Under the pieces are notes generated by a model, which saw only the letters and a program-made list of their open reading frames with translations, made no database searches and was not told the DNA's origin. Both the position numbers and the translations under genes were made by a program. From assembly GCA_036651815.1 (NCBI GenBank), contig JAVVXB010000005.1, forward strand, positions 2,107 to 66,106: DNA of 64,000 nt, written 5' to 3'. The DNA comes from Clostridia bacterium. GTDB lineage: Bacteria; Bacillota; Clostridia; Christensenellales; CAG-138. Position 1 is the stretch's first letter. Every line of letters starts with the position of its first letter. Below are positions 1 to 64,000 of the stretch, in pieces.

Positions 1-719
1 TTGCCACACATTACGCAGAGCCGCGCGTCATCCGGCAAGGTATGCAGCACTGCAGATAGCAACGCGTTGACGTTGCCAAAGCCCATGCTACCGGTCATCA
101 CCAGCACAATCGGGCAGTCCTGCGGCAGCCCCAGCGTCCTGCGAGCGCTTTTTCGGTCCACAGGACAACGAAACCGCTCGGATACCGGAATTCCTGTTGC
201 TATGAGTTTTTCCTCCGGCACGCCACAGTCCACAAACTCCTGTGCAAGCGCCGCATGCGGAATAAAATACCCTGTCAATTCTGTTTCTCCCACAAAAGGT
301 GTACAGGTGTAGTCCGTTTCCACGAAATAAGCAGGAAGATCCGGGGTAACGCAACGCAGCAGATAGGTCAGCGTTTCGGCAGGAAACACGTGCGTGGAAA
401 CCACCGTATCATATGCATTGTCGGCAATGTACTTGGCAAGCTTTCCGGCATGAATCGCATTGGCATAATAGCAATAGGACGGGTTCTTCGTCCGCGTCAT
501 TTGCTCAGCCACACGGTTGCCAATGGCAAACAATTGCGGCGCGTACCGCGCGCTTTGCACATGGATACCCGCCATCGTACGGGATTCCGCGCGGGAAAAT
601 AGGGATAATGCATCCACCATGCCACAGGGAATCTTCCGTTTTTCGGCTTGTTCCATCAGCGCCCGACCCGCAGAATTGTGTCCTTGGCCGTTATTGGAGG
701 ACAGAATCAGCAGCTTCAT
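1..719 (-). CDS. Diacylglycerol glycosyltransferase, MGDG-synthase/UgtP-like (N-terminal 239 codons; C-terminus lies beyond the window edge)
   Basis: Own minus-strand translation from ATG 719..717, with AAGGAG at 734..729 (9-nt spacer): MKLLILSSNNGQGHNSAGRAL...IATGIPVSERF...PIVLVMTGSMGFG. It stays open to base 1. It is absent from the supplied ORF track because it runs off the edge. Confidence 0.75.
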   Translation of the reverse strand, partial: MKLLILSSNNGQGHNSAGRALMEQAEKRKIPCGMVDALSLFSRAESRTMAGIHVQSARYAPQLFAIGNRVAEQMTRTKNPSYCYYANAIHAGKLAKYIADNAYDTVVSTHVFPAETLTYLLRCVTPDLPAYFVETDYTCTPFVGETELTGYFIPHAALAQEFVDCGVPEEKLIATGIPVSERFRCPVDRKSARRTLGLPQDCPIVLVMTGSMGFGNVNALLSAVLHTLPDDARLCVMCG

Positions 720-1227
720 GTCGAATTTCTCCTTCCTTGTGGAACGTTTGCGCCGGTCGCCCCATACGGTGGAGCATCTTCACAAGCCGTGGACGGTTAT
801 ACCGTTGAATCATAATAAACGGAAGATTGCTCAGTCCATACAATATGGTCATCAGGATGTTCCACGGCCCCTCCATGGTCAGTAGCAGCACTGGACTCAC
901 CAGTAACAGCGCCCAATGTACACATTCCGCCACACAGGTTTCCTGCACAAGCCGCTCCATGTGCGCCGCTGTACGGCCGCTGGCACGAATGCTCTTTTCT
1001 ACTGTTGATTTTACAAATTTGCTCTTATCCGGCAATCGGTTTTTCCAACGTTCGATGCGCAATTTGCTGTAAAACTTCCCATCCTGCTCCCATGCGTATG
1101 GCGCATAGGGGAAGCGGGTCCAGTCGAACGCGCCGCGTGGCAACGCTTCGCCCAAAATATGGGCAAGCAGACCGATGCCACCCACCGTGAGTACACAACA
1201 TCCGAACTGACCAAGAACAAACAACAC
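691..1227 (-). CDS. Membrane acyltransferase-like protein (glycosyl-4,4'-diaponeurosporenoate acyltransferase / CrtO-like family)
   Basis: 178-aa multi-TM ORF. The segment KFYSKLRIERWKNRLPDKSKF resembles the CrtO-like family signature. Its stop overlaps the downstream glycosyltransferase start by 29 nt. Confidence 0.55.
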   Translation of the reverse strand: MLFVLGQFGCCVLTVGGIGLLAHILGEALPRGAFDWTRFPYAPYAWEQDGKFYSKLRIERWKNRLPDKSKFVKSTVEKSIRASGRTAAHMERLVQETCVAECVHWALLLVSPVLLLTMEGPWNILMTILYGLSNLPFIMIQRYNRPRLVKMLHRMGRPAQTFHKEGEIRHEAADSVLQ

Positions 1228-1275
1228 GCAGACATCCCCCCATGGCTTAACTTTTTATTATTTTAGCTAGCAAAT

Positions 1276-1292
1276 GTTAACTCAAGGTTAAC
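1276..1292. promoter_or_regulatory. Candidate operator: GTTAAC-N5-GTTAAC
   Basis: Two identical palindromic hexamers at 1276-1281 and 1287-1292 (11-bp period). They lie in the divergent intergenic region between the lipid genes and the TCS. Confidence 0.3.
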
Positions 1293-1320
1293 CATTCTCT
1301 TCTATTCTGATTCTTTAATA

Positions 1321-1329
1321 TGTTATACT
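1321..1329 (+). promoter_or_regulatory. Candidate extended -10 (TGtTATACT) for the TCS operon
   Basis: TG-N-TATACT lies 26 nt upstream of the TTG start at 1355. No convincing -35 was found. Confidence 0.4.
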
Positions 1330-1354
1330 GGAACTGCGAAAGGAGTCGACTGCA

Positions 1355-2026
1355 TTGCCCAATATTCTGATTGTCGAGGACGACACCGCCCTCAATAAAC
1401 TGATGCATACCGTACTGACGCAAAACGGTTATACGGTTCTGTCCGCCTTCAACGGACGGCAGGCGCTCACCGCCATGGATACTACCCATGTGGACTTGAT
1501 TGTGTCCGATATTATGATGCCTGGCATGGATGGCTACCAACTTGTGGACTCGCTCCGGAAGGCCGGCTACACGCTCCCAATCCTGTTTGTCACGGCCAAA
1601 GGTAGTTTTGACGACAAGAGCCGTGGGTTCACCGTTGGTGTTGATGATTACATGGTCAAGCCCATCGATATTAAGGAGATGGTCTTGCGTGTCTCCGCGC
1701 TGCTGCGCCGAGCTAAGATTGCAAATGAACGCCGTCTGACCGTCGGTAGCACCGTGCTGGATGCAAACACGCTGACCGTGACCACCGATCATGAAACGCT
1801 TTGCCTTCCGCAGAAGGAATTCCAGCTACTGTTTAAGCTGCTCAGTTATCCGGGCAGAGTCTTTACACGCTTTGAAATTATGGATGAAATTTGGGGCTAT
1901 GATTCCGAGAGTGATGAAAGGACCATCAATGTCCATATCAGCAAGCTCCGTAACCGTTTTGAGGACAATCCGTTTTTTTCGATAGAAACGGTACGGGGTC
2001 TTGGTTATAAGGCGGTGATTCGATGA
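1355..2026 (+). CDS. Response regulator, OmpR/PhoB family
   Basis: 223 aa with a TTG start after AAAGGAG. Receiver motifs ILIVEDD and DLIVSDIMMPGMDG. Winged-helix C-terminus ...TVRGLGYKAV. Confidence 0.9.
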   Translation: MPNILIVEDDTALNKLMHTVLTQNGYTVLSAFNGRQALTAMDTTHVDLIVSDIMMPGMDGYQLVDSLRKAGYTLPILFVTAKGSFDDKSRGFTVGVDDYMVKPIDIKEMVLRVSALLRRAKIANERRLTVGSTVLDANTLTVTTDHETLCLPQKEFQLLFKLLSYPGRVFTRFEIMDEIWGYDSESDERTINVHISKLRNRFEDNPFFSIETVRGLGYKAVIR

Positions 2027-3114
2027 AAAAGCATGAACAGCGTGACAATACGAACTTTAAAACCAAGTTTCCGCTGATCTTCTATCTCACGGCATTCAGC
2101 TTCGTCGTCATGGTGCTCTCCGCCATACTGCTATATGGCATCTGGTATCTTGCCGATGCTTTTCATTGGTACAACACGGCAATTATCGGCCTGCGCGTAA
2201 CCATATTGGTGCTGTTTCTCTCCAGCATCCTCGTATCATCCTCCATTGTGCGCATCTATGGAAACCGTTTTCTCTTTGAGAGCATGCGCGCGCTGAGCCG
2301 CGCAAGCAAGCAAGTTGCCGCAGGTGACTTTTCTCCGCGGCTGCCCATTCCCCGTGAACGAGAACTTGGTGAGCTGACGGTGAATTTCAACAATATGGCG
2401 GAACAGTTGGGACGGCAGGAAATGCTGGCAACCGACTTTATCTCAAATGTTTCTCATGAGTTTCGCAATCCGCTCTCCGCCATCCGCGGGTACGCACAGT
2501 TGTTGGATAGCGACGCGCTCTCGTCGGAACAGCGCCACGAATTTCTTGCCGTCATTGAAGAAAAAGCATTGGGTCTCTCCACCCTCGTCACAAATATTCT
2601 AGAGCTTTCCCGTCTGGAAAACCGCGGCTTTGGTACGGATGCGGAAACCTTCTCTCTGGATGAGCAGATTCGGCAGTGCGTGTTGCTCTCCGAACAGGTT
2701 TGGAGTCGCAAAAACCTTGAAATGGACGTTTCCCTCGCTCCTGTCACCTATTGGGGCAACAAGAGTCTGCTCATGGAGGTCTGGCAAAATCTCATCGACA
2801 ACGCCATCAAGTTTACGCCCTCCGGCGGCAAAATCACCATCACACTGTCGGACGCAGACTCGTTTGTAGTGGTGCGCATTGCGGATACGGGCATCGGAAT
2901 GGATTCAGAAACCGCTCAACGTATATTTGACAAGTTTTATCAGGGTAGTTCCTCCCAATCCGGCGAGGGTAACGGGCTCGGTCTATCCATCGTTCAGAAA
3001 ATTCTTTCGTTTTACAACGGTAACACGGAGGTTTTCAGTCAGCCGGGTCGTGGTACGAGTATGCTGGTCACGCTGCCGCGCACCGTTTGTGCGCATCAAC
3101 TCCATTCCATATAA
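2023..3114 (+). CDS. Sensor histidine kinase (2 TM, HAMP, HisKA, HATPase)
   Basis: 363 aa. H-box SHEFRNPLSAI, N-box DNAIKFTP, G-boxes DTGIGM and GNGLGLSIV. ATGA overlap with the upstream response regulator. Confidence 0.9.
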   Translation: MKKHEQRDNTNFKTKFPLIFYLTAFSFVVMVLSAILLYGIWYLADAFHWYNTAIIGLRVTILVLFLSSILVSSSIVRIYGNRFLFESMRALSRASKQVAAGDFSPRLPIPRERELGELTVNFNNMAEQLGRQEMLATDFISNVSHEFRNPLSAIRGYAQLLDSDALSSEQRHEFLAVIEEKALGLSTLVTNILELSRLENRGFGTDAETFSLDEQIRQCVLLSEQVWSRKNLEMDVSLAPVTYWGNKSLLMEVWQNLIDNAIKFTPSGGKITITLSDADSFVVVRIADTGIGMDSETAQRIFDKFYQGSSSQSGEGNGLGLSIVQKILSFYNGNTEVFSQPGRGTSMLVTLPRTVCAHQLHSI

Positions 3115-3151
3115 TTCATGCCGGCCTATGGATTTCTGCGCATAAAAAAAG

Positions 3152-3188
3152 CCCGCCTGCTGCAGCATGCAGCGGATGGGTTTTCTTG
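3152..3188 (+). terminator. Intrinsic terminator (bidirectional: A-run 3144-3150, T-run 3181-3188)
   Basis: 13-bp stem CCCGCCTGCTGCA/TGCAGCGGATGGG with one mismatch, two G-U pairs and a 3-nt loop, followed by TTTTCTTGTT. It sits between convergent genes. Confidence 0.7.
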
Positions 3189-3236
3189 TTGTTAACCGGA
3201 TGATTGATTCCTTTTCCATGAGCAAATTGTCGGCAC

Positions 3237-3656
3237 TTACCAGCGTTTGATGATCGTCAGGCAGTTCTTCCCGTCCGCATACGCATACGAAACCTCATCC
3301 ATCAGCTTTTTGACCATATAGATGCCAAGTCCGCCGATCTGCCGTTTTTCCGCAGCCAACGTAATGTCAGGATCGCTTTTCTCCATCGGATTATATGCTT
3401 TGCCACAATCCGTAACTCGAATGGTAACCGCTTGCTCACACACATCGGCATCAAGCGTCACATCACCTACGCCTTCGTCATATGCGTAGTTGACAATATT
3501 GACAAATACTTCCTCTACCGCCATTGTCAGGTACGTTTCAACCGCCGCTGGGCAGTTGTGTTTCTCCAGTACCACGGCAATAAACTGCATTACCTGATCG
3601 AGCCGATCCACCTCGGCTGGCACGACAAGGCGCATGAACTGCTCCTCTCCCCGCAC
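3237..3656 (-). CDS. Anti-sigma regulatory factor, serine kinase (RsbW/SpoIIAB-like)
   Basis: 139 aa with a small HATPase fold: EEVFVNIVNYAY (N-box-like) and QIGGLGIYMVKKLMD (G-box). It lies directly downstream of a STAS gene. Confidence 0.8.
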   Translation of the reverse strand: MRGEEQFMRLVVPAEVDRLDQVMQFIAVVLEKHNCPAAVETYLTMAVEEVFVNIVNYAYDEGVGDVTLDADVCEQAVTIRVTDCGKAYNPMEKSDPDITLAAEKRQIGGLGIYMVKKLMDEVSYAYADGKNCLTIIKRW

Positions 3657-3681
3657 TTTGTGGGCATGGTCTGTTCCGGTA

Positions 3682-3981
3682 TTACGGTTGAATGGTTAAA
3701 ATTTCGCAAAAACCCGTGATGTTAAACACGTCCATAATCTCATCGCAGACATGAACGACACTCATACGCCCCTGGGTATTCATGCACTTTTGTGCACCCA
3801 GCAATACCCGCAGCCCTGCGGACGATACATAGGTCAAGTTTTTAAAATCCAACGTCAATTCAGTGATATTCGTCAGCGATTCGGCAAATGTTTTCTCGAG
3901 CTCCGGCGCCGTCATGGTATCCAGCCTTCCAGTCAATATCAGCGTAAGCTGTTGCCCCTGGCCTTGCTTCTCTATCGTCAT
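3682..3981 (-). CDS. STAS-domain anti-sigma-factor antagonist (RsbV/SpoIIAA-like)
   Basis: 99 aa. Conserved phosphorylatable serine context DFKNLTYVSSAGLRVLL. Confidence 0.85.
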   Translation of the reverse strand: MTIEKQGQGQQLTLILTGRLDTMTAPELEKTFAESLTNITELTLDFKNLTYVSSAGLRVLLGAQKCMNTQGRMSVVHVCDEIMDVFNITGFCEILTIQP

Positions 3982-4278
3982 CGTCTGTCCTCCCGCCCCA
4001 ATCCTGTTTTCGGATGATACGTTTTAGTATAGCACACGCGGTTTTCCATCGCAACACGGTCTCAACGCCTATCAGGGCCTGTTTCAGACAAAGCTTGTGC
4101 ACCATTGCAAGCCATTGAACCGTGTTAAATCTGACGAATTTTTTCAACCCGCAGCTTTCAGAATCACTTGCAATTGCCGCCACACATCAAAAATGCGCAC
4201 AATATTTTCATAAACATGCCCTGCTGATTCCGTCTTTCAATCATCCCGTTCTTTGGATGATTGAATAGACACCACGAT

Positions 4279-4317
4279 TTTACAAAGATTTGATGTTCTC
4301 CATATTCATTTTTGACA
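4279..4317 (+). promoter_or_regulatory. Candidate Pho-box array upstream of pstS
   Basis: Hexamers TTTACA (4279), TTGATG (4290), CATATT (4301) and TTGACA (4312) at an exact 11-bp period. This resembles PhoP-type TT(A/T/C)ACA repeats. The last hexamer sits about 50 nt upstream of the pstS ATG. Confidence 0.35.
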
Positions 4318-4367
4318 ATTGTTGGCTATCCTAAAGCCATAAAGATAAAAAGAAAAGAGGCATACCT

Positions 4368-5252
4368 ATGAAAAAGAAAATTGCAGGAATCATCGCGGCA
4401 ACCATGGGTCTCATCGGATTATTGGGCTGCTCAACACCCAACACACCGCCTGCGAACACGGCCAAAGCGGACAGCATCGTTGTCATCTCGCGTGAGGATG
4501 GTTCCGGTACGCGCGGCGCATTCATCGAGTTGTTTGGCGTCGAAGAAAAAGATGCGGACGGCAATCAGGTCGACCATACCACCGAAGACGCCGATATCAC
4601 CAACAGCACCTCCGTGATGATGCAATCCGTTGCCGGCAATCGTAACGCCATTGGCTACATCTCCTTAGGTTCGCTTAATGCCACGGTAAAAGCGGCCAGA
4701 ATCGATGGCGTGGAAGCCAGCGTAGACAACATTAAGGCCGGTCTTTATCAAATTGCCCGTCCATTCAATATAGCAACAAAAGCAACCGTCTCCGATGCCA
4801 CCACGGCATTCATCAGCTTTATTGTAAGTGCGCAAGGCCAGGCGGTCATCGAAACAAACGGCTACATCTCTGCCATGGAGAACATCACGCCCTTTGCCGG
4901 AAGCACGGTTTCGGGCAAGGTCGTTGTCGCCGGTAGCTCCTCCGTCACACCAGTGATGGAAAAGCTGAAGGAAGCTTATCAGCTCGTCAATCCCAATGCG
5001 GAGATCGAGATTCAGCAGAGCGACTCCTCCACGGGCATGAATATGGCCATTGACGGCAGTTGTGACATCGGCATGGCCTCAAGAGCGCTCAAGGACAGCG
5101 AGCTTGAGAAAGGCATCGCGCCCACGGTCATCGCCATGGACGGCATCGCAGTCATTGTAAACAATGCCAGCACGGTCAATGAACTCACCAGTGATCAAGT
5201 GCGCCGCATTTTCACCGGCGATATTGTGAAATGGAACGAACTTCTTGGCTGA
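4368..5252 (+). CDS. pstS: Phosphate ABC transporter substrate-binding lipoprotein
   Basis: 294 aa. Lipobox GLLGC. SGTRGAF and GYISLG motifs are typical of PstS. First gene of the pst cluster. Confidence 0.9.
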   Translation: MKKKIAGIIAATMGLIGLLGCSTPNTPPANTAKADSIVVISREDGSGTRGAFIELFGVEEKDADGNQVDHTTEDADITNSTSVMMQSVAGNRNAIGYISLGSLNATVKAARIDGVEASVDNIKAGLYQIARPFNIATKATVSDATTAFISFIVSAQGQAVIETNGYISAMENITPFAGSTVSGKVVVAGSSSVTPVMEKLKEAYQLVNPNAEIEIQQSDSSTGMNMAIDGSCDIGMASRALKDSELEKGIAPTVIAMDGIAVIVNNASTVNELTSDQVRRIFTGDIVKWNELLG

Positions 5253-5313
5253 GCAACATCCGCTACAGGGCCGGCGTTCGTCCGGCTCTTCGTCGGTTTC
5301 GGGAGGATTGGAT

Positions 5314-6150
5314 ATGAATCATTTCCGCGAAAGCGCAGCCAGAGTCATCTTCTGCATTGCTGCGTGCGGTTGCATTCTGGCAGTGGCACTCATTACAATA
5401 TTTCTGTTTGCCAACGGCCTACCCGCCATCGGGAAAATCGGCATTTTTGATTTTTTGCTTGGAAAAACCTGGAAACCAGGTAACGATCTCTATGGCATCT
5501 TGCCCATGATCCTCGGCAGCATCTACGTAACCGCAGGTGCGCTGCTGCTAGGGGTTCCCGTTGGCATACTGACGGCCGTCTATCTAAGCCGTTTCGCCTC
5601 TGCACGCACCAAGTGGTTGCTGCGTCCAGCAGTGCAGCTACTGGCAGGCATCCCCTCGGTCGTCTACGGTTTTTTTGGTCTGGTGGTAATCGTGCCACTC
5701 ATTAGCGGACGCGGCAGCATGTTAGCCGCATGCGTCATTTTAGGCATCATGATTCTGCCCACAGTAATTTCGGTCAGTGAAAGCGCGCTCAATGCTGCGC
5801 CGATAGGCTATTATGAAGGCGCGCTGGCGCTGGGCGTCACGCACGAACGAGCCGTGTTTTCCGTGTTGTTGCCCGCGGCCAGATCCGGTGTGATGGCAGG
5901 CGTAATCCTGGGCGTTGGCCGCGCCATCGGGGAAGCCATGGCGGTTATGATGGTTGCCGGCAATCAGGCACGCATGCCAAAGGGACTGCTCAAGGGAGTG
6001 CGTACGCTTACAACCAATATCGTTCTCGAAATGGGATATTCCGCCGACCTGCACCGGGAAGCGCTGATCGCCACTGCGGTGGTGTTATTCGTCTTCATTT
6101 TGCTCATCAACGTGCTGTTCTCGCTAGCAAAGAGGAGGAACGAGGCATGA
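5314..6150 (+). CDS. pstC: Phosphate ABC transporter permease PstC
   Basis: The track ORF runs 5245-6150. I prefer ATG 5314, preceded by GGGAGG (8 nt). Multi-TM protein with the EAA-type loop of pst permeases. Confidence 0.88.
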   Translation: MNHFRESAARVIFCIAACGCILAVALITIFLFANGLPAIGKIGIFDFLLGKTWKPGNDLYGILPMILGSIYVTAGALLLGVPVGILTAVYLSRFASARTKWLLRPAVQLLAGIPSVVYGFFGLVVIVPLISGRGSMLAACVILGIMILPTVISVSESALNAAPIGYYEGALALGVTHERAVFSVLLPAARSGVMAGVILGVGRAIGEAMAVMMVAGNQARMPKGLLKGVRTLTTNIVLEMGYSADLHREALIATAVVLFVFILLINVLFSLAKRRNEA

Positions 6151-6977
6151 AACAAGCCAAGATATACGCGGCTGTTCTACGCACCGCGGTACGTACAGCC
6201 GCTCTGCTGACCGCCGCCGTGCTGGTGGTGATCGTCGGATATATCCTCATTAAGGGAATCCCACAAATCACGCCCGACCTGTTCGCTTGGACCTACAGCA
6301 GTGAAAACGTATCTCTGTTGCCGGCGCTCATCAACACGATCTTGATAACGCTGCTCTCCCTCGTCATCGCAGTGCCGCTCGGCGTGTTCGCCGCCATTTA
6401 TCTTGTGGAATACGCCCGGCGTGGCAACAGGCTCGTGGAGCTTGTGCGCACCACGGCGGAGACACTCTCCGGCATTCCCTCCATCGTCTACGGTCTGTTC
6501 GGTATGCTGTTTTTCGTCACCACGATGAAGCTTGGGCTGTCGTTGCTCTCTGGCGCGCTAACGTTATCAATCATGATCCTGCCGCTCATTATGCGTACCA
6601 CCGAGGAAGCCCTTCTGAGCGTACCGGACGCTTTCCGCGAGGGCAGCTTTGGTCTCGGTGCCGGACGGCTGCGCACCGTTTTCCGCATTGTGTTGCCAAG
6701 CGCAATCCCCGGGATTTTAACGGGTGTGATCCTTGGCATCGGGCGCATTGTTGGCGAAACCGCTGCGCTGATCTATACGGCAGGTACAGTTGCCGAGGTA
6801 CCCCGCAATATTTTCAGCTCCACCCGAACCCTTTCTGTACATCTCTACGCGCTCTCGCAGGAGGGATTGTACCTCAACCAAACCTACGCCACTGCCGTTG
6901 TGCTGCTGCTGATCATCGTTGCGATCAATGCGCTGTCGGCTTTTGTCGCAAGAAGGATTGAAAAACGGCATGAATAA
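6147..6977 (+). CDS. pstA: Phosphate ABC transporter permease PstA
   Basis: 276 aa with an ATGA overlap with pstC. Segment ...[23 protein letters not shown]... is typical of PstA. Confidence 0.9.
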
Positions 6978-7719
6978 ATTTGATATTCAACAACTGAATC
7001 TGTATTACGGTTCCTTTCAGGCACTGAGCAACGTTTCCCTATCCCTGCCGGAGCGGGAGATTACAGCCTTTATTGGGCCAAGCGGCTGTGGCAAGAGTAC
7101 GCTGCTTAAGACTCTGAACCGCATGAACGATCTTGTGGAGGGCTGCCACATCAACGGACGGGTTACGCTTGACGGTGAAGATATCTACCGCGGCATGGAT
7201 GTAACACGCCTACGTAAACGCGTAGGCATGGTGTTTCAAAAGCCGAATCCATTTCCCATGAGCGTATACGACAACATCGCCTTCGGTCCGCGCACCCATG
7301 GTATCCGTAGCCGCGCAAAGCTTGACGATATCGTGGAGCAGTCGCTCACCAACGCCGCCATCTGGGAAGAGTTGAAAGACCGGCTCAAAAAGGATGCGCT
7401 GGGACTTTCCGGTGGACAACAACAGCGCTTGTGCATTGCCCGAGCGCTGGCTGTGGAACCCGAAGTACTGCTCATGGACGAACCGACCAGTGCACTCGAC
7501 CCCATCTCAACGAGTAAGATTGAAGATCTTGCCGTCTCGCTCAAGGAACACTATACTATCATCATGGTGACGCACAATATGCAGCAGGCCGCTCGCATCT
7601 CCGATCAAACTGCATTTTTCCTGCTGGGCGAAGTCGTTGAATTTGGAGAGACGGAAACCATCTTTTCCGTCCCGCAGGACAAACGCACCGAGGATTATAT
7701 TACAGGGAGGTTCGGCTAA
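6970..7719 (+). CDS. pstB: Phosphate ABC transporter ATP-binding protein PstB
   Basis: Start chosen at ATG 6970 ([14 protein letters not shown]), overlapping the pstA stop. Walker [10 protein letters not shown], signature LSGGQQQR, Walker [12 protein letters not shown]. Confidence 0.95.
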
Positions 7720-7720
7720 A

Positions 7721-8374
7721 ATGAGAAAGACCTTTGATGAGCAGCTAAGCCTGCTGAACAAGGAATTGCTGACCATGGGTGCGCTTATTGAGCATACCAT
7801 TCAGGCCGCCAGCGAAGCGCTGGTCCATCAGGACGTTGACGCTGCCAACTGCGCCATTGCCTTCGATCGGGAGGTTGACCAAAAAGAACGCGACATCGAA
7901 ACGCTCTGTCTAAAGTTGTTGTTGCAGCAGCAGCCGGTGGCGCGCGATCTTCGCCTCATCTCAGCTGCACTCAAGATGATTACTGACATGGAGCGCATTG
8001 GCGACCAGGCTGCGGATATCTCCGGTCTTGTACTGTATCTTGCCGGCAAGCCTTTCATTAAAACACTGGATCACCTTCCGCAGATGGCCGAGGCCGCCAT
8101 CCGCATGGTGACCGGTAGCATCGATGCATTCGTGAAAAGAGATCTTGCCCTTGCCAAAACTGTCATCGCGATGGATGACATCATTGATGATTTGTTCGAT
8201 ATTGTCAAGGACGAACTGATTGCCCTCATTCGAGCCAACTCCGACAATGGCGAGCAGGCAATCGATCTGCTCATGATATCCAAGTATTTTGAGCGCATCG
8301 GCGACCACGCACAAAACATCGCCGAATGGGCAGAATATTCCATCACCGGCATTCACAAAGGAGCGGAGCTATGA
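7721..8374 (+). CDS. phoU: Phosphate signalling regulator PhoU
   Basis: Start chosen at ATG 7721, 2 nt after the pstB stop. Duplicated PhoU repeats with E(R)IGD motifs (MERIGDQAADI, FERIGDHAQNI). Confidence 0.9.
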   Translation: MRKTFDEQLSLLNKELLTMGALIEHTIQAASEALVHQDVDAANCAIAFDREVDQKERDIETLCLKLLLQQQPVARDLRLISAALKMITDMERIGDQAADISGLVLYLAGKPFIKTLDHLPQMAEAAIRMVTGSIDAFVKRDLALAKTVIAMDDIIDDLFDIVKDELIALIRANSDNGEQAIDLLMISKYFERIGDHAQNIAEWAEYSITGIHKGAEL

Positions 8375-9039
8375 TTGCTTATGTCGAGGACGATCCAAAT
8401 ATTCGAGAGCTGGTGGTCTATACGCTGAATCAGACCGGGCTCTCCGCAGTGAGCTACGACGGTGCGCAGGCGTTCTATGCATCTCTTGCCGCAGCGCTGC
8501 CAGAGCTTGTTTTGCTCGATATTATGCTGCCCGGCGAGGACGGACTTTCCATACTGAAACATCTGCGCTCCACTCCACGCACCGCGCAGCTACCCGTGAT
8601 GCTTCTTACGGCCAAGGGTGCTGAATACGACAAGGTGGCCGGCCTGGATCAAGGTGCGGACGATTACCTCGCAAAACCCTTTGGCATGGCCGAGCTAGTG
8701 GCCCGGGTTAAGGCTCTTCTCCGGCGTACCGCGCCAAAGACCGGCCCACGCATGCTCACAATCGGCACGCTTAGCATGGATCCCATCCGTCACAAAGTCT
8801 TTTCAGATGGAACTGAGCTTTTGCTCACCCGCAAGGAGTTTGCGCTACTCAACTACCTTATGGAAAATACCGGACGCACGTTTACACGTGAACAGTTATT
8901 GGAAATGGTCTGGGGCTACGATTATGAAGGCGGCACGCGCACGGTGGATGTCCATGTGCAGACGCTCCGAAGCAAGTTGGGATTAAGCGGCGCACTGGTT
9001 GAAACCGTACGCGGCATCGGCTATCGGTTTGGGAGCTGA
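8371..9039 (+). CDS. Response regulator, PhoP/PhoB type (OmpR family)
   Basis: Start chosen at ATG 8371 (MIAYVEDDPNI), an ATGA overlap with phoU. Receiver plus winged helix (VETVRGIGYRF). The pst-phoU context supports a Pho-regulon role. Confidence 0.85.
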   Translation: MIAYVEDDPNIRELVVYTLNQTGLSAVSYDGAQAFYASLAAALPELVLLDIMLPGEDGLSILKHLRSTPRTAQLPVMLLTAKGAEYDKVAGLDQGADDYLAKPFGMAELVARVKALLRRTAPKTGPRMLTIGTLSMDPIRHKVFSDGTELLLTRKEFALLNYLMENTGRTFTREQLLEMVWGYDYEGGTRTVDVHVQTLRSKLGLSGALVETVRGIGYRFGS

Positions 9040-9044
9040 GTATT

Positions 9045-10706
9045 ATGAAAAAGCGGATCTTTTGGAATATTTTTCTCTCGGCGCTTACCGCCGCCCTGCT
9101 CATGGGTGCTGTGGTGATTTGGGCGCAATATCGCCTCTTTACCGACCGGATCTATGCGGAGCTGGCTTCAGAATGTACGCTGATTGAGCGAGGCATGACT
9201 GTGGCCGCGACCGAAGACGCCTATTTCAGCGGCTTCTCTGCCGATACGCGCATCACGCTTGTGGCTGCGGACGGCACGGTGTTGCAGGACACTGCCTCCG
9301 ACGTCACAAATCTCGATAATCATGCCGGGCGGCCAGAAATTGCCGCAGCATTGCAAAACGGTGCTGGAAAAATCACCCGCTATTCCAGCACCCAGTTGAC
9401 CACAACACTGTATTACGCAAAGCGGCTTGCCGACGGACGGGTTCTGCGCATCTCCGCCGCACAAAAAAGCGTGCTGGGCATGATCGACGCCATGTTTACG
9501 CCCATGTTGCTGATTCTTCTTGCAATCATGCTTGTCTCCGTGCCGCTTTCACGGTTGCTGGCAAGGCGCATTGTGGCCCCCATCAACGCGCTGAATCTTG
9601 ATCAGCCCCTCGCCAGCACCGCATATGATGAACTTGCGCCACTGCTGACCCGCATGGAACACCAAAGGCGTAAAATTGAGGACCAGTTGATTGATCTAAC
9701 CGATCGGCAGCGGGAATTCACCGCTGTTTCGGAGCATATGCGGGAAGGATTGCTGCTGTTGGACGGTGATTGCAACATCCTCACCATCAACCACAGCGCT
9801 GCGGAAATATTCGGCACATCGCCACGTGCAGTCGGCGGCAGCTACATCCTATCGTTGAACCGCAGCACAGCGCTTCAAAGCGCACTGGATTCCGCCAAAG
9901 CCAACGGCACCGGTGAAGGATTGCTGCAGCAAAACGGACGCTGCTATCAGTTGCTAACAAACGCTGTCTACAACGCAAGAGCACTGGCCGGCATGGTGCT
10001 GCTGATTTTGGACGTGACTGAGAAAGAAAATGCGGAGCGCAGCCGGCGTGAATTCTCCGCCAATGTATCCCATGAGCTAAAAACGCCGCTGACCTCCATC
10101 GTAGGCTATTCCGAAATCATGAAGGACACCGTGGCAAAGCCCGAGGACACCCCCCGCTTCGCCGCAAAAATCTACGATGAGGCTCTCCGGCTCATTGCGC
10201 TGATTGATGATATCATCCGTCTTTCACAGTTGGACGAGCAACGCTCGCTGCCCCAAAAAGAGTCTGTGGATCTGTTGCAAATCTGTCAAACTGTCTGTAC
10301 GCGCTTTGCAGCGTCAGCAGAAAAGGCGGGTGTCGTCCTGGCCCTGTCTGGATCATCCGCCACAATGCAGGGGATTCCAAAGGTGCTGGATGAGATGGTA
10401 CACAATCTTGTAGACAACGCAATCAAATATAATCACGTAGGCGGACGGGTAACCATCGATATTGTATGCGAAGATGGACGCAAAAAGCTGACGGTGCGGG
10501 ACACCGGCACCGGCATTGCGCCCGAACATCAAGTGCATGTGTTTGAAAGGTTCTATCGGGTGGATAAGAGCCACTCCAAGGAAACCGGCGGCACCGGTCT
10601 TGGTTTATCCATCGTCAAGCACGCAGCGGAGGCGCATGGCGCAACCCTGTTCCTGAGCAGCCTGCCCGGCCGCGGCACTGCCATCACAGTCTCGTTTCCC
10701 GGCTAA
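9045..10706 (+). CDS. Sensor histidine kinase, PhoR type (TM-extracytoplasmic-TM, PAS, HisKA, HATPase)
   Basis: 553 aa. H-box SHELKTPLTSIVGY, N-box DNAIKYN, G-boxes DTGTGI and GGTGLGLSIVKH. Confidence 0.85.
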   Translation: MKKRIFWNIFLSALTAALLMGAVVIWAQYRLFTDRIYAELASECTLIERGMTVAATEDAYFSGFSADTRITLVAADGTVLQDTASDVTNLDNHAGRPEIAAALQNGAGKITRYSSTQLTTTLYYAKRLADGRVLRISAAQKSVLGMIDAMFTPMLLILLAIMLVSVPLSRLLARRIVAPINALNLDQPLASTAYDELAPLLTRMEHQRRKIEDQLIDLTDRQREFTAVSEHMREGLLLLDGDCNILTINHSAAEIFGTSPRAVGGSYILSLNRSTALQSALDSAKANGTGEGLLQQNGRCYQLLTNAVYNARALAGMVLLILDVTEKENAERSRREFSANVSHELKTPLTSIVGYSEIMKDTVAKPEDTPRFAAKIYDEALRLIALIDDIIRLSQLDEQRSLPQKESVDLLQICQTVCTRFAASAEKAGVVLALSGSSATMQGIPKVLDEMVHNLVDNAIKYNHVGGRVTIDIVCEDGRKKLTVRDTGTGIAPEHQVHVFERFYRVDKSHSKETGGTGLGLSIVKHAAEAHGATLFLSSLPGRGTAITVSFPG

Positions 10707-11861
10707 ACAGTCAACTTTCTCCCCCTGCTCCTGTAGCTGCAAAAGCGCCCGTTCGGATGCCGGATGAAATTGTCCCCCCCTTCCCGTCCCGGTCACCAAT
10801 GCCTTGCTGCGGATCAGCGCCAGCAGCAGGGCCGCATCCGGCCCCTGCTCAATGGCTGCGCGATATTCCTCCACGCCCGGATACGTCCGGTTTGGCTCAA
10901 TCAGATCCGCAAGGTAGACGAGTTTGTCCAGCAACGTCATGTCACGATCCCCAGTCGAATGTAGTCGGATAGCACGTAGCACGTGTTGATCCGTCACACC
11001 ATACTGTGTGAGTGCAATCACAGCCCCCGCAAACGCATGCCACACGGGCACAATTTCCGTATCATCCCCGCTGAGGACAGAGAGCGTCACCGGATCGAGA
11101 CACTTGGCGCAGTCATGCAGCAGCGCAGCAATCTGCGCCTTTTCTGCCGGAGCATGCCAACGGTACGCAAGCATCGCCGCAGCTTGCACAACCCCCATGG
11201 TATGAATGTACCGTTTGTTATACAGTGCTTTTTTTAATATCTGCTGCATCCTGCGGATGGTGGATGAGAAATATACGCCGGATTCATAGCAATACCGCTC
11301 CACCTCCGGCGGAACCAGATTGAAGATGGGCAAGCCAGCCTCAAGCCGATCTCGTATCTCCGTGGACGAGAGCTTTTGCACCTGAGATGGAAGAAATAAC
11401 ACCTCGGCGCCAAATTCGTTTTGCAGATGCGCTGCGGCAGCTGCGTCGGTTTCCTCTTGCCCCAGTCGGGGTATGCAGGCAATTTTCGCCAGTTGCATCA
11501 CCACGTCCGGCCGATACCAGTTCGGCAAATCCAGTAGCATATCACTACCCAGGATCAAATATAACGTGCAATCGTCAGCCATATTCCGGAGCGTAACGAG
11601 GGTATCGGCCATATAGCTCTTGCCATCGCGCATGAGTTCGAGATCACAGGCAATTATACCGTCCAAATTCTCCACCGCAAGCCGCACCATCTGCAATCGA
11701 TCCGCCGCGCTTACACCGTGATCCACCGTCTTATGCGGAGGATCGGCCGCAACCATCAGCAACACACCGTCCAACGCAAGCTTATCCCGCGCAAGCACCG
11801 CCATTTCGATGTGCGCACAGTGGATTGGATTGAATGTACCGCCAAGCACGCCCAATTTCAT
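10605..11861 (-). CDS. nadD: Fusion protein: nicotinate-nucleotide adenylyltransferase (NadD) plus HD-domain YqeK-like hydrolase
   Basis: 418 aa. The N-terminus has GGTFNPIHCAHI (HxGH-type nucleotidyltransferase motif). The C-terminal half has the HD motif AALLHDCAK and LHSTG. The last ~34 codons overlap the convergent kinase gene. Confidence 0.85.
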   Translation of the reverse strand: MKLGVLGGTFNPIHCAHIEMAVLARDKLALDGVLLMVAADPPHKTVDHGVSAADRLQMVRLAVENLDGIIACDLELMRDGKSYMADTLVTLRNMADDCTLYLILGSDMLLDLPNWYRPDVVMQLAKIACIPRLGQEETDAAAAAHLQNEFGAEVLFLPSQVQKLSSTEIRDRLEAGLPIFNLVPPEVERYCYESGVYFSSTIRRMQQILKKALYNKRYIHTMGVVQAAAMLAYRWHAPAEKAQIAALLHDCAKCLDPVTLSVLSGDDTEIVPVWHAFAGAVIALTQYGVTDQHVLRAIRLHSTGDRDMTLLDKLVYLADLIEPNRTYPGVEEYRAAIEQGPDAALLLALIRSKALVTGTGRGGQFHPASERALLQLQEQGEKVDCLAGKRDCDGSAAAGQAAQEQGCAMRLRCVLDDG

Positions 11862-12052
11862 AAAAATATCCTCCTATGGCCATTATAATATGAAATGCTG
11901 AAAAAACCAAAAAATATTACGTCCTGTGCGGCTCTTTGCGTTTTCCCGAATACTTCCATGACCGAAATCGACCGGATTGGAGACACTATCCCCATACCAA
12001 AAATGCGATTTGCTGCATAGGATGGTAGGAAGAAGAATGGGAGACGCACACA

Positions 12053-12784
12053 ATGCTCACTTATGCGATCGGAACCAACCAATATGATATTGACCTGGGC
12101 GGCCTGCTGTCGCGCCGGCTGTCTCAGTGCGGGTGTGTGTGTGGGCTTGCCAGCACAGACGGAAGCGTAACCGTAACCGTGCAGGACGGCGAATCGGTCA
12201 AGCTTCTGGCCGATGCACTTACCATGTTGCTTTGCCGCGATTTGCAGTATTTTGAATTGACACATTATGTGGATGCACTGCCGCTGAGTCTCTCCGAAAA
12301 GCAGGCGGTTTTGACCAGTACGCTGGATATGGCGCGTTCGCTGGAACAACCGGCACGTATACGGGATGGGCTTGTCCGCTACCTTGGCGAGGAGCATCGG
12401 CTGAATTTAGAAGGCTACATGCGCTTTCGTATGCGAGATCAAGTTGAACGCTGGCGCGAAAGCATCGATCATGCCGCCGCTGAGCAAATTCTTCGGCGGG
12501 AATACACCGAGCTGCTCGGCGTATTAAGTTCCTTTGTGCAGACCGAGGAGCCACAGGCGGGTGAACTGTCCATCTGTATCCATCCGGATGGTAGCTGCAC
12601 GCTCACCGACGATATGAACGCACATATTGAATATGTGGATTGCTCCGAGGATGGCATCATGAGTCTGCTGGTTGGCATGGCACCAACCCAGCTCACGGTC
12701 TACGACCTCTCCGGCGGCGCTGGACAGCGGCTGACAGATGCCATCCGGCGCGTGTTTGCGGGACGCGTCAAAATCTATCGCTGA
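12053..12784 (+). CDS. YtxC-like sporulation-associated protein (tentative)
   Basis: 243 aa. The LEGYMRFRMRD segment and overall size resemble the YtxC family. This is recognised from memory only. Confidence 0.45.
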   Translation: MLTYAIGTNQYDIDLGGLLSRRLSQCGCVCGLASTDGSVTVTVQDGESVKLLADALTMLLCRDLQYFELTHYVDALPLSLSEKQAVLTSTLDMARSLEQPARIRDGLVRYLGEEHRLNLEGYMRFRMRDQVERWRESIDHAAAEQILRREYTELLGVLSSFVQTEEPQAGELSICIHPDGSCTLTDDMNAHIEYVDCSEDGIMSLLVGMAPTQLTVYDLSGGAGQRLTDAIRRVFAGRVKIYR

Positions 12785-12803
12785 TTGATTTGGCACCGCC
12801 CAT

Positions 12804-12891
12804 ACCGATGCTCCGCGCATGATTCCTTCACGTTTAGTGGGAATCATGTCCGCGCCAACTGGCCACCCGCACCGATGCTCCGCGCATGATT
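12804..12891. repeat. Direct repeat pair with embedded hairpin, upstream of the serpin gene
   Basis: Exact 21-mer ACCGATGCTCCGCGCATGATT at 12804-12824 and 12871-12891, with weaker similarity extending ~10 nt upstream. The end of copy 1 forms a 9-bp hairpin CATGATTCC (12818-12826) / GGAATCATG (12840-12848). Confidence 0.85.
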
Positions 12892-12983
12892 TCATTCTCC
12901 CTGCCCTCCATTCAAAATTCTTGCAACTTTTTACAGGTTTGTGTAGTGTTAGGTATAGAATCGAAAAAGGAGAATGAATTTCT

Positions 12984-14270
12984 ATGATAAAACGAATGAC
13001 GATTTGGCTGACTATCGGCGTCCTGCTGCTGTGCGGCTGTGCCCCCCAGACCATTGCAAAAGAGGAGACCATGAGCGAGGAGGTCAATCTAACCGAACCA
13101 CTGGCGACGGATAATAGCGCCACAGCGGCCCCGACGGACGAAATCGTGCAGTCAGCCGCGCCGGACGCATTGGCGCAATTTGCTTGCGCACTGCTGGGTC
13201 AGGCGCTTGAAACAAGCGGAAATAACCCTGTCGTCTCTCCGCTTTCCGCCTATCTGGCGCTATCCATGGCTGCAAGCGGTGCGGACGGCATCACCAAGAA
13301 CGAATTCTCCACGTTGCTGCACGGAGATCCCGAAACGTTGAATGACGTCTGCGGTGCGTTGCTTGCGTCGCTGCAAAAAACAAATGGTAGCACGAAGCTG
13401 ACCATCGCTAATTCCGTTTGGTCAGATGAAAGCGCCAATATTCAAAAGTCCTATCTCACGCTGCTCAAAGATGTCTATGCTGCAGACGCGTTCTCCGCGC
13501 AATTGAACAGTGACAAAACGCGTAATGCAATCAATGCCTGGGTCAAGGAAAAAACCAACGGCCTAATCCCCACCTTGCGAAAAGACAACTATGCGGATGA
13601 TACGATGTTGGTGCTACTCAATACCCTCTATCTGAACGCCAAATGGGACAATCCTTTTTGGGGTCAAATGACAGAGGATCATGACTTTATAAAAGCGGAC
13701 GGCACGAAGGTTTCCAGTCCCTTTATGAACGATCGCGAATGCCATCGTGATTATCTCTCGATCGATGGTGCAGAGGGCATTCTGCTACCCTATGACGACG
13801 GCAAGACGGCCTTTGTCGCATTGATGCCAACCGATACAAGGACTGCGCGGGAATTGGCCACCGCGCTGACTGCAGAGACGCTCGCAGCAGCAATCGCCTC
13901 CCGTGCCGAAGCATTTATGAATCTGTCTCTGCCAAAGTTTGCGGTGGATTTCACCCTCGATATGAATGATCCACTGAAAAAGCTGGGACTTACCTCCGCT
14001 TTTAATCCCAACAGTGCAGACTTTTCTAAGATGGGTTCGTCTGCCCAAGGCAATCTGTTTCTTTCCAGCGTGCAGCAGATTGTGAAGATTATTGTGGATG
14101 AAAAAGGTACAGAAGCTGCGGCTGTCACCGAAATTGCCGCTGCGGGCATGGCACTCAACCCCGAGCAGCCCAGAGAACTGATGTTCGACCATCCCTTTGT
14201 ATACGCGGTGGTTGATCTCGACAGCGGCGCACCACTGTTCATCGGCGTACTGGACGAACCCCAAGCATAA
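12984..14270 (+). CDS. Serpin-family serine protease inhibitor, lipoprotein
   Basis: 428 aa. Lipobox LLLCGC. N-terminal serpin motif SPLSAYLALSMAASGADG. Hinge EKGTEAAAVT. C-terminal FDHPFVYAVVD...PLFIGVLDEP. AAGGAG RBS. Confidence 0.9.
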   Translation: MIKRMTIWLTIGVLLLCGCAPQTIAKEETMSEEVNLTEPLATDNSATAAPTDEIVQSAAPDALAQFACALLGQALETSGNNPVVSPLSAYLALSMAASGADGITKNEFSTLLHGDPETLNDVCGALLASLQKTNGSTKLTIANSVWSDESANIQKSYLTLLKDVYAADAFSAQLNSDKTRNAINAWVKEKTNGLIPTLRKDNYADDTMLVLLNTLYLNAKWDNPFWGQMTEDHDFIKADGTKVSSPFMNDRECHRDYLSIDGAEGILLPYDDGKTAFVALMPTDTRTARELATALTAETLAAAIASRAEAFMNLSLPKFAVDFTLDMNDPLKKLGLTSAFNPNSADFSKMGSSAQGNLFLSSVQQIVKIIVDEKGTEAAAVTEIAAAGMALNPEQPRELMFDHPFVYAVVDLDSGAPLFIGVLDEPQA

Positions 14271-14294
14271 CCCAGCCTTTATGCGGACAATCAA

Positions 14295-14326
14295 CAGAGC
14301 GCGGCCGAAGAATCGGCCGCGCTCTG
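14295..14326. terminator. Intrinsic terminator between convergent serpin and MATE genes
   Basis: 14-bp perfect GC-rich stem CAGAGCGCGGCCGA / TCGGCCGCGCTCTG with a 4-nt loop, followed by CTTTAATT. Confidence 0.75.
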
Positions 14327-14517
14327 CTTTAATTATAGAAAAGCAAGTCTTTCGATGGAATAACTGTGTTTGGACTGTGCTGGTCTTTTCACGGACGTCA
14401 AAAAATACAGGTAACCGGCACGTATGGGTTCCGATGCACACCCTTGAAAAAAACAGAATGCTCTTTTCAGCCATCTCAGTGGAGTAACATCCTTGACACC
14501 GCCCCTCAAAAAACAGC

Positions 14518-15900
14518 CTATTGGCGGATAGCGTTCGTATCCATCTGCCGCAGCGATCTGCGAAACTGGATAAAGAACATGCAGGCGGTGGTAATCACTG
14601 CAAGAATATCCGCAATGGGTTCTGCCGTAAATACAGCGGTCGTTTTGTCCGCCATAAAAAACGGCATGATGTAAATGAGCGGAATGAGCAGGAAAATCTT
14701 ACGCAACAGTGCAAGAAACAGCGAGCTTTTTGCGTTCCCCAACGCAATAAACGTTTGTTGGCAAGCAATCTGTACACCAAAGATGCAGGAAACCGCCATA
14801 TAGATGCGCAGCGCCCGCGCTGTAAAGGCTAATAGTTCGGGATCGTTGTTGAACACCAGCACAAAGGTTTCCGGCGTAAGTTGGATTGCCGCCCAGAGCA
14901 ACACCGAAAACGACACACACACCGTCAGCAGCAGCAAAAATGCTTTCTTAACGCGCTTGGTGTTGTTTGCACCGTAGTTGTAGCTGATGATTGGCTGCGC
15001 GCCCTGCGTCAGACCCATCAGCGGCAGCAGCGAAAACTGATTCACGCTGGTCAGGATGGTCATTGCCCCAACCGCAATATCCCCGCCATACCGCAGCAGT
15101 GAGGAATTGAAACACATGGCAATCAGGCTCTCCGTGGACTGCATGATAAACGGAGACAACCCCAACGCAAGGCAGGGCAGCACGATTTTTGCGTCCAACC
15201 GCAGGTCTGCACTCCGCAGCCTAAGCCCGGTCTTTTTGCCGGTCAAGAACCGGATGACCCACACTGCGGAAATCGCCTGCGACAAAATGGTCGCCAATGC
15301 CGCGCCGGCCACGCCCATATTAAATCCGAAAATCAAGATCGGGTCTAGAATAATATTGCAAATCGCACCGATGAGTACCGTCAGCATGCTTGTTTTGGCA
15401 AAGCCCTGCGCCGTGATAAACGCGTTTAACCCGAGTGTAACTTGCACAAAGATGGTGCCGAGACTGTAAATTTTCATGTAGGACACTGCGTATTGGATCG
15501 TATTTTCGCTTGCGCCGAACGCCATCAGCAGATCCTCCGCAAAGAAAAAGAAGACTGCCGTGAGTATCACCGAAATCAGAATCAGCATCATGGCGCAGTT
15601 GCCCATAGTTTTCTGTGCTTTGTCCGGCTCACCTTTGCCGAGGTGAATGGAGGCCCGAGGCGCACCGCCCATGCTGACCAATGCGGCGAACGCCGAAATG
15701 ATCATAATCAGCGGCAAGCACACACCAACCCCAGTCAGTGCCAATTTTCCGATGCCGGGGATATGACCGATATACATGCGATCGACCATATTATATAGCA
15801 GGTTGATTACCTGTGCCGCAACCGCTGGCAGCGCCATCTGAAACAACAGTTTCCCAATACGGCCAGTGCCCAATGCTTCCGTTTTATTTTCTTGTTCCAT
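14518..15900 (-). CDS. MATE family efflux transporter
   Basis: 460 aa, ~12 TM. N-terminal GKLLFQMALPAVAAQVINLLYNMVDRMYIGH is typical of MATE/NorM-like proteins. Confidence 0.9.
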   Translation of the reverse strand: MEQENKTEALGTGRIGKLLFQMALPAVAAQVINLLYNMVDRMYIGHIPGIGKLALTGVGVCLPLIMIISAFAALVSMGGAPRASIHLGKGEPDKAQKTMGNCAMMLILISVILTAVFFFFAEDLLMAFGASENTIQYAVSYMKIYSLGTIFVQVTLGLNAFITAQGFAKTSMLTVLIGAICNIILDPILIFGFNMGVAGAALATILSQAISAVWVIRFLTGKKTGLRLRSADLRLDAKIVLPCLALGLSPFIMQSTESLIAMCFNSSLLRYGGDIAVGAMTILTSVNQFSLLPLMGLTQGAQPIISYNYGANNTKRVKKAFLLLLTVCVSFSVLLWAAIQLTPETFVLVFNNDPELLAFTARALRIYMAVSCIFGVQIACQQTFIALGNAKSSLFLALLRKIFLLIPLIYIMPFFMADKTTAVFTAEPIADILAVITTACMFFIQFRRSLRQMDTNAIRQ

Positions 15901-15915
15901 AAAAAACTCTTTTCT

Positions 15916-16476
15916 TTACAGTATGCCCAGATGACCGAGCAAAATTTTAACACCCATGAGAATGAGCACAATCCCGCCAATGCGCTCCGCCGTGGCTTGA
16001 TATTTGATTCCGAATACGTTGCCAATCTTGATGCCAGCACCTGATAGTACGAACGTTATCAACCCGATGAACAGCACCGCCGGCAAAATTCGAACCTGCA
16101 AAAACGCAAAGGTCACGCCCACGGCCAGCGCATCGATACTGGTGGCAAGTGCAAGCGGTAGCATCACCTTGCACGCAAAGGAATCGTTACATGCGCCAGC
16201 GTCCTTTTGATAGGATTCCCGTATCATGTTGACGCCAATGACCGACAGTAACGCAAACACAATCCAATGATCGATATTGGTGATCAGCGCTTGAAACTGC
16301 GTGCCCAGTAGATAGCCAATCAACGGCATCAGCGCCTGAAACCCGCCGAAATATGCGCCCGCAATCAGCATGTGCTTCACCGTTACCTTTGGAACCGAGA
16401 GGCCCTTGCAAATAGACACGGCAACCGCATCCATGGAAACCCCAGCTGCGATGAGAAACAACTCCCAAAGGCTCAT
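15916..16476 (-). CDS. mntP: Manganese efflux pump MntP
   Basis: The track ORF extends to 16557. I prefer ATG 16476, preceded by [27 protein letters not shown] and the repeated SIDALAVG motif are typical of MntP/YebN. Confidence 0.85.
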
Positions 16477-16543
16477 ATGATCGCTCCTTATGAATCTTGA
16501 GTTTCCCGTGTGCCCATTGCGGAAGGCTCTGTCATTGATATGG

Positions 16544-16583
16544 AAAACGAGACCCATCTGTTGCGTGCGCAGATAAGTCCCGT
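16544..16583 (-). terminator. Intrinsic-terminator-like hairpin inside the mntP leader (candidate riboswitch/attenuator expression platform)
   Basis: Minus strand: ACGGGACUUAUCUG-cgcacgcaa-CAGAUGGGUCUCGU followed by UUUUCC, about 65 nt upstream of the mntP start. Confidence 0.55.
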
Positions 16584-16767
16584 CATTTGAAACAAAACCG
16601 GTAACCGCGCAAGCGTCTTGGCTTCCCGTATGTCGGCTTTATCACGCGCTTGCGCATGTTGCTCCCATATGCTGGAAAATGGTATAGCAGTTTGCCCCAT
16701 TTGTCAAGAAAAATGCGCCGGAAACGTCCGCCCCTTGACCATGACCCACAAGTCCCGAACGAAATTG

Positions 16768-18126
16768 TTATCCGCCCACGCTCTTATGATCATCCGTCCA
16801 GATTCTCTCCGCTGTACACGCCCAGCATTTCGCGGCCTGCGCGCACTTGTTCGTTAGTTCGCGCACGTCCTCCGGGTTCTGCATATCGGTGCTCTTTGCG
16901 CCGGATGCTTCAACCATATCCGTCAGCCTGCCGGGATTGTCCAGCAGTGGGCAGGGGCGCAACATATTCGTATTGAACGGTTGATTGCGATGATACTGCA
17001 TAAACAGCGGTGAGCGATACGCCTCCAGCAACGTCTTGGTTCGAATATTGGCATCTGAATAGTGGATGAATGCGCATGGCTCAATATCCCCATTGGCATT
17101 GATGTGGAGGTACGATCTGCCGCCGGCAATGCAGCCGCCGACAAACTCCCCGTCGTTCCAAAAATCCATGGTGAAGATCGGCTTGGTGTTGCGAAATTCT
17201 CGAATTTGATGATACATGAATGCCCGCTGTTCCGCGTTGACCATCAGCTCAGGCACAGCATCCACGCCCACGGGCATGTAGGTGAAGAACCACGCGAATT
17301 TTGCGCCCAAATCAATCATGGAATCAAAGTATTGTTCGCTGCCGATGACTTCGGTATTCTTGCTTGTATAGCAGCAGGAGATACCAAAGAGCAGTTTCTT
17401 CTCCTTCAGTATTTTCATGGCTTTGACAACCTTGTCGTAGGTACCGGCGCCGCGCCGGAAGTCCGTTGCATCCGCAAAACCTTCCACGCTAATGGCCGGC
17501 ACAAAGTTCTGTACGCGCAGCATCTCCTCCGCAAACGCCTCGTCGATGAGCGTACCGTTCGTAAACGACAGAAACGCGCAGTCCTGATGTGCCCTGCAAA
17601 GCTTAAGAATATCATGCTTGCGCACAAGCGGTTCACCGCCGGAGAAAATATAAAAATACGTACCCAGTTCCTTGCCCTGACGAACGATATCATCCAGTTC
17701 TTCATAGCTCATGTTCAGCTTGTTGCCGTAATCCGCCGCCCAGCAGCCCGTGCAGTGTAAATTACAGGCGGACGTAGGATCCAGCAAAATCGCCCACGGA
17801 ATATTGCAGTCATACTTCTCACGGTTCTTCTGTTGCTTGGGTGCGCCGATCATGCTGCCGTTGACCACAAGCGTCTCAAACAGTCTGCGACGCTGACCAT
17901 CGTCAATGTCCGTCCACAGGCTCTTGACCAGCTTGTACCAATTGCTGTTCTGATCTGCCATTGCCCGCTGAATGTTCCTCACCGGCCCTTTGCCTTCATC
18001 ATTTTTATCATACTTCAAAAGCCAGTCGATGATCTTCGGAATATTGCGTTCCGGATCTTTGTCCAAGTAGTTCAGTGCCTGCTTAACGCCTAAAATTTTT
18101 ATGCTATCCATAATGCCGATGTCCAT
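16768..18126 (-). CDS. Radical SAM protein with C-terminal SPASM/twitch-like Cys-rich region, function unknown
   Basis: Start chosen at ATG 18126 (AGGAGGTG RBS). CX3CX2C motif CNLHCTGC. GGEPL. C-terminal GGCIAGGRSYLHINANGDIEPCAF plus further Cys residues. Confidence 0.85.
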   Translation of the reverse strand: MDIGIMDSIKILGVKQALNYLDKDPERNIPKIIDWLLKYDKNDEGKGPVRNIQRAMADQNSNWYKLVKSLWTDIDDGQRRRLFETLVVNGSMIGAPKQQKNREKYDCNIPWAILLDPTSACNLHCTGCWAADYGNKLNMSYEELDDIVRQGKELGTYFYIFSGGEPLVRKHDILKLCRAHQDCAFLSFTNGTLIDEAFAEEMLRVQNFVPAISVEGFADATDFRRGAGTYDKVVKAMKILKEKKLLFGISCCYTSKNTEVIGSEQYFDSMIDLGAKFAWFFTYMPVGVDAVPELMVNAEQRAFMYHQIREFRNTKPIFTMDFWNDGEFVGGCIAGGRSYLHINANGDIEPCAFIHYSDANIRTKTLLEAYRSPLFMQYHRNQPFNTNMLRPCPLLDNPGRLTDMVEASGAKSTDMQNPEDVRELTNKCAQAAKCWACTAERIWTDDHKSVGG

Positions 18127-18170
18127 GTTCTTCCACCTCCTAATTGATTCGGGCATGTTTTATAACGAAG

Positions 18171-18296
18171 AATTTGCGGTTTCGCGTTAATTCTCTGTCG
18201 GTCTAAGCGAGAATTTGTAGACTTATTGGCGTTAAATCCGCAATTATAATCGCATAAAAGGCAAGACAACTGTCGAAAACGCTTTTCTGGGAAGTT
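18171..18296. repeat. Intergenic repeat element, copy A (~120 nt)
   Basis: Blocks AATTTGCGGTTTCG (18171-18184), AAGCGAGAATT (18205-18215), GAAAACGCTTTTC (18275-18287) and GGGAAGTT. The same blocks occur in the same order and spacing at 38430-38557. Confidence 0.6.
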
Positions 18297-18462
18297 ATTG
18301 ATCCACACCCTAGGCTGTAGCATAGGTCGGCAAGGTTAACCCAACATTAATTCATTTTTGCATTTTCTGCGCTTCGGCATGACTTGTGCTTTCTTATGCC
18401 AAATGCGGCACAAAATGGTTCCAAATCGGCAAAACGCCACAATTTGTTTGCAGGATTACCAA

Positions 18463-18491
18463 TTGCACAGACTGGCTATATGGCTTATAAT
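18463..18491 (+). promoter_or_regulatory. Sigma-A-type promoter for the PrsA-like gene
   Basis: TTGCAC (18463-18468), 17-nt spacer, TATAAT (18486-18491). It lies 57 nt upstream of the ATG at 18548. Confidence 0.6.
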
Positions 18492-18547
18492 GCAAAGACA
18501 TGGGGCAAAAATGGCCATGCTAATAACAAAGGAGAAAATCGATTAAC

Positions 18548-19915
18548 ATGAAAAACCAACTTACCAAACTGCTCGCGCTGGCGCTTGCCACTGGCATGCT
18601 GCTGTCGATGGCAGCCTGTAAACTCAAAGAGGATACGGCAGCCCCCGATGCTTCCGGCGAAGCGATTGCTGTAAAAATTGGCGATCAATATTCTATCACC
18701 AAGGCGGAAATCGCGGAAACCTATGACGCCATGCTTCAGCAGTACAGTGCCTACGGCATGCCCGCACCGACTGCGGCAGCAGATATCGAATCCATGCAGG
18801 ATTCCGTCGTTGATATGCTGGTTACCAAAAAGCTCAACGCATATCAGGCGGAGCTGATGGGCATCAAGTTGGATGAGGAAGTCAAAAATGGCGTGGATGC
18901 GGACGTGGAAGACGAGATGGCCTATTATATGGACATGTTCCGTTCCCAGGCCGAAACCGAAGGCGCAGCGGATGTCGCTGCCCGCACCGAAGAAATCTTT
19001 AAGGAACAGCTGGCTTCAGCGGGTCTTGATATGGACATGAGCGGATATCGGGAATACATCCGTGAAGAGCTGACCAAGGAAGCACTTTCGAAAGCGCTTG
19101 AAACTAAGGTGAAAGCCGACGTTTCCGTCACGGATGAAGAGGTGCAAACCTATTTTGACGATCTCCTTGCCACCCAAAAGGAAACCTATGCAAAAACACC
19201 TGCCAACTATCTGGATGACGAAGAAGGCTACGAAAAATATGGCGGCGATCCCGTTCTGACCACGCCGGAAGGATTTGTCCGCGTTAAAACCATCACCGTC
19301 TCCCCGGCCGAGGAACTCAGCGCGGATCACGCAACACTGATGACCGCAATTGAAAAGCTGGAAGCCGAATACGGCAAACTGTCCCTTGACAATGTCTCAG
19401 CCAACGCCGCGCGCATCAAAGAAATTGTCACGGAATACAAGGCGAAGAAGGCGGAAGCCGATGCGCTCTTCGAAACCTATATTTCTGCTGCCCGCGCAAA
19501 GGCAGAAAAAGCCGCTGCCGCGCTGAAGGAAGGCAAACCCTTTGACGAAGTACTGAAGGAATATGGTGAGGACGATCTATACACCACCTACCCTATCTTT
19601 GCAACGGAAGGCATTCTCATGCAAAAGGGTGCAGAATCTGAAGCCTGGGATCCGAAACTGGTGGAAGCTGTCGGCAAGCTCAAAGTCGGCGAGTATACGG
19701 ACCTGATCAACCTGGATGATATGTTCTATATCTGCCAGTTGGTTGGCGATGAGCCGACCGGCGAGAAGTCGTTTAACGATGTCAAGGAAGACATCAAGGT
19801 TCAGGCGCTCGAACAGAAGGCAGAAGCCTATTGGGGCGAGCAGCAAGAATCTTGGCTAAACGATCCCAAGCTGGTCACCTATTTTGAAGATGTGTATCGC
19901 TCCATTGGGAAATGA
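18548..19915 (+). CDS. PrsA/SurA-like foldase lipoprotein (peptidyl-prolyl isomerase family, tentative)
   Basis: 455 aa. Lipobox LSMAAC. Long acidic helical region typical of SurA-N/PrsA chaperone domains. C-terminal parvulin-like segment (KVGEYTDLINLDDMFYICQL). Confidence 0.65.
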   Translation: MKNQLTKLLALALATGMLLSMAACKLKEDTAAPDASGEAIAVKIGDQYSITKAEIAETYDAMLQQYSAYGMPAPTAAADIESMQDSVVDMLVTKKLNAYQAELMGIKLDEEVKNGVDADVEDEMAYYMDMFRSQAETEGAADVAARTEEIFKEQLASAGLDMDMSGYREYIREELTKEALSKALETKVKADVSVTDEEVQTYFDDLLATQKETYAKTPANYLDDEEGYEKYGGDPVLTTPEGFVRVKTITVSPAEELSADHATLMTAIEKLEAEYGKLSLDNVSANAARIKEIVTEYKAKKAEADALFETYISAARAKAEKAAAALKEGKPFDEVLKEYGEDDLYTTYPIFATEGILMQKGAESEAWDPKLVEAVGKLKVGEYTDLINLDDMFYICQLVGDEPTGEKSFNDVKEDIKVQALEQKAEAYWGEQQESWLNDPKLVTYFEDVYRSIGK

Positions 19916-19992
19916 CCTGACCACCGCGCTCTGCAACAGATGAAATAATCGTTGAAAAATTGTGCTGAAATCAAAAGAACTGTAATTCAAAG

Positions 19993-20040
19993 GGACCGCC
20001 TTTATGATTTTGGGTAATCATGAGGGCGGCCTCTTTCTAT
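19993..20040 (+). terminator. Intrinsic terminator after the PrsA-like gene
   Basis: Long stem (GGACCGCCTTTATGATT / AATCATGAGGGCGGCC, 6-nt loop) followed by TCTTTCT. Confidence 0.6.
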
Positions 20041-20053
20041 ACCCCTTAGCCTC

Positions 20054-20086
20054 AAAAAAAAATGGCAACTACCGCTGCCATTTTTC
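20054..20086 (-). terminator. Intrinsic terminator acting on the minus strand
   Basis: Minus strand: AAUGGCA-gcgguagu-UGCCAUU followed by a U7 run (up to nine U counting the two stem-final U) (plus-strand A-run 20054-20062). This implies a minus-strand transcript ending here. Confidence 0.55.
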
Positions 20087-20544
20087 TTGTTTGCCTATCA
20101 GAAGGAATATGGAACCACACTTTTCTGGATAAACACATATCTGATGCTCTTGCAGTTGGTGAATCTAACCGTTGTTGGTCAATATGAACGCGATTATGCC
20201 AATAGCCCGACTTTATCAAGTTGTTTGCGATGGCGCATTCTCCATAAGTAGGCTGCAATATACAAACGATTCATCATCTTCTCCATCTCCTTCGCGCTCT
20301 CAATTTCTATGGTTTCATCTTAACGCAAGGATATGAACAGGTCCTTATCAAATTATGAAATATCTGTTATTTAGTCGAAAATAAACTATGTACAGTAATT
20401 GACCCCAACATATAGTATTCCTCGGAATGCGTACACCATCTCGGAAAAAATATCCATGACCGGTATTGGGTCCTGGCTGCATATACTAACGTCAAAAGCA
20501 GAAGGGAACACGCGGTACAAAAGTATACCGCGGCTGTACAAGCC

Positions 20545-20850
20545 ATGAAACCACAACCATCAGCGATGCAGAAAGCAATTTTAAACACGTTGCATGATAT
20601 TCCGGAAGCAAAGCCAGGTGCAAGACGGATATCGATCTTAGTCAAAGCCCGCGGCCGAATTGTTGGTTATCAGTTATCGGACGGATCAGTCGTTTCGAAG
20701 CAAGAAGGCGTTCGCTTGGCCAAGGAAGGTGAAATTGCCGGTGTCGGCGTTGGCATCCGCCACGGCACCGAATATCTCAAGTCCATGCCAGATGCGCACG
20801 AGGGCAACAATTTGACCAGTTTGCCATCCATGCCCGTGCCTCGCGGTTAG
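20545..20850 (+). CDS. DUF3892-family protein
   Basis: 101 aa. GRIVGYQLSDGSVVSKQEGVRLAKEGEIAGVGVGIRHGTEYLKSMPDAHEGNNLTSLP matches the DUF3892 pattern as I remember it. The start is uncertain (ATG 20545 or 20566; no clear RBS). Confidence 0.65.
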   Translation: MKPQPSAMQKAILNTLHDIPEAKPGARRISILVKARGRIVGYQLSDGSVVSKQEGVRLAKEGEIAGVGVGIRHGTEYLKSMPDAHEGNNLTSLPSMPVPRG

Positions 20851-21186
20851 CCCGACAAACGAATATCCCCACGGAGCTGCGGTTTTCAATCTGTCCGTTG
20901 TGCCTCTTCTAGAGAATCAGCAGGGTACATTGAGCCGCATCTCCGCTTTTTGACCATTTTAAAGATCATTCCTGCGTGCAGACATTCCTATATCCCAAGT
21001 CAATCTCCGAATGCAAGGTACTTGCGTCCCTTTTCGTTGTTCATCATGGTCCGATTCTCCTTTTCACAAACGAAACTCTATCGTTTCTCCTATTCCGGGA
21101 CAACTTCCACTTGCAACTTGCAGAGTGGTAGTTATTTGGGGAATCCATCAATATATGCGATTTTTCAGGCGCAACTAAAGAAAATC

Positions 21187-21215
21187 TTGTGTAGAAAACA
21201 GATTTGTTGTATAAT
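21187..21215 (+). promoter_or_regulatory. Sigma-A-type promoter for typA
   Basis: TTGTGT (21187-21192), 17-nt spacer, TATAAT (21210-21215). It lies 40 nt upstream of the ATG at 21255. Confidence 0.55.
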
Positions 21216-21254
21216 GACATGCTTTTGATATAAGAAAGAGGTAGAGGAAAAGGT

Positions 21255-23078
21255 ATGGATATTCGGAATGTCGCCATCATCGCGCATGTCGATCACGGCA
21301 AGACCACATTGGTTGACCAGCTGTTGCGTGACTCAGGCGTATTGAAAAGAAACGAACAGGGTGTCGAACGCGTCATGGACTCCAATGATTTGGAACGTGA
21401 GCGCGGTATCACCATTCTGTCGAAGAACACCGCCGTCATTTACGGTGATACACGCATCAATATTGTAGATACGCCAGGCCATGCAGACTTTGGCGGTGAA
21501 GTGGAACGTATCCTCCAGATGGTTGATGGCGTTCTGTTATTGGTGGACGCGTTTGAAGGTTGCATGCCCCAGACCAGATTTGTGCTGCGAAAAGCGCTGG
21601 AGTTGAAAAAAATACCGATTGTCGTCGTCAACAAGGTCGATCGTGTAGGCTGTCGGCCAACCGAGGTTGTGGACGAAACGCTGGAACTATTTATGGAGCT
21701 GGGCGCCACTGCGGATCAGTTGGATTTCCCGGTTATTTATGCCAGCGCACGGGAAGGAAAGTCCGGAATGTCCCCCGATCATCTGCAAAATGGCATGCAT
21801 CCTCTATTTGACGCAATCATCAAGACCATCCCCGCGCCAGATGCAACGCCGAATGAACCGCTGCAAATTTTGTTTTCCACCATCGATTACGACGACTACG
21901 TAGGCCGTATCGGCATCGGTCGGGTTGAGCGCGGCACAGCCAAGCGCGGAATGCCTATTGTGCTGTGCGGCGGCGAGAGCCAACGTAACCTGCCCACCAA
22001 GATCACCCGGCTCTATCGATTTGAGGGTCTCTCCCGCGTAGAGGTTGAAGAGGCGCCCTGCGGAGATATTGTCTGCGTGGCGGGCGTGGAAGGTCTCCAG
22101 GTCGGTGAAACCGCCTGTGATCCATCCCGCATCGAGCCTATGCCCTTCGTCCATATTGACGAACCAACGGTCGCCATGCTGTTTATGCTCAACGACAGTC
22201 CCTTTGCAGGCCGTGAAGGCAAATATGTCACTGGCCGCAATCTGCGCGACCGTCTATTTAACGAAGTCAAAACGAACGTTTCCATGCGTGTTGAGGAAAC
22301 CAGTAGCACCGATTCTTTCCGCGTCTCCGGTCGCGGAGAACTGCATCTTTCCATTCTTATCGAGCAGATGCGTCGGCAGGGATACGAATTTGCAGTGTCA
22401 CGCCCCCGCGTAATCATGCACCGAAATGAAGCGGGAGAGCTGATGGAACCAATTGAAGATCTAACCATTGATGTCCCGCAGGAATACGTCGGTGCAGTCA
22501 TGGAAAAGCTGGGTCGACGCAAAGCAGAGCTGGCGGACATGAGTAATCTCGGTGACAATAGCATGCGACTCAGATTTCTCATTCCCGCCCGTGGTCTCAT
22601 GGGCTACCGCAGTGAATTGTTGACCGATACGCGCGGCAACGGCGTCATGAACCATGTGTTCTGTCAATATGAACCTTATAAAGGACCGATTGAGGAACGT
22701 AAAACGGGTTCTCTAGTTGTCCACGAAACAGGCGAAACCACCAGTTACGGTCTGTTTAACACGCAGGATCGCGGTCGGCTTTTTGTCGGTTCCGGTGTGC
22801 CGGTGTATGAAGGACAGGTTGTTGGCGAATGCGCCCGTGCAGAGGATATCGTGGTCAATGTCTGCAAAAAAAAGCACGTCACCAATGTACGCGCTGCCGG
22901 CAATGATGAAGCGCTGCGTCTGACTCCGCCGATTCTACTGTCTCTGGAGCAATGTCTGGAGTTTATTGCCGACGACGAGCTTGTGGAAGTCACGCCGCTG
23001 AACATTCGTATGCGTAAAAAGATTTTGACGAAAGATGGACGCACCAAGCAACTGAATAAATCGCATACGGAGGAATAA
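21255..23078 (+). CDS. typA: Translational GTPase TypA/BipA
   Basis: 607 aa. IRNVAIIAHVDHGKTTLVD (G1), DTPGHADFGGEVER (G3), NKVDR (G4). Confidence 0.95.
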   Translation: MDIRNVAIIAHVDHGKTTLVDQLLRDSGVLKRNEQGVERVMDSNDLERERGITILSKNTAVIYGDTRINIVDTPGHADFGGEVERILQMVDGVLLLVDAFEGCMPQTRFVLRKALELKKIPIVVVNKVDRVGCRPTEVVDETLELFMELGATADQLDFPVIYASAREGKSGMSPDHLQNGMHPLFDAIIKTIPAPDATPNEPLQILFSTIDYDDYVGRIGIGRVERGTAKRGMPIVLCGGESQRNLPTKITRLYRFEGLSRVEVEEAPCGDIVCVAGVEGLQVGETACDPSRIEPMPFVHIDEPTVAMLFMLNDSPFAGREGKYVTGRNLRDRLFNEVKTNVSMRVEETSSTDSFRVSGRGELHLSILIEQMRRQGYEFAVSRPRVIMHRNEAGELMEPIEDLTIDVPQEYVGAVMEKLGRRKAELADMSNLGDNSMRLRFLIPARGLMGYRSELLTDTRGNGVMNHVFCQYEPYKGPIEERKTGSLVVHETGETTSYGLFNTQDRGRLFVGSGVPVYEGQVVGECARAEDIVVNVCKKKHVTNVRAAGNDEALRLTPPILLSLEQCLEFIADDELVEVTPLNIRMRKKILTKDGRTKQLNKSHTEE

Positions 23079-23081
23079 GGT

Positions 23082-23516
23082 ATGCTGCGGCTTGTGGATG
23101 TTGATCGTTACAATTTTAGCTCTCTGATTGATTTATCCGTGGGGAAGGAGCAGGATACGTTCATCGCAAGCAATGCCTATTCCCTTGCGCAGGCAAAGGT
23201 GCAGCCAGAATGTGTACCCTTCGGCATCTATGAGGGCAATGTTCCGATTGGATTTTGCATGTACTGTCTGGACCTGGACGATCACGAATACTGGATTTAT
23301 CGGCTCATGATTGACAAGCGTCACCAGGGCAAGGGCTGTGGGCGGGAAGCGCTATGGCTGCTCATCAAGTTGCTGCAGGCAGATAGCGAGCATCACGTCA
23401 TCTTTCTAAGTGTGGAACCAAACAACAAGTGGGCAATACAGCTCTATGAAAGCATGGGATTTGTCCCGGATGGCCGCATGATGTATGGAGAAATCGTCTA
23501 TAAGCTGAAATACTAA
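23082..23516 (+). CDS. GNAT family N-acetyltransferase
   Basis: 144 aa. Acetyl-CoA binding segment RLMIDKRHQGKGCGREAL (Q/RxxGxG/A). Confidence 0.8.
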   Translation: MLRLVDVDRYNFSSLIDLSVGKEQDTFIASNAYSLAQAKVQPECVPFGIYEGNVPIGFCMYCLDLDDHEYWIYRLMIDKRHQGKGCGREALWLLIKLLQADSEHHVIFLSVEPNNKWAIQLYESMGFVPDGRMMYGEIVYKLKY

Positions 23517-23690
23517 GCCACTGGATTCTTGTTGACGGTTTTGGGTTACAAGTCGTTATTTCGCTCGTTCATAGCAAAAGGAACTGTCCATTTTGAAATG
23601 ACCCCCATTTGTTATTCCGTATCGTATACAGGATGGCAAATGGAGGTCATTCACTCTTTATCGGATCGTTTTTTACTTGCTTTCTGTTGC

Positions 23691-24527
23691 TTATTCCTCC
23701 AGTTCCATGCCCTCTCGTTCTTCCTCGGGGACAAAGAGATTATGGATGCAATGCATCGGGCAGCCCTGTACGCAGGCGCCGCAGCGGGTACATTTACCAT
23801 CGTCAATCTCGGCCACACCATCCACCACATGAATGGCATCCGACGGACACTGCTTTTCGCAGCGATGACAGCCGACGCAGGCGGTTTTGCACTGAAGGCG
23901 GGCGATCTTGCCGGTGGCCTTGTTGCGGCAGAGCACCACAACGGTCTTATCACGGGGCAACAGATTGATAATCCCACGCGGGCAAATGTTCATGCATACG
24001 CCACACCCCGTACATTTGCTCTCATCGATGTGAGCAATTCCATCCGCCAAAGTAATCGCACTGAAGGGACAGCGGCTCACGCAATCGCCAAGTCCAAGGC
24101 ATCCGAATTCGCACTGGGTGGGTCCCCCGGAGATCGCGGAAGCAGCGCGGCAGGACGGAAGACCGTTGTATTCATAGCGCTGGCTGACATTTTCGCAGGT
24201 GCCGTTGCAACGAACGCGGGCCACCATGGGCTCAATTTCCTCCGCGGTGGTTCCCATGATTTGAGCGATGGCTTTCGCCGCTTTTGCTCCGCCGGGAGTA
24301 CAGCCATTGAGCTTGGTCTCCCCCTTCACGACGGCTTCTGCAAATGCATCGCACCCAGCGTAGCCGCACGCGCCGCAGTTAGCGCCGCCCAGCTGTTCGC
24401 GTACTTGAACAACACGTTCATCCACTTTGACGGCAAATTTCTTGCCAACTACCGCCAACACCGCACCAAAGAGCAGCCCCAGTCCGCCAAGCACGCCAAC
24501 GGCATAAAGAATCGGTAAAATGTTCAT
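23691..24527 (-). CDS. rnfB: Rnf complex subunit B (ferredoxin-like, multiple 4Fe-4S clusters)
   Basis: 278 aa. N-terminal TM, then CGACGYAGCDAFAEAV and several CxxCxxCxxxCP motifs. Last gene of the rnf operon. Confidence 0.9.
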   Translation of the reverse strand: MNILPILYAVGVLGGLGLLFGAVLAVVGKKFAVKVDERVVQVREQLGGANCGACGYAGCDAFAEAVVKGETKLNGCTPGGAKAAKAIAQIMGTTAEEIEPMVARVRCNGTCENVSQRYEYNGLPSCRAASAISGGPTQCEFGCLGLGDCVSRCPFSAITLADGIAHIDESKCTGCGVCMNICPRGIINLLPRDKTVVVLCRNKATGKIARLQCKTACVGCHRCEKQCPSDAIHVVDGVAEIDDGKCTRCGACVQGCPMHCIHNLFVPEEEREGMELEE

Positions 24528-24537
24528 TGCAAATTCC

Positions 24538-25125
24538 TCACTTGACCATGCCCGAGAAGCCTAAAAAGGCAATGCTCATGAGTCCCGCCGTGATCAAGCT
24601 AATCGGGAATCCTTTAAGCACCTTCGGAATATGCGCTGACTCCAGCCGCTCCCGTACGCCCGCCATCAGCACGATAGCCAACAAAAAGCCCAATGCGCCG
24701 AACACGCCGTTGAGTACAGAATAGAGCATGTTGAGCTGATCGCTGACGTTCAGCAGCGTGACGCCCAGCACCGCGCAGTTGGTGGTAATCAACGGCAGAT
24801 AGATGCCCAGCGCACCATAGAGGCTCGGAGAAGATTTTTTGAGGAACATCTCCACAACCTGCACGAGACTCGCAATCACCAGAATAAACGTGATGGTATC
24901 CAGATAGGTCAGTTTCAACGGGACCAGTATCCAGTGGTGTGCCATATAGGTAAACAAGGACGCCAGAGCCATGACGAACGTAACCGCCAGCCCCATCCCC
25001 ATCGCCGTCTCCACTTTGTTCGATACGCCGAGGAACGGGCAGCAGCCGAGGAATCTGGAAAAAATAAAGTTATTGGTCAGTATGCAGCTGACCATAAACA
25101 GTAAGATTTTAGCAATCTCGTTCAT
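24538..25125 (-). CDS. rnfA: Rnf complex subunit A
   Basis: 195 aa polytopic membrane protein. NNFIFSRFLGCCPFLGVS is typical of RnfA/NqrE. Confidence 0.9.
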   Translation of the reverse strand: MNEIAKILLFMVSCILTNNFIFSRFLGCCPFLGVSNKVETAMGMGLAVTFVMALASLFTYMAHHWILVPLKLTYLDTITFILVIASLVQVVEMFLKKSSPSLYGALGIYLPLITTNCAVLGVTLLNVSDQLNMLYSVLNGVFGALGFLLAIVLMAGVRERLESAHIPKVLKGFPISLITAGLMSIAFLGFSGMVK

Positions 25126-25751
25126 TCAGCCTTGACCTCCTTCCGCTTTGTAATCTTCTGTGAAATAAAATTGAACAATCCCAATAGCAACCCAAAGACA
25201 ATAAATCCGCCGGTCGGCAGGATGATTAGCAACATCGGCTGATACGCCGCGCCAAAAACCTGTGCGCCAAAGACGGTGCCGTTGCCAATCAGCTCGCGGA
25301 TTGCGCCAATGAACGTGATGGCCAGTGTGAAGCCCAGTCCCATGCCGATGCCGTCCATGGCGGACGCCCCGACGGAGTGCTTGCTGGCAAATGCCTCTGC
25401 GCGGGCAAGAATGATGCAGTTGACAACAATCAGCGGAATAAAGATCCCCAGCGATGCATAAAGCGAGGGCAAAAACGCCTGCATAAGCATCTGCACCATG
25501 GTTACAAACGTACAAACAACCACAATAAATGCCGGAATGCGGATTTTATCTGGAATAAAATTGCGCAGCAGCGAGATTACCACGTTAGAACCGATCAGCA
25601 CAAACGTTGCCGCAGCACCCATGCCGATGCCATTGATGGCGCTCGTGGTAATTGCCATCGTCGGACAAGTACCAAGCACAAGGCGGAATGTCGGGTTCTC
25701 AGTTAATACGCCGTTTAGAAAAACCGATTTCATGGAAAGCTTATGTTCCAT
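25122..25751 (-). CDS. rnfE: Rnf complex subunit E
   Basis: 209 aa. NPTFRLVLGTCPTMAITTSA is typical of RnfE/NqrD. ATGA-type overlap with rnfA. Confidence 0.9.
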   Translation of the reverse strand: MEHKLSMKSVFLNGVLTENPTFRLVLGTCPTMAITTSAINGIGMGAAATFVLIGSNVVISLLRNFIPDKIRIPAFIVVVCTFVTMVQMLMQAFLPSLYASLGIFIPLIVVNCIILARAEAFASKHSVGASAMDGIGMGLGFTLAITFIGAIRELIGNGTVFGAQVFGAAYQPMLLIILPTGGFIVFGLLLGLFNFISQKITKRKEVKAE

Positions 25752-25753
25752 TG

Positions 25754-26311
25754 TCAGCCTACCTCCTTTTCAGGTGCTTTCAGAGAAGTCAGCACGCCAA
25801 CAACATGGTTAACGGCTTGAGTTACCGCATTGGAGCTAATGGTAGCGGAGGTGATGGCATCGATTGCACCGCCATCCTTCTTGAGCGCGATGGGGGCGAT
25901 CTTTCCGGTAAATTGTCCAGTAAACGCCACATCCTTTGCCTTTGCGCCAAGGCCTGCCGTCTCCTTAAAGTTCACACCGCCGACGGTCACGCCTGTAATG
26001 ACGTTATCCATGTTCATACCCACCGTCACTTCAATCTCTCCACCAAATCCCTGCGTTAGGATCGTGCCGGTCTTGCCAGCGAGCGTTCCGTCCGCCGCAC
26101 GACCTATGTAAGCCTCTGTCAGCCCATCCGTAGCAGTCAATGCATCAAAGGTTGTTGCTTCCGGTAGCACCGTTTGGCGCGCAGTTGCGGCGTTTTGTAG
26201 TTCCTGTGCCTTGATGGGAGCGGCGGTAATGGCGTTTGTCGCGCCGAGCGCCAATCCCGCAAATGCCGCAAGAGCCAGCAGACGGATACTAAGCTTGCCA
26301 ATATCAGACAT
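25754..26311 (-). CDS. rnfG: Rnf complex subunit G (FMN-binding)
   Basis: 185 aa. C-terminal FMN attachment context GAIDAITSATISSNAV (S-[AG]-T-x-S/T). Confidence 0.85.
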   Translation of the reverse strand: MSDIGKLSIRLLALAAFAGLALGATNAITAAPIKAQELQNAATARQTVLPEATTFDALTATDGLTEAYIGRAADGTLAGKTGTILTQGFGGEIEVTVGMNMDNVITGVTVGGVNFKETAGLGAKAKDVAFTGQFTGKIAPIALKKDGGAIDAITSATISSNAVTQAVNHVVGVLTSLKAPEKEVG

Positions 26312-27227
26312 TGCCCTTCACCTCCCCATACATTTTGTGCTTCATCACTCGATCAAGCAGCGGAGTGACCACGTTCATTAAGAGAATCGCATAGGTCGTA
26401 CCCTCCGGATAACTGCCAAAGGATCGAATCAGCGCAATAATTAGCCCCGTACCCGCTGCATAGATAAATTTCCCACCAAGGGTCATGGGACTTGTTACAT
26501 AGTCAGTTGCCATGAATACCGCACCAAACAGAATACTGCCGGAAAACAACTCCGTAGGTACCGCAGCAATGTTCCCTTTGAAAATCCAACTGAACACGGC
26601 AAAAGAAACAATCATCGTTACCGGAATATGCCAGGTGATGGTCTTTCGGATGAGCAAATAGACCAGTCCCAGAAGAATGGCAATCTTACATACCTCGCCA
26701 ATGCTACCCGGAACACGGCCAACCAGCAAGTCCAGCGTAGAGAAGGTGCCTTCGCTTGCCACCAACGGCGTCGCGCCCGAAACCCCATCAAAAAGCGACA
26801 CAAAGGCTGCGCCAGACATGAGTGCCGGCCAGGATGCCAGTAGCACCGCGCGCGCAGCAAGCGCCGGGTTCACGAAGTTATCACCAATACCACCAAACAA
26901 TTGCTTGACCAGCACGATGGCTACGAGCGATCCCACAACAATCATCCACCAAGGCGCGGTCGACGGCAAATTAAGTCCAAGGATCAACCCAGTCACAACT
27001 GCCGACAGATCGTTGATCCGAACCGGCTTTTTTGCAAGCAACTGATAGAGCAGCTCAAACAATACGCAGGAAATGATGCTGATGAGTAGCACCCGTGCCG
27101 CAGCCCAGCCAAACAGCCAGATCCCGGCAATTGCGCAGGGCATGAGCGCTGTAACCACATCCAGCATCAACACCGCAGTGTTGGCTTTGGCATGAATGTG
27201 CGGCGCAGAAGAAACGGAATACTGCAT
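26304..27227 (-). CDS. rnfD: Rnf complex subunit D
   Basis: 307 aa polytopic protein. SSAPHIH N-terminus and DGVSGATPL and ATDYVTSP motifs are typical of RnfD/NqrB. Confidence 0.9.
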   Translation of the reverse strand: MQYSVSSAPHIHAKANTAVLMLDVVTALMPCAIAGIWLFGWAAARVLLISIISCVLFELLYQLLAKKPVRINDLSAVVTGLILGLNLPSTAPWWMIVVGSLVAIVLVKQLFGGIGDNFVNPALAARAVLLASWPALMSGAAFVSLFDGVSGATPLVASEGTFSTLDLLVGRVPGSIGEVCKIAILLGLVYLLIRKTITWHIPVTMIVSFAVFSWIFKGNIAAVPTELFSGSILFGAVFMATDYVTSPMTLGGKFIYAAGTGLIIALIRSFGSYPEGTTYAILLMNVVTPLLDRVMKHKMYGEVKGNV

Positions 27228-27232
27228 AAAAC

Positions 27233-28552
27233 TTATTTCCTCCCTCTAGCGGCAAGTTCCTCACGCGCCGCTTTAAAAGATGCGGTTAAATAGCGACGTG
27301 CCGGGCAAATGTAGGAGCAAGCGCCGCAAAGTACACAGTCCGACAGGCCATTTTCCTTGGCTTTATCGAGATTATGCATGTCACAGATATTGCGCAGTTC
27401 GTAAGGATACAGCCCGATAGGGCAGGTCTCCACGCAGCGGCCGCAACGAATGCAGGATGTTTCTTCATAGTCCCTGGCCTGCGTTGCCGAAAAAACAATG
27501 ATCCCGTTTGTGGCCTTGGTCATGGAGACGGTATCGTCCGGTGCGCAGAGTCCGCACATAGGACCACCCGCAAAAATCTCATGCGCATCCGCCTTCAAGC
27601 CGCCGCAGGCTGCGAATATCTGATCGTAAGTAGTCCCAACGCGCAGCAACAGATTCGCCGGCTGATTGACACAGCCAGTAACTGTGGTAATGCGCTGAAT
27701 CAGTGGCTTTCCTTCCGTTACCGCATCAAAAACCGCGGCTGCTGTACCGACGTTAAACACCAACGTGTGCGCGTCCACAGGCAGCTTTCCCCGCGGCACC
27801 TGTCGACCGGTCACGGTATGAATCAACTGCTTTTCACTACCCTGCGGATACTTCGTTTTGAGCATGAGTATCTCCACGCCGGGCACGCCCGCAATGGCTT
27901 TAGTCATGCTATCAATGGCGTCCGGCTTGTTGCTCTCGATGGCAATCACGCCCCGGCTCACGCCAGTAGCGCGCAGGATCAGCCGCAGGCCGCCCACGAT
28001 ACGTTCCGGCGTTTCCAACATCAAGCGATGGTCTGCGGTCAGATACGGCTCACATTCCGCACCATTTAAAATCACGGTATCGGCTGTTTTCCCTTCGGGA
28101 ATGGACATCTTAATGTGGGTCGGGAACGATGCACCACCCAGTCCGCAGATGCCGGCATTTTTTACACACGCAATGATCTTGTCCGCAGGCGCATTTTCAA
28201 CGTCACCAAGCGGCATAAGCGGTGCCCAATCATCCAGCTTGTCGTTGCGGATGCCGATGCACATCTGCGGCGTTGCCGACAGTTGCTGTCGTTCGTCCAC
28301 AAACAGCACCTCGCCCGATACGCTCGCGTGCACCGGCAATCCCAGCCCACCCACAGACATGGCAATCACCTGGCCAAGCTGAACATGCTGACCTGGCTCC
28401 ACGCACGGCGCACTGGGCGCACCAAGATGCATGCTCACAGGAATAATCACCTGTTCCGGGATGAGCGGTGTAACGGCGCTTGCGCGCGTGAACATTTTTC
28501 CTTCTCCGGTGCTGTGAAGGGGATGAACCCCCCCATGAAATGTTTTTTTCAA
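27233..28552 (-). CDS. rnfC: Rnf complex subunit C (NADH-binding, 2x 4Fe-4S)
   Basis: 439 aa with a TTG start after AGGAGG. GICGLGGASFPTH. Two CxxCxxCxxxCP motifs (CIRCGRCVETCP, CVLCGACSYICP). Confidence 0.9.
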   Translation of the reverse strand: MKKTFHGGVHPLHSTGEGKMFTRASAVTPLIPEQVIIPVSMHLGAPSAPCVEPGQHVQLGQVIAMSVGGLGLPVHASVSGEVLFVDERQQLSATPQMCIGIRNDKLDDWAPLMPLGDVENAPADKIIACVKNAGICGLGGASFPTHIKMSIPEGKTADTVILNGAECEPYLTADHRLMLETPERIVGGLRLILRATGVSRGVIAIESNKPDAIDSMTKAIAGVPGVEILMLKTKYPQGSEKQLIHTVTGRQVPRGKLPVDAHTLVFNVGTAAAVFDAVTEGKPLIQRITTVTGCVNQPANLLLRVGTTYDQIFAACGGLKADAHEIFAGGPMCGLCAPDDTVSMTKATNGIIVFSATQARDYEETSCIRCGRCVETCPIGLYPYELRNICDMHNLDKAKENGLSDCVLCGACSYICPARRYLTASFKAAREELAARGRK

Positions 28553-28590
28553 ATGCCTGCCTCCTGCTTAATGAATTGTCTAATTGCTCA

Positions 28591-28623
28591 TAAAAAAGAA
28601 AGAGCATATGACTTTATGCTCTT
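28591..28623 (-). terminator. Intrinsic terminator after the amidase gene
   Basis: Minus strand: AAGAGCAU-aaagucau-AUGCUCUU then UCUUUUUUA. Only ~40 nt remain before the rnfC RBS. Confidence 0.6.
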
Positions 28624-28711
28624 ATTTATCATCTTAAATACGATACCATTATTTAATTGGTTTGTACAGATTACAACTGCAAATTTCTGAAAAGCAATCT
28701 GCGCACTATCT

Positions 28712-29590
28712 TTATTGAATACCTAGATAATCCAGAATTCCTTTTACAATCCCATCGGCCATTTTCTTTTGGAATTCCGCATCATTGAGCAATTTGTCCT
28801 CGGCAGGACTGCTGATATATCCCATCAACAGGGTGCATACCGGTGCCTCTGTCTTGTTGAAGAACGTTTCATCCCCTTTATGGCGAATCGATTCTCCGTT
28901 GTATTTTGCAATGGAGAAGTCTGTGGCGGCAATGTATGCCTTCAGCACGGCAGCGGCAAGATTGTCGCAGTCGTTCTGCAGGGCGTGAGCGCTGGGCGCC
29001 CAGACAATGGCACCGCGCGAATCCGCAGTCTTGACGGAGTTGCATTCGAGGCGAAGCGCAAGCTCTGCCATGCCGGTGTTCATCGTGGTTGCACGGGCAA
29101 CGGCATCCTGATCGTCCTTAACATCGTTGAGCCCCATCACAACCGTTGCGCCAAGTGCTTCCAACCGCTGCTTTACAAGCTCCGCAATGGAAAAGTTCAA
29201 ACGGTTTGCATAAATCTTTGTGGAAACGCCCTGCACCTTGCTTGAATAGCCACGAGCAGGATCGATGCCAATGACGTGTCCGGTAAGTTTGCCATCCGGT
29301 GCGGGCGTGGGTGACGGCGTTGTACCGGGTTCCAGTGTCGGGGTCGGCGTAATCGCCTGCGAATCTGCTGTGGACGATGGCAAGGGCGTAGCCGTCACCG
29401 GTGCAACGGTCGGCGTCGGGGTCGGCGTAGCGTTTGCAAGTTGATAATTTCTGACAGCAGGGGCAACCACACCAGCGGCAAGTGCATAGATAACACCCCC
29501 GGTAAAAATCAAAATCATTGCACAAAGAATCCCGAATGCCAATGGGTTGTTTATGCGAAAATTTTTCCGTCGTTTAACAATTTTTTTCAT
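28712..29590 (-). CDS. N-acetylmuramoyl-L-alanine amidase (Amidase_3 family) with N-terminal TM and Pro/Thr-rich linker
   Basis: Start chosen at ATG 29590 (MKKIVKRRKNF). PT-rich linker ATPTPTPTVAPVTATP...TPSPTPAP. Catalytic-domain motifs GIDPARG..., LRLECNS, LLMGYISSPAEDKLL. Confidence 0.85.
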   Translation of the reverse strand: MKKIVKRRKNFRINNPLAFGILCAMILIFTGGVIYALAAGVVAPAVRNYQLANATPTPTPTVAPVTATPLPSSTADSQAITPTPTLEPGTTPSPTPAPDGKLTGHVIGIDPARGYSSKVQGVSTKIYANRLNFSIAELVKQRLEALGATVVMGLNDVKDDQDAVARATTMNTGMAELALRLECNSVKTADSRGAIVWAPSAHALQNDCDNLAAAVLKAYIAATDFSIAKYNGESIRHKGDETFFNKTEAPVCTLLMGYISSPAEDKLLNDAEFQKKMADGIVKGILDYLGIQ

Positions 29591-29729
29591 CGTGCATTTA
29601 CCCCTCGCGCGTGCTGTCGGTACTATTGTAACACGCCGAAAAACCAAAGTGTATAGCTTAATATAAGATTTACAATTTTTCTATGCTTTTGTTGGAAAAT
29701 AATTGTGTCCGGTCATGTATAATAGAATC

Positions 29730-30584
29730 ATGCCGTATAACTATGCACATGCGCTGGTGGGGATATGCAGCGTGAATAGATGTAGTATTAATGTTGCAGG
29801 GTTGATAGATCGCTGCTCTGACGCATTTTTTATCGGTACCATGGGGCCAGACCCATACTTTGGGGATGCGTTACCACGGTCGCTTGCCCATCCCTGCCAG
29901 TCTCACCTTTCGAATTTGCTTCACAGCCTTGACGGACGAATTTTGTTCTCCGCCTTGTTGGATCTTGCAAAAGAGAGCGAAATCTACTCCGCTTATGCAT
30001 TGGGTTTTGTCTGTCACTTTGTTTTAGACAATCACACGCATCCTTATATAGAAGCGTATTTTCCCGGTCGGAAACATACCCCTGCCGAAATTGCCATGGA
30101 TCTGTATCTCGTCGATCGGGCAAACGAGCCGCGACTTTACGTGCCACCGAACGTATTCTATGAAACGGCTTCCCTCCGGCAATTAGACGCGCTGCATGCG
30201 GCGTTGTTTGAACGTTTGTTTTTGCTTGATACCCGAGGCGCGTTTGCCCGCGCTTTCCGAAAATGGATTCGCATCAACGCGCTCACATTTGACCCGAGCG
30301 GAAGTAAGCAAAAGCTGCTCCGCTTCTTCCCCGCAGCTGCCCGCTATCTGGTCGGCCGACACGAAGATGCAGCGGATGCGCTCAATCTGGAGCATGCCCC
30401 CTGGGCAGCTCCATGGGCGCCGGATGAGATACGCACCGAATCGTTCCTGGATTTGTTTGACGAAGCCTGCGCAGCGTCGTCTTTACTCGTTAATCTTGCC
30501 GCAACCGCCATGGAAAGCGGAGATTTTTCGGCCGTTCTTTCGGCCATTGGAAGGAGAAGTGCTGATGCTGCCCCCATTATTTGA
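29730..30584 (+). CDS. Zinc-dependent phospholipase C-like family protein (tentative)
   Basis: Start chosen at ATG 29730 (MPYNYAHALVG). Pattern H-x...GxxGPDxxF...LH...GFVCHFVLDNHTHPYI resembles the Zn_dep_PLPC family of Firmicutes. A TATAAT at 29718-29723 lies 6 nt upstream of this ATG. Confidence 0.55.
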   Translation: MPYNYAHALVGICSVNRCSINVAGLIDRCSDAFFIGTMGPDPYFGDALPRSLAHPCQSHLSNLLHSLDGRILFSALLDLAKESEIYSAYALGFVCHFVLDNHTHPYIEAYFPGRKHTPAEIAMDLYLVDRANEPRLYVPPNVFYETASLRQLDALHAALFERLFLLDTRGAFARAFRKWIRINALTFDPSGSKQKLLRFFPAAARYLVGRHEDAADALNLEHAPWAAPWAPDEIRTESFLDLFDEACAASSLLVNLAATAMESGDFSAVLSAIGRRSADAAPII

Positions 30585-31092
30585 AGGAAAAACCGCTTGC
30601 TGCTTCACCGGTCATCGTCCCCGTGGGTTACCTAAGCACGGGAACGAATGCAGCAGCAGTATGATTTTGCTCAAGCATACGCTCCTTCAAGCGGTGGAGG
30701 AAGCCGTCAACTATGGAATTACGACCTTTCTCACCGGCGGGGCAGAGGGATTCGATACGCTTGCGGCGGAAGCCGTGTTGGCGTTGCGTGGTGATTATCC
30801 CGCACTTCATCTTGTTTTGTCATTACCCAGCAAGGTGCAGTCCGAAGCATATTCGCCAAGCATGCAGGCACGGTATGCACGTATCCTCTCCGCCGCAGAC
30901 AGCGTTTTTTATGCCTCCGATATCGACAACGGTCCCCACGCCATGCGCTGCCGGAACCGATATCTTGTGGATCATGCCGAATGCTGCATCGCCTATTTGG
31001 CAAGAGCCGTTGGCGGCACGTTCTATACCGTCAACTATGCCTACGATCGTAACGTACCCGTATTCAACCTTTACGAATTCGTCAAAAGCTGA
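30565..31092 (+). CDS. SLOG-fold protein, DUF1273/YpsA-like
   Basis: Start chosen at ATG 30565 (GGAAGGAG RBS), overlapping the upstream stop by 20 nt. CCFTGHRP...FLTGGAEGFDTLAAEAV...GGTFYTVNYA matches the YpsA/DUF1273 pattern. Confidence 0.7.
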   Translation: MLPPLFEGKTACCFTGHRPRGLPKHGNECSSSMILLKHTLLQAVEEAVNYGITTFLTGGAEGFDTLAAEAVLALRGDYPALHLVLSLPSKVQSEAYSPSMQARYARILSAADSVFYASDIDNGPHAMRCRNRYLVDHAECCIAYLARAVGGTFYTVNYAYDRNVPVFNLYEFVKS

Positions 31093-31106
31093 TAGAATCT
31101 TTCCTT

Positions 31107-32498
31107 ATGAAAGAATTTCAAACAAATATTTCGGCACCTATGCAGCCGAACAAAATGGGTGTGCTGTCGGAAGGCAAGCTGCTTATATCCATGGGAATAC
31201 CGCTGAGCCTGTCAATGCTGATTCAGGCATTATATAACATTGTTGACAGTATCTTTGTCTCGTATCTGGGTGAAAACGCCTTGACGGCGGTTTCCTTGGC
31301 ATACCCGATGTACATGCTGATGATCTCCGTCGCGGTAGGCACGGGCGTAGGCATGAATTCCCTGATTTCCCGTCGCCTTGGCGCAAGGCGATATGAAGAT
31401 GCCAACAAAGCTGCAGCCAATGGGCTGATGCTGATGGCGTGTTCGGCGTTGGCTTTCGTGCTGTTCGGCATCTTCGGTGTTCGGCCTTTTATGGAAGCGT
31501 ATACCAAAATTCCGGAAATTTGTGAAATGGGTATCACGTACCTATCCATCTGCTGCATCTGCTGCATCGGTTTGTTTTTGCAAATTTTCTGCGAACGCAT
31601 CATGCAATCCCAGGGAATGAACCTCTATGCGATGCTTATGCAGCTTGTTGGTGCTGTTCTCAACATCATTTTTGATCCGATTCTGATCTTCGGCCTGTTT
31701 GGATTTCCCAAGATGGGCATTGCAGGCGCAGCGTTTGCCACCGTAGGTGGCCAGATCATTGGCATGCTGTTCTCGTTCCTTCTGGTGCTTGGCAAGCACA
31801 GTCAAGTTCGTATTTCACTCAGAGGTTTTCGTCCAAGTGGTCATGTCATCAAAAAAATCTATCAGGTCGGACTTCCATCCATCGTAATGCAGGCCATCGG
31901 CACATTTATGAATCTCCTCATGAACGGCATTTTAATCGTGTTTACAGAGACGGCGGTTGCTGTGTTCGGTGTATATTTCAAAGTGCAGTCCTTCGCCATC
32001 ATGCCGGTGCTTGGCTTATCCAATGCATCCATGAGCATTATGGCTTATAATTATGGTGCGCGGAACAACGCGCGGCTCATGCGTACCTGGCGGTTGACAC
32101 TGACCACTGGCATCATCATTATGCTTTTGTTTACCACCGTATTTATGCTGCTTCCAAATCAGATATTGAGTCTGTTCAATGCCTCGCCGGATATGCTCCG
32201 CATCGGTCACGCTGCGCTCACCATCATGCCGCTCTGTCTGCCCTTTGCCGCAGCCAGTATCAGCATGTCCATGCTGTTTCAAGCCGTTGGCAGCGGGTTC
32301 TACAGCATGATGCTCTCTCTTGCCCGTCAGCTAATCGTTCTCGTTCCCGTGGCGTGGTTGCTGGCAATTATCACCAACGACGTGACCATCGTCTGGTGTG
32401 CCATCCCCATTGCTGAGGTTGTTTCGTTGCTGATTTGTATCTTATTCATGGTGAAGACGTATCGCGATAAAATTGTGCCGCTGAAATGCTCGGTTTAA
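31107..32498 (+). CDS. MATE family efflux transporter
   Basis: 463 aa, ~12 TM. GKLLISMGIPLSLSMLIQALYNIVDSIFVS is typical of MATE. Confidence 0.9.
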   Translation: MKEFQTNISAPMQPNKMGVLSEGKLLISMGIPLSLSMLIQALYNIVDSIFVSYLGENALTAVSLAYPMYMLMISVAVGTGVGMNSLISRRLGARRYEDANKAAANGLMLMACSALAFVLFGIFGVRPFMEAYTKIPEICEMGITYLSICCICCIGLFLQIFCERIMQSQGMNLYAMLMQLVGAVLNIIFDPILIFGLFGFPKMGIAGAAFATVGGQIIGMLFSFLLVLGKHSQVRISLRGFRPSGHVIKKIYQVGLPSIVMQAIGTFMNLLMNGILIVFTETAVAVFGVYFKVQSFAIMPVLGLSNASMSIMAYNYGARNNARLMRTWRLTLTTGIIIMLLFTTVFMLLPNQILSLFNASPDMLRIGHAALTIMPLCLPFAAASISMSMLFQAVGSGFYSMMLSLARQLIVLVPVAWLLAIITNDVTIVWCAIPIAEVVSLLICILFMVKTYRDKIVPLKCSV

Positions 32499-32511
32499 CG
32501 AGAGAATGCTT

Positions 32512-32886
32512 CTAAAAAATACTGTCCCAGCGGAATGCTTCCATATTATTCAGGTGCGTAATGGCAGCGTTAACCGCGTTGAGCGCGCTCAGCAGCGCCG
32601 CTATCTCCGTATTGGGAACGCAGACCCCAATGGCAGCACCCGTCTCATCCACCGCTACGTGATCAAGAAACAGTCGCATTATTGGGGCTGTTTTTTCGTA
32701 AATGTGTTCAAGCTCCCGCAGATACGGCGTATGATCGCCGCCCGTACGGATCGCGGCGGACGCCAGTTGCGCCTGCTCGGTCATATCCGCGCATATCCGC
32801 GTCAGCCATAGCCGGGGAACGGTCATGGTAAACAGTAAAAATGCCGCTAGGCAGAGATTGATGATGCGCTTTCCATAACGTTTCAT
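32512..32886 (-). CDS. DUF4363-family small membrane-anchored protein (tentative)
   Basis: Start chosen at ATG 32886 (MKRYGKRIINL), an ATGA overlap with the upstream DUF421 gene. N-terminal TM plus helical domain. The pairing with DUF421 is typical for this family. Confidence 0.55.
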   Translation of the reverse strand: MKRYGKRIINLCLAAFLLFTMTVPRLWLTRICADMTEQAQLASAAIRTGGDHTPYLRELEHIYEKTAPIMRLFLDHVAVDETGAAIGVCVPNTEIAALLSALNAVNAAITHLNNMEAFRWDSIF

Positions 32887-33626
32887 GCATGACCCTCCCG
32901 CACGCAGCACGTCCCGCCCGCGCTGAGCTTCTTTTGCAGATGTAGCGTCCCATCCGCAGACTGGTGCAGAAAGAACACATCCCGAACTTTGCAGCCAGCC
33001 ATGTCACGGGCCAGAGCCTCAACCTCTGCTTCGTTTAATGCCAAGCGCTTGATGGCATCATGACAAAGCTCGCCGTCGAGAATCAACATCCAGCAGAGTC
33101 CGTCCCGCACTGCGGGTAGTTTGAAATCGGCTCGAGTCGGCTGCGCATATGCGTCCTTTGTCAGTACACTCATACTTCCGTTTGTTTCCAATACGGCAAA
33201 CGCCACCATTGATAGATCAAATATGTTTTTGCTGCGTAACTGGTCAAGCAGATCAATCAGCGTATAATTGTTCTGACGCATAGCCTGCTCCTGCACAACA
33301 CCATCGTATATCAACAGCATGGGACTTCCGCAAACAACACGCCGCGCCCTGGCGTTCTTTAAGCAGATATGCGTCACCAACTGCTGCACAAAATACATGC
33401 CAAGCACCGGAACAACGCTATACAGCAGCGGTATGCCGGTGTCCGCAATACAGGAGCCTGCAAGATCCGCAATGAGTAATGTAATCAATAGATCAAAGGG
33501 CTGCAAATCCGCCACCTGCCGCTTGCCTGTCAACCGCAGTACAAAGAACACGAACAGATACATGAAGATTGCACGCAAAAACAATACCAACATAGGTTTA
33601 GATTGCCAATTTTCACGCCTCACCAT
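32883..33626 (-). CDS. DUF421 (YetF/YrbG-like) membrane protein
   Basis: FMYLFVFFVLRLTGKRQVADLQPFDLLITLLIADL is the hallmark N-terminus of DUF421 proteins. The start is uncertain (ATG 33626 or 33593). Confidence 0.75.
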   Translation of the reverse strand: MVRRENWQSKPMLVLFLRAIFMYLFVFFVLRLTGKRQVADLQPFDLLITLLIADLAGSCIADTGIPLLYSVVPVLGMYFVQQLVTHICLKNARARRVVCGSPMLLIYDGVVQEQAMRQNNYTLIDLLDQLRSKNIFDLSMVAFAVLETNGSMSVLTKDAYAQPTRADFKLPAVRDGLCWMLILDGELCHDAIKRLALNEAEVEALARDMAGCKVRDVFFLHQSADGTLHLQKKLSAGGTCCVREGHA

Positions 33627-33721
33627 ACGCGTTCGCAATAGGCATCTACAATCAAATCGCCTTGACGAGAGATTGATACTTGTGTTTAAATATACTAAGC
33701 AGAAAAGAGGGCGCATTTCTC

Positions 33722-34144
33722 ATGGAACGTATTTCAAAACGCGATTATTATCTCTCCATCGCCGCCGAGGTGGCAAAGCGTAGCACCTGTCTGCGCCGTC
33801 AATATGGTGCGGTCATCGTCAAAAACGATGAAATTGTTGCAACTGGCTATAACGGCGCACCTCGGGGTGATGAAAACTGCTGCGACGTTGGCGAATGCTG
33901 GCGTGAGCGCAACAACATTCCACACGGCGAACAGTATGAAAAGTGCGTTGCCGTCCATGCGGAGTGCAACGCCATCATCAGCGCAAGCCGCTATGAAATG
34001 CTTGGCGCAACATTATATCTTGCCGGATTTGAAGGATTGGACAGCCCCATCGCAAATCCTGTCCCTTGTCTCATCTGTACACGGCTGATTAAAAATGCCG
34101 GCATTGAACAGGTAATTAATCATCAAGGAGTTGTAAACATATGA
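33722..34144 (+). CDS. Deoxycytidylate (dCMP) deaminase, ComEB-like
   Basis: Start chosen at ATG 33722 (MERISKRDYYL). Zinc motifs HAECNAI and PCLICTRLI. Confidence 0.85.
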   Translation: MERISKRDYYLSIAAEVAKRSTCLRRQYGAVIVKNDEIVATGYNGAPRGDENCCDVGECWRERNNIPHGEQYEKCVAVHAECNAIISASRYEMLGATLYLAGFEGLDSPIANPVPCLICTRLIKNAGIEQVINHQGVVNI

Positions 34145-34893
34145 ATGTTACAAAGGTTGGAGACGGCAAAGTCGTCCTAATTGCTGGCGGCGGCAAGGTT
34201 TATACCGATATTGCCGCACGATTCACGCGCACCGAAAAAGGACTGGAGGAAATTCTTGCCTCGCCCTATAATGCGGAACTTGTACGCAGCATTGTGGACA
34301 AGGGACATCTGGCCGCCACAGAATTTGACTACTTTCTCTTTGGCGTAGAAGGATATTCCCGCGTAACCGAGGTGCAGTTGGTTCGCAAACGGCTGGCCAA
34401 CTATCTCATTAAAAGCGGACGCGTGGATAAACACGGCAAACGTTCCTTTGATGTCGTTCTACCAAAATCGATTCTTGCTCACTCGTCGGAATGCACCCTA
34501 CCGGACGGCCGGAAGATTCAACTTTCCGCATCGGATTTGCTGCAACTTACGGAGCAATGGTACAATGCAGGTGTAGATGCCGGATACAAGGAAGAGGAGC
34601 TTCGCTACCTCAAGCCACAGGCAACAGAATTCAAAGCGCTCATCGGTATGAACGCCCATGCACTGCTGGATTGGTTCAAAATCCGCTGCTGCATGAACGC
34701 GCAGGAGGAGATCCGCGATCTGGCCTGCAAAATGCTGCGGCTATGCAAGGAAGCCGCGCCGGCATTGTTTCAGGATGCTGGCCCCAACTGCGTGCAACTG
34801 GGCTACTGCCCAGAGAACGACTTCCAAAACGCCAATTGTAAAGTCATCACCAAGGACAAGGCATTGGAAATTTTAAAAACCGCCAGCCGCTAA
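34141..34893 (+). CDS. ThyX-like (flavin-dependent thymidylate synthase family) protein with a variant signature motif
   Basis: 250 aa, ATGA overlap with the deaminase gene. It aligns by eye to the ThyX signature region (RQWFRHRIASYNELSGRY in T. maritima) as EVQLVRKRLANYLIKSGRV, so RHR(X)7S reads RKR(X)7S. Confidence 0.7.
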   Translation: MNVTKVGDGKVVLIAGGGKVYTDIAARFTRTEKGLEEILASPYNAELVRSIVDKGHLAATEFDYFLFGVEGYSRVTEVQLVRKRLANYLIKSGRVDKHGKRSFDVVLPKSILAHSSECTLPDGRKIQLSASDLLQLTEQWYNAGVDAGYKEEELRYLKPQATEFKALIGMNAHALLDWFKIRCCMNAQEEIRDLACKMLRLCKEAAPALFQDAGPNCVQLGYCPENDFQNANCKVITKDKALEILKTASR

Positions 34894-34917
34894 GCATCCC
34901 AGTGGAGCATAAAAAAA

Positions 34918-34950
34918 AGAGCCGCCGATTGTTTCAGCGGTTCTTTTTTA
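34918..34950. terminator. Bidirectional intrinsic terminator (ThyX-like gene / malQ)
   Basis: A-run 34911-34918, stem AGAGCCGC/GCGGTTCT, 11-nt loop, T-run 34945-34950. Confidence 0.7.
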
Positions 34951-34997
34951 TCGTAGCTTCATGCAGAACACTCTGCGCAAATTCACAGAACAATTGG

Positions 34998-36485
34998 CTA
35001 CATTCTACCATAGATCCGGCACATCTGCGCGATTCTAGCGGCAAGCGCATCGTTTAATTGTCCCGGTTGCAGCCGCCAGCGCCAATTGTTACCGCCCAAG
35101 GTACCAGGCGTATTCATACGTGCTGTAGCATCAAGTCCCAAATAGTCCTGCAACTGCGCAATAAACAAATCCGCCACCGAACCCATGCCGCCGCGGATGA
35201 GCCCCCAGTGATATCCTTCCTCCGCATTGAGGCCCAGATAGCGTACCGCCACCGCAATATCCTCCTCTGCCGCCTCCGAAAACCAACCGACCGCAGTGGT
35301 GTTGTCGTGCGTCCCGGTATAGCAGACACAGTGACGCGGATAAGTATGGGGCAGGTAGTTGCTAGGTTCGCGGGCATCAAAGGCAAACTGCAGCACCTTC
35401 ATGCCGGGATACCCGCTGGCATCCACCAGCGCGCGGACATCATCGGTTAAAAAGCCCAGATCTTCAGCAATAATCTGAAGATGTCGGAACTGCTGCTTGA
35501 GCACGTCTATCAAGTGCAGCCCAGGCCCCGTAATCCACTCACCGTTGCGTGCAGTGATTTCATCCACCGGTACGCGCCAGAAGCTGGATAATCCACGAAA
35601 ATGATCGATCCGAATGACATCAAATAATTCCGACGCAGCCTGCATGCGGCGCCTCCACCAAGCATATCCCGTGTCACGCATGTGCCCCCAGTCATAGAGC
35701 GGATTGCCCCAGAGCTGTCCATCCGCCGAGAAATAGTCCGGTGGTACGCCAGCAACCGCCAGAGGTCTGCGCGACTCGTCCAGCTGGAACTCCTCCGGCG
35801 CGGCCCATACATCCGCAGAATCCAACGGAACATAGATAGGTAGATCCCCGATGATCTGTACGCCTTGTTCGTTTGCATATGTCTTGAGTGCCAAAAATTG
35901 CATACTAAATGTATACTGAATAAACCGGTAGAACGACATGCGTTGCGCATATTTCATCCGGCAACGATCCACTGCATCAGGCTTACGCAGACGGATATCC
36001 TCCGGCCACTCCGTCCATGGACGGCCGCCATTTGCATCCTTGAGTGCCATAAACAGTGCGTAATCCTCGAGCCAATCCCCGTTTTGACGTACATAGCCCG
36101 TAAGCGCGTCCATGCGCACATCGTTCTGCCGAAAAGCATCAAAGGCATGTTCCAACACCGCAAAGCGGCTTTGAAAGATTTTCCCATAGTTGACACAACC
36201 CGGTTCATTGCCCCAGTCCCTGTCGGCAACATCTTCCGATTTCAGTAGCCCTTGCTCAATCAGTTGATCCAAATCCACAAAATACGGATTGCCTGCAACC
36301 GCAGAGAAGGACTGGTATGGAGAATCGCCAAAGCTGGTCGGTCCAAGTGGCAACACCTGCCAATAGCGCTGCTTTGCTCGCTTTAAAAAGTCCACAAATT
36401 CATAGGCAGCCCTACCGAATGTGCCAATGCCATACGGGGAGGGCAGCGATGAAATGTGCATGAGTATCCCGCTGGATCGTTGCAT
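34998..36485 (-). CDS. malQ: 4-alpha-glucanotransferase (amylomaltase, GH77)
   Basis: Start chosen at ATG 36485 (MQRSSGILMHISSLPSPYGIGTFG, the typical MalQ N-terminus). IDHFRG and GTHDN motifs. The upstream 87 codons of the track ORF overlap the permease gene and are not used. Confidence 0.9.
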   Translation of the reverse strand: MQRSSGILMHISSLPSPYGIGTFGRAAYEFVDFLKRAKQRYWQVLPLGPTSFGDSPYQSFSAVAGNPYFVDLDQLIEQGLLKSEDVADRDWGNEPGCVNYGKIFQSRFAVLEHAFDAFRQNDVRMDALTGYVRQNGDWLEDYALFMALKDANGGRPWTEWPEDIRLRKPDAVDRCRMKYAQRMSFYRFIQYTFSMQFLALKTYANEQGVQIIGDLPIYVPLDSADVWAAPEEFQLDESRRPLAVAGVPPDYFSADGQLWGNPLYDWGHMRDTGYAWWRRRMQAASELFDVIRIDHFRGLSSFWRVPVDEITARNGEWITGPGLHLIDVLKQQFRHLQIIAEDLGFLTDDVRALVDASGYPGMKVLQFAFDAREPSNYLPHTYPRHCVCYTGTHDNTTAVGWFSEAAEEDIAVAVRYLGLNAEEGYHWGLIRGGMGSVADLFIAQLQDYLGLDATARMNTPGTLGGNNWRWRLQPGQLNDALAARIAQMCRIYGRM

Positions 36486-36558
36486 ACTTGCTATATCCCA
36501 ATCTGTTTTGATTTTATTTTCACAGCGCCGTACACGCCATTGCCTTGTTACATAATCT

Positions 36559-36599
36559 GCGGCAAGAGGTGCCTGGACAGGGTCCGGACATCTTGCCGC
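36559..36599 (-). other. GC-rich stem-loop between the permease gene and malQ
   Basis: Perfect 9-bp inverted repeat GCGGCAAGA (36559-36567) / TCTTGCCGC (36591-36599) with an internally pairing loop. No U-tract on either strand. Confidence 0.5.
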
Positions 36600-36649
36600 A
36601 GGAGAATCCCCCACTGGTTTAAACGCCGATGAACTGTTGATGCATTCGA

Positions 36650-37489
36650 TCAGCCCTTCACCGCACCATCGACAACACCCTTGATGATGTATTTCTGTGC
36701 CGCCAAATAAAACAGAATAATTGGGATGATGGCAAGCACAAGGCACGCCATGATCGCGCCCATATCCACGCGCCCGTATCCACCGCGCAGATATTGAATG
36801 ACAATCGGTATCGTCTTATACCGTTTGAGATCCAGCACAAGATACGGCAGCAGATAATCGTTCCAAATCCACATCGTCTCGAGAATTCCAACGGAGATAT
36901 AGGTAGGCTTCAAAATCGGCAGCACCACGCGGAAGAAGGTTTGCAGCGGGTTACATCCGTCTATCATGGCTGCTTCTTCGATTTCCACCGGAATGCTCTT
37001 GACAAACCCGCTGAACATGAACACCGCCAGACCCGCGCCAAACCCCAGATAGACCACGATAATCCCCCAGGGCGTTCCAAGTCCCAGCATATTGGCCGTT
37101 TTGCTCAGGGTGAACATAACCATTTGGAACGGCACGACCATGGAAAAAATGCAGAGATAATAGATCATCTTCGTCCACTTTGTCTTGACCCGATTGATAA
37201 ACCACGCACACATGGACGTACAGAGCAAAATTGCAATAACCGAGCCAACAGTGATGATAACCGAATAACCGAAGTATTTGAAGAATTCAATCTTCTGTAC
37301 CCCGGAAACATAGTTTTCCAGTCCCACAAAGCTCTCCGCATTGGGCAAGGCGAACGGACTGAGATTAATAAAGGTCTTTTCTTTGAAAGAATTGGTGAGT
37401 ATCAGCACGATCGGCAACACATAGACCACCGCCAATATTGCAAAGAACACCGTCAGCGCCATATTGGCACGCTTATCACGCTTGAGCAT
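36650..37489 (-). CDS. Carbohydrate ABC transporter permease (MalG-type)
   Basis: 279 aa, 6 TM. EAA loop IEEAAMIDGCNPLQTFFRVVLP. Confidence 0.9.
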   Translation of the reverse strand: MLKRDKRANMALTVFFAILAVVYVLPIVLILTNSFKEKTFINLSPFALPNAESFVGLENYVSGVQKIEFFKYFGYSVIITVGSVIAILLCTSMCAWFINRVKTKWTKMIYYLCIFSMVVPFQMVMFTLSKTANMLGLGTPWGIIVVYLGFGAGLAVFMFSGFVKSIPVEIEEAAMIDGCNPLQTFFRVVLPILKPTYISVGILETMWIWNDYLLPYLVLDLKRYKTIPIVIQYLRGGYGRVDMGAIMACLVLAIIPIILFYLAAQKYIIKGVVDGAVKG

Positions 37490-38331
37490 TAGGACTGCAC
37501 CTCCTTGCGTCGGGTCAGCTGCAATTGTGCCACTGCAATGACCACAACCAGCAGAAAGAACACAACCGCCTTGGCTTGGCCAACTCCCTGCCAGCCCGTG
37601 CGGCCATAGAACGTATCATAAATATTCAAGGCCAGCATCTGGCTCATCTTGGCCGGTTCACCGCCGGTCAGCGACAGGTTTTGGTCAAAGAGTTTGAACG
37701 AATTTGTGAGCGTTAGAAACGTGCAGATGGTGATGGACGGCATCAGCATGGGGAGGGTAACCCGAAAGAACGTCTGCGACTTGTTGGCACCGTCAATCTT
37801 GGCCGCCTCCATCACGTCCCCGGGAATCGACTGTAGACCAGCAATATAGATAATCATCATATAACCGATCTGCTGCCAGCACATAAGGATGACCAATCCC
37901 CAGAAACCGTAGTTTTCCGAATAGGTCAGCGTACGGCCGAAATTCATCAAAATGCCATTAAAAATCAACTGCCAAATATAGCCAAGCACGATTCCGCCAA
38001 TCAGGTTCGGCATGAAAAACACCGTGCGGAACGTATTGGTGCCGCGGATGCTGCGGGTGAGTGCCATAGCGATAAGCAATGCACAAACGTTGATGACAAC
38101 CAGTGACACAATGGCAAACAGTGCCGTGAACCAAAACGCATGTATAAACGTTGCATCGCCCCAGAGCTTTAGATAGTTGTCAACCCCAACCCATCTAGCA
38201 TCAGTAACGGTGGTAAACTTGCAAAAGGAAAGATAGATGCCCTCTAAAAAAGGCACCAGAAATCCAATGGTAAACGCCAATAGCGTTGGTAGAGCAAAGA
38301 TGGGAAAATATTTTTTTATGGCGCGTTCCAT
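37489..38331 (-). CDS. Sugar ABC transporter permease (MalF-type)
   Basis: 280 aa. EAA loop VMEAAKIDGANKSQTFFRVTLP. Confidence 0.9.
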   Translation of the reverse strand: MERAIKKYFPIFALPTLLAFTIGFLVPFLEGIYLSFCKFTTVTDARWVGVDNYLKLWGDATFIHAFWFTALFAIVSLVVINVCALLIAMALTRSIRGTNTFRTVFFMPNLIGGIVLGYIWQLIFNGILMNFGRTLTYSENYGFWGLVILMCWQQIGYMMIIYIAGLQSIPGDVMEAAKIDGANKSQTFFRVTLPMLMPSITICTFLTLTNSFKLFDQNLSLTGGEPAKMSQMLALNIYDTFYGRTGWQGVGQAKAVVFFLLVVVIAVAQLQLTRRKEVQS

Positions 38332-38429
38332 AAGTCAGCCCCCTTTATACGGAACAGTTGATGCCGGCAGCACGGCCGACGCAGTAACAGCCCGCACCTC
38401 GATAGATTAGGTGGTATTCCTAGAAGCAA

Positions 38430-38557
38430 AATTTGCGGTTTCGAATGGATTTTTTATCAATCCAAGCGGAGAATTCGCGATTTTACTGAAAATAAATCTA
38501 GAATTCAGAGCGCCAATCTGGTAGAAAAAGAACCTGAAAACGCTTTTCACGGAATTT
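38430..38557. repeat. Intergenic repeat element, copy B (~120 nt)
   Basis: AATTTGCGGTTTCG (38430-38443), AAGCGGAGAATT (38464-38475), GAAAACGCTTTTC (38536-38548), GGAATTT (38551-38557). Block order and spacing match copy A (block 1 to block 3 is 117 vs 119 nt). Confidence 0.6.
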
Positions 38558-38590
38558 AGAAATACATTTTAGTATAACCAACTTTCGCTT

Positions 38591-38625
38591 GAAAAGAAAG
38601 GGTGAACTGTGTAGTTCACCCTTTC
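38591..38625 (-). terminator. Intra-operon terminator/attenuator after the binding-protein gene
   Basis: Minus strand: GAAAGGGUGAACU-acac-AGUUCACCCUUUC then UUUUC, 15 nt after the SBP stop and upstream of the permease genes. Confidence 0.7.
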
Positions 38626-38639
38626 CGTGGTTCTAACGG

Positions 38640-39938
38640 TTATTCTGCATGAGCAGCCGCATATTCGGTTGCCCAGCCATCCACAAACGCGGTTACGACG
38701 CCCGCCCATTCGCCGGTACCGGCAGCATAGGCAGTCAGTGCGGAACCAAGACCGTTCTTCCATTCTTCGGAAGGCATTGTGGTGAAGCACCACTTGACGG
38801 AGGTCTTGCCCGTGGCAATGTAATCGTTGGCAGCGCGGATCAGCGCGTTGTCCGGCAGATACTCCGTGCCAAAGGATTTGAACGGCGTCACAAAGCCCAT
38901 GTCGTTGGCCATGCAGGTACGGCCTTCGTCAGAGGTAATCACCCAGTTCAGAAAATCCAAGGTGGCTTTCTGGTCTGCTTCGCTGGCCTTGTTATTGACG
39001 CACCAGTAGTTCTCGGAACCAGTGCAAAGCCCCTGATTCTCCTCACCATCTACACCAATGTAGATGGGCAGCATGCCCAGGTTCTCGTCACCAAGATCCT
39101 TAATGTCGTTGTAAGCCCAAGTGCCGTTCTGATAGAACGCAGCTTTTCCGGTCTTGAATTCTGCAACCGCATCGTCGCCAGTCTTGCTGGAAAGCAACGC
39201 TGCATCGGTCGTGGAATCGGTGATATACAGATCCCAGATGGCCTTATAGTTGTCGAGGAACGTGCCCTTGATGGCAGCTGTTTCGCCGATGCCATCCGCC
39301 GCATATTCATAGTAAACGGGTAGGTTGGCAAGATGGGTCTTGAATCTCCAGTCGGAGGAACCATCCATGCCCGCGGAGGTGAAGGCACCTTCGATGCCAA
39401 GGTCGGCCTTCTTGGCCTGCATGTCGTCTGCGACGGCCTTGAGGGTTGCGAAGTTATTGATCTCGGAAACGTCTTTGATCAGTGCACCGGTCATCGCGGC
39501 ATACTTGTCGATGATGGCCTTGTTGTAGATGATGCCATAAGTCTCGATAACATACGCAATCCCGTAGACCGCGTCGCCCTCTTTTAAGGCAAAGTCATCG
39601 CTCGTCAGCTGTTTGTAAACTTCACTGGCGGACAGATCCGCGCAATAGCCCTTCCAGTTGTTGAGGCCGACAGGTCCGTTCACCTGGAACAGCGTGGGCG
39701 CTTCGGTCTTGGCAATTTCGCTTGTCAGCGTGCTTTCATAGGTGCCGGAAGCTGCGGTAACCACGGTGACCGGGATCTTGGTCTGCTCCGTATAGGTCTT
39801 GGCAAGCTGCTGCCACTGTGCATCTTGCTCCGGTTTAAAGTTGAGATAATAGACGGACGCGGTGTCTGCTTTTTTGCAGCCGGCAAACATGCCAACTGCC
39901 ATGACAAGCACCAAAATCAGGGCGATTGTTTTTTTCAT
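38640..39938 (-). CDS. Carbohydrate ABC transporter substrate-binding lipoprotein (maltodextrin-type by context)
   Basis: 432 aa. Lipobox MFAGC. Family-1 SBP architecture. First gene of the operon with two permeases and malQ. Confidence 0.88.
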   Translation of the reverse strand: MKKTIALILVLVMAVGMFAGCKKADTASVYYLNFKPEQDAQWQQLAKTYTEQTKIPVTVVTAASGTYESTLTSEIAKTEAPTLFQVNGPVGLNNWKGYCADLSASEVYKQLTSDDFALKEGDAVYGIAYVIETYGIIYNKAIIDKYAAMTGALIKDVSEINNFATLKAVADDMQAKKADLGIEGAFTSAGMDGSSDWRFKTHLANLPVYYEYAADGIGETAAIKGTFLDNYKAIWDLYITDSTTDAALLSSKTGDDAVAEFKTGKAAFYQNGTWAYNDIKDLGDENLGMLPIYIGVDGEENQGLCTGSENYWCVNNKASEADQKATLDFLNWVITSDEGRTCMANDMGFVTPFKSFGTEYLPDNALIRAANDYIATGKTSVKWCFTTMPSEEWKNGLGSALTAYAAGTGEWAGVVTAFVDGWATEYAAAHAE

Positions 39939-40027
39939 AATTGATCCTTCCTATTCTTTGATTTGTATTTTCCAGCACACGTTGCGCATGCTAAGAAACC
40001 ATAATAATGTGATTGTACATCCCTTTA

Positions 40028-41050
40028 TCAAGCCTGGTAGGTAAGCACCGATCCCCCCGGCCGCAGCGTGGTCTTGAACGTAACGTTGCGGTGCTGCCCG
40101 TGCCCCTCAATCAGATCGATCAGCGTTCTGGCGCAAGCAAGCCCCATCTCCTCTGCCGGCTGCACAAGGGTGGTGAGCGTTGGCAACATATAAGCGGAAA
40201 GCTCCAAGCCATCGATGGCTACAACGGAGCAATCGTCCGGCACGCGCCGTCCCCGGTCACTGAGTGCCTTGATAGCCGCAATGGCCATTAGGTCAGCAAT
40301 GGCGAAGATGGCCGTGAACGCCGCACCGCGGTCGATCATATCGGTCACCGACCGGTAAATAGCGCCCATATCCGAAAAGCTTTTGGAGCAAGCAACCAAA
40401 TTTCGGTCAAAGGCGATGCCACGTTCCGCCAGCGCGGACCGATATCCTTCTGTGCGCAGTTCGCTGATGGAGGTATCATGCTCATCGTTGCAAAGGATGG
40501 CGATCTTTCGATGACCCAGTTCATAAAGTGTATGGACAGCAAGCCGCGCAGCCTGCTTATCATCAATCGCAACCGAGGAATAGGTATCCAGCGCGAGGCT
40601 ACCAAAGGAATTTGTATAGGTACACATGACAAATGGAACCGTGATGCAAGCAATATCCTCGGGCACATAGTTGAATCGCCCGCCAAGAAACAGGATGCCC
40701 CGTAACTTACGTTCCGTCACCAGCAACGCGGCCGCATGCAGTTCATCCTCGGACGTGTCTATCTGGTGCAATTCCAACGTGAAACCCCGCTCAGTCACCT
40801 CACGTTCAATGGCTTTAATCAGTTTTGCAAAAAACGGATTGTTCACACCCTTGACCAGCAATGCGATTGCATCGGACGTCGTTCTTACCAAATTTCTTGC
40901 ACTGTTGTTGGGAATATAGTGAAACCGTTCCACGGCTTCCATCACTTTTATACGCGTCTGTTCGCTCACATCCGGATGATCGTTGAGTACGCGCGAGACG
41001 GTGCTGACAGCAACGTCGCAATACTGCGCAATATCCTTGATATTCGTCAT
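40028..41050 (-). CDS. LacI family transcriptional regulator
   Basis: Start chosen at ATG 41050 (MTNIKDIAQYCDVAVSTVSRVLN, HTH_LacI). The C-terminal part is a periplasmic-binding-fold sugar sensor. Confidence 0.9.
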   Translation of the reverse strand: MTNIKDIAQYCDVAVSTVSRVLNDHPDVSEQTRIKVMEAVERFHYIPNNSARNLVRTTSDAIALLVKGVNNPFFAKLIKAIEREVTERGFTLELHQIDTSEDELHAAALLVTERKLRGILFLGGRFNYVPEDIACITVPFVMCTYTNSFGSLALDTYSSVAIDDKQAARLAVHTLYELGHRKIAILCNDEHDTSISELRTEGYRSALAERGIAFDRNLVACSKSFSDMGAIYRSVTDMIDRGAAFTAIFAIADLMAIAAIKALSDRGRRVPDDCSVVAIDGLELSAYMLPTLTTLVQPAEEMGLACARTLIDLIEGHGQHRNVTFKTTLRPGGSVLTYQA

Positions 41051-41491
41051 GGTGATGCTCTCCGAAACTCTATGGACAATTAGTAGGAAACGTTCCCGGT
41101 AACGATACTGGTAACGTTTCCGGTTCTTCGAGATCATTCTATCACCGCCATTTCCCATTGTCAACTCGTTTTGGCCAAAATCAGGAATATATTTCCTTCT
41201 TCTTGCACTTGTTTCTAAAGAAGACATCGCTGATCCGCGTGTTTTTTTGTCGGTTTAAACAGAAGTTTTACGCAACGACGGGGCATATCCAGAATTATAG
41301 GTGCAGGAATAACAAAATTAGATTCTGATAATGTGCTTCGAAAATCGAAAAATACAGCTTAATATAATCATCTCGATTATGCAGGATTGTACCCCCACAA
41401 TTTTTTTAATAATTATATAAACAAGATTCGTTACACTCGCTGGATTCTGGTATACTAAGTAAGAATCATATATATAAGGGAGGGTGCATCT

Positions 41492-42784
41492 GTGGAAAAA
41501 CGCATGGTCAAGTGCCTGGTATGCGGCGCAGTTTTTGAAGAAGGTATCGAGGTGTGTCCCGTCTGCGGTGTTGGGCCGGAAAATTTTGTGCCCGTGGAAT
41601 CGGATCACGGGATTCAGTTTTCGCTGGATACGGACGAAAAGGTTGTCATTCTGGGAACGGGCATCGCTGCGCTATCTGCCGCAACCGCTCTGCGTGAGCG
41701 CAATGCGGACTGCGATATTCTGATGCTTTCCAACGAACGCGCCCTTCCTTATAATCGTCCGATGCTCACCAAAAACATGTTGCAAAAAAATGGCCGGGAT
41801 GCTTTTGCCGTCCATGGCGCATCCTGGTATGCCGAACGCAATATTCGGCTGATTACTGATGAAATTGTCTCCTCGCTGGATACAGAGCGCAAGCTGATTG
41901 GACTATCCGACGATACGACCATTTCCTATGATAAGTGCATCTATGCGCTTGGCGCCCGGAGTTTTGTCCCGCCGCTGACGGGTACACATCTGCCGGAAGC
42001 GGTCACCATCCGCTCGCTGGATGATATCGAGCGAATCGCAAAGCTGATTACCGGCATTGAGAGTGCCGTGGTGATTGGCGGCGGCGTGCTGGGACTAGAA
42101 GCCGCATGGGAACTTAAAAAAGCCGGGTTAGCCGTAACCGTACTGGAAGCGTCCGAACGCCTGCTTAAACGTCAGTTGGACTTGCCGGCCTCCGAGCTGT
42201 TGCAATCCATCGCGGTAAAAAACGACATCCAAGTACGCACCGATGCCATCACCGAATGCATTGAAGGTGATGAGCATGTCTCCGGCGTACGCCTTAAGGA
42301 TGGTGTGCTGCTGCCAGCGCAGTTGGTCATCGTTTCCACAGGAGTACGCGCCAATACAAAAATTGCCGAAGATGCTGGTTTGACCGTCAAACGTGCGGTG
42401 GTGGTCAATCAATACATGGAAACCAGTGCAAAGAACGTCTGGGCCTGCGGCGACTGCGCGGAATTTGACGGCGTAAACTATTCCATCTGGCCGGAAGCAA
42501 CCCAAATGGGCGAAACCGCTGGCGCAAACGCAGCTGGCGAACACATGGCTTACAGCAATCCTCTGCCGGGGCTGACGCTGAACACCATGCACACGTCCCT
42601 GTTTGCCATTGGCGATGTGGGCGTAGACCCCCATCAGGTCTACGAGGTCACGCGTACCTGCGATGAAAACGCAAAAACTATGCATACCGAATACCACGTG
42701 AATGGCAAGCTGGTAGGCGGTATTCTCATCGGCGATCCTTCCTCCATGGAAGCGCTCCTATCAGCGATGCCTGCACGCGGCTGA
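41492..42784 (+). CDS. Rubredoxin-like domain fused to an NAD(P)/FAD-dependent pyridine nucleotide-disulfide-family oxidoreductase
   Basis: 430 aa with a GTG start after AGGGAGG. N-terminal CLVCG...CPVCG zinc/iron ribbon. Two Rossmann GxGxxA/G motifs (ILGTGIAALSAA, VIGGGVLGLEAA). Confidence 0.8.
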   Translation: MEKRMVKCLVCGAVFEEGIEVCPVCGVGPENFVPVESDHGIQFSLDTDEKVVILGTGIAALSAATALRERNADCDILMLSNERALPYNRPMLTKNMLQKNGRDAFAVHGASWYAERNIRLITDEIVSSLDTERKLIGLSDDTTISYDKCIYALGARSFVPPLTGTHLPEAVTIRSLDDIERIAKLITGIESAVVIGGGVLGLEAAWELKKAGLAVTVLEASERLLKRQLDLPASELLQSIAVKNDIQVRTDAITECIEGDEHVSGVRLKDGVLLPAQLVIVSTGVRANTKIAEDAGLTVKRAVVVNQYMETSAKNVWACGDCAEFDGVNYSIWPEATQMGETAGANAAGEHMAYSNPLPGLTLNTMHTSLFAIGDVGVDPHQVYEVTRTCDENAKTMHTEYHVNGKLVGGILIGDPSSMEALLSAMPARG

Positions 42785-43376
42785 TTGCCCATTGTTTGTG
42801 GTCTTTATCGCGTAAAATCGCCCAGTCAGCGGTGCCAGCGTGCGGCTGAACCGATACGTTTTCCACTCGTTTCTCTGGGTTTCTACCCAATATATGCCTG
42901 GCTTTTGACCTTTGCGATTGAGAGCCAGGCATCTTTTATTGATGCCCCGGAGAATTTGTCTCATCTCAGCTACGCCAACCGTCTCATCTTCATTCATGCG
43001 GCGCAAACATTGAAGAGGCGGGCGCCACGCCTAGATTGATTCTGTCTGGATGCGCAAGAAAATAGCATTTGTGCCGCCGTCAGTGGCACATCCTGGACTT
43101 TCTCTCGTTTCAGCCGGATGAATATCCCCCCGTCTTTCCGTAGTAAACCCGGCCTTACACAAATCGATGGGCGATCTGCAGCAGCTTGTTTTCGCCTTTG
43201 TTCCATTTTTTTACTGTAAACCTAACCCATTCTCTTTTGTATGGACACAATTCGGGGATTGCCGATGCTTGTTGTTTTATGTTACAGTTTTCAAGGGTAA
43301 GCAATCGCTGCTTTCGATCAACCGGAAAATATCGAAAGTCCGTCAGATGTGAAGCACCGCCATGGGAAGGAGCCTT

Positions 43377-44054
43377 ATGCGCTTATTGATTATCGAGGAC
43401 GACACTGCTTTATGCAGCGCACTATCCCTGCATCTATCGAACGGCGGTTATGACGTGGACGTGTGCAACAGTGGCACAGACGCAGCGTATTACCTGCGTG
43501 ACAGCGCCTACAGTGCGATCATTCTCGACCGCATGCTGCCCGGTATGGACGGGTTGACGCTGCTTAAGCGCTTACGGGAAACGGGTGACGTAACCCCCGT
43601 GCTAATGCTGACAGCAATGGATGCCATTTGTGATCGTACGGCTGGGCTGGATGCCGGCGCGGACGATTACCTTGTCAAGCCCTTTGCCATGCCAGAGTTG
43701 CTTTCGCGGGTACGCGCACTAATGCGGCGACCGGCAGGATTGGGTGAGATGGGCAGACTGACATTCCTCGATTTGACGCTGGATGCGCGAAAATGTCTAT
43801 TGCGCCGCGGAAGTGCTGAATTGACGCTCTCCAGAAAAGAAGCGGCGGTTCTGGAGCTGTTGTTCGAACATTCTGAAATGGTATTATCCCGCGCACAGAT
43901 CCTATCCCGCGTTTGGGGCGGAGATGAACCGGTGGAGGAAGGAAACGTGGACAACTACATCTACTTTGTACGAAAGCGGCTAAAGACACTGGGCACATCC
44001 GCCGCCATCAAGAGTATCCACGGCGTGGGCTACACGCTCGTGAATGGTTTGTGA
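43377..44054 (+). CDS. Response regulator, OmpR/PhoB family
   Basis: Start chosen at ATG 43377 (GGAAGGAG RBS). LLIIEDD and AIILDRMLPGMDG. Winged helix ...SIHGVGYTL. Confidence 0.9.
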   Translation: MRLLIIEDDTALCSALSLHLSNGGYDVDVCNSGTDAAYYLRDSAYSAIILDRMLPGMDGLTLLKRLRETGDVTPVLMLTAMDAICDRTAGLDAGADDYLVKPFAMPELLSRVRALMRRPAGLGEMGRLTFLDLTLDARKCLLRRGSAELTLSRKEAAVLELLFEHSEMVLSRAQILSRVWGGDEPVEEGNVDNYIYFVRKRLKTLGTSAAIKSIHGVGYTLVNGL

Positions 44055-44055
44055 T

Positions 44056-45330
44056 ATGGAAGAGCAAAAACTGCGCGCCCGCCTAATTCGGCTCTATGTG
44101 CTAACGGTGGCGCTGGTATTGGCGGCGCTGTTGGCCGTAATACTGTTGCTGTCGTCCCGCGAGGTGGAGCAAAAAAACAAGGAAAGTTTTGCTACGCTGC
44201 TGACCTCCGTGACCGAGCGGCTGCAAACGGAGTCCATCGTCCAGCACAGCTGGCTCAAACGAATGGAAACGGAAAACAGTTTATTCATCCACATTGAAGA
44301 TAACGGGACGCAATTGCTGTACAATAGCATCGATGGCGCGGATCGGATGCTGTTGTTTGATACCGTCTGTCGTCTATCCCGGCAAGCAGGTATTGACGTT
44401 GCCGCCGTGCCGTTGTATGCAGATCGGCAAACGAGTGACCCGCTCCGTTTTACGCTGAACCATGCGGCCTACTTTGGTGCCGTCAGCCTGATCCCAGCAG
44501 GAAACGGATACCGTTCGCTCATCATGGCGCAGCAGATTATTACGGGCAATCAGTCATGGCGGTTCGGTCTGTTTGCAATCTGTTATTTACTTGCCGTGCT
44601 GCTACTCTCGCTTACGGGTGTTCGCCTGATTGACCGCGCACTGCAACCGGCTGTTGAAAGCCGAATACGGCAGACGGCGTTTATTGCCGCGGCCTCGCAT
44701 GAACTACGTTCGCCGCTCGCAGTCATTCAGGCCAATGCCGCAACGCTAACAGCCGCACCAGCGCAGATCCCCGCCGCCGCCGCCACCATCGCAAACGAAT
44801 GCGCCCGTATGTCACGGTTGATTGGCGATCTGTTGCTGTTGGCTTCGACAGATGCGAAGAGTTGGCCGGTCACCCTGACCATGCTGGATATGGACACCGT
44901 GCTGCTCAACGTTTATGAAATGTACCGCTCCGTGTGCGCAAAGCAGGGACTAGACTTGCATCTGCATCTGCCCGATCATCCTTTGCCCCCGGCCAAGGGT
45001 GATGCGCAGCGCCTTGCTCAGGTACTAGGCATTCTGCTTGAAAACGCCATTGCCTATGGCACCAGTCCACAGTGCAGTTCCATCGAGCTTTCTGCCTATC
45101 CGCACCGGCAGCAAGTGATCATCGAAGTGATTGACCATGGACCGGGCGTTGCCGATGCACAGAAAGCATATGTTTTCGACCGCTTCTTCCGCGGCGACCG
45201 TTCCCGCAAGGACAAGCAACACTTTGGTTTGGGACTCTCCATTGCTTATGAGTTGATTGCGTTGCACAAGGGAACGATTACACTCAGCGACACCTTAGGC
45301 GGTGGATGTACGTTTCGTATCTGCCTATAA
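44056..45330 (+). CDS. Sensor histidine kinase (2 TM, ~130-aa extracytoplasmic loop)
   Basis: Start at ATG 44056 (or 44044). H-box SHELRSPLAVI, N-box ENAIAYG, G-boxes DHGPGV and FGLGLSIAYE. Confidence 0.85.
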   Translation: MEEQKLRARLIRLYVLTVALVLAALLAVILLLSSREVEQKNKESFATLLTSVTERLQTESIVQHSWLKRMETENSLFIHIEDNGTQLLYNSIDGADRMLLFDTVCRLSRQAGIDVAAVPLYADRQTSDPLRFTLNHAAYFGAVSLIPAGNGYRSLIMAQQIITGNQSWRFGLFAICYLLAVLLLSLTGVRLIDRALQPAVESRIRQTAFIAAASHELRSPLAVIQANAATLTAAPAQIPAAAATIANECARMSRLIGDLLLLASTDAKSWPVTLTMLDMDTVLLNVYEMYRSVCAKQGLDLHLHLPDHPLPPAKGDAQRLAQVLGILLENAIAYGTSPQCSSIELSAYPHRQQVIIEVIDHGPGVADAQKAYVFDRFFRGDRSRKDKQHFGLGLSIAYELIALHKGTITLSDTLGGGCTFRICL

Positions 45331-45582
45331 TTCAATCGATAGGTGCCTTTCCCCCGATTCGCTGCTCCCGCACGCAGAGTGCGCTTTCATCCGTCAAAAA
45401 GACCCCTCGCATTGTGACGGACCTCCGTCCATCACACATTCAATCCATTTTTGATGAATTCTTCGGCAGGGCGGATTACCCGGTCTAAGCGTCCCCTGTG
45501 CATTTTGCCGACCGCGCCAATTTTCGGCGTAGGCATAAAGCATGTATCCCCTCCCCCGAAAACGATGGCTTTTCAGTGTTGA

Positions 45583-45608
45583 AAGACGCATGACGCGTCT
45601 TTTTTTTA
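45583..45608 (+). terminator. Intrinsic terminator 250 nt downstream of the kinase gene
   Basis: AAGACGC-atgac-GCGTCTT followed by a T-run (nine consecutive T at 45600-45608, the first two closing the stem). Confidence 0.75.
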
Positions 45609-45751
45609 CTGTCTGCACGCTAGGATATGTTTCTGAAAAAGAGTCCTATCTGGTGTCATGTGTATTTTCTGCCCATTCAAGCATTAAATTGACAAATTTA
45701 TTGAAGTAAAAATCGGGAAATTGAAACCCAGAAGTGGCAACCGAATATCGC

Positions 45752-45771
45752 GAAAACGCTTTTGGAAAATT
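45752..45771. repeat. Partial copy (block 3 only) of the intergenic repeat
   Basis: GAAAACGCTTTT (45752-45763) followed by GGAAAATT. The same core and following GGAA(N)TT occur in copies A and B. The other blocks were not found here. Confidence 0.4.
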
Positions 45772-45850
45772 AAAAATTGTACGCTAGAGGAATTTTAGAG
45801 AATTGACTGCTATCATGAAATTTGTAAATTAATAGAAACGAGGTTCTTCT

Positions 45851-48076
45851 ATGAAAACACAAAAAATAATCGCACTGCTATGCGCGTCTCTGCTGTTGCT
45901 TTTCTGCCTGTCCGGCTGCAGACGTGCGCCGCAAGCAGACAACGGTGCCATACCCGGTGCGTTGGGCCGCTATATGGAGGAGCCGGTTACTCTGCCACTG
46001 CCCGAGGGTGCAACGGAACAATCTCTGATTGGCATGTGCGCAGCCGCTGATGGCATGGTTTATTTTACCTGCGTATATCATGGGCAGGATGATGCATTCT
46101 ATGTCGATTATTTTCGTCATACGGTGAAAATCGAAGGCAGCGTCACAACACAGAAAGAACAATGGCTCTCCGATTCCGCACCGAAGGGTGGCAATGAACT
46201 CAGTCTCATCCGTTCCGATAACGGAACGCTGTATTTCAGCTATAACGATTATGATGCGGATGGCAACACCGTCCCTCACATCCTTGTGAGCCATGACGAC
46301 GGTAAGACATCGGAGACGCTTACGGGCACAGGTGTCACGGGCCATGATTTTATCCTCAAATTAGGCGTGTCTACAGATGGCCGCATCGTGGTGGCCAATA
46401 TGGGTGCGGACAATCTCGTCGTACTGGATGCGCAGGGTAATGTCCAGGATGAACTGGCCATCGACCGCGATCACGCGTCTCATTTCTCTGTGTCGGGGGA
46501 CAAAGTCATCTGCGTTGCCCCATCGGGAGATGCCGTGCGCGTATATAATCTTTCCGATAATTCTAGTGTGGATTTTCCGTTTGCGATTAGTCAAGGCACG
46601 GTCGCCTTTGCCGTCGCCAACGATGGCGCTGTATATCTGGCCAACGCCACCGGCTTGTTTCGGCATACAGCAGACGGCACACTTTGGGAACAGCTTGTAG
46701 AGGGCGGCGTAACCAGCATCGGCATGCCAAGCTATTATATTTGTCAGTTATCCGTGCAGAGCGGTGAACAGAATTCTCTCTATGTCAGTGGATATGCCGA
46801 TGGTAGCGGCATGCAGGTCTATCGTTATTTCTTTGATTCCGAGGCCGCGCAGACCGCTGACATTGAGCTGAATGTGTTTTCGCTACACGCCAGCGAACCT
46901 GTGCAGCAAGCAGTGGTCGCGTTCAATCGTGCACACAGCGAGATTCGGATAAACTATACCGTTGCCATGGAACAGGGCGGCGCGGGTACGGAACAGGACT
47001 ATGCCAAGGCGCTGAATACAGAATTGCTTGCGGGAACCGGACCGGACGTTTTGATTCTCGATGGCTTGCCGATCGATTCCTATACGGAAAAGGATGTCCT
47101 TCTGGATCTCTCCACCATCGTGGACGGTGCGGAACCGGTACTTCCCCAGATTCGGAGGGCTTATGAGCAGGACGGTCACCTGTATACCATGCCGCTTGGT
47201 TTTGGCATGCTTATGGCGCTTGCCAAGGACGGCGCAGAAACCGCATTCACCTCGCTGGAGACGCTCGCATCCTACCAGAGCAGCTCTGGTTTGCCGATTT
47301 TGAGCAATACAGCCTTTTCCTATGAGACGCTCGCCAACATGCTGCTAACCTACTATGGAAAAGACCTGCTTGCCGGGCAAGCAGAGGCCGTACGAAGCTT
47401 TCTGGAGAATGCCGCCCTGCTGAAAACAAATATACGCGCGACCGACAAACTGGGCGCGGGCTGGGATATCTTTTCTGATATGCCGGGGGAAGAACTTCAA
47501 CAGATGCTGCAGTCAAATTCTAATCCGCCGCAGCTCTTTGCCTTTATGACAGAACGTGTATGCGCCGCGCTTCTCTCCATCGACTCGCCGTCATCTGAGA
47601 ACTTCATGATGGCCGCGGCGGCCGCGGCACAAACCAATGCAGCGCTGTCCTCCGTCAACGGTCAATTTTTCCCCGTTGGTTTAGCGGGGATCAACCGTGC
47701 CAGCAAACAGCCGGAAGCCGCAGCATTGTTTTTGAACACACTGTTGAGTAAGCAAGTCCAGAACGCCAGTAACAATACCGCGTCCTTCCCCGTCAATCTC
47801 GCTGCGCTGGACGCCGTACTGAACTATGAAAATCCGAATATAAGTTGCGGCTTACTTCTAACGGCCACGGATTCACTCAATGCCAGCTGGCCCGTTCCGG
47901 AGCAGAGGGAACGGCTGCGCACCGAAATTGACCATCTTAAAACGCCGTTGTCCATGGATATTGCCCTGCAGCAGATGCTGTTACCGGAGGTCACCGCCTA
48001 TCTCGACGAGAGTGTACCGCTCGATGCGGCAGTGGGCAAGATTGTCAATCTGCTGTCAACGTATCTGGCCGAATAA
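45851..48076 (+). CDS. Lipoprotein: N-terminal ~340-aa repeat-rich (beta-propeller-like) domain fused to a family-1 ABC solute-binding domain
   Basis: 741 aa. Lipobox CLSGC. The N-terminal half has recurring DG-x-(V/L)Y(F/L) strands. The C-terminal half (from ~IELNVFSLHASEPVQQAVVAFNRAH...TGPDVLILDGLPIDSY) looks like an extracellular solute-binding protein. Confidence 0.75.
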   Translation: MKTQKIIALLCASLLLLFCLSGCRRAPQADNGAIPGALGRYMEEPVTLPLPEGATEQSLIGMCAAADGMVYFTCVYHGQDDAFYVDYFRHTVKIEGSVTTQKEQWLSDSAPKGGNELSLIRSDNGTLYFSYNDYDADGNTVPHILVSHDDGKTSETLTGTGVTGHDFILKLGVSTDGRIVVANMGADNLVVLDAQGNVQDELAIDRDHASHFSVSGDKVICVAPSGDAVRVYNLSDNSSVDFPFAISQGTVAFAVANDGAVYLANATGLFRHTADGTLWEQLVEGGVTSIGMPSYYICQLSVQSGEQNSLYVSGYADGSGMQVYRYFFDSEAAQTADIELNVFSLHASEPVQQAVVAFNRAHSEIRINYTVAMEQGGAGTEQDYAKALNTELLAGTGPDVLILDGLPIDSYTEKDVLLDLSTIVDGAEPVLPQIRRAYEQDGHLYTMPLGFGMLMALAKDGAETAFTSLETLASYQSSSGLPILSNTAFSYETLANMLLTYYGKDLLAGQAEAVRSFLENAALLKTNIRATDKLGAGWDIFSDMPGEELQQMLQSNSNPPQLFAFMTERVCAALLSIDSPSSENFMMAAAAAAQTNAALSSVNGQFFPVGLAGINRASKQPEAAALFLNTLLSKQVQNASNNTASFPVNLAALDAVLNYENPNISCGLLLTATDSLNASWPVPEQRERLRTEIDHLKTPLSMDIALQQMLLPEVTAYLDESVPLDAAVGKIVNLLSTYLAE

Positions 48077-48079
48077 CCC

Positions 48080-48997
48080 ATGAAAGCACAAATGCACCCC
48101 CAATCCCCGCAGCATCGACTCTGTCGGGCAGGACATCATTCTGCCCGGCAGAATGCCAAAGCAATAACAGCGCTCTGCTTCCTTGCCCCTAGCTTGATCG
48201 GAATCACAGCCATGTTTCTACTCCCCACCCTTGACGTGGTACGCAGATCTTTTTTCTCTGCGATGGGTAATTCATTTGTAGGACTGGCAAACTATCAAAC
48301 CGTACTGCTAAACGCATCCTTTCGGTTGGCCGTTTCGAATACGGGACGATTTCTGCTTGTGTGCATTCCCCTGCTGCTGCTGCTTTCGTTGTTTACCGCG
48401 CTGTTGCTCATCCGGCAGAAATGGTGTCAGCAGCTGTTTCGGACAACATACCTATTGCCACTTGCCATTCCGGTAACAAGCGTGGTTCTTATCATCCAAA
48501 CGGTATTCGCAAAAAACGGACTACTGTCCGCGTTGTGTGCTTTCTTTGGAAAAACGCCTGTGGACTGGCTCAACAGTCCCTATGCGTTCTATGTCCTCGT
48601 GGCGTGCTATCTATGGAAAAATCTCGGTTACAACGTAATCCTGTGGTTGGCTGGGCTTTCTGCCATCCCACAGTCGTACTACGAGGCAGCGTGGGTGGAT
48701 GGTGCAAACGAGGCGCAGTGTTTTCGAAAAATTACGCTCCCACTGCTGACACCCACGCTGTTTATGACCACAGTGCTGGCGTTGATCAACTCCTTTAAGG
48801 TGTTTCGAGAGGCATATTTGGTGGCAGGGCAATATCCACATATCAGCATCTATATGCTGCAGCACGTGTTATCCAATTGGTTCGCCAACCTTGACATGCA
48901 GAAAATCAGTGCAGCGGCAACGCTGCTGATGGCGGTCATCTTCCTCATCCTGTTCTTGTTACAACGTATTACGCGGAAAATGGAGGACCCCCAATGA
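48080..48997 (+). CDS. Sugar-type ABC transporter permease (MalF-type, BPD_transp_1)
   Basis: 305 aa. EAA loop YYEAAWVDGANEAQCFRKITLP. Confidence 0.88.
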   Translation: MKAQMHPQSPQHRLCRAGHHSARQNAKAITALCFLAPSLIGITAMFLLPTLDVVRRSFFSAMGNSFVGLANYQTVLLNASFRLAVSNTGRFLLVCIPLLLLLSLFTALLLIRQKWCQQLFRTTYLLPLAIPVTSVVLIIQTVFAKNGLLSALCAFFGKTPVDWLNSPYAFYVLVACYLWKNLGYNVILWLAGLSAIPQSYYEAAWVDGANEAQCFRKITLPLLTPTLFMTTVLALINSFKVFREAYLVAGQYPHISIYMLQHVLSNWFANLDMQKISAAATLLMAVIFLILFLLQRITRKMEDPQ

Positions 48998-49836
48998 TAA
49001 AACGCATCCTAGCGTTTTCGCTTCTTTTTTTTCTTGCATTGTTCATCTGGTACCCGTTGTGCATGCTGTTTTCCGGTGCGCTGACGCCGACATCAGAGAT
49101 GAACGAACGCCTCTGCGGTGTGCTTGGAACCGCCGATACGCTGGCATCATGGCCGATTATACCGAGTAGGCTGACATTCAAGCATGTGGTGGAGCTACTG
49201 CTCGATACGCCTGAATTCTTTGTGGTGTTCTGGAACTCCTGTATTCAGGTGTTTCCGGCGGTGATTGGCCAGGTGCTGGTGGGCGCCCCCGCGGCATGGG
49301 CACTCGCAAGGTTTCATTTTCGCGGTCGCAATGCGCTCAACTGGCTGTATATCGTACTGATGATTCTTCCGTTTCAGGTAACGATGGCATCGAGTTATAT
49401 CGTACTTAGTAAGCTTTCGCTCGTAGATACCCACCTTGCCGTCATTCTGCCCGCGCTGTTTTCGGCGTTTCCCGTATTCATCATGAGCAAATTCTTCGGA
49501 AAGATCCCGCAGGAAATGTTGGAAGCCGCTCGAATCGATGGCGCCAGCGAACTGCAATTATTCATGCGTATCGGCGTCCCGATGGGCGCGCCGGGCATCC
49601 TGTCGGCAGCGCTGTTGGGCTTTATGGAATGCTGGAACGCAGTCGAGCAGCCCATTACGTTTCTCAAAACACCGTCGCTATTTCCACTGTCGATCTTTCT
49701 GCCCAAAACAACTATCGAGCAAGCGGGCGTTTCATTCGTGGTGGCGATCATCACCCTGCTGCCCGCGCTGCTATTGTTTCTATATGGGCAGCAGAATCTC
49801 GAGCAGGGCATCCTCGCATCCGGCATCAAGGAGTAA
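48994..49836 (+). CDS. Carbohydrate-type ABC transporter permease (MalG-type)
   Basis: 280 aa, ATGA overlap with the upstream gene. EAA loop MLEAARIDGASELQLFMRIGVP. Confidence 0.88.
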   Translation: MIKRILAFSLLFFLALFIWYPLCMLFSGALTPTSEMNERLCGVLGTADTLASWPIIPSRLTFKHVVELLLDTPEFFVVFWNSCIQVFPAVIGQVLVGAPAAWALARFHFRGRNALNWLYIVLMILPFQVTMASSYIVLSKLSLVDTHLAVILPALFSAFPVFIMSKFFGKIPQEMLEAARIDGASELQLFMRIGVPMGAPGILSAALLGFMECWNAVEQPITFLKTPSLFPLSIFLPKTTIEQAGVSFVVAIITLLPALLLFLYGQQNLEQGILASGIKE

Positions 49837-49842
49837 TTTAGA

Positions 49843-50991
49843 ATGAAACAGACAAGCAATCAATCCCCCACCGAGCAGCCAGCGCAGCCTCATAGTGTGG
49901 CAAAGCGCGCCCTTTCGACGTTCATTTGGTTTTTTATCATCATGCTGATGCTGACGTTTCTTTCCCGTTCCGCAAGCCGCGCGCTCATGGCTAAGGTGAC
50001 CATCAAGTATCCGGGTTCCGGCGTGATTGATCTGAGCATCCGTGGCACGGGCAAATGGGTGCCGGGGGAAACGAAGACACTGCGGCTGAAATATCCACGT
50101 CGCATCAATCACGTTTTTTTTACCGTCGGCCAATGGATCGAAATTGGTGATTCCCTGTTTTCTTACGATGTGACAACCACCGCCGGCGGGCACAAGGTTT
50201 CCTCAACCAAGATCGACAGCGCGAAGAAAAAGCTGAGAACTGCACAATCCGCGTTGGACGAGGCCGTGAGCGGACTACCAGAGGGAAGCCATACGGATTC
50301 CGCAGCCGTGCAGTCCCTGCGCGATTGGTTAACAACCGCCGAACGGGCAGTGCAGTACGAAACCTTTGCCTATGAACAGAACTATGCCATCCAGATGCGA
50401 GAGGGACTCGTGCAGTCAACCATTGGCGGCCTCATCGTCAAACATGATCTCGTTGAGGGCAAGACCGTGACTCCGAACACGGAAAGCATACAGATTTCGC
50501 CGGAGGGTTCACGGCTGGAACTCTCTGTTTCTGCCGAAACCGCAAAGGCATTATCGTTCGGCGATGTCGTAACACTCACGGAAAACGGCAAGGAATTATC
50601 TGACACCGCAAAGATCATAAAGCTTGGTCTGCCCGATGCCGATGGGAACATAGCCGTGCAGTGCAGCGTCCAAAGCTGTGATCTCACGCCCATCCTAGGC
50701 AATCCGCAGGACTTGATCATCAAGAAGCAGTCCATTCGATACGATCTCATCGTCCCCATTGAGGCGCTCCGTCAGAGCGGCGCAGATCAGTTGTTTGTAC
50801 TGGTATTGGACGAAAAGAAAACGGTCATGGGCACGCAGTTAACGGTACGGAGCGTAAACGTAGAGCTGCTCTGCCGGGATACCAACCGCGCGGCGGTTAC
50901 TGGCGCCCTTTCGCAGCAGGACCGGTTGATTGCAACCAGTTCCAAACAGCTCACTGCGGGCGACTTTGTGGTGATCCAAGATGAGCGCTAA
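49843..50991 (+). CDS. HlyD/membrane-fusion-protein-like periplasmic adaptor (tentative)
   Basis: 382 aa. N-terminal TM, lipoyl-like hairpin INHVFFTVGQWIEIGDSLFSYD, coiled-coil segment, and beta-barrel-like C-terminus (LIVPIEALR...FVLVLDEK...GDFVVIQD). Confidence 0.65.
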   Translation: MKQTSNQSPTEQPAQPHSVAKRALSTFIWFFIIMLMLTFLSRSASRALMAKVTIKYPGSGVIDLSIRGTGKWVPGETKTLRLKYPRRINHVFFTVGQWIEIGDSLFSYDVTTTAGGHKVSSTKIDSAKKKLRTAQSALDEAVSGLPEGSHTDSAAVQSLRDWLTTAERAVQYETFAYEQNYAIQMREGLVQSTIGGLIVKHDLVEGKTVTPNTESIQISPEGSRLELSVSAETAKALSFGDVVTLTENGKELSDTAKIIKLGLPDADGNIAVQCSVQSCDLTPILGNPQDLIIKKQSIRYDLIVPIEALRQSGADQLFVLVLDEKKTVMGTQLTVRSVNVELLCRDTNRAAVTGALSQQDRLIATSSKQLTAGDFVVIQDER

Positions 50992-52219
50992 ACGTATTCC
51001 TTTTTTATGCCTACTCCTATCGTTCCAATTTTTTCTGCTTTGGGGACTGGCATTGCATGCGGGGCAATGGATGCAGGCAAACTATGAGGGTGTGAGCGTA
51101 CGCGTTACAGGCACACCGCTGCCGCAATCCCAACTGACGGATGCGTGGGCACGTCAGAACGAATCTGAATTGACGAGCATGACTGCATGGAGTCGCAGTG
51201 ATGCCGTCACCGTTAAAAACAGCGGTCTGCAAACCGTCGCCACAGCAAGGGTTATTACCGTACTTGGCGATATGCGGCGCGTTTGCCCCGCAACGCTGGT
51301 GGATGGAAGCTATCCATACCCGAATGACACAGGCTACTGTGTCATCGATTTAGCCACAGCAAATATGCTCTTTCACTCGGCGGATGTGGTGGGTGCGCGG
51401 CTAAGCGTGGATCAGGTAGAATACACGGTTGTGGGCGTAGTGGATGCCTATGAGCGTATGCTCATGCTTCGCTCCTCCAGCGCTGCCGCGACCTATGCCA
51501 ATCTTGAATTCACCTGCGCCGATGCTGAGCAAGCGCATTCGCTGGTGGAATCGTTTCTCTATCGCTACAAGCTCACGAATGAATATGTCCTCGTGGAAAG
51601 CGGCGTTTACATGCACATTCTATCCAGCCTACTTGGCATGCCTGGCTGGATCTTCGGCTTTGCCACGGTCGGAGCGCTGCTTCATGAGGCACACCGCAGA
51701 CGTGCCAAGCCACTGTCTTGTGGGGTGCTGTTGCTCACAGCAGCAGGGAGCGCTGGAATGCTTATTTGGTTACTAGCCATTTATCCTGACTTTCCGCAGA
51801 TGTATCTACCTACAAAATGGTCGGACTTTTCGTTTTGGGGTAAGCAGTTTGATCAATGGCGCCAAGCATGGCAAGAAATATCCTTGCTCACCCCCATGCC
51901 AAAGGAGGTACAGTTTTTTTCCGCGCTGCGTCAATGTCTTATGTTACTGGCAGCTGCAACCGCAACAGGCCTCCTGCTGATGGGTCAGTTGCAGTTGCGT
52001 CTGCAAAATGACTGGGAATGGCTCGGCGTTCTGCTCATGCTGCTCATCACGACCATTTCCATAGCATTGCTACGGTTGCATGGCATAGACTTTGTTTGGA
52101 CGCGCGGATATCTGTGCGCATTGCCGCTGTGGCGAACTGCGAAATTGATTCTGTGCTCACTGTCGCCCATCCCTCGCTCGAACGAATATGGAAGTGCATC
52201 ATGCTCAACCAAATCCTAA
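50981..52219 (+). CDS. Membrane protein with a MacB-type extracytoplasmic core domain (FtsX-like permease relative, tentative)
   Basis: 412 aa. TM1, then a ~190-aa extracytoplasmic region including GYCVIDLATANMLFHSADVVGARLSVDQVEYTVVGVVD (MacB_PCD-like), then about four TM segments. 11-nt overlap with the upstream gene. Confidence 0.55.
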   Translation: MSAKRIPFLCLLLSFQFFLLWGLALHAGQWMQANYEGVSVRVTGTPLPQSQLTDAWARQNESELTSMTAWSRSDAVTVKNSGLQTVATARVITVLGDMRRVCPATLVDGSYPYPNDTGYCVIDLATANMLFHSADVVGARLSVDQVEYTVVGVVDAYERMLMLRSSSAAATYANLEFTCADAEQAHSLVESFLYRYKLTNEYVLVESGVYMHILSSLLGMPGWIFGFATVGALLHEAHRRRAKPLSCGVLLLTAAGSAGMLIWLLAIYPDFPQMYLPTKWSDFSFWGKQFDQWRQAWQEISLLTPMPKEVQFFSALRQCLMLLAAATATGLLLMGQLQLRLQNDWEWLGVLLMLLITTISIALLRLHGIDFVWTRGYLCALPLWRTAKLILCSLSPIPRSNEYGSASCSTKS

Positions 52220-52974
52220 GCTATATCCTTTTAGGATTCCTTTTATTGGCTGCTGTAATGGCGCTGTATTTGCCATTTTATTTCATTTTCCGAAAACGAA
52301 TCCCGTTTATCCGCCAGATTTGCGTCGTGCTGCTGATTGGGAGCGTATTGGTTGTCCTTTGCGCCACGCTGCTGCTCTCAATTTTTGCAATTGTCGATAT
52401 GGGTTATCCGCTCTTTCAGCGGGTTCACCTTATCAACTGGATACCCCTCAGCTGGCTGGTCAAGCCCTGGACGATGGGCCGTGAAAAAATGCTTGCGCAG
52501 ATCGTCGCAAACATATTGATGCTGGTTCCGCTTGGCTTTCTGCTGCCAATTGTTTTTGCTCAATTGCGTAGATTTTGGAAAACTGTTCTGTGCGTTTTCT
52601 TACTGATGCTCACCATTGAGTTTTTTCAGTATTGGATCGGCTCATCCGCAGACATTGACGACCTCATTCAAAACACGCTAGGGGCAATGATCGGATATGG
52701 ACTATTCGCACTGTTCTCGCAGCAGCTGGGATGTAAAGCATGGTGGCATAAGGCGCTCAATCATCCGTGTTCGCACCGATGTTCGGCACAAATAAATGCA
52801 GTTAGATCATGTTTAAAAAAAGAAAAATTAACGGTTATGCATGGATATTTTTGTCAGTTCAAGCAGCGCATTCGCCGGTTTGCTGGAAGTAACGCTATCA
52901 ACTCGGAACGTAGAGCCGGCAAAAACCTATTGGGAATGCTTTTGATGAATTTAAAACATGCCTCCATCTATTGA
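52201..52974 (+). CDS. VanZ family membrane protein
   Basis: Start chosen at ATG 52201, a 19-nt overlap with the upstream gene. INWIPLSW...NILMLVPLGFLLP...EFFQYWIGSSADIDDLIQNTLGAMIGY is the VanZ pattern. Confidence 0.75.
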   Translation: MLNQILSYILLGFLLLAAVMALYLPFYFIFRKRIPFIRQICVVLLIGSVLVVLCATLLLSIFAIVDMGYPLFQRVHLINWIPLSWLVKPWTMGREKMLAQIVANILMLVPLGFLLPIVFAQLRRFWKTVLCVFLLMLTIEFFQYWIGSSADIDDLIQNTLGAMIGYGLFALFSQQLGCKAWWHKALNHPCSHRCSAQINAVRSCLKKEKLTVMHGYFCQFKQRIRRFAGSNAINSERRAGKNLLGMLLMNLKHASIY

Positions 52975-53214
52975 GCCTATTTAGCGATGGATCAAGAACC
53001 GTCATGATCTGTGTAGATTTGCTCTGTCAGTCAAAAAAGTCTCCGGAATTGTTCTGGGGTGTGTCTCTTGCCCCACATGTTACGGCCGCGGTAGCATGCG
53101 CCCGAGAATAGACATCCAATTGAGGCGCTTTCCTTATATGTTTTGATGGCCGTGCAGTTTCTTGCTCCGTCAAAACATGGTGATCTCCGTTGAAATTAAA
53201 TTTGTCAAAGGTTC

Positions 53215-53244
53215 AAGAAAGTCAGCATCTCTGCTGACTTTCTT
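53215..53244. terminator. Bidirectional terminator between the VanZ operon and the cupin gene
   Basis: 13-bp perfect stem AAGAAAGTCAGCA / TGCTGACTTTCTT with a 4-nt loop. Confidence 0.7.
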
Positions 53245-53315
53245 GTCTCCGGCCAATGATTACGCTGGCTGTATTCATCAATTTCCCCAAGAAACGGGGA
53301 CTGCTTTTACAGGGT

Positions 53316-53726
53316 TTAGTCGACCAGGTCATCCAGGTTCAGATGGAAATTCTGAACGATATCCCACATGCGGATGTTCTTTTCCGGTCCCATGGGAGAA
53401 TAGATAAACAGAAACACAAATTCTCCCTCCCCGGTATTAAAAAGCCGGTGCGGCTCATTTTTCGGAACAAACGTGATGTCTCCTTTTTTCAAAGGAACTT
53501 CTGTGTTGTCCTCCATCCGCATAATGCCCTCACCTTTGAGATAGATCATCACTTCTTCTTCGTGAACATGCGTATGAAATTCGGAGGCTTGTCCCTTATT
53601 ATATACGCCGATGCCTACCGATACTTGCTCCGCGCCATCCTGTCCATCCACAAGAATTAGATTGTCTCTCACATTCGGAGCTGCTGCCCGATATACGGGC
53701 AGTTCGCCAATTGATAATTTCTTCAT
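53316..53726 (-). CDS. Cupin domain protein
   Basis: Start chosen at ATG 53726 (MKKLSIGELP). Cupin motifs EFHTHVHEEEVMIYLKGEG and FVPKNEPHRLFNTG. Confidence 0.8.
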   Translation of the reverse strand: MKKLSIGELPVYRAAAPNVRDNLILVDGQDGAEQVSVGIGVYNKGQASEFHTHVHEEEVMIYLKGEGIMRMEDNTEVPLKKGDITFVPKNEPHRLFNTGEGEFVFLFIYSPMGPEKNIRMWDIVQNFHLNLDDLVD

Positions 53727-53902
53727 TTTATATTCCTTCCGGGCTATGCCCATTTGATATCATCACATCGGCATCCGGTGCGTACTGCCGATATCAATCC
53801 AATATATCCGTGATCGTCGGGATCGCAATCAGTTTCAGGGCTGTCTGAAAGCCCGATATGTCCCGAGCGTAAACTCGAAACCCGATCCCTTCTCATTTTC
53901 GT

Positions 53903-55228
53903 TTAGCGATAGTCCTCTACGCCCCGGTTGCTCACACGTGCAAGAATGAGTTTTTCGGGCGCAGGTTTTTCCGTGCCATAATGATATGCGGTTTTCATCA
54001 GCAAGGCACCTTCATCAAGCTTCTTTTCATCGGAAGCAAACACGGTTGCCACCTTATCGCCTTTGTGAACATAGTCGCCACGCTTCTTCTCCAGAATGAT
54101 GCCCGCCGAATAATCGACTTCGCTATCCTTGGTTTCGCGGCCCGCTCCTAACACAACCGACGAAATACCGCATTGTTCCGTATTCATGCGCGTAATATAT
54201 CCCGTTTCCGTGGCAAAAACATCCTTGCTGTAGGGCGCGGCCGCAAATAATGACGTATCGCGGATGAAGGCAACATCCCCCTCTTGGCATTCAATCATAT
54301 CGATAAACTTCTGGAATGCGGAACCATCCTCAATGACCTGCTTTGCCATGTGCGTACATTCCTCGATACTGCCTTTTTTCGCAAGGTGCAGCATGTTTGC
54401 CGCAAGCGCCAGGCATACCTCCGTCAAGTCCTGCGGCCCGTTGCCTTTGAGTGTTTCGATGCACTCTTTGACTTCCAGAATCGTACCAATTCCGTGGCCA
54501 AGCGGCGTATCCATGTTCGTAATCAAAGCAACCACGTTACGCCCGACATGATCGCCAATGGCAATCATCTTCTCGGCAATCAAGACTGCATCGTCGAATT
54601 TCTTCATGAAAGCACCATCGCCTGTTGTCACATCCAGCACGATGTTCTCGCTGCCGCCAGCAATTTTCTTGCTCATAATGGAGGCAGCAATCAATGGAGG
54701 ACTGTCCACCGTTCCGGTGACATCCCGCAACGCATAGATTTTCTTATCTGCTTTTGCAATTGTGCCCGACTGGTTGATGACGCTCAACCCAACACGGTTT
54801 ACGTTGGCGCAAAACTCTTCTTTTGTATAATCGGTTCTTACGCCCGGGATGGCCTCCAGCTTATCGCCGGTCCCCATGGTGAATCCAAGGCCGCGCCCAG
54901 TCATCTTCGCAACCTTTACCCCGCATGCAGCGACAATCGGCGCAAGAATGAGTGTGGTCTTGTCCCCAACGCCACCGGTGCTGTGCTTATCCACCCGTAC
55001 GCCGTCGATTGCGGACAGATCCACCATATCGCCGGAATGCGCCATTACATTCGTCAGATCCGATAGCTCACGGTCGTTCATTCCTTGAAAATAGATCGCC
55101 ATAAGCATCGCCGACATTTGGTAATCCGGGGTTTTTCCCGCAACGTATTCATCGATCATGTAGGTGATCTCTTCAATATTTAATTCATTGCCATTCCGTT
55201 TTTTGATGATCAAATCGCACATTCTCAT
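53903..55228 (-). CDS. pdp: Pyrimidine-nucleoside (thymidine) phosphorylase
   Basis: Start chosen at ATG 55228 (MRMCDLIIKKRNG). DKHSTGGVGDKTTL motif. Confidence 0.9.
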   Translation of the reverse strand: MRMCDLIIKKRNGNELNIEEITYMIDEYVAGKTPDYQMSAMLMAIYFQGMNDRELSDLTNVMAHSGDMVDLSAIDGVRVDKHSTGGVGDKTTLILAPIVAACGVKVAKMTGRGLGFTMGTGDKLEAIPGVRTDYTKEEFCANVNRVGLSVINQSGTIAKADKKIYALRDVTGTVDSPPLIAASIMSKKIAGGSENIVLDVTTGDGAFMKKFDDAVLIAEKMIAIGDHVGRNVVALITNMDTPLGHGIGTILEVKECIETLKGNGPQDLTEVCLALAANMLHLAKKGSIEECTHMAKQVIEDGSAFQKFIDMIECQEGDVAFIRDTSLFAAAPYSKDVFATETGYITRMNTEQCGISSVVLGAGRETKDSEVDYSAGIILEKKRGDYVHKGDKVATVFASDEKKLDEGALLMKTAYHYGTEKPAPEKLILARVSNRGVEDYR

Positions 55229-55245
55229 TTTCGCAATCCTCCTGT

Positions 55246-55644
55246 TTACTTTGCTTTCCAAATTAAAGGAAATATCTCCGCCAAGGTATATGAGAACAGG
55301 TTATCGGGACGGTTCCCCAAAATAATGCGGAACGTATCCTTGTCACAGAATTCTGCCATGACCTGCCGACATACACCGCAGGGCGGGCACTGCTCCTGCC
55401 ATTCTTCCCATCCGCCAACAATCGCGATTTTTTCAAAATCACGAACGCCTTCGCTAATTGCTTTGAAAAAAGCCGTGCGTTCTGCACAGACGGTTGGCGT
55501 ATGCGCAGGGTTTTCGATGTTACAGCCGCAGAATACCTGTCCGTTTTTTGCCAGCAGCGCAGCGCCGACATGATAGTTTGAATAAGGCGCATAGGCATAT
55601 GCCGCGCTGTCAATCGCCATCAAAAGGAGTTCGCCGTCCGTCAT
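55246..55644 (-). CDS. cdd: Cytidine deaminase
   Basis: Start chosen at ATG 55644. CAERTAF and PCGVCRQVMAEF zinc motifs. 133 aa. Confidence 0.9.
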   Translation of the reverse strand: MTDGELLLMAIDSAAYAYAPYSNYHVGAALLAKNGQVFCGCNIENPAHTPTVCAERTAFFKAISEGVRDFEKIAIVGGWEEWQEQCPPCGVCRQVMAEFCDKDTFRIILGNRPDNLFSYTLAEIFPLIWKAK

Positions 55645-55664
55645 ATTGATTCCCTCGCGTTCAC

Positions 55665-56321
55665 TTATGCGTTCTCGCTCTTTTGGATCTTCACCAGTCT
55701 GCTGGTGCCTAAGCGCGATGCACCTAGTGAAAGATACGTCTCGGCGTCCGCAAAGGATTGAATTCCGCCAGATGCTTTGATTTTCGTCGGCGCCTTTATC
55801 GTTTGTCCCATAATGCCAACCACATGAGGATTTGCGCCACCGGTGGAGCAGCCGGTCGAGGTTTTGATATAATCTGCATGCGCACGCATCACCACTTGGC
55901 ACATTTCAACGATTTCCTCGTCTGTCAAAAGGCATGTTTCGATGATTACCTTCAGTATTTTTTGACCGCAAGCTTCTTTTAACAAGCAGATTTCCTGCTC
56001 GATCTTATCGTATTCACCTGCTTTTAGATCACCCAAATTGATGACCATATCGATTTCATCCGCGCCATTTTGCAAGGCATCCTTGGTTTCAAACAGTTTC
56101 GTAGCGGTGGTCGCATAGCCTTGTGGAAATCCGATGACTGTGCAAATCTTCATCTTGTTTCCTGCAAATTCCTTTGCACGTTTCACAAAAGAGGGTGGAA
56201 TGCAGATGGATGCCGTCTTATACTGAATCGCTTCCTCGCAAAGCTGTTGGATCTCTTTCCATACTGCGGTTTGCGAAAGCAACGTATGGTCAACATGTTC
56301 TAAAATTTTGTTCTTTTCCAT
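55665..56321 (-). CDS. deoC: Deoxyribose-phosphate aldolase
   Basis: Start chosen at ATG 56321 (GGAGGA RBS). LKVIIET and YIKTSTG (Schiff-base Lys context). Confidence 0.9.
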   Translation of the reverse strand: MEKNKILEHVDHTLLSQTAVWKEIQQLCEEAIQYKTASICIPPSFVKRAKEFAGNKMKICTVIGFPQGYATTATKLFETKDALQNGADEIDMVINLGDLKAGEYDKIEQEICLLKEACGQKILKVIIETCLLTDEEIVEMCQVVMRAHADYIKTSTGCSTGGANPHVVGIMGQTIKAPTKIKASGGIQSFADAETYLSLGASRLGTSRLVKIQKSENA

Positions 56322-56334
56322 GGTTTCCTCCAAA

Positions 56335-57522
56335 TTAATCATTGATAATCTGCTTTAAAAAAGCAGTTCCATCCAATCTATCCTGAATCCCAAAGTAGGA
56401 TAAAACGGTTGCGCCTAAGTCTGCAAAGGTCTGCCTTGTCCCAAGGTTGATATTGGAACGGGCATGCTTTCCGTATACGATAACAGGCACGTATTCTCTG
56501 CAATGATCAGAGCCTGGCATCTTCGGATCGCAGCCATGATCCGCCGTCAAAATTAACAGGTCATCGTCCTGCAATCCCGCAAGCAGTTGTGGAAGCTTCG
56601 TGTCAAAATACGAGAGCGCCTCAGCGAATCCATCCACATTTCTGCGATGCCCATAATTCATATCGAAATCCACGAGGTTTGTGAAGCATAGACCGTGAAA
56701 CGATTCCTTGCTCAGTTCAATGGTTTTCTCAATTCCGTCCGCATTGTTGCATGTTGGTATGGATCTATGCAACCCGCGGCCCGAAAAAATATCATGGATT
56801 TTCCCAACGCCAATGGTCTCGATCCCATGCTGCATCAAACAATCCAGCATGGTATCCTTGGGCGCTGGAATGGTAAAATCATGCCGGTTTGACGTTCGTA
56901 CATAGTTCGGCCATTCCCCTAAAAACGGACGCGCGATCACCCGCCCCACCAGGTATTCACCAACGCACAATGCACGGGCAATGCGACAACTCGCATACAG
57001 TTCTTCCAATGGAACGATTTCCTCGTGTGCAGCAATCTGAAATACGCTATCAGCAGCGGTGTATACAATCAGCTTTCCTGATTGTTGATGCTCCCGCCCG
57101 TATTTTTGAATCACTTCCGTACCGGATATGTGTTCGTTGGACAGGATTCCGCGTCCGGTCTGTCTCTTAAATTCCGAGAGCAACGCATCCGGGAACCCTG
57201 GCTCAAAGGTCGGAAATGGCTTTGTTGTAATGTGTCCCGCCAATTCCCAGTGTCCGACCGTAGAATCCTTGCCGCATGACATTTCCGCCATGCGGCACAC
57301 CACGCCACGGTAGGAATCCGTCGTATTCAACCAGGTGTTTTTTGAGCAAGCCTCTGAGCCATCGATGTGAAATAATCCGAGTTTGGCCAAATTGGGCGTA
57401 TAAAACTTGCTGCTGGATGAAACGGAACGTAACGTATTACTACCGACGTCGGAATATTTGCTTGCATCTGGCAAAGCGCCAATCCCGCATCCGTCGAGGA
57501 CGATGAGAAATATTCTGCTCAT
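56335..57522 (-). CDS. deoB: Phosphopentomutase
   Basis: Start chosen at ATG 57522 (MSRIFLIVLDGCGIGALPDA). TADHGCDP motif. The upstream 146 codons of the track ORF overlap the permease gene and are not used. Confidence 0.9.
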   Translation of the reverse strand: MSRIFLIVLDGCGIGALPDASKYSDVGSNTLRSVSSSSKFYTPNLAKLGLFHIDGSEACSKNTWLNTTDSYRGVVCRMAEMSCGKDSTVGHWELAGHITTKPFPTFEPGFPDALLSEFKRQTGRGILSNEHISGTEVIQKYGREHQQSGKLIVYTAADSVFQIAAHEEIVPLEELYASCRIARALCVGEYLVGRVIARPFLGEWPNYVRTSNRHDFTIPAPKDTMLDCLMQHGIETIGVGKIHDIFSGRGLHRSIPTCNNADGIEKTIELSKESFHGLCFTNLVDFDMNYGHRRNVDGFAEALSYFDTKLPQLLAGLQDDDLLILTADHGCDPKMPGSDHCREYVPVIVYGKHARSNINLGTRQTFADLGATVLSYFGIQDRLDGTAFLKQIIND

Positions 57523-57551
57523 TGTATTGAAACCGCCTCTTGTTTGATCTC

Positions 57552-58499
57552 TCAGCTTTTTCGATAATCGAAATATTTTCCTTCCGCACGCGGCGCTCGA
57601 GAGGATTTTGAGAACAGCACCAGCGTAATCAACGTGACCACATATGGAAACAGCTTCAGCGTTAGCGGCGGCATCATTGCCAGCGAAGGAATCAGCTGTG
57701 ACACCTGCGCCAAAGTAAGCGCGAAGCCAAAGAAAAGCGTGGAAAGCAATATGCCTCCGGTTCTCCATTGACCAAAAATCAGCGCGGCTATCGCCAGAAA
57801 TCCAAGTCCCGCAACAGAGCCGTTGCACTGTCCGGCAACAGTGAGCGTATAGACACCGCCGCCCATTCCGGCGCAAATCCCGGAGAGCAATACGCCCGTG
57901 TACCGCATCTTTGCCACGTTCACGCCACCAGCCTCCGCTGCTTCCGGGTACTCGCCGCAAGCGCGCAGACGCAACCCGAACGGTGTCTTGGCAATCACAT
58001 AGGCGCTGATCCCCAACACCGCAATAATCAGCCAGGTGGTGGGATAGGTATCCCGGAAAAACAGCTCGCCAATGAATGGAATATCCTCCAGTAGGGGAAT
58101 GTCCACACGCGTCATGCTGTTGATGACCAGATTGCTCGTACCGATGAATTTTCGGGAGGTATAAACAACGAGCGCAGTAGCCAACAAGTTGATTGCAATT
58201 CCGCTAATGGTCTGATCCGCATTCAGCGTGATGCTTGCAAACGCATGCAGCAGCGAAAAAATCGCCCCGGCACCCATTGCCAGTAAAACGCCAAGCCATG
58301 CAGCGGGTATATAGCCGATACTCGGCGCCAAAAAGCGCACGGTTAAGCAAGCAAGATACGAACCAATCACCATAAGGCCTTCAAGACCAATATTGATGAT
58401 TCCGCTTCTTTCGGAATAGAGTCCCCCCAGCGCGGTAATAAGCAGTGGCATGGCGTAACCCACGGCGTAGGGAGCGATCTGTACAATAGACTGCCACAT
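57552..58499 (-). CDS. Nucleoside (BMP-type) ABC transporter permease
   Basis: 315 aa. LITALGGLYSERSGIINIGLEG is typical of the RnsD/NupQ/YufQ family. Confidence 0.85.
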   Translation of the reverse strand: MWQSIVQIAPYAVGYAMPLLITALGGLYSERSGIINIGLEGLMVIGSYLACLTVRFLAPSIGYIPAAWLGVLLAMGAGAIFSLLHAFASITLNADQTISGIAINLLATALVVYTSRKFIGTSNLVINSMTRVDIPLLEDIPFIGELFFRDTYPTTWLIIAVLGISAYVIAKTPFGLRLRACGEYPEAAEAGGVNVAKMRYTGVLLSGICAGMGGGVYTLTVAGQCNGSVAGLGFLAIAALIFGQWRTGGILLSTLFFGFALTLAQVSQLIPSLAMMPPLTLKLFPYVVTLITLVLFSKSSRAPRAEGKYFDYRKS

Positions 58500-58502
58500 C
58501 GA

Positions 58503-59606
58503 TTACTTTCCCACCTTTCTTGTTCTCCTGCGCTGCCACCATTTCCGGATCCGTTCAAAGTTGGTCTGGATCAATTTGCTGGTTGCAGAGAAATAGATAA
58601 TAATTGCAATGATCGCATCCGCAATCTCTGGTGGAATGCCAGCCATCGAATTCATAAACCCTTTCCCCGTATGCAAAACGCTTAAAAACAGCGCGGCAAA
58701 TATGGTACCGATCGGCGAATTCCCCGCCAAGATGGCAACCGCAATTCCATCAAACCCTTGGCTGGGCAATACGCCAATCTGCATGTTTGTGTTATAACCA
58801 GCATAGCATGCAGCACCGGCAAGACCGGCCAGTAGCCCTGAAATCGTCATTGATTTGATGACATTGCCTTCCACGTTGATTCCGTTGCACTCCGCAGCAT
58901 ATTTATTGAATCCAACTGCCTTCATTTCGTATCCAAGTATGGTTTTTTCTAAAATGAAAAGTATCGCTACCGCTGCAAGTATCGCAATCAGTATGCCAAG
59001 GTTCAGTTGTGAACCACCGGTTGCTTTTGTCAGTGCTTCAACCTTTAGGTTTGCTGCAGCCGGAAATGACACTGACTGGGAATCGATGGTCGCGGATTTA
59101 AAATGATCGAAAACGGTGTTGTAGACAATCCAGTATGCACACCAGTTGAGCATGATACAGGATACCACTTCGTTGACATTGAACTTCGCCTTCAAAATAC
59201 CCGAAATAAAACCCCATGTTGCGCCACCGAGCATGGACGACATCAATACAATAGGAAGAAGGATCGCTTTGGACATACCGGTAGGTGCCAGCCAGTTGCC
59301 CACCGCAAGAGCCGCCAACCCGCCCATCAGCATTTGTCCAGACGCGCCAATGTTGAAAAGGCCGGTTCGGAACGAAAGTACCAACGACAGCCCTGTTAGG
59401 ATCAGCGGTGCAGAATAGGCGATGGTATTGGCAATGCGGGAAACGCTCATCAGTCCGCCCTTGAACAGGAATCCATAGCCTTTGATCGGATCCATGCCAC
59501 TCACCAGCATCAATATGCTGCCGGCAATCAATCCCATCAGGATCGCAACGAGGGAAGCAATCAGCGCACCATTTGAACCGCTGCGATTGCTACGTTTAGT
59601 TTCCAT
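58503..59606 (-). CDS. Nucleoside (BMP-type) ABC transporter permease
   Basis: Start chosen at ATG 59606 (GGGGGTG RBS). FRTGLFNIGASGQMLMG is typical of the RnsC/NupP/YufP family. Confidence 0.85.
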   Translation of the reverse strand: METKRSNRSGSNGALIASLVAILMGLIAGSILMLVSGMDPIKGYGFLFKGGLMSVSRIANTIAYSAPLILTGLSLVLSFRTGLFNIGASGQMLMGGLAALAVGNWLAPTGMSKAILLPIVLMSSMLGGATWGFISGILKAKFNVNEVVSCIMLNWCAYWIVYNTVFDHFKSATIDSQSVSFPAAANLKVEALTKATGGSQLNLGILIAILAAVAILFILEKTILGYEMKAVGFNKYAAECNGINVEGNVIKSMTISGLLAGLAGAACYAGYNTNMQIGVLPSQGFDGIAVAILAGNSPIGTIFAALFLSVLHTGKGFMNSMAGIPPEIADAIIAIIIYFSATSKLIQTNFERIRKWWQRRRTRKVGK

Positions 59607-61146
59607 TGGGATCACCCCCCTTTCTGATACCCGCCATCAGCAAGCCTACTTCGTTTTCATCCGTCTTTTTCGCTTCCAATTCGCCCATGCTTTCGCCGGA
59701 ATATAAAACGATAATCCGATCCGACAGCTGTAATACTTCATCCAGTTCCAAGGAAACCAGCAGCACCGCCTTGTTGTTGTCGCGTAGCGCAACGATCCGC
59801 TTATGAACGTATTCAATCGAGCCTACGTCCAAGCCGCGCGTCGGCTGTACCGCAATGATCAAATCCGAACCCTTCTCAATTTCTCTGCCAATGATCACCT
59901 TCTGCTGATTGCCACCGGAAAGGCTCTGCGCCGTCGACTGCTCGCCATTGCTTGTGCGCACATCGTAATGAGCGATGATTTCCTGTGCATGTGCCGTAAT
60001 CGCGTTTTTATCCAGCAGTCCCCGCTTAGAAAACGGTCGCTTTCTCTGTACGCCCAAAATCGCGTTGTCATGGATCGGAAACTCCAACACCAGCCCACGC
60101 TTTTGGCGATCCTCCGGAATATGTGACAAGCCTTTATCAATTCTTTCTGAAATCCGCATATTCAGAACCGATGTCCCGTTGAGCATAATCTCGCCGCCCT
60201 CGACCTTTGTCAACCCCGTGATGGCGTCAACCAATTCTGCCTGCCCGTTTCCGTCCACACCTGCAATTCCAACGATTTCGCCCCTGTGAACCGTCACGGA
60301 AAAGTTCTTAAGTCCCATATGCCCACGCGCATTTTTCACATTGAGCGCCTTCACGGACAGCACCGGCTCGCCCGGTTCTTTTTCTGCTTTGCTTACCACC
60401 AAGGAAACATCGTGGCCAACCATCATCTTGGCCATTTCTTCCTCGGTTGTATCCTGCACATCGACGGTTCCAATGACTTTCCCCAATCGAATTATTGTGC
60501 AAACATCCGCGATCTGCTTAATTTCTTTCAGTTTATGCGTGATCAGAAAGATAGACTTTCCCTCCGCAATCAGACTGCGCATGATCTTTATCAACTCTTG
60601 GATCTCCATTGGTGTCAGCACCGAGGTTGGTTCATCAAAGATCAATATTTCAGCGTTACGATATAACATCTTGATGATCTCTACCCTCTGTTGCATACCA
60701 ACAGAAATGTTCTCGATCTTTGCATTTGGATCGACATCCAATCCATACTTTTCAGAAAGCTGCCGGATTTTTTCAGTCGCCTTTTTGATATCAAGGGAAA
60801 TGCCCCGTGTCGGTTCAAGTCCAAGTATGATGTTTTCGGTAACGGTAAACGTTGGTACCAGTTTAAAGTGCTGATGCACCATGCCAATTCCAAGCTCTGT
60901 TGCAACATTTGGGTTCGTGATCTCGACTTGCTTGCCGCGCACAATGATTCTGCCTGAGTCAGCGCGATAAATGCCAAATAACACGCTCATCAATGTGGAT
61001 TTCCCTGCTCCGTTTTCACCGAGTAGTGCATGGATTTCACCATGCCTTAACCCTATGGAAATCTCGTCGTTCGCCCTCTTGTCGGAAAACGTCTTGACAA
61101 TGTCATGCATCTCAACGACATATTCTTTCGTATTTTCCTGCCTCAT
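59596..61146 (-). CDS. Nucleoside ABC transporter ATP-binding protein (duplicated ATPase)
   Basis: Two ABC cassettes: GENGAGKST / VGMQQRVEI / LIFDEPT, and the second GVDGNGQ / LSGGNQQK. The start is ATG 61146 or GTG 61167. Confidence 0.9.
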   Translation of the reverse strand: MRQENTKEYVVEMHDIVKTFSDKRANDEISIGLRHGEIHALLGENGAGKSTLMSVLFGIYRADSGRIIVRGKQVEITNPNVATELGIGMVHQHFKLVPTFTVTENIILGLEPTRGISLDIKKATEKIRQLSEKYGLDVDPNAKIENISVGMQQRVEIIKMLYRNAEILIFDEPTSVLTPMEIQELIKIMRSLIAEGKSIFLITHKLKEIKQIADVCTIIRLGKVIGTVDVQDTTEEEMAKMMVGHDVSLVVSKAEKEPGEPVLSVKALNVKNARGHMGLKNFSVTVHRGEIVGIAGVDGNGQAELVDAITGLTKVEGGEIMLNGTSVLNMRISERIDKGLSHIPEDRQKRGLVLEFPIHDNAILGVQRKRPFSKRGLLDKNAITAHAQEIIAHYDVRTSNGEQSTAQSLSGGNQQKVIIGREIEKGSDLIIAVQPTRGLDVGSIEYVHKRIVALRDNNKAVLLVSLELDEVLQLSDRIIVLYSGESMGELEAKKTDENEVGLLMAGIRKGGDPNGN

Positions 61147-61269
61147 CCGTCTAATCCTTTCGCTCACTCCCTGCTTAAAAAGCGCTGCCGGTATCTCTTG
61201 CGCGTCGTACCCTTTTCGATACCGGCAGCCTCCGCCTCAAGCAATTTCCAGAGGAATTCAGTCTACCGA

Positions 61270-62367
61270 TTAGCCCTCGTAGGCCCACTTGGTGTCAACG
61301 ACGATCTCGCCGCTCTTGATCTTCTCCAATGCATCTTGGGCTGCTTTTTGTGCTTCCTCACCCAGATTCGGGTTCTTTTCAGGAATGCCTACGCCGCCGT
61401 TGTTGACATCGTAGTACACCAGTTGTCCGCCCGGGAATTTATCCTCGAAGCAGGCAACGATCATATCGTAGGTGGAAACGGAGAGGTTCTTCATCGTAGA
61501 AGTCAAAACGGCTGAAGAACCATCCGACAGCAGCCCATCTGCATACTGGTCCATATCGCAGCCGGCAGCCCAAACGTCCTCGCCCTTTTCTCTACGGGCG
61601 ACCGCCTCATTGAATCCGCCCAACGTGGTGATTCCGCAAGCACAGTATACAAAGTTGCAACCCTTTTCGTACAACGCCGCCGCAACCTGCTGGCCAAGCG
61701 CTGCATCGTTGAAAGAACCGGACCAAATAACGTTGTCATAATTTGCATTGATCTTGGTTCCGTAAGTCTTGTTGGCATATTCTGCACCTTGGTACAAGCC
61801 CGTCAGGAAAAGACGCGACGGAACAATATCCAGTCCGAATAATGCGCCCCACTCACCTTCCTTGAGCTGCACGGCAACCGCAACGCCCGCAATAAAGCCG
61901 GACTGCTGTGCTGCAAAATCAATTGCCGCAGTGTTGTCGGCAATCAAGGTTTCACTGGTTTCCGCAGAAGATGGCTGGCTGTCCAGAATCACGAAGTTGC
62001 AGTCCGGATACTTGGTCTGCGCCTCAAAGATAGCGTTGGCAAACGTATAGCCTGGTGTGATGATCAGCCGATAACCGGAATCGTAGAGATTGTCAATTTC
62101 CGCAATGAAGTCCGCCGTTGTGGGGCTGTTGGCAATCATGTAAGTGTGTTCAAGCTTGTATTCTTCGCAAGCCTTTTTGACGCCTTCCCAAGTGGCCTGG
62201 TTGAACGACTTATCGTCCACGGTGGTCGCGTTGCTGATCATGCCAACCTTAAGTGTTGACTTGCCTTCGGTTTTGACGGGTTCTGTCGATGCTTTGCATC
62301 CAGCAAACGCACTTACCGCCAGTACGATTACCACAATGAGTGTCATCCATTTTTTCGCCAATTTCAT
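61270..62367 (-). CDS. BMP-family (PnrA/NupN-like) nucleoside-binding lipoprotein
   Basis: 365 aa. Lipobox AFAGC. DKSFNQATWEGV is typical of basic membrane protein family SBPs. Confidence 0.88.
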   Translation of the reverse strand: MKLAKKWMTLIVVIVLAVSAFAGCKASTEPVKTEGKSTLKVGMISNATTVDDKSFNQATWEGVKKACEEYKLEHTYMIANSPTTADFIAEIDNLYDSGYRLIITPGYTFANAIFEAQTKYPDCNFVILDSQPSSAETSETLIADNTAAIDFAAQQSGFIAGVAVAVQLKEGEWGALFGLDIVPSRLFLTGLYQGAEYANKTYGTKINANYDNVIWSGSFNDAALGQQVAAALYEKGCNFVYCACGITTLGGFNEAVARREKGEDVWAAGCDMDQYADGLLSDGSSAVLTSTMKNLSVSTYDMIVACFEDKFPGGQLVYYDVNNGGVGIPEKNPNLGEEAQKAAQDALEKIKSGEIVVDTKWAYEG

Positions 62368-62430
62368 GAGAGTTCCTCCTTATTAATTATGCAAAATACC
62401 ATTAAGGTAGCCTTGCCTTGGTGATTGTCC

Positions 62431-63369
62431 TTATTCGGACAACAATTGGAACAAGTATCTCTTATATGCCGCGGCATCGACAGACGAACAAATCGTTGCG
62501 TTGCTGGGCTGATGCAGTTGTCCCTGTTTATCAATCGAAAAATGTCCGTATGTCAATTCTCCACGCAATTCGATGGTGCAATATGCAGCATACACATTCT
62601 GCATAATTTCCGGATGGAGCAGCGCTATCATGATGACGCTGTCGATTACGCCGTAGAACGTATTGTTGTATTTTTTGTATTCATATGCTCTGAGACTGGC
62701 GGTGCAGCGCACACAGAAGTCGGCAATGCTGCTGCCCATGCCGGTTAGAACCGCAAGATCCTCGCGTGTGATGGAGGTCTCTCCCCGGCAGGTATCCCAC
62801 GTGACCCACAGCATCTCCATACCGGACTTTAAAACAATGTCTGCAGCCTCTGCGTCAACATAGACATTGAACTCCGCGGCTGGCGTTGCATTCCCCTGAT
62901 CCGCGCCTGCGCCACCCATGATAAATACTTTTTTAATATTCTCCGCAATTTTAGGTTCTTTTAGATATGCCATCGCCAAATTAGTAAGTGGCCCAAGCGT
63001 GACAATTTCGATTTGTCCGGGATTTTCCATTACGAGCGCGATGATTGCATCCATCGCATGTTCCTTGCGTGCCTGAATTTCCGGTGGAGGCAAATTCATC
63101 TCACTTAATCCATCACTACCATGAACAAATTCACTGGTGAACAGCTTTTCCTTCAGCAGCGGGCGTGCCATACCACGATAAACCGGCGGCGCATAGGTCC
63201 CCGCAACTTCTACAGCAATCAATGCGTTCTCAACACATCGATCCAAAGCAACATTTCCGCATACCACGGTGATTGCCTCCACGTGGATGTCCGCCACCGC
63301 ACGCAACGCTGCAATAATCGCCCATACATCGTCCGATCCGGTGTCTGTATCAATCAATAATCGTCTCAT
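62431..63369 (-). CDS. Nucleoside hydrolase (IUNH family)
   Basis: 312 aa. N-terminal DTDTGSDD aspartate cluster (DxDxxxDD). Confidence 0.9.
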   Translation of the reverse strand: MRRLLIDTDTGSDDVWAIIAALRAVADIHVEAITVVCGNVALDRCVENALIAVEVAGTYAPPVYRGMARPLLKEKLFTSEFVHGSDGLSEMNLPPPEIQARKEHAMDAIIALVMENPGQIEIVTLGPLTNLAMAYLKEPKIAENIKKVFIMGGAGADQGNATPAAEFNVYVDAEAADIVLKSGMEMLWVTWDTCRGETSITREDLAVLTGMGSSIADFCVRCTASLRAYEYKKYNNTFYGVIDSVIMIALLHPEIMQNVYAAYCTIELRGELTYGHFSIDKQGQLHQPSNATICSSVDAAAYKRYLFQLLSE

Positions 63370-63395
63370 ATAGCCGCTCCTTTGAAAAAAAGTAT

Positions 63396-63442
63396 AAAAA
63401 AAGAACCAACTTGCAACTAATAAATTAAGCCGCTAGTTGGTT
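63396..63442 (-). terminator. Terminator/attenuator hairpin in the 5' leader of the nucleoside operon
   Basis: Minus strand: AACCAACU-(23 nt)-AGUUGGUU, then C and U7, ending ~25 nt before the AAGGAG RBS. An alternative 6-bp pairing CAACUA/UAGUUG uses the left arm. Confidence 0.55.
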
Positions 63443-63476
63443 ACTCAAAATCTCTGAACCACGTCTTTACCGTACT

Positions 63477-63506
63477 ATTGTAAGCATACGCAAAAGAGAT
63501 TGTCAA
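63477..63506 (-). promoter_or_regulatory. Sigma-A-type promoter of the nucleoside operon
   Basis: Minus strand: TTGACA (63506-63501), 18-nt spacer, TACAAT (63482-63477). The predicted leader is ~100 nt. Confidence 0.65.
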
Positions 63507-63731
63507 GCATTATTTATCGTAAAACAGTCTCCTGGCGTGTTCCAATATATTCCAGCGTTCGAGTCATCATGCCGCGGCAGAACGCAAATCCGCCCTGTTT
63601 TAGGCATGAACCGGCATCAACCACGCCTTAAAAATGGTTTTTGATGAAAGTTGAGTCACCCTAAGCGGTGACTGCGCAGCACCGATCCCGAACAACATCT
63701 TCTGTTACACGTCTCAATCGGTTGCATCTAT

Positions 63732-64000
63732 TTATATGAACCATAACTCCGCGTTGGATGTCGTTATTCCCATTGCGCCCGCGCGAAGAAGCTCGACAAT
63801 ATCTTCTTTGTCGGATATCAGCCCACCTACAATCACCGGCTTTTCACTGATGGCAACTATTTTTCTCACGATCTTTGGCATAAGCCCCGGGATGATCTCA
63901 ATCATATCCGTAAACTGGTTGGTCAATTGGCGTTCAATGTTCTCCAGAGCCCGTGAATCCAGCAAAAAGAACCGCTGAACAGTCAACAATCCCTGCGCCT
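63732..64000 (-). CDS. glpP: GlpP-family (glycerol-3-phosphate-responsive type) antiterminator, C-terminal part; N-terminus beyond the window
   Basis: The frame is open to base 64000. ...QRFFLLDSRALE...IEIIPGLMPKIVRKIVAISEKPVIVGGLISDKEDIVELLRAGAMGITTSNAELW resembles the G3P_antiterm family. Confidence 0.65.
   Translation of the reverse strand, partial: AQGLLTVQRFFLLDSRALENIERQLTNQFTDMIEIIPGLMPKIVRKIVAISEKPVIVGGLISDKEDIVELLRAGAMGITTSNAELWFI

Follow-up and report, generated by a model that had tools for sequence, protein, structure and literature searches.

The locus lies within a window of 64 kb, the whole stretch of DNA that was analysed. It consists of a two-component system (TCS) followed by six closely packed genes that occupy 45851-52974, and its features are collected in Table 1. 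The sensor kinase has two TM segments and an extracytoplasmic domain of ~140 aa, with no HAMP domain, as judged from its sequence. On the 3′ side of its gene is a terminator-like element, with a 9-pair stem (8-nt arms perfect) that runs into TTTTTTTT. Next comes a promoter-like site, which is a candidate only because such sites are no commoner in this region than in shuffled sequence. The operon then continues through a solute-binding lipoprotein (SBP), two permeases (P1 and P2), a membrane-fusion protein (MFP), a MacB-like protein and VanZ, with successive junctions of +3, -4, +6, -11 and -19 nt. The coordinates and junctions agree with those of the original prediction, the observation is confirmed, and its five motif-based assignments all hold in domain searches and, for the MFP and MacB-like protein, in structure prediction.

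Table 1. Features of the TCS and transporter operon, in window coordinates
Feature	Position	Strand	Basis
OmpR/PhoB-family response regulator (RR)	43377-44054	+	Response_reg 1.5e-26, Trans_reg_C 1.6e-17
Sensor histidine kinase (HK)	44056-45330	+	HisKA 9e-13, HATPase_c 5e-22
Intrinsic-terminator-like hairpin + T-run, 3′ of kinase gene	45581-45611	+	consensus match only
Sigma-70-like promoter candidate, upstream of transporter operon	45803-45830	+	TTGACT-16-TAAATT, 9/12 matches
SBP lipoprotein, 741 aa	45851-48076	+	lipobox LSGC, SBP_bac_1 3.5e-9
P1, type-I ABC permease (MalF/UgpA-like)	48080-48997	+	BPD_transp_1 5.8e-18, UgpA 3.9e-21
P2, type-I ABC permease (MalG/UgpE-like)	48994-49836	+	BPD_transp_1 6.1e-14, UgpE 6.7e-23
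MFP, membrane-anchored (YknX/AcrA-like), short alpha-hairpin	49843-50991	+	TIGR01730 7.4e-12
MacB-like (MacB/LolC-fold) membrane protein	50981-52219	+	MacB_PCD 27.1 bits
VanZ-family membrane protein	52201-52974	+	VanZ 2.7e-23

Domains and folds of the encoded proteins

In the SBP a beta-propeller-like domain on the N-terminal side precedes a family-1 solute-binding domain on the C-terminal side, with SBP_bac_1 covering residues 350-637. The latter belongs to the same subfamily as CbpC of Clostridium (Acetivibrio) thermocellum (PDB 7X0O), which the family profile matches at E 1.4e-33, aligned through the family-specific C-terminal ...YLxE. The last residue, Glu, is invariant in the family. The N-terminal half of the profile matches WD40/PQQ propellers (1e-17 to 1e-9), and there is a weak LpqB-propeller match (Gmad1, E 0.05) that is not significant. 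Both permeases carry EAA loops. The P1 motif EAAWVDGANEAQCFRKITLP is kept in 33 of 34 related loci, and a regular expression for the P2 motif EAARIDGASELQLFMRIGVP matched 31 of the 35 scanned, with no match in the remaining four. Permeases of this kind align with one another across families at E 1e-60 to 1e-136, compared with 2e-29 and 6e-17 for the canonical CUT1 pair of the window, and from these values form a separate subfamily.

Domain calls for the next two proteins are weak, and were settled by structure prediction. The MFP gave no match in a Pfam search of the window protein, and its match to TIGR01730 (RND_mfp) falls under the cutoff of the model; its homologues bear the Pfam families BSH_YknX and YknX_C. 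The AF2 model (pLDDT 76) has a TM helix at 18-48 and a hairpin at 110-143/154-180, and gives full-length Foldseek matches to AcrA, MexA, MacA and CusB (1e-17 to 1e-13). Among homologues the hairpin measures anywhere between 55 and 387 aa, with no such change in the other domains, a pattern that fits a tube matched to the thickness of the wall.

The MacB-like protein barely reaches the MacB_PCD cutoff of 27.0 bits and has no FtsX match in the Pfam search; its family profile matches the MacB PCD at 1.8e-4. The AF2 model (pLDDT 91.5) gives Foldseek matches of 1e-11 to 1e-6 to MacB (1.3e-11), Spr0695 (5e-10), LolC/E (2e-8 for LolE), HrtB and YknZ (PCD TMt 0.70). The chain forms TM1, the extracytoplasmic core domain and then TM2-4, plus two additional helices. 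In the model TM2 (220-239) passes into TM3 (244-265) through a cytoplasmic turn of ~4 residues, the cytoplasmic N- and C-termini are almost absent, and there is no cytoplasmic ATPase-docking (coupling) loop. The protein defines a large family that has no name, with 995 clusters at E<=1e-10, the motif LPTKWSDFxFW and an invariant C120.

Conservation of the module and its surroundings

The pairing of importer and MFP/MacB-like genes is not a chance adjacency, since synteny is found in ~45 related loci. In every one with enough flank (~35 loci, from Oscillospiraceae, Christensenellaceae, Lachnospiraceae and Enterococcus) P1-P2-MFP-PCD are contiguous on one strand, with gaps of <=+25 nt or short overlaps between gene calls. 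The large SBP and the homologous RR/HK are retained across at least five gene orders, both shuffling around this block. The two halves are thus kept together over deep divergence, rather than being fortuitous neighbours as the original prediction had allowed they might be, and the PCD family was never found apart from P1/P2/MFP where flank was available. Many Clostridia that live in the gut or degrade cellulose have the module.

It is accompanied by a homologous TCS. RR homologues flank it in ~25 loci with E values of 1e-55 to 1e-105, where unrelated RRs give ~1e-30, and a dedicated OmpR-type TCS probably controls transcription of the module in most lineages. A subclade (L005, L049-L053) and C. 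thermocellum have the five-gene core in a housekeeping neighbourhood with no adjacent TCS; in the subclade MBOAT, PMT or PGA_cap genes adjoin it. VanZ had been taken as part of the unit, but is present in just four loci, the window and three close Oscillospiraceae (L010, L011 and L014). It is thus a local, lineage-specific accessory, and the core comprises five genes (SBP, P1, P2, MFP and MacB-like) with the TCS. Other neighbours include a PCAT and GG-leader peptide upstream of the module in Enterococcus (L044), a decayed PCAT within the operon (L039), LanF/DrrA-like ATPases nearby (L015 and L040) and an adjoining GH2 gene (L051/L052). The envelope-related neighbours are sporadic; the TCS is the only recurrent one, and no recurrent CAZyme or sugar regulator was found beside the module among the loci compared.

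No cognate ATPase for the operon is encoded in the 64-kb window, where the only ABC ATPases are PstB (6919-7719) and a nucleoside-type protein (59596-61167), each in its own operon. The absence of an ATPase from the locus, pointed out in the original prediction, is correct but not unusual in itself, being commonplace among CUT1-type systems. The same window holds a canonical maltodextrin locus (34998-41227), with LacI/AraC-type regulators, which also has no ATPase gene. Shared, unlinked ATPases are documented, and one is used by the cellodextrin transporter B of C. thermocellum (PMC9601137). The conserved EAA loops would fit an ATPase supplied in trans.

Transporter C of C. thermocellum

The combination was not found described in the literature searched, in keeping with the original prediction that no such system was known. 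Yet one member has been studied, not recognised as such a module: transporter C of C. thermocellum (CbpC-MsdC1-MsdC2, Cthe_2125-2128), the only one with experimental data (PMC9601137). On a contig that matches CbpC with 100% identity the operon runs on as P1-P2-MFP (447 aa)-MacB_PCD, the MacB-like gene being split in two frames. Like the module in the window it has no ATPase gene; in contrast to that module it lacks VanZ and a neighbouring TCS, and CbpC (~460 aa) lacks the N-terminal propeller.

Three papers (PMC9601137, PMC8303734, PMC7471329) treat transporter C solely as a candidate for sugar import, and up-regulation of its operon on xylose, glucose and fructose is described in them. None of the sugars tested by ITC or NMR (glucose, xylose, cellodextrins G2-G5) bound to CbpC, and its pocket is blocked (PMC9601137); binding of cellodextrin and glucose had been reported earlier (Nataf 2009, per PMC9601137). 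Growth of the knockout was normal whether on glucose, on cellobiose or on Avicel (PMC9601137). An 'acra' gene appears in the legend of Figure 1 of that paper and is absent from its running text.

Interpretation and relation to known transporters

Our tentative explanation, which we consider quite possible, is that the locus belongs to a widespread Clostridial module, so far without a name, in which a type-I (CUT1-like) core and an extracytoplasmic MacAB/YknXYZ-type half form one TCS-regulated envelope machine with its ATPase in trans. The original interpretation is supported in part; the composite is real, with VanZ outside the core, the ATPase absence routine and the system not wholly unseen. 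The core would comprise the two EAA-loop permeases and the large lipoprotein receptor, and the other half the membrane-anchored MFP and a MacB-fold protein that has probably lost all ATPase binding. An MsmK-type ATPase encoded elsewhere would dock on the EAA loops and power a P1/P2 cycle gated by docking of the receptor. An MFP ring or tube projecting into the cell wall may have the NBD-less MacB-like protein at its base, with the latter coupled to P1/P2 laterally or via extracytoplasmic domains, and the joint complex would handle a substrate located at the membrane's outer surface. To our knowledge every SBP-dependent type-I system characterised so far is an importer, and the characterised MFP/MacB systems all transport outward, so either direction of transport would leave one half non-canonical.

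A role related to the envelope or to antimicrobials, in which a compound associated with the envelope is removed, extracted or turned over, is favoured over carbohydrate nutrition. The VanZ, PCAT/GG-leader, LanF/DrrA-like ATPase and MBOAT/PMT/PGA_cap neighbours hint at the envelope, and with the accessory genes seen the substrate could plausibly be, as first suggested, an envelope-active compound, a glycan or something lipid-linked. The alternative is an importer of oligosaccharide or glycan, in which the MFP tube and MacB-like core passively funnel a bulky substrate through the wall to the receptor and P1/P2, with the TCS sensing availability. SBP, EAA-loop permeases and trans ATPase would make up the canonical CUT1 set; some loci have 2-3 SBP paralogues, GH2 adjoins the module in L051/L052, the hairpin varies as a wall-spanning element might, and CbpC was first reported to bind cellodextrin, its operon responding to sugars. 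Yet the absence of sugar binding by CbpC, the normal growth of the knockout, the MFP and MacB_PCD genes in its operon and the lack of a recurrent CAZyme or sugar regulator argue against a plain sugar importer, as does an OmpR-type TCS in place of the regulators at the sugar locus of the window. Moreover, since oligosaccharides can pass through peptidoglycan, a conduit would seem superfluous, and we know of no inward transport through any MFP. We regard this alternative as unlikely. The sporadic nature of the envelope neighbours, the GH2 gene, the binding reported in 2009, the SBP paralogues (typical of nutrient importers) and the non-canonical half that either transport direction would leave were counted against the envelope machine.

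The operon might also be a shared transcript for two independent devices, one a standard SBP-dependent importer and the other an MFP/MacB-like pair that is structural or scaffolding in the envelope. Co-regulation would yield similar synteny, and a MacB-like protein unable to bind an ATPase could be a passive scaffold. This is improbable given the invariant P2-MFP-PCD order, whose junctions are very short or overlap, in ~35 loci of several families while SBP and TCS positions shuffle, the confinement of the PCD family to such loci wherever flank was available and the distinct permease subfamily. We also see little chance that the complex acts chiefly as co-sensor to the neighbouring kinase (cf. 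BceAB-BceS, PstSCAB-PhoR), its activity or occupancy reporting an extracytoplasmic condition and transport being secondary. SBPs are known partners of sensor kinases, the RR/HK keeps company with the module through its rearrangements, and the Gmad1 match recalls the LpqB-MtrB pairing; but that match is not significant, the TCS-less lineages keep the five-gene core, and this kinase, unlike intramembrane-sensing BceS-type kinases, has its own extracytoplasmic domain.

The nearest MFP/MacB systems to the module are MacAB-TolC, Gram-positive YknXYZ and Spr0693-0695 (type VII ABC + MFP). As in these, the MFP is made up of a TM anchor, a lipoyl domain, a hairpin, a beta-barrel and an MP domain (with YknX-type Pfam domains in homologues), and the MacB-like protein has a MacB-type core between TM1 and TM2 in a 4-TM core. 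Unlike them, the module has no NBD, fused or separate, no TM2-TM3 coupling helix and no FtsX Pfam match, and its MFP and MacB-like genes always accompany those of two type-I importer permeases and an SBP. With CUT1 importers (MalEFGK2, UgpBAEC, MsmK/MsmX-dependent) it shares the BPD_transp_1 pair with EAA loops, the family-1 SBP lipoprotein and, as in many Firmicutes, an ATPase encoded elsewhere. It differs from them in an SBP about twice normal size with a beta-propeller, in its obligatory MFP and MacB-like partners and OmpR-type TCS regulation, and in that the sole SBP of the family to be tested bound none of the sugars tried. In the BceRS-BceAB-type modules, which sense and detoxify peptide antibiotics, the permease BceB is of type VII with 10 TM segments and works with a dedicated ATPase (BceA), and BceS has no sensor domain, whereas the present module has type-I permeases, an SBP and a kinase with ~140 aa outside the membrane. 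Like BceRS-BceAB, however, the present module couples a TCS genetically to an ABC transporter with a large extracytoplasmic domain, and it occasionally lies near bacteriocin and lantibiotic genes.

Gene organisation of the operon and probable supply of its ATPase in trans

The features of the window are listed in the table. The operon encodes a large lipoprotein with a solute-binding domain (SBP), two permeases (P1 and P2), a membrane-fusion protein (MFP), a MacB-like membrane protein and a VanZ protein, and lies beside the genes of a two-component system (TCS) comprising an OmpR-type response regulator (RR) and a histidine kinase (HK). On re-checking, all the gene calls, coordinates and junctions of the original prediction were correct; from SBP to VanZ the junctions are +3, -4, +6, -11 and -19 nt. 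The hairpin with T-run located 3′ of the kinase gene and the candidate promoter are matches to consensus only, and such sites are no more numerous in the region than in shuffled sequence. Nothing convincing as direct repeats (response-regulator boxes) was found 5′ of the operon or of the RR gene. In the kinase about 140 extracytoplasmic residues separate two transmembrane (TM) segments.

Table. Location of features in the window, with domain matches
Feature	Coordinates	Strand	Match or comment
Putative pstSCAB-phoU operon followed by second OmpR-type TCS	4368-10706	+	suggested by ORF order, PstB-type motifs and RR/HK matches
PstB-type ORF	6919-7719		Walker A and signature motif
RR of second TCS	8326-9039
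HK of second TCS	9045-10706
Maltodextrin-type CUT1 locus	34998-41227	-	no ATPase gene
GH77 4-alpha-glucanotransferase, maltodextrin locus	34998-36746	-
Two BPD_transp_1 permeases, maltodextrin locus	36650-38331	-
SBP_bac_8 protein, maltodextrin locus	38640-39938	-
LacI regulator, maltodextrin locus	40028-41227	-
RR	43377-44054		clear Pfam/NCBIfam TCS call
HK	44056-45330		clear Pfam/NCBIfam TCS call
Hairpin and T-run	45581-45611		consensus match only
Candidate promoter, TTGACT-16-TAAATT	45803-45830		consensus match only
SBP, 741-aa lipoprotein	45851-48076		clear SBP_bac_1 call at residues 350-637; lipobox
P1	48080-48997		BPD_transp_1 (PF00528) 5.8e-18; best NCBIfam UgpA 3.9e-21
P2	48994-49836		BPD_transp_1 (PF00528) 6.1e-14; best NCBIfam UgpE 6.7e-23
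MFP, 382 aa	49843-50991		TIGR01730 7.4e-12, under model cutoff
MacB-like protein, 412 aa	50981-52219		MacB_PCD (PF12704) 27.1 bits, cutoff 27.0
VanZ protein	52201-52974		PF04892 E 2.7e-23, 83.4 bits, cutoff 30.1

P1 and P2 are a pair of MalF/UgpA and MalG/UgpE type, as in CUT1 importers. Their UgpA and UgpE matches are both under the equivalog cutoffs, and they also lie near MalF and MalG. Each carries a cytoplasmic coupling loop of the form EAAxxDGAxxxxxFxxIxxP, and an EAA pattern was matched in 33 of 34 P1 and 31 of 35 P2 proteins across the loci, the remainder being without a match to it. Since the EAA loops are kept in nearly all loci, the permeases appear from their sequences to be built to dock an ATPase.

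No MalK/MsmK-type ATPase gene is present in the locus or elsewhere in the 64-kb window; nor was a cognate ATPase found in any of the mapped loci, where no ATPase type recurs among the neighbours. The ATPases that do occur there were rejected as cognate. That of L044 (Enterococcus sp. UD-01) is an intact C39-peptidase ABC exporter (PCAT), those of loci L015 and L040 are LanF/DrrA-like, and those of L004, L007 and L024 are parts of unrelated operons. In L039 (Lachnobacterium bovis S1b) what looks like an ATPase directly 5′ of P1 is the C-terminal piece left by a C39-peptidase bacteriocin exporter that has decayed. The two ORFs between SBP and P1 in that locus (5062-6728) are the remains of this peptide-cleavage and export transporter, one comprising part of the C39 and TM domains and the other the end of the TM domain with the nucleotide-binding domain (NBD), the last overlapping the start of P1.

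The window also contains a canonical maltodextrin-type CUT1 locus that lacks an ATPase gene. This acts as an internal control, suggesting that the genome supplies CUT1 ATPases in trans. Unlinked shared ATPases are well documented in Firmicutes, for example that of Clostridium thermocellum transporter B with Clo1313_2554 (PMC9601137). The lack of an ATPase gene stressed in the original prediction is thus real, but it is ordinary. From the EAA loops and the maltodextrin locus we infer an ATPase encoded in trans for P1 and P2. The unusual feature of the module is the obligatory association with an MFP and a MacB-like partner devoid of an NBD. Elsewhere in the window, ORF order, the motifs of the PstB-type ORF and the RR and HK matches suggest a pstSCAB-phoU operon followed by a second TCS; the identities of the other genes are assumed from order and size.

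The membrane-fusion protein and the MacB-like protein

The HlyD-like and MacB-type assignments of the original prediction, both weak by sequence, hold at the level of the predicted fold. The MFP of the window has no Pfam match, although its homologues match BSH_YknX, YknX_C, HlyD_3 and HlyD_D23. A sequence search against the PDB returned nothing, and it was the fold search alone that identified the protein. The AlphaFold2 (AF2) model (pLDDT 76) has an N-terminal TM helix that would anchor the protein, an α-helical hairpin (residues 110-143 and 154-180), and lipoyl, β-barrel and membrane-proximal domains, the full set of elements of a membrane-fusion protein. Foldseek matches the full-length model to AcrA, MexA, MacA, CusB and BesA (1e-17 to 1e-12). 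Across the loci the MFP is between 362 and 800 aa long, the differences being almost entirely those of the hairpin (55-387 residues; alignment A5 of the family); the remaining domains are steady at ~61, 117-150 and 81 residues. The shortest hairpins are those of the window and its closest relatives. Such variation is expected of a tube that projects into walls of differing thickness.

The AF2 model of the MacB-like protein, based upon 51 family members, has a mean pLDDT of 91.5. Its top Foldseek matches in the PDB are all type-VII ABC membrane domains, including MacB (1.3e-11), Spr0695 of Streptococcus pneumoniae (5.4e-10), LolE/LolC and HrtB. For the core domains of MacB and YknZ alone, Foldseek gives TMt 0.65-0.70 and rmsd 3.6-3.8 Å, and the family profile matches the MacB core domain at 1.8e-4. 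Starting at the N-terminus the model comprises TM1 (2-34), the core domain (38-205), TM2 (220-239) and TM3 (244-265), followed by an extracytoplasmic loop and helix that includes LPTKWSDFxFW (276-286), and then TM4 (307-339). Two further helices beyond TM4 are present in a subset of the family only. The extracytoplasmic core domain (Porter and Sabre) is thus located between TM1 and TM2, as in type-VII proteins. There is no match to FtsX (PF02687) at E ≤ 0.1, so that an FtsX-type TM2-TM4 bundle is not recognisable by sequence. In the model the FtsX-type TM fold is probably retained, because the alignments to full-length MacB, Spr0695, LolC/E and HrtB span ~390-440 columns, but the whole-chain TM-scores are only 0.3-0.45.

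MacB, LolC/E and FtsX bind their ATPase through a coupling helix. The predicted turn between TM2 and TM3 of the MacB-like protein is ~4 residues, and only ~6 residues precede TM1; the loop is short throughout the family. There would therefore be no room in the modelled structure for a coupling helix. No FtsE/LolD/YknY-like NBD, fused or separate, recurs in any locus.

In the 51 members (alignments A3 and A4), with a mean column identity of 23%, invariance is limited to Cys120, within the GCxID motif of the core domain, and Pro277. The LPTKWSDFxFW motif in the loop that follows TM3 is near-invariant, and this loop and the extracytoplasmic cysteine are candidate functional or interface sites. 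The family comprises proteins of ~310-450 aa, and the Pfam and NCBIfam models reach no further than their core domain. Word-indexed protein searches gave just 4-6 relatives, an artefact corrected by an exhaustive profile search that returned 1592 clusters (defined at 50% identity) at E ≤ 1e-3, of which 995 remained at 1e-10. A reading of the module as pseudogene debris is ruled out by its conservation and by the pLDDT of 91.5.

Conservation of the module and its relation to CbpC

A genome scan with the motif of the MacB-like family gave 40 loci, to which context look-ups added ~10, and these (numbered with the prefix L) were mapped by phmmer and hmmsearch. The scan loci are found in Oscillospiraceae, Christensenellaceae, Lachnospiraceae (Lachnobacterium bovis, Marvinbryantia and Hungatella), Scatolibacter and one Enterococcus. 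Wherever a locus has enough flanking sequence, the genes of P1, P2, MFP and the MacB-like protein are contiguous and co-directional, and in the public gene calls neighbouring genes overlap slightly or are at most +25 nt apart. The large SBP lies upstream of this core, downstream, or on both sides, and some loci (L026, L037 and L045) have two or three tandem paralogues of it. An RR and HK clearly homologous to those of the window (E 1e-55 to 1e-150, compared with ~1e-10 to 1e-35 for other TCSs of the same loci) adjoin the module in ~25 loci. All seven genes are kept in at least five arrangements: RR-HK-SBP-core, divergent HK-RR with SBP-core, core-SBP-RR-HK, core-RR-HK-SBP and SBP-core-HK-RR. 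The module permeases form a distinct subfamily, matching across families at 1e-60 to 1e-136, whereas the canonical CUT1 pair of the window matches at 2e-29 and 6e-17. The importer half and the MFP/MacB-like half, which the original prediction had joined, are therefore conserved together in the mapped loci and not adjacent by chance.

A subclade without the TCS (L005, L006 and L049-L053) has the order SBP-P1-P2-MFP-MacB-like-SBP, with two large SBPs flanking the core. Four of these (L005/L006 and L049/L050) share a conserved housekeeping region, with rpsB-tsf upstream, thiamine pyrophosphokinase and iPGM downstream, and PMT or MBOAT envelope-modifying enzymes beside; the neighbours of L051-L053 differ (GH2, PGA_cap and Band_7).

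When all other neighbours were clustered, the sole gene to recur was that of VanZ, among four closely related loci. It is therefore accessory, rather than the core component of a six-gene system that had been proposed. Its score is far below the NCBIfam cutoffs for the vanZ-A, -F and -Pt resistance alleles, so a resistance function cannot be assigned to it from sequence. For VanZ the frame already opens with an ATG at 52018 (52018-52974), 202 nt within the MacB-like gene; the putative start chosen in the original prediction, 52201 (MLNQILSY…), agrees with where the VanZ domain lies. The C-terminal ~85 aa are an extension without a domain match.

In L044 (1181-4479) the module appears joined, directly upstream of SBP, to three genes that together look like a locus for a class II bacteriocin or a pheromone. 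They encode a 233-aa protein resembling by eye a LytTR-type regulator, a 55-aa peptide with a double-glycine leader (…QRQINGG/WCLRANF…) and the intact 732-aa PCAT. A general link between module and bacteriocins was discarded: a leader scan of all loci, too strict to recover the L044 peptide (recognised by eye), gave spurious matches only. The link is limited to L044 and L039.

The SBPs of the family all have a lipobox and are 700-880 aa in length. With a profile of 27 of them, the N-terminal 330 residues match WD40/PQQ-type β-propellers (1e-17 to 1e-9), while the C-terminal domain matches CbpC of C. thermocellum (7x0o) at 1.4e-33, the next SBP being at 1.6e-12. All 27 aligned SBPs and CbpC end in an invariant glutamate with a conserved tyrosine before it (Y-L-x-E-stop; alignment A7), and the end of the chain, being so constant, may take part in a specific contact.

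CbpC is the binding protein of C. thermocellum transporter C (Cthe_2125-2128; PMC8303734). A metagenome contig (L047) that is 100% identical to the 382-residue PDB CbpC query reveals the gene order: cbpC, a truncated MoxR-type AAA fragment (6956-7615), P1, P2, a 447-aa MFP (HlyD_D23/HlyD_3), and a MacB-like gene in two frames, the first with TM1 and the core domain (11095-11769; MacB_PCD, 60.6 bits) and the second with the TM part (11808-12518). The gene may be truly split or frameshifted, or the assembly may be in error here. Genes labelled 'acra' and 'hp' are named among the clusters in a Figure 1 legend of the published study, 'AcrA' appearing nowhere else in its text (PMC9601137). By ITC or NMR CbpC bound none of the tested sugars, contradicting an earlier binding study; an extra loop blocks its pocket, and on glucose, cellobiose or Avicel a transporter C mutant had no growth defect (PMC9601137). 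A role in sugar uptake is therefore not supported by the one member that has been studied by experiment. The module may account for this published puzzle of a transporter whose binding protein has a blocked pocket, and with a genetically tractable organism and a crystal structure at hand direct testing is possible.

Function and comparison with known ABC systems

The linkage evidence favours one functional unit. The nature of the parts suggests that P1 and P2, with an ATPase encoded in trans, would be the motor, that the lipoprotein would serve as receptor or gate, and that the MFP and MacB-like protein would together make up an extracytoplasmic structure. It is possible, although on balance doubtful, that the five core proteins form a single type-I/type-VII hybrid acting upon substrates on the outer side of the Gram-positive membrane; in it the motor, gated by the propeller-bearing lipoprotein, would mechanically drive an NBD-less MacB-type 'bellows' and a wall-spanning MFP tube. 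Type-I systems with binding proteins import, whereas in MacB-type systems with MFPs the ATPase of the system itself drives outward action by mechanotransmission. Either direction of transport would make one half of the module behave non-canonically. An alternative is an importer to which the MFP and MacB-like protein add an accessory funnel. The module might also be a co-sensor for the adjacent kinase; the TCS conserved in ~25 loci speaks for this and the TCS-less subclade against it. Finally, the two halves could be independent devices that are co-transcribed, against which speak the contiguity of the core and the linkage of its halves in the mapped loci.

The circumstantial evidence leans towards an envelope or antimicrobial role over nutrition, because the regulator is of OmpR type, no CAZymes recur near the module, the CbpC data do not support sugar uptake, and the sporadic accessory genes include VanZ, PCAT and bacteriocin genes, LanF-like ATPases, MBOAT and PMT. 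The family is large, and occurs in abundant gut and biomass-degrading Clostridia (Oscillospiraceae, Christensenellaceae, Lachnospiraceae and C. thermocellum).

The module does not correspond to a Bce-type system. Those comprise a 10-TM BceB with a BceA ATPase, and an intramembrane-sensing kinase that lacks an extracytoplasmic domain; here the permeases are BPD_transp_1 proteins, BceA is absent, and the kinase has its ~140 extracytoplasmic residues. Full-text searches turned up no account of an importer/MFP/MacB hybrid, although a curated TCDB or InterPro entry may exist; its ABC parts are each of a known kind, but their combination, though conserved, is undescribed. The module suggests either a new way to power a MacB-like extracytoplasmic device or a new importer accessory in thick-walled bacteria. 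Should the parts turn out to be coupled mechanically in a single complex, the module would merit the name of a new architectural class. The structural types of ABC transporter are thought to be mechanistically self-contained, and this scheme has no place for a widely conserved module in which type-I permeases always go together with an MFP and with a MacB-fold protein that has lost its ATPase interface.
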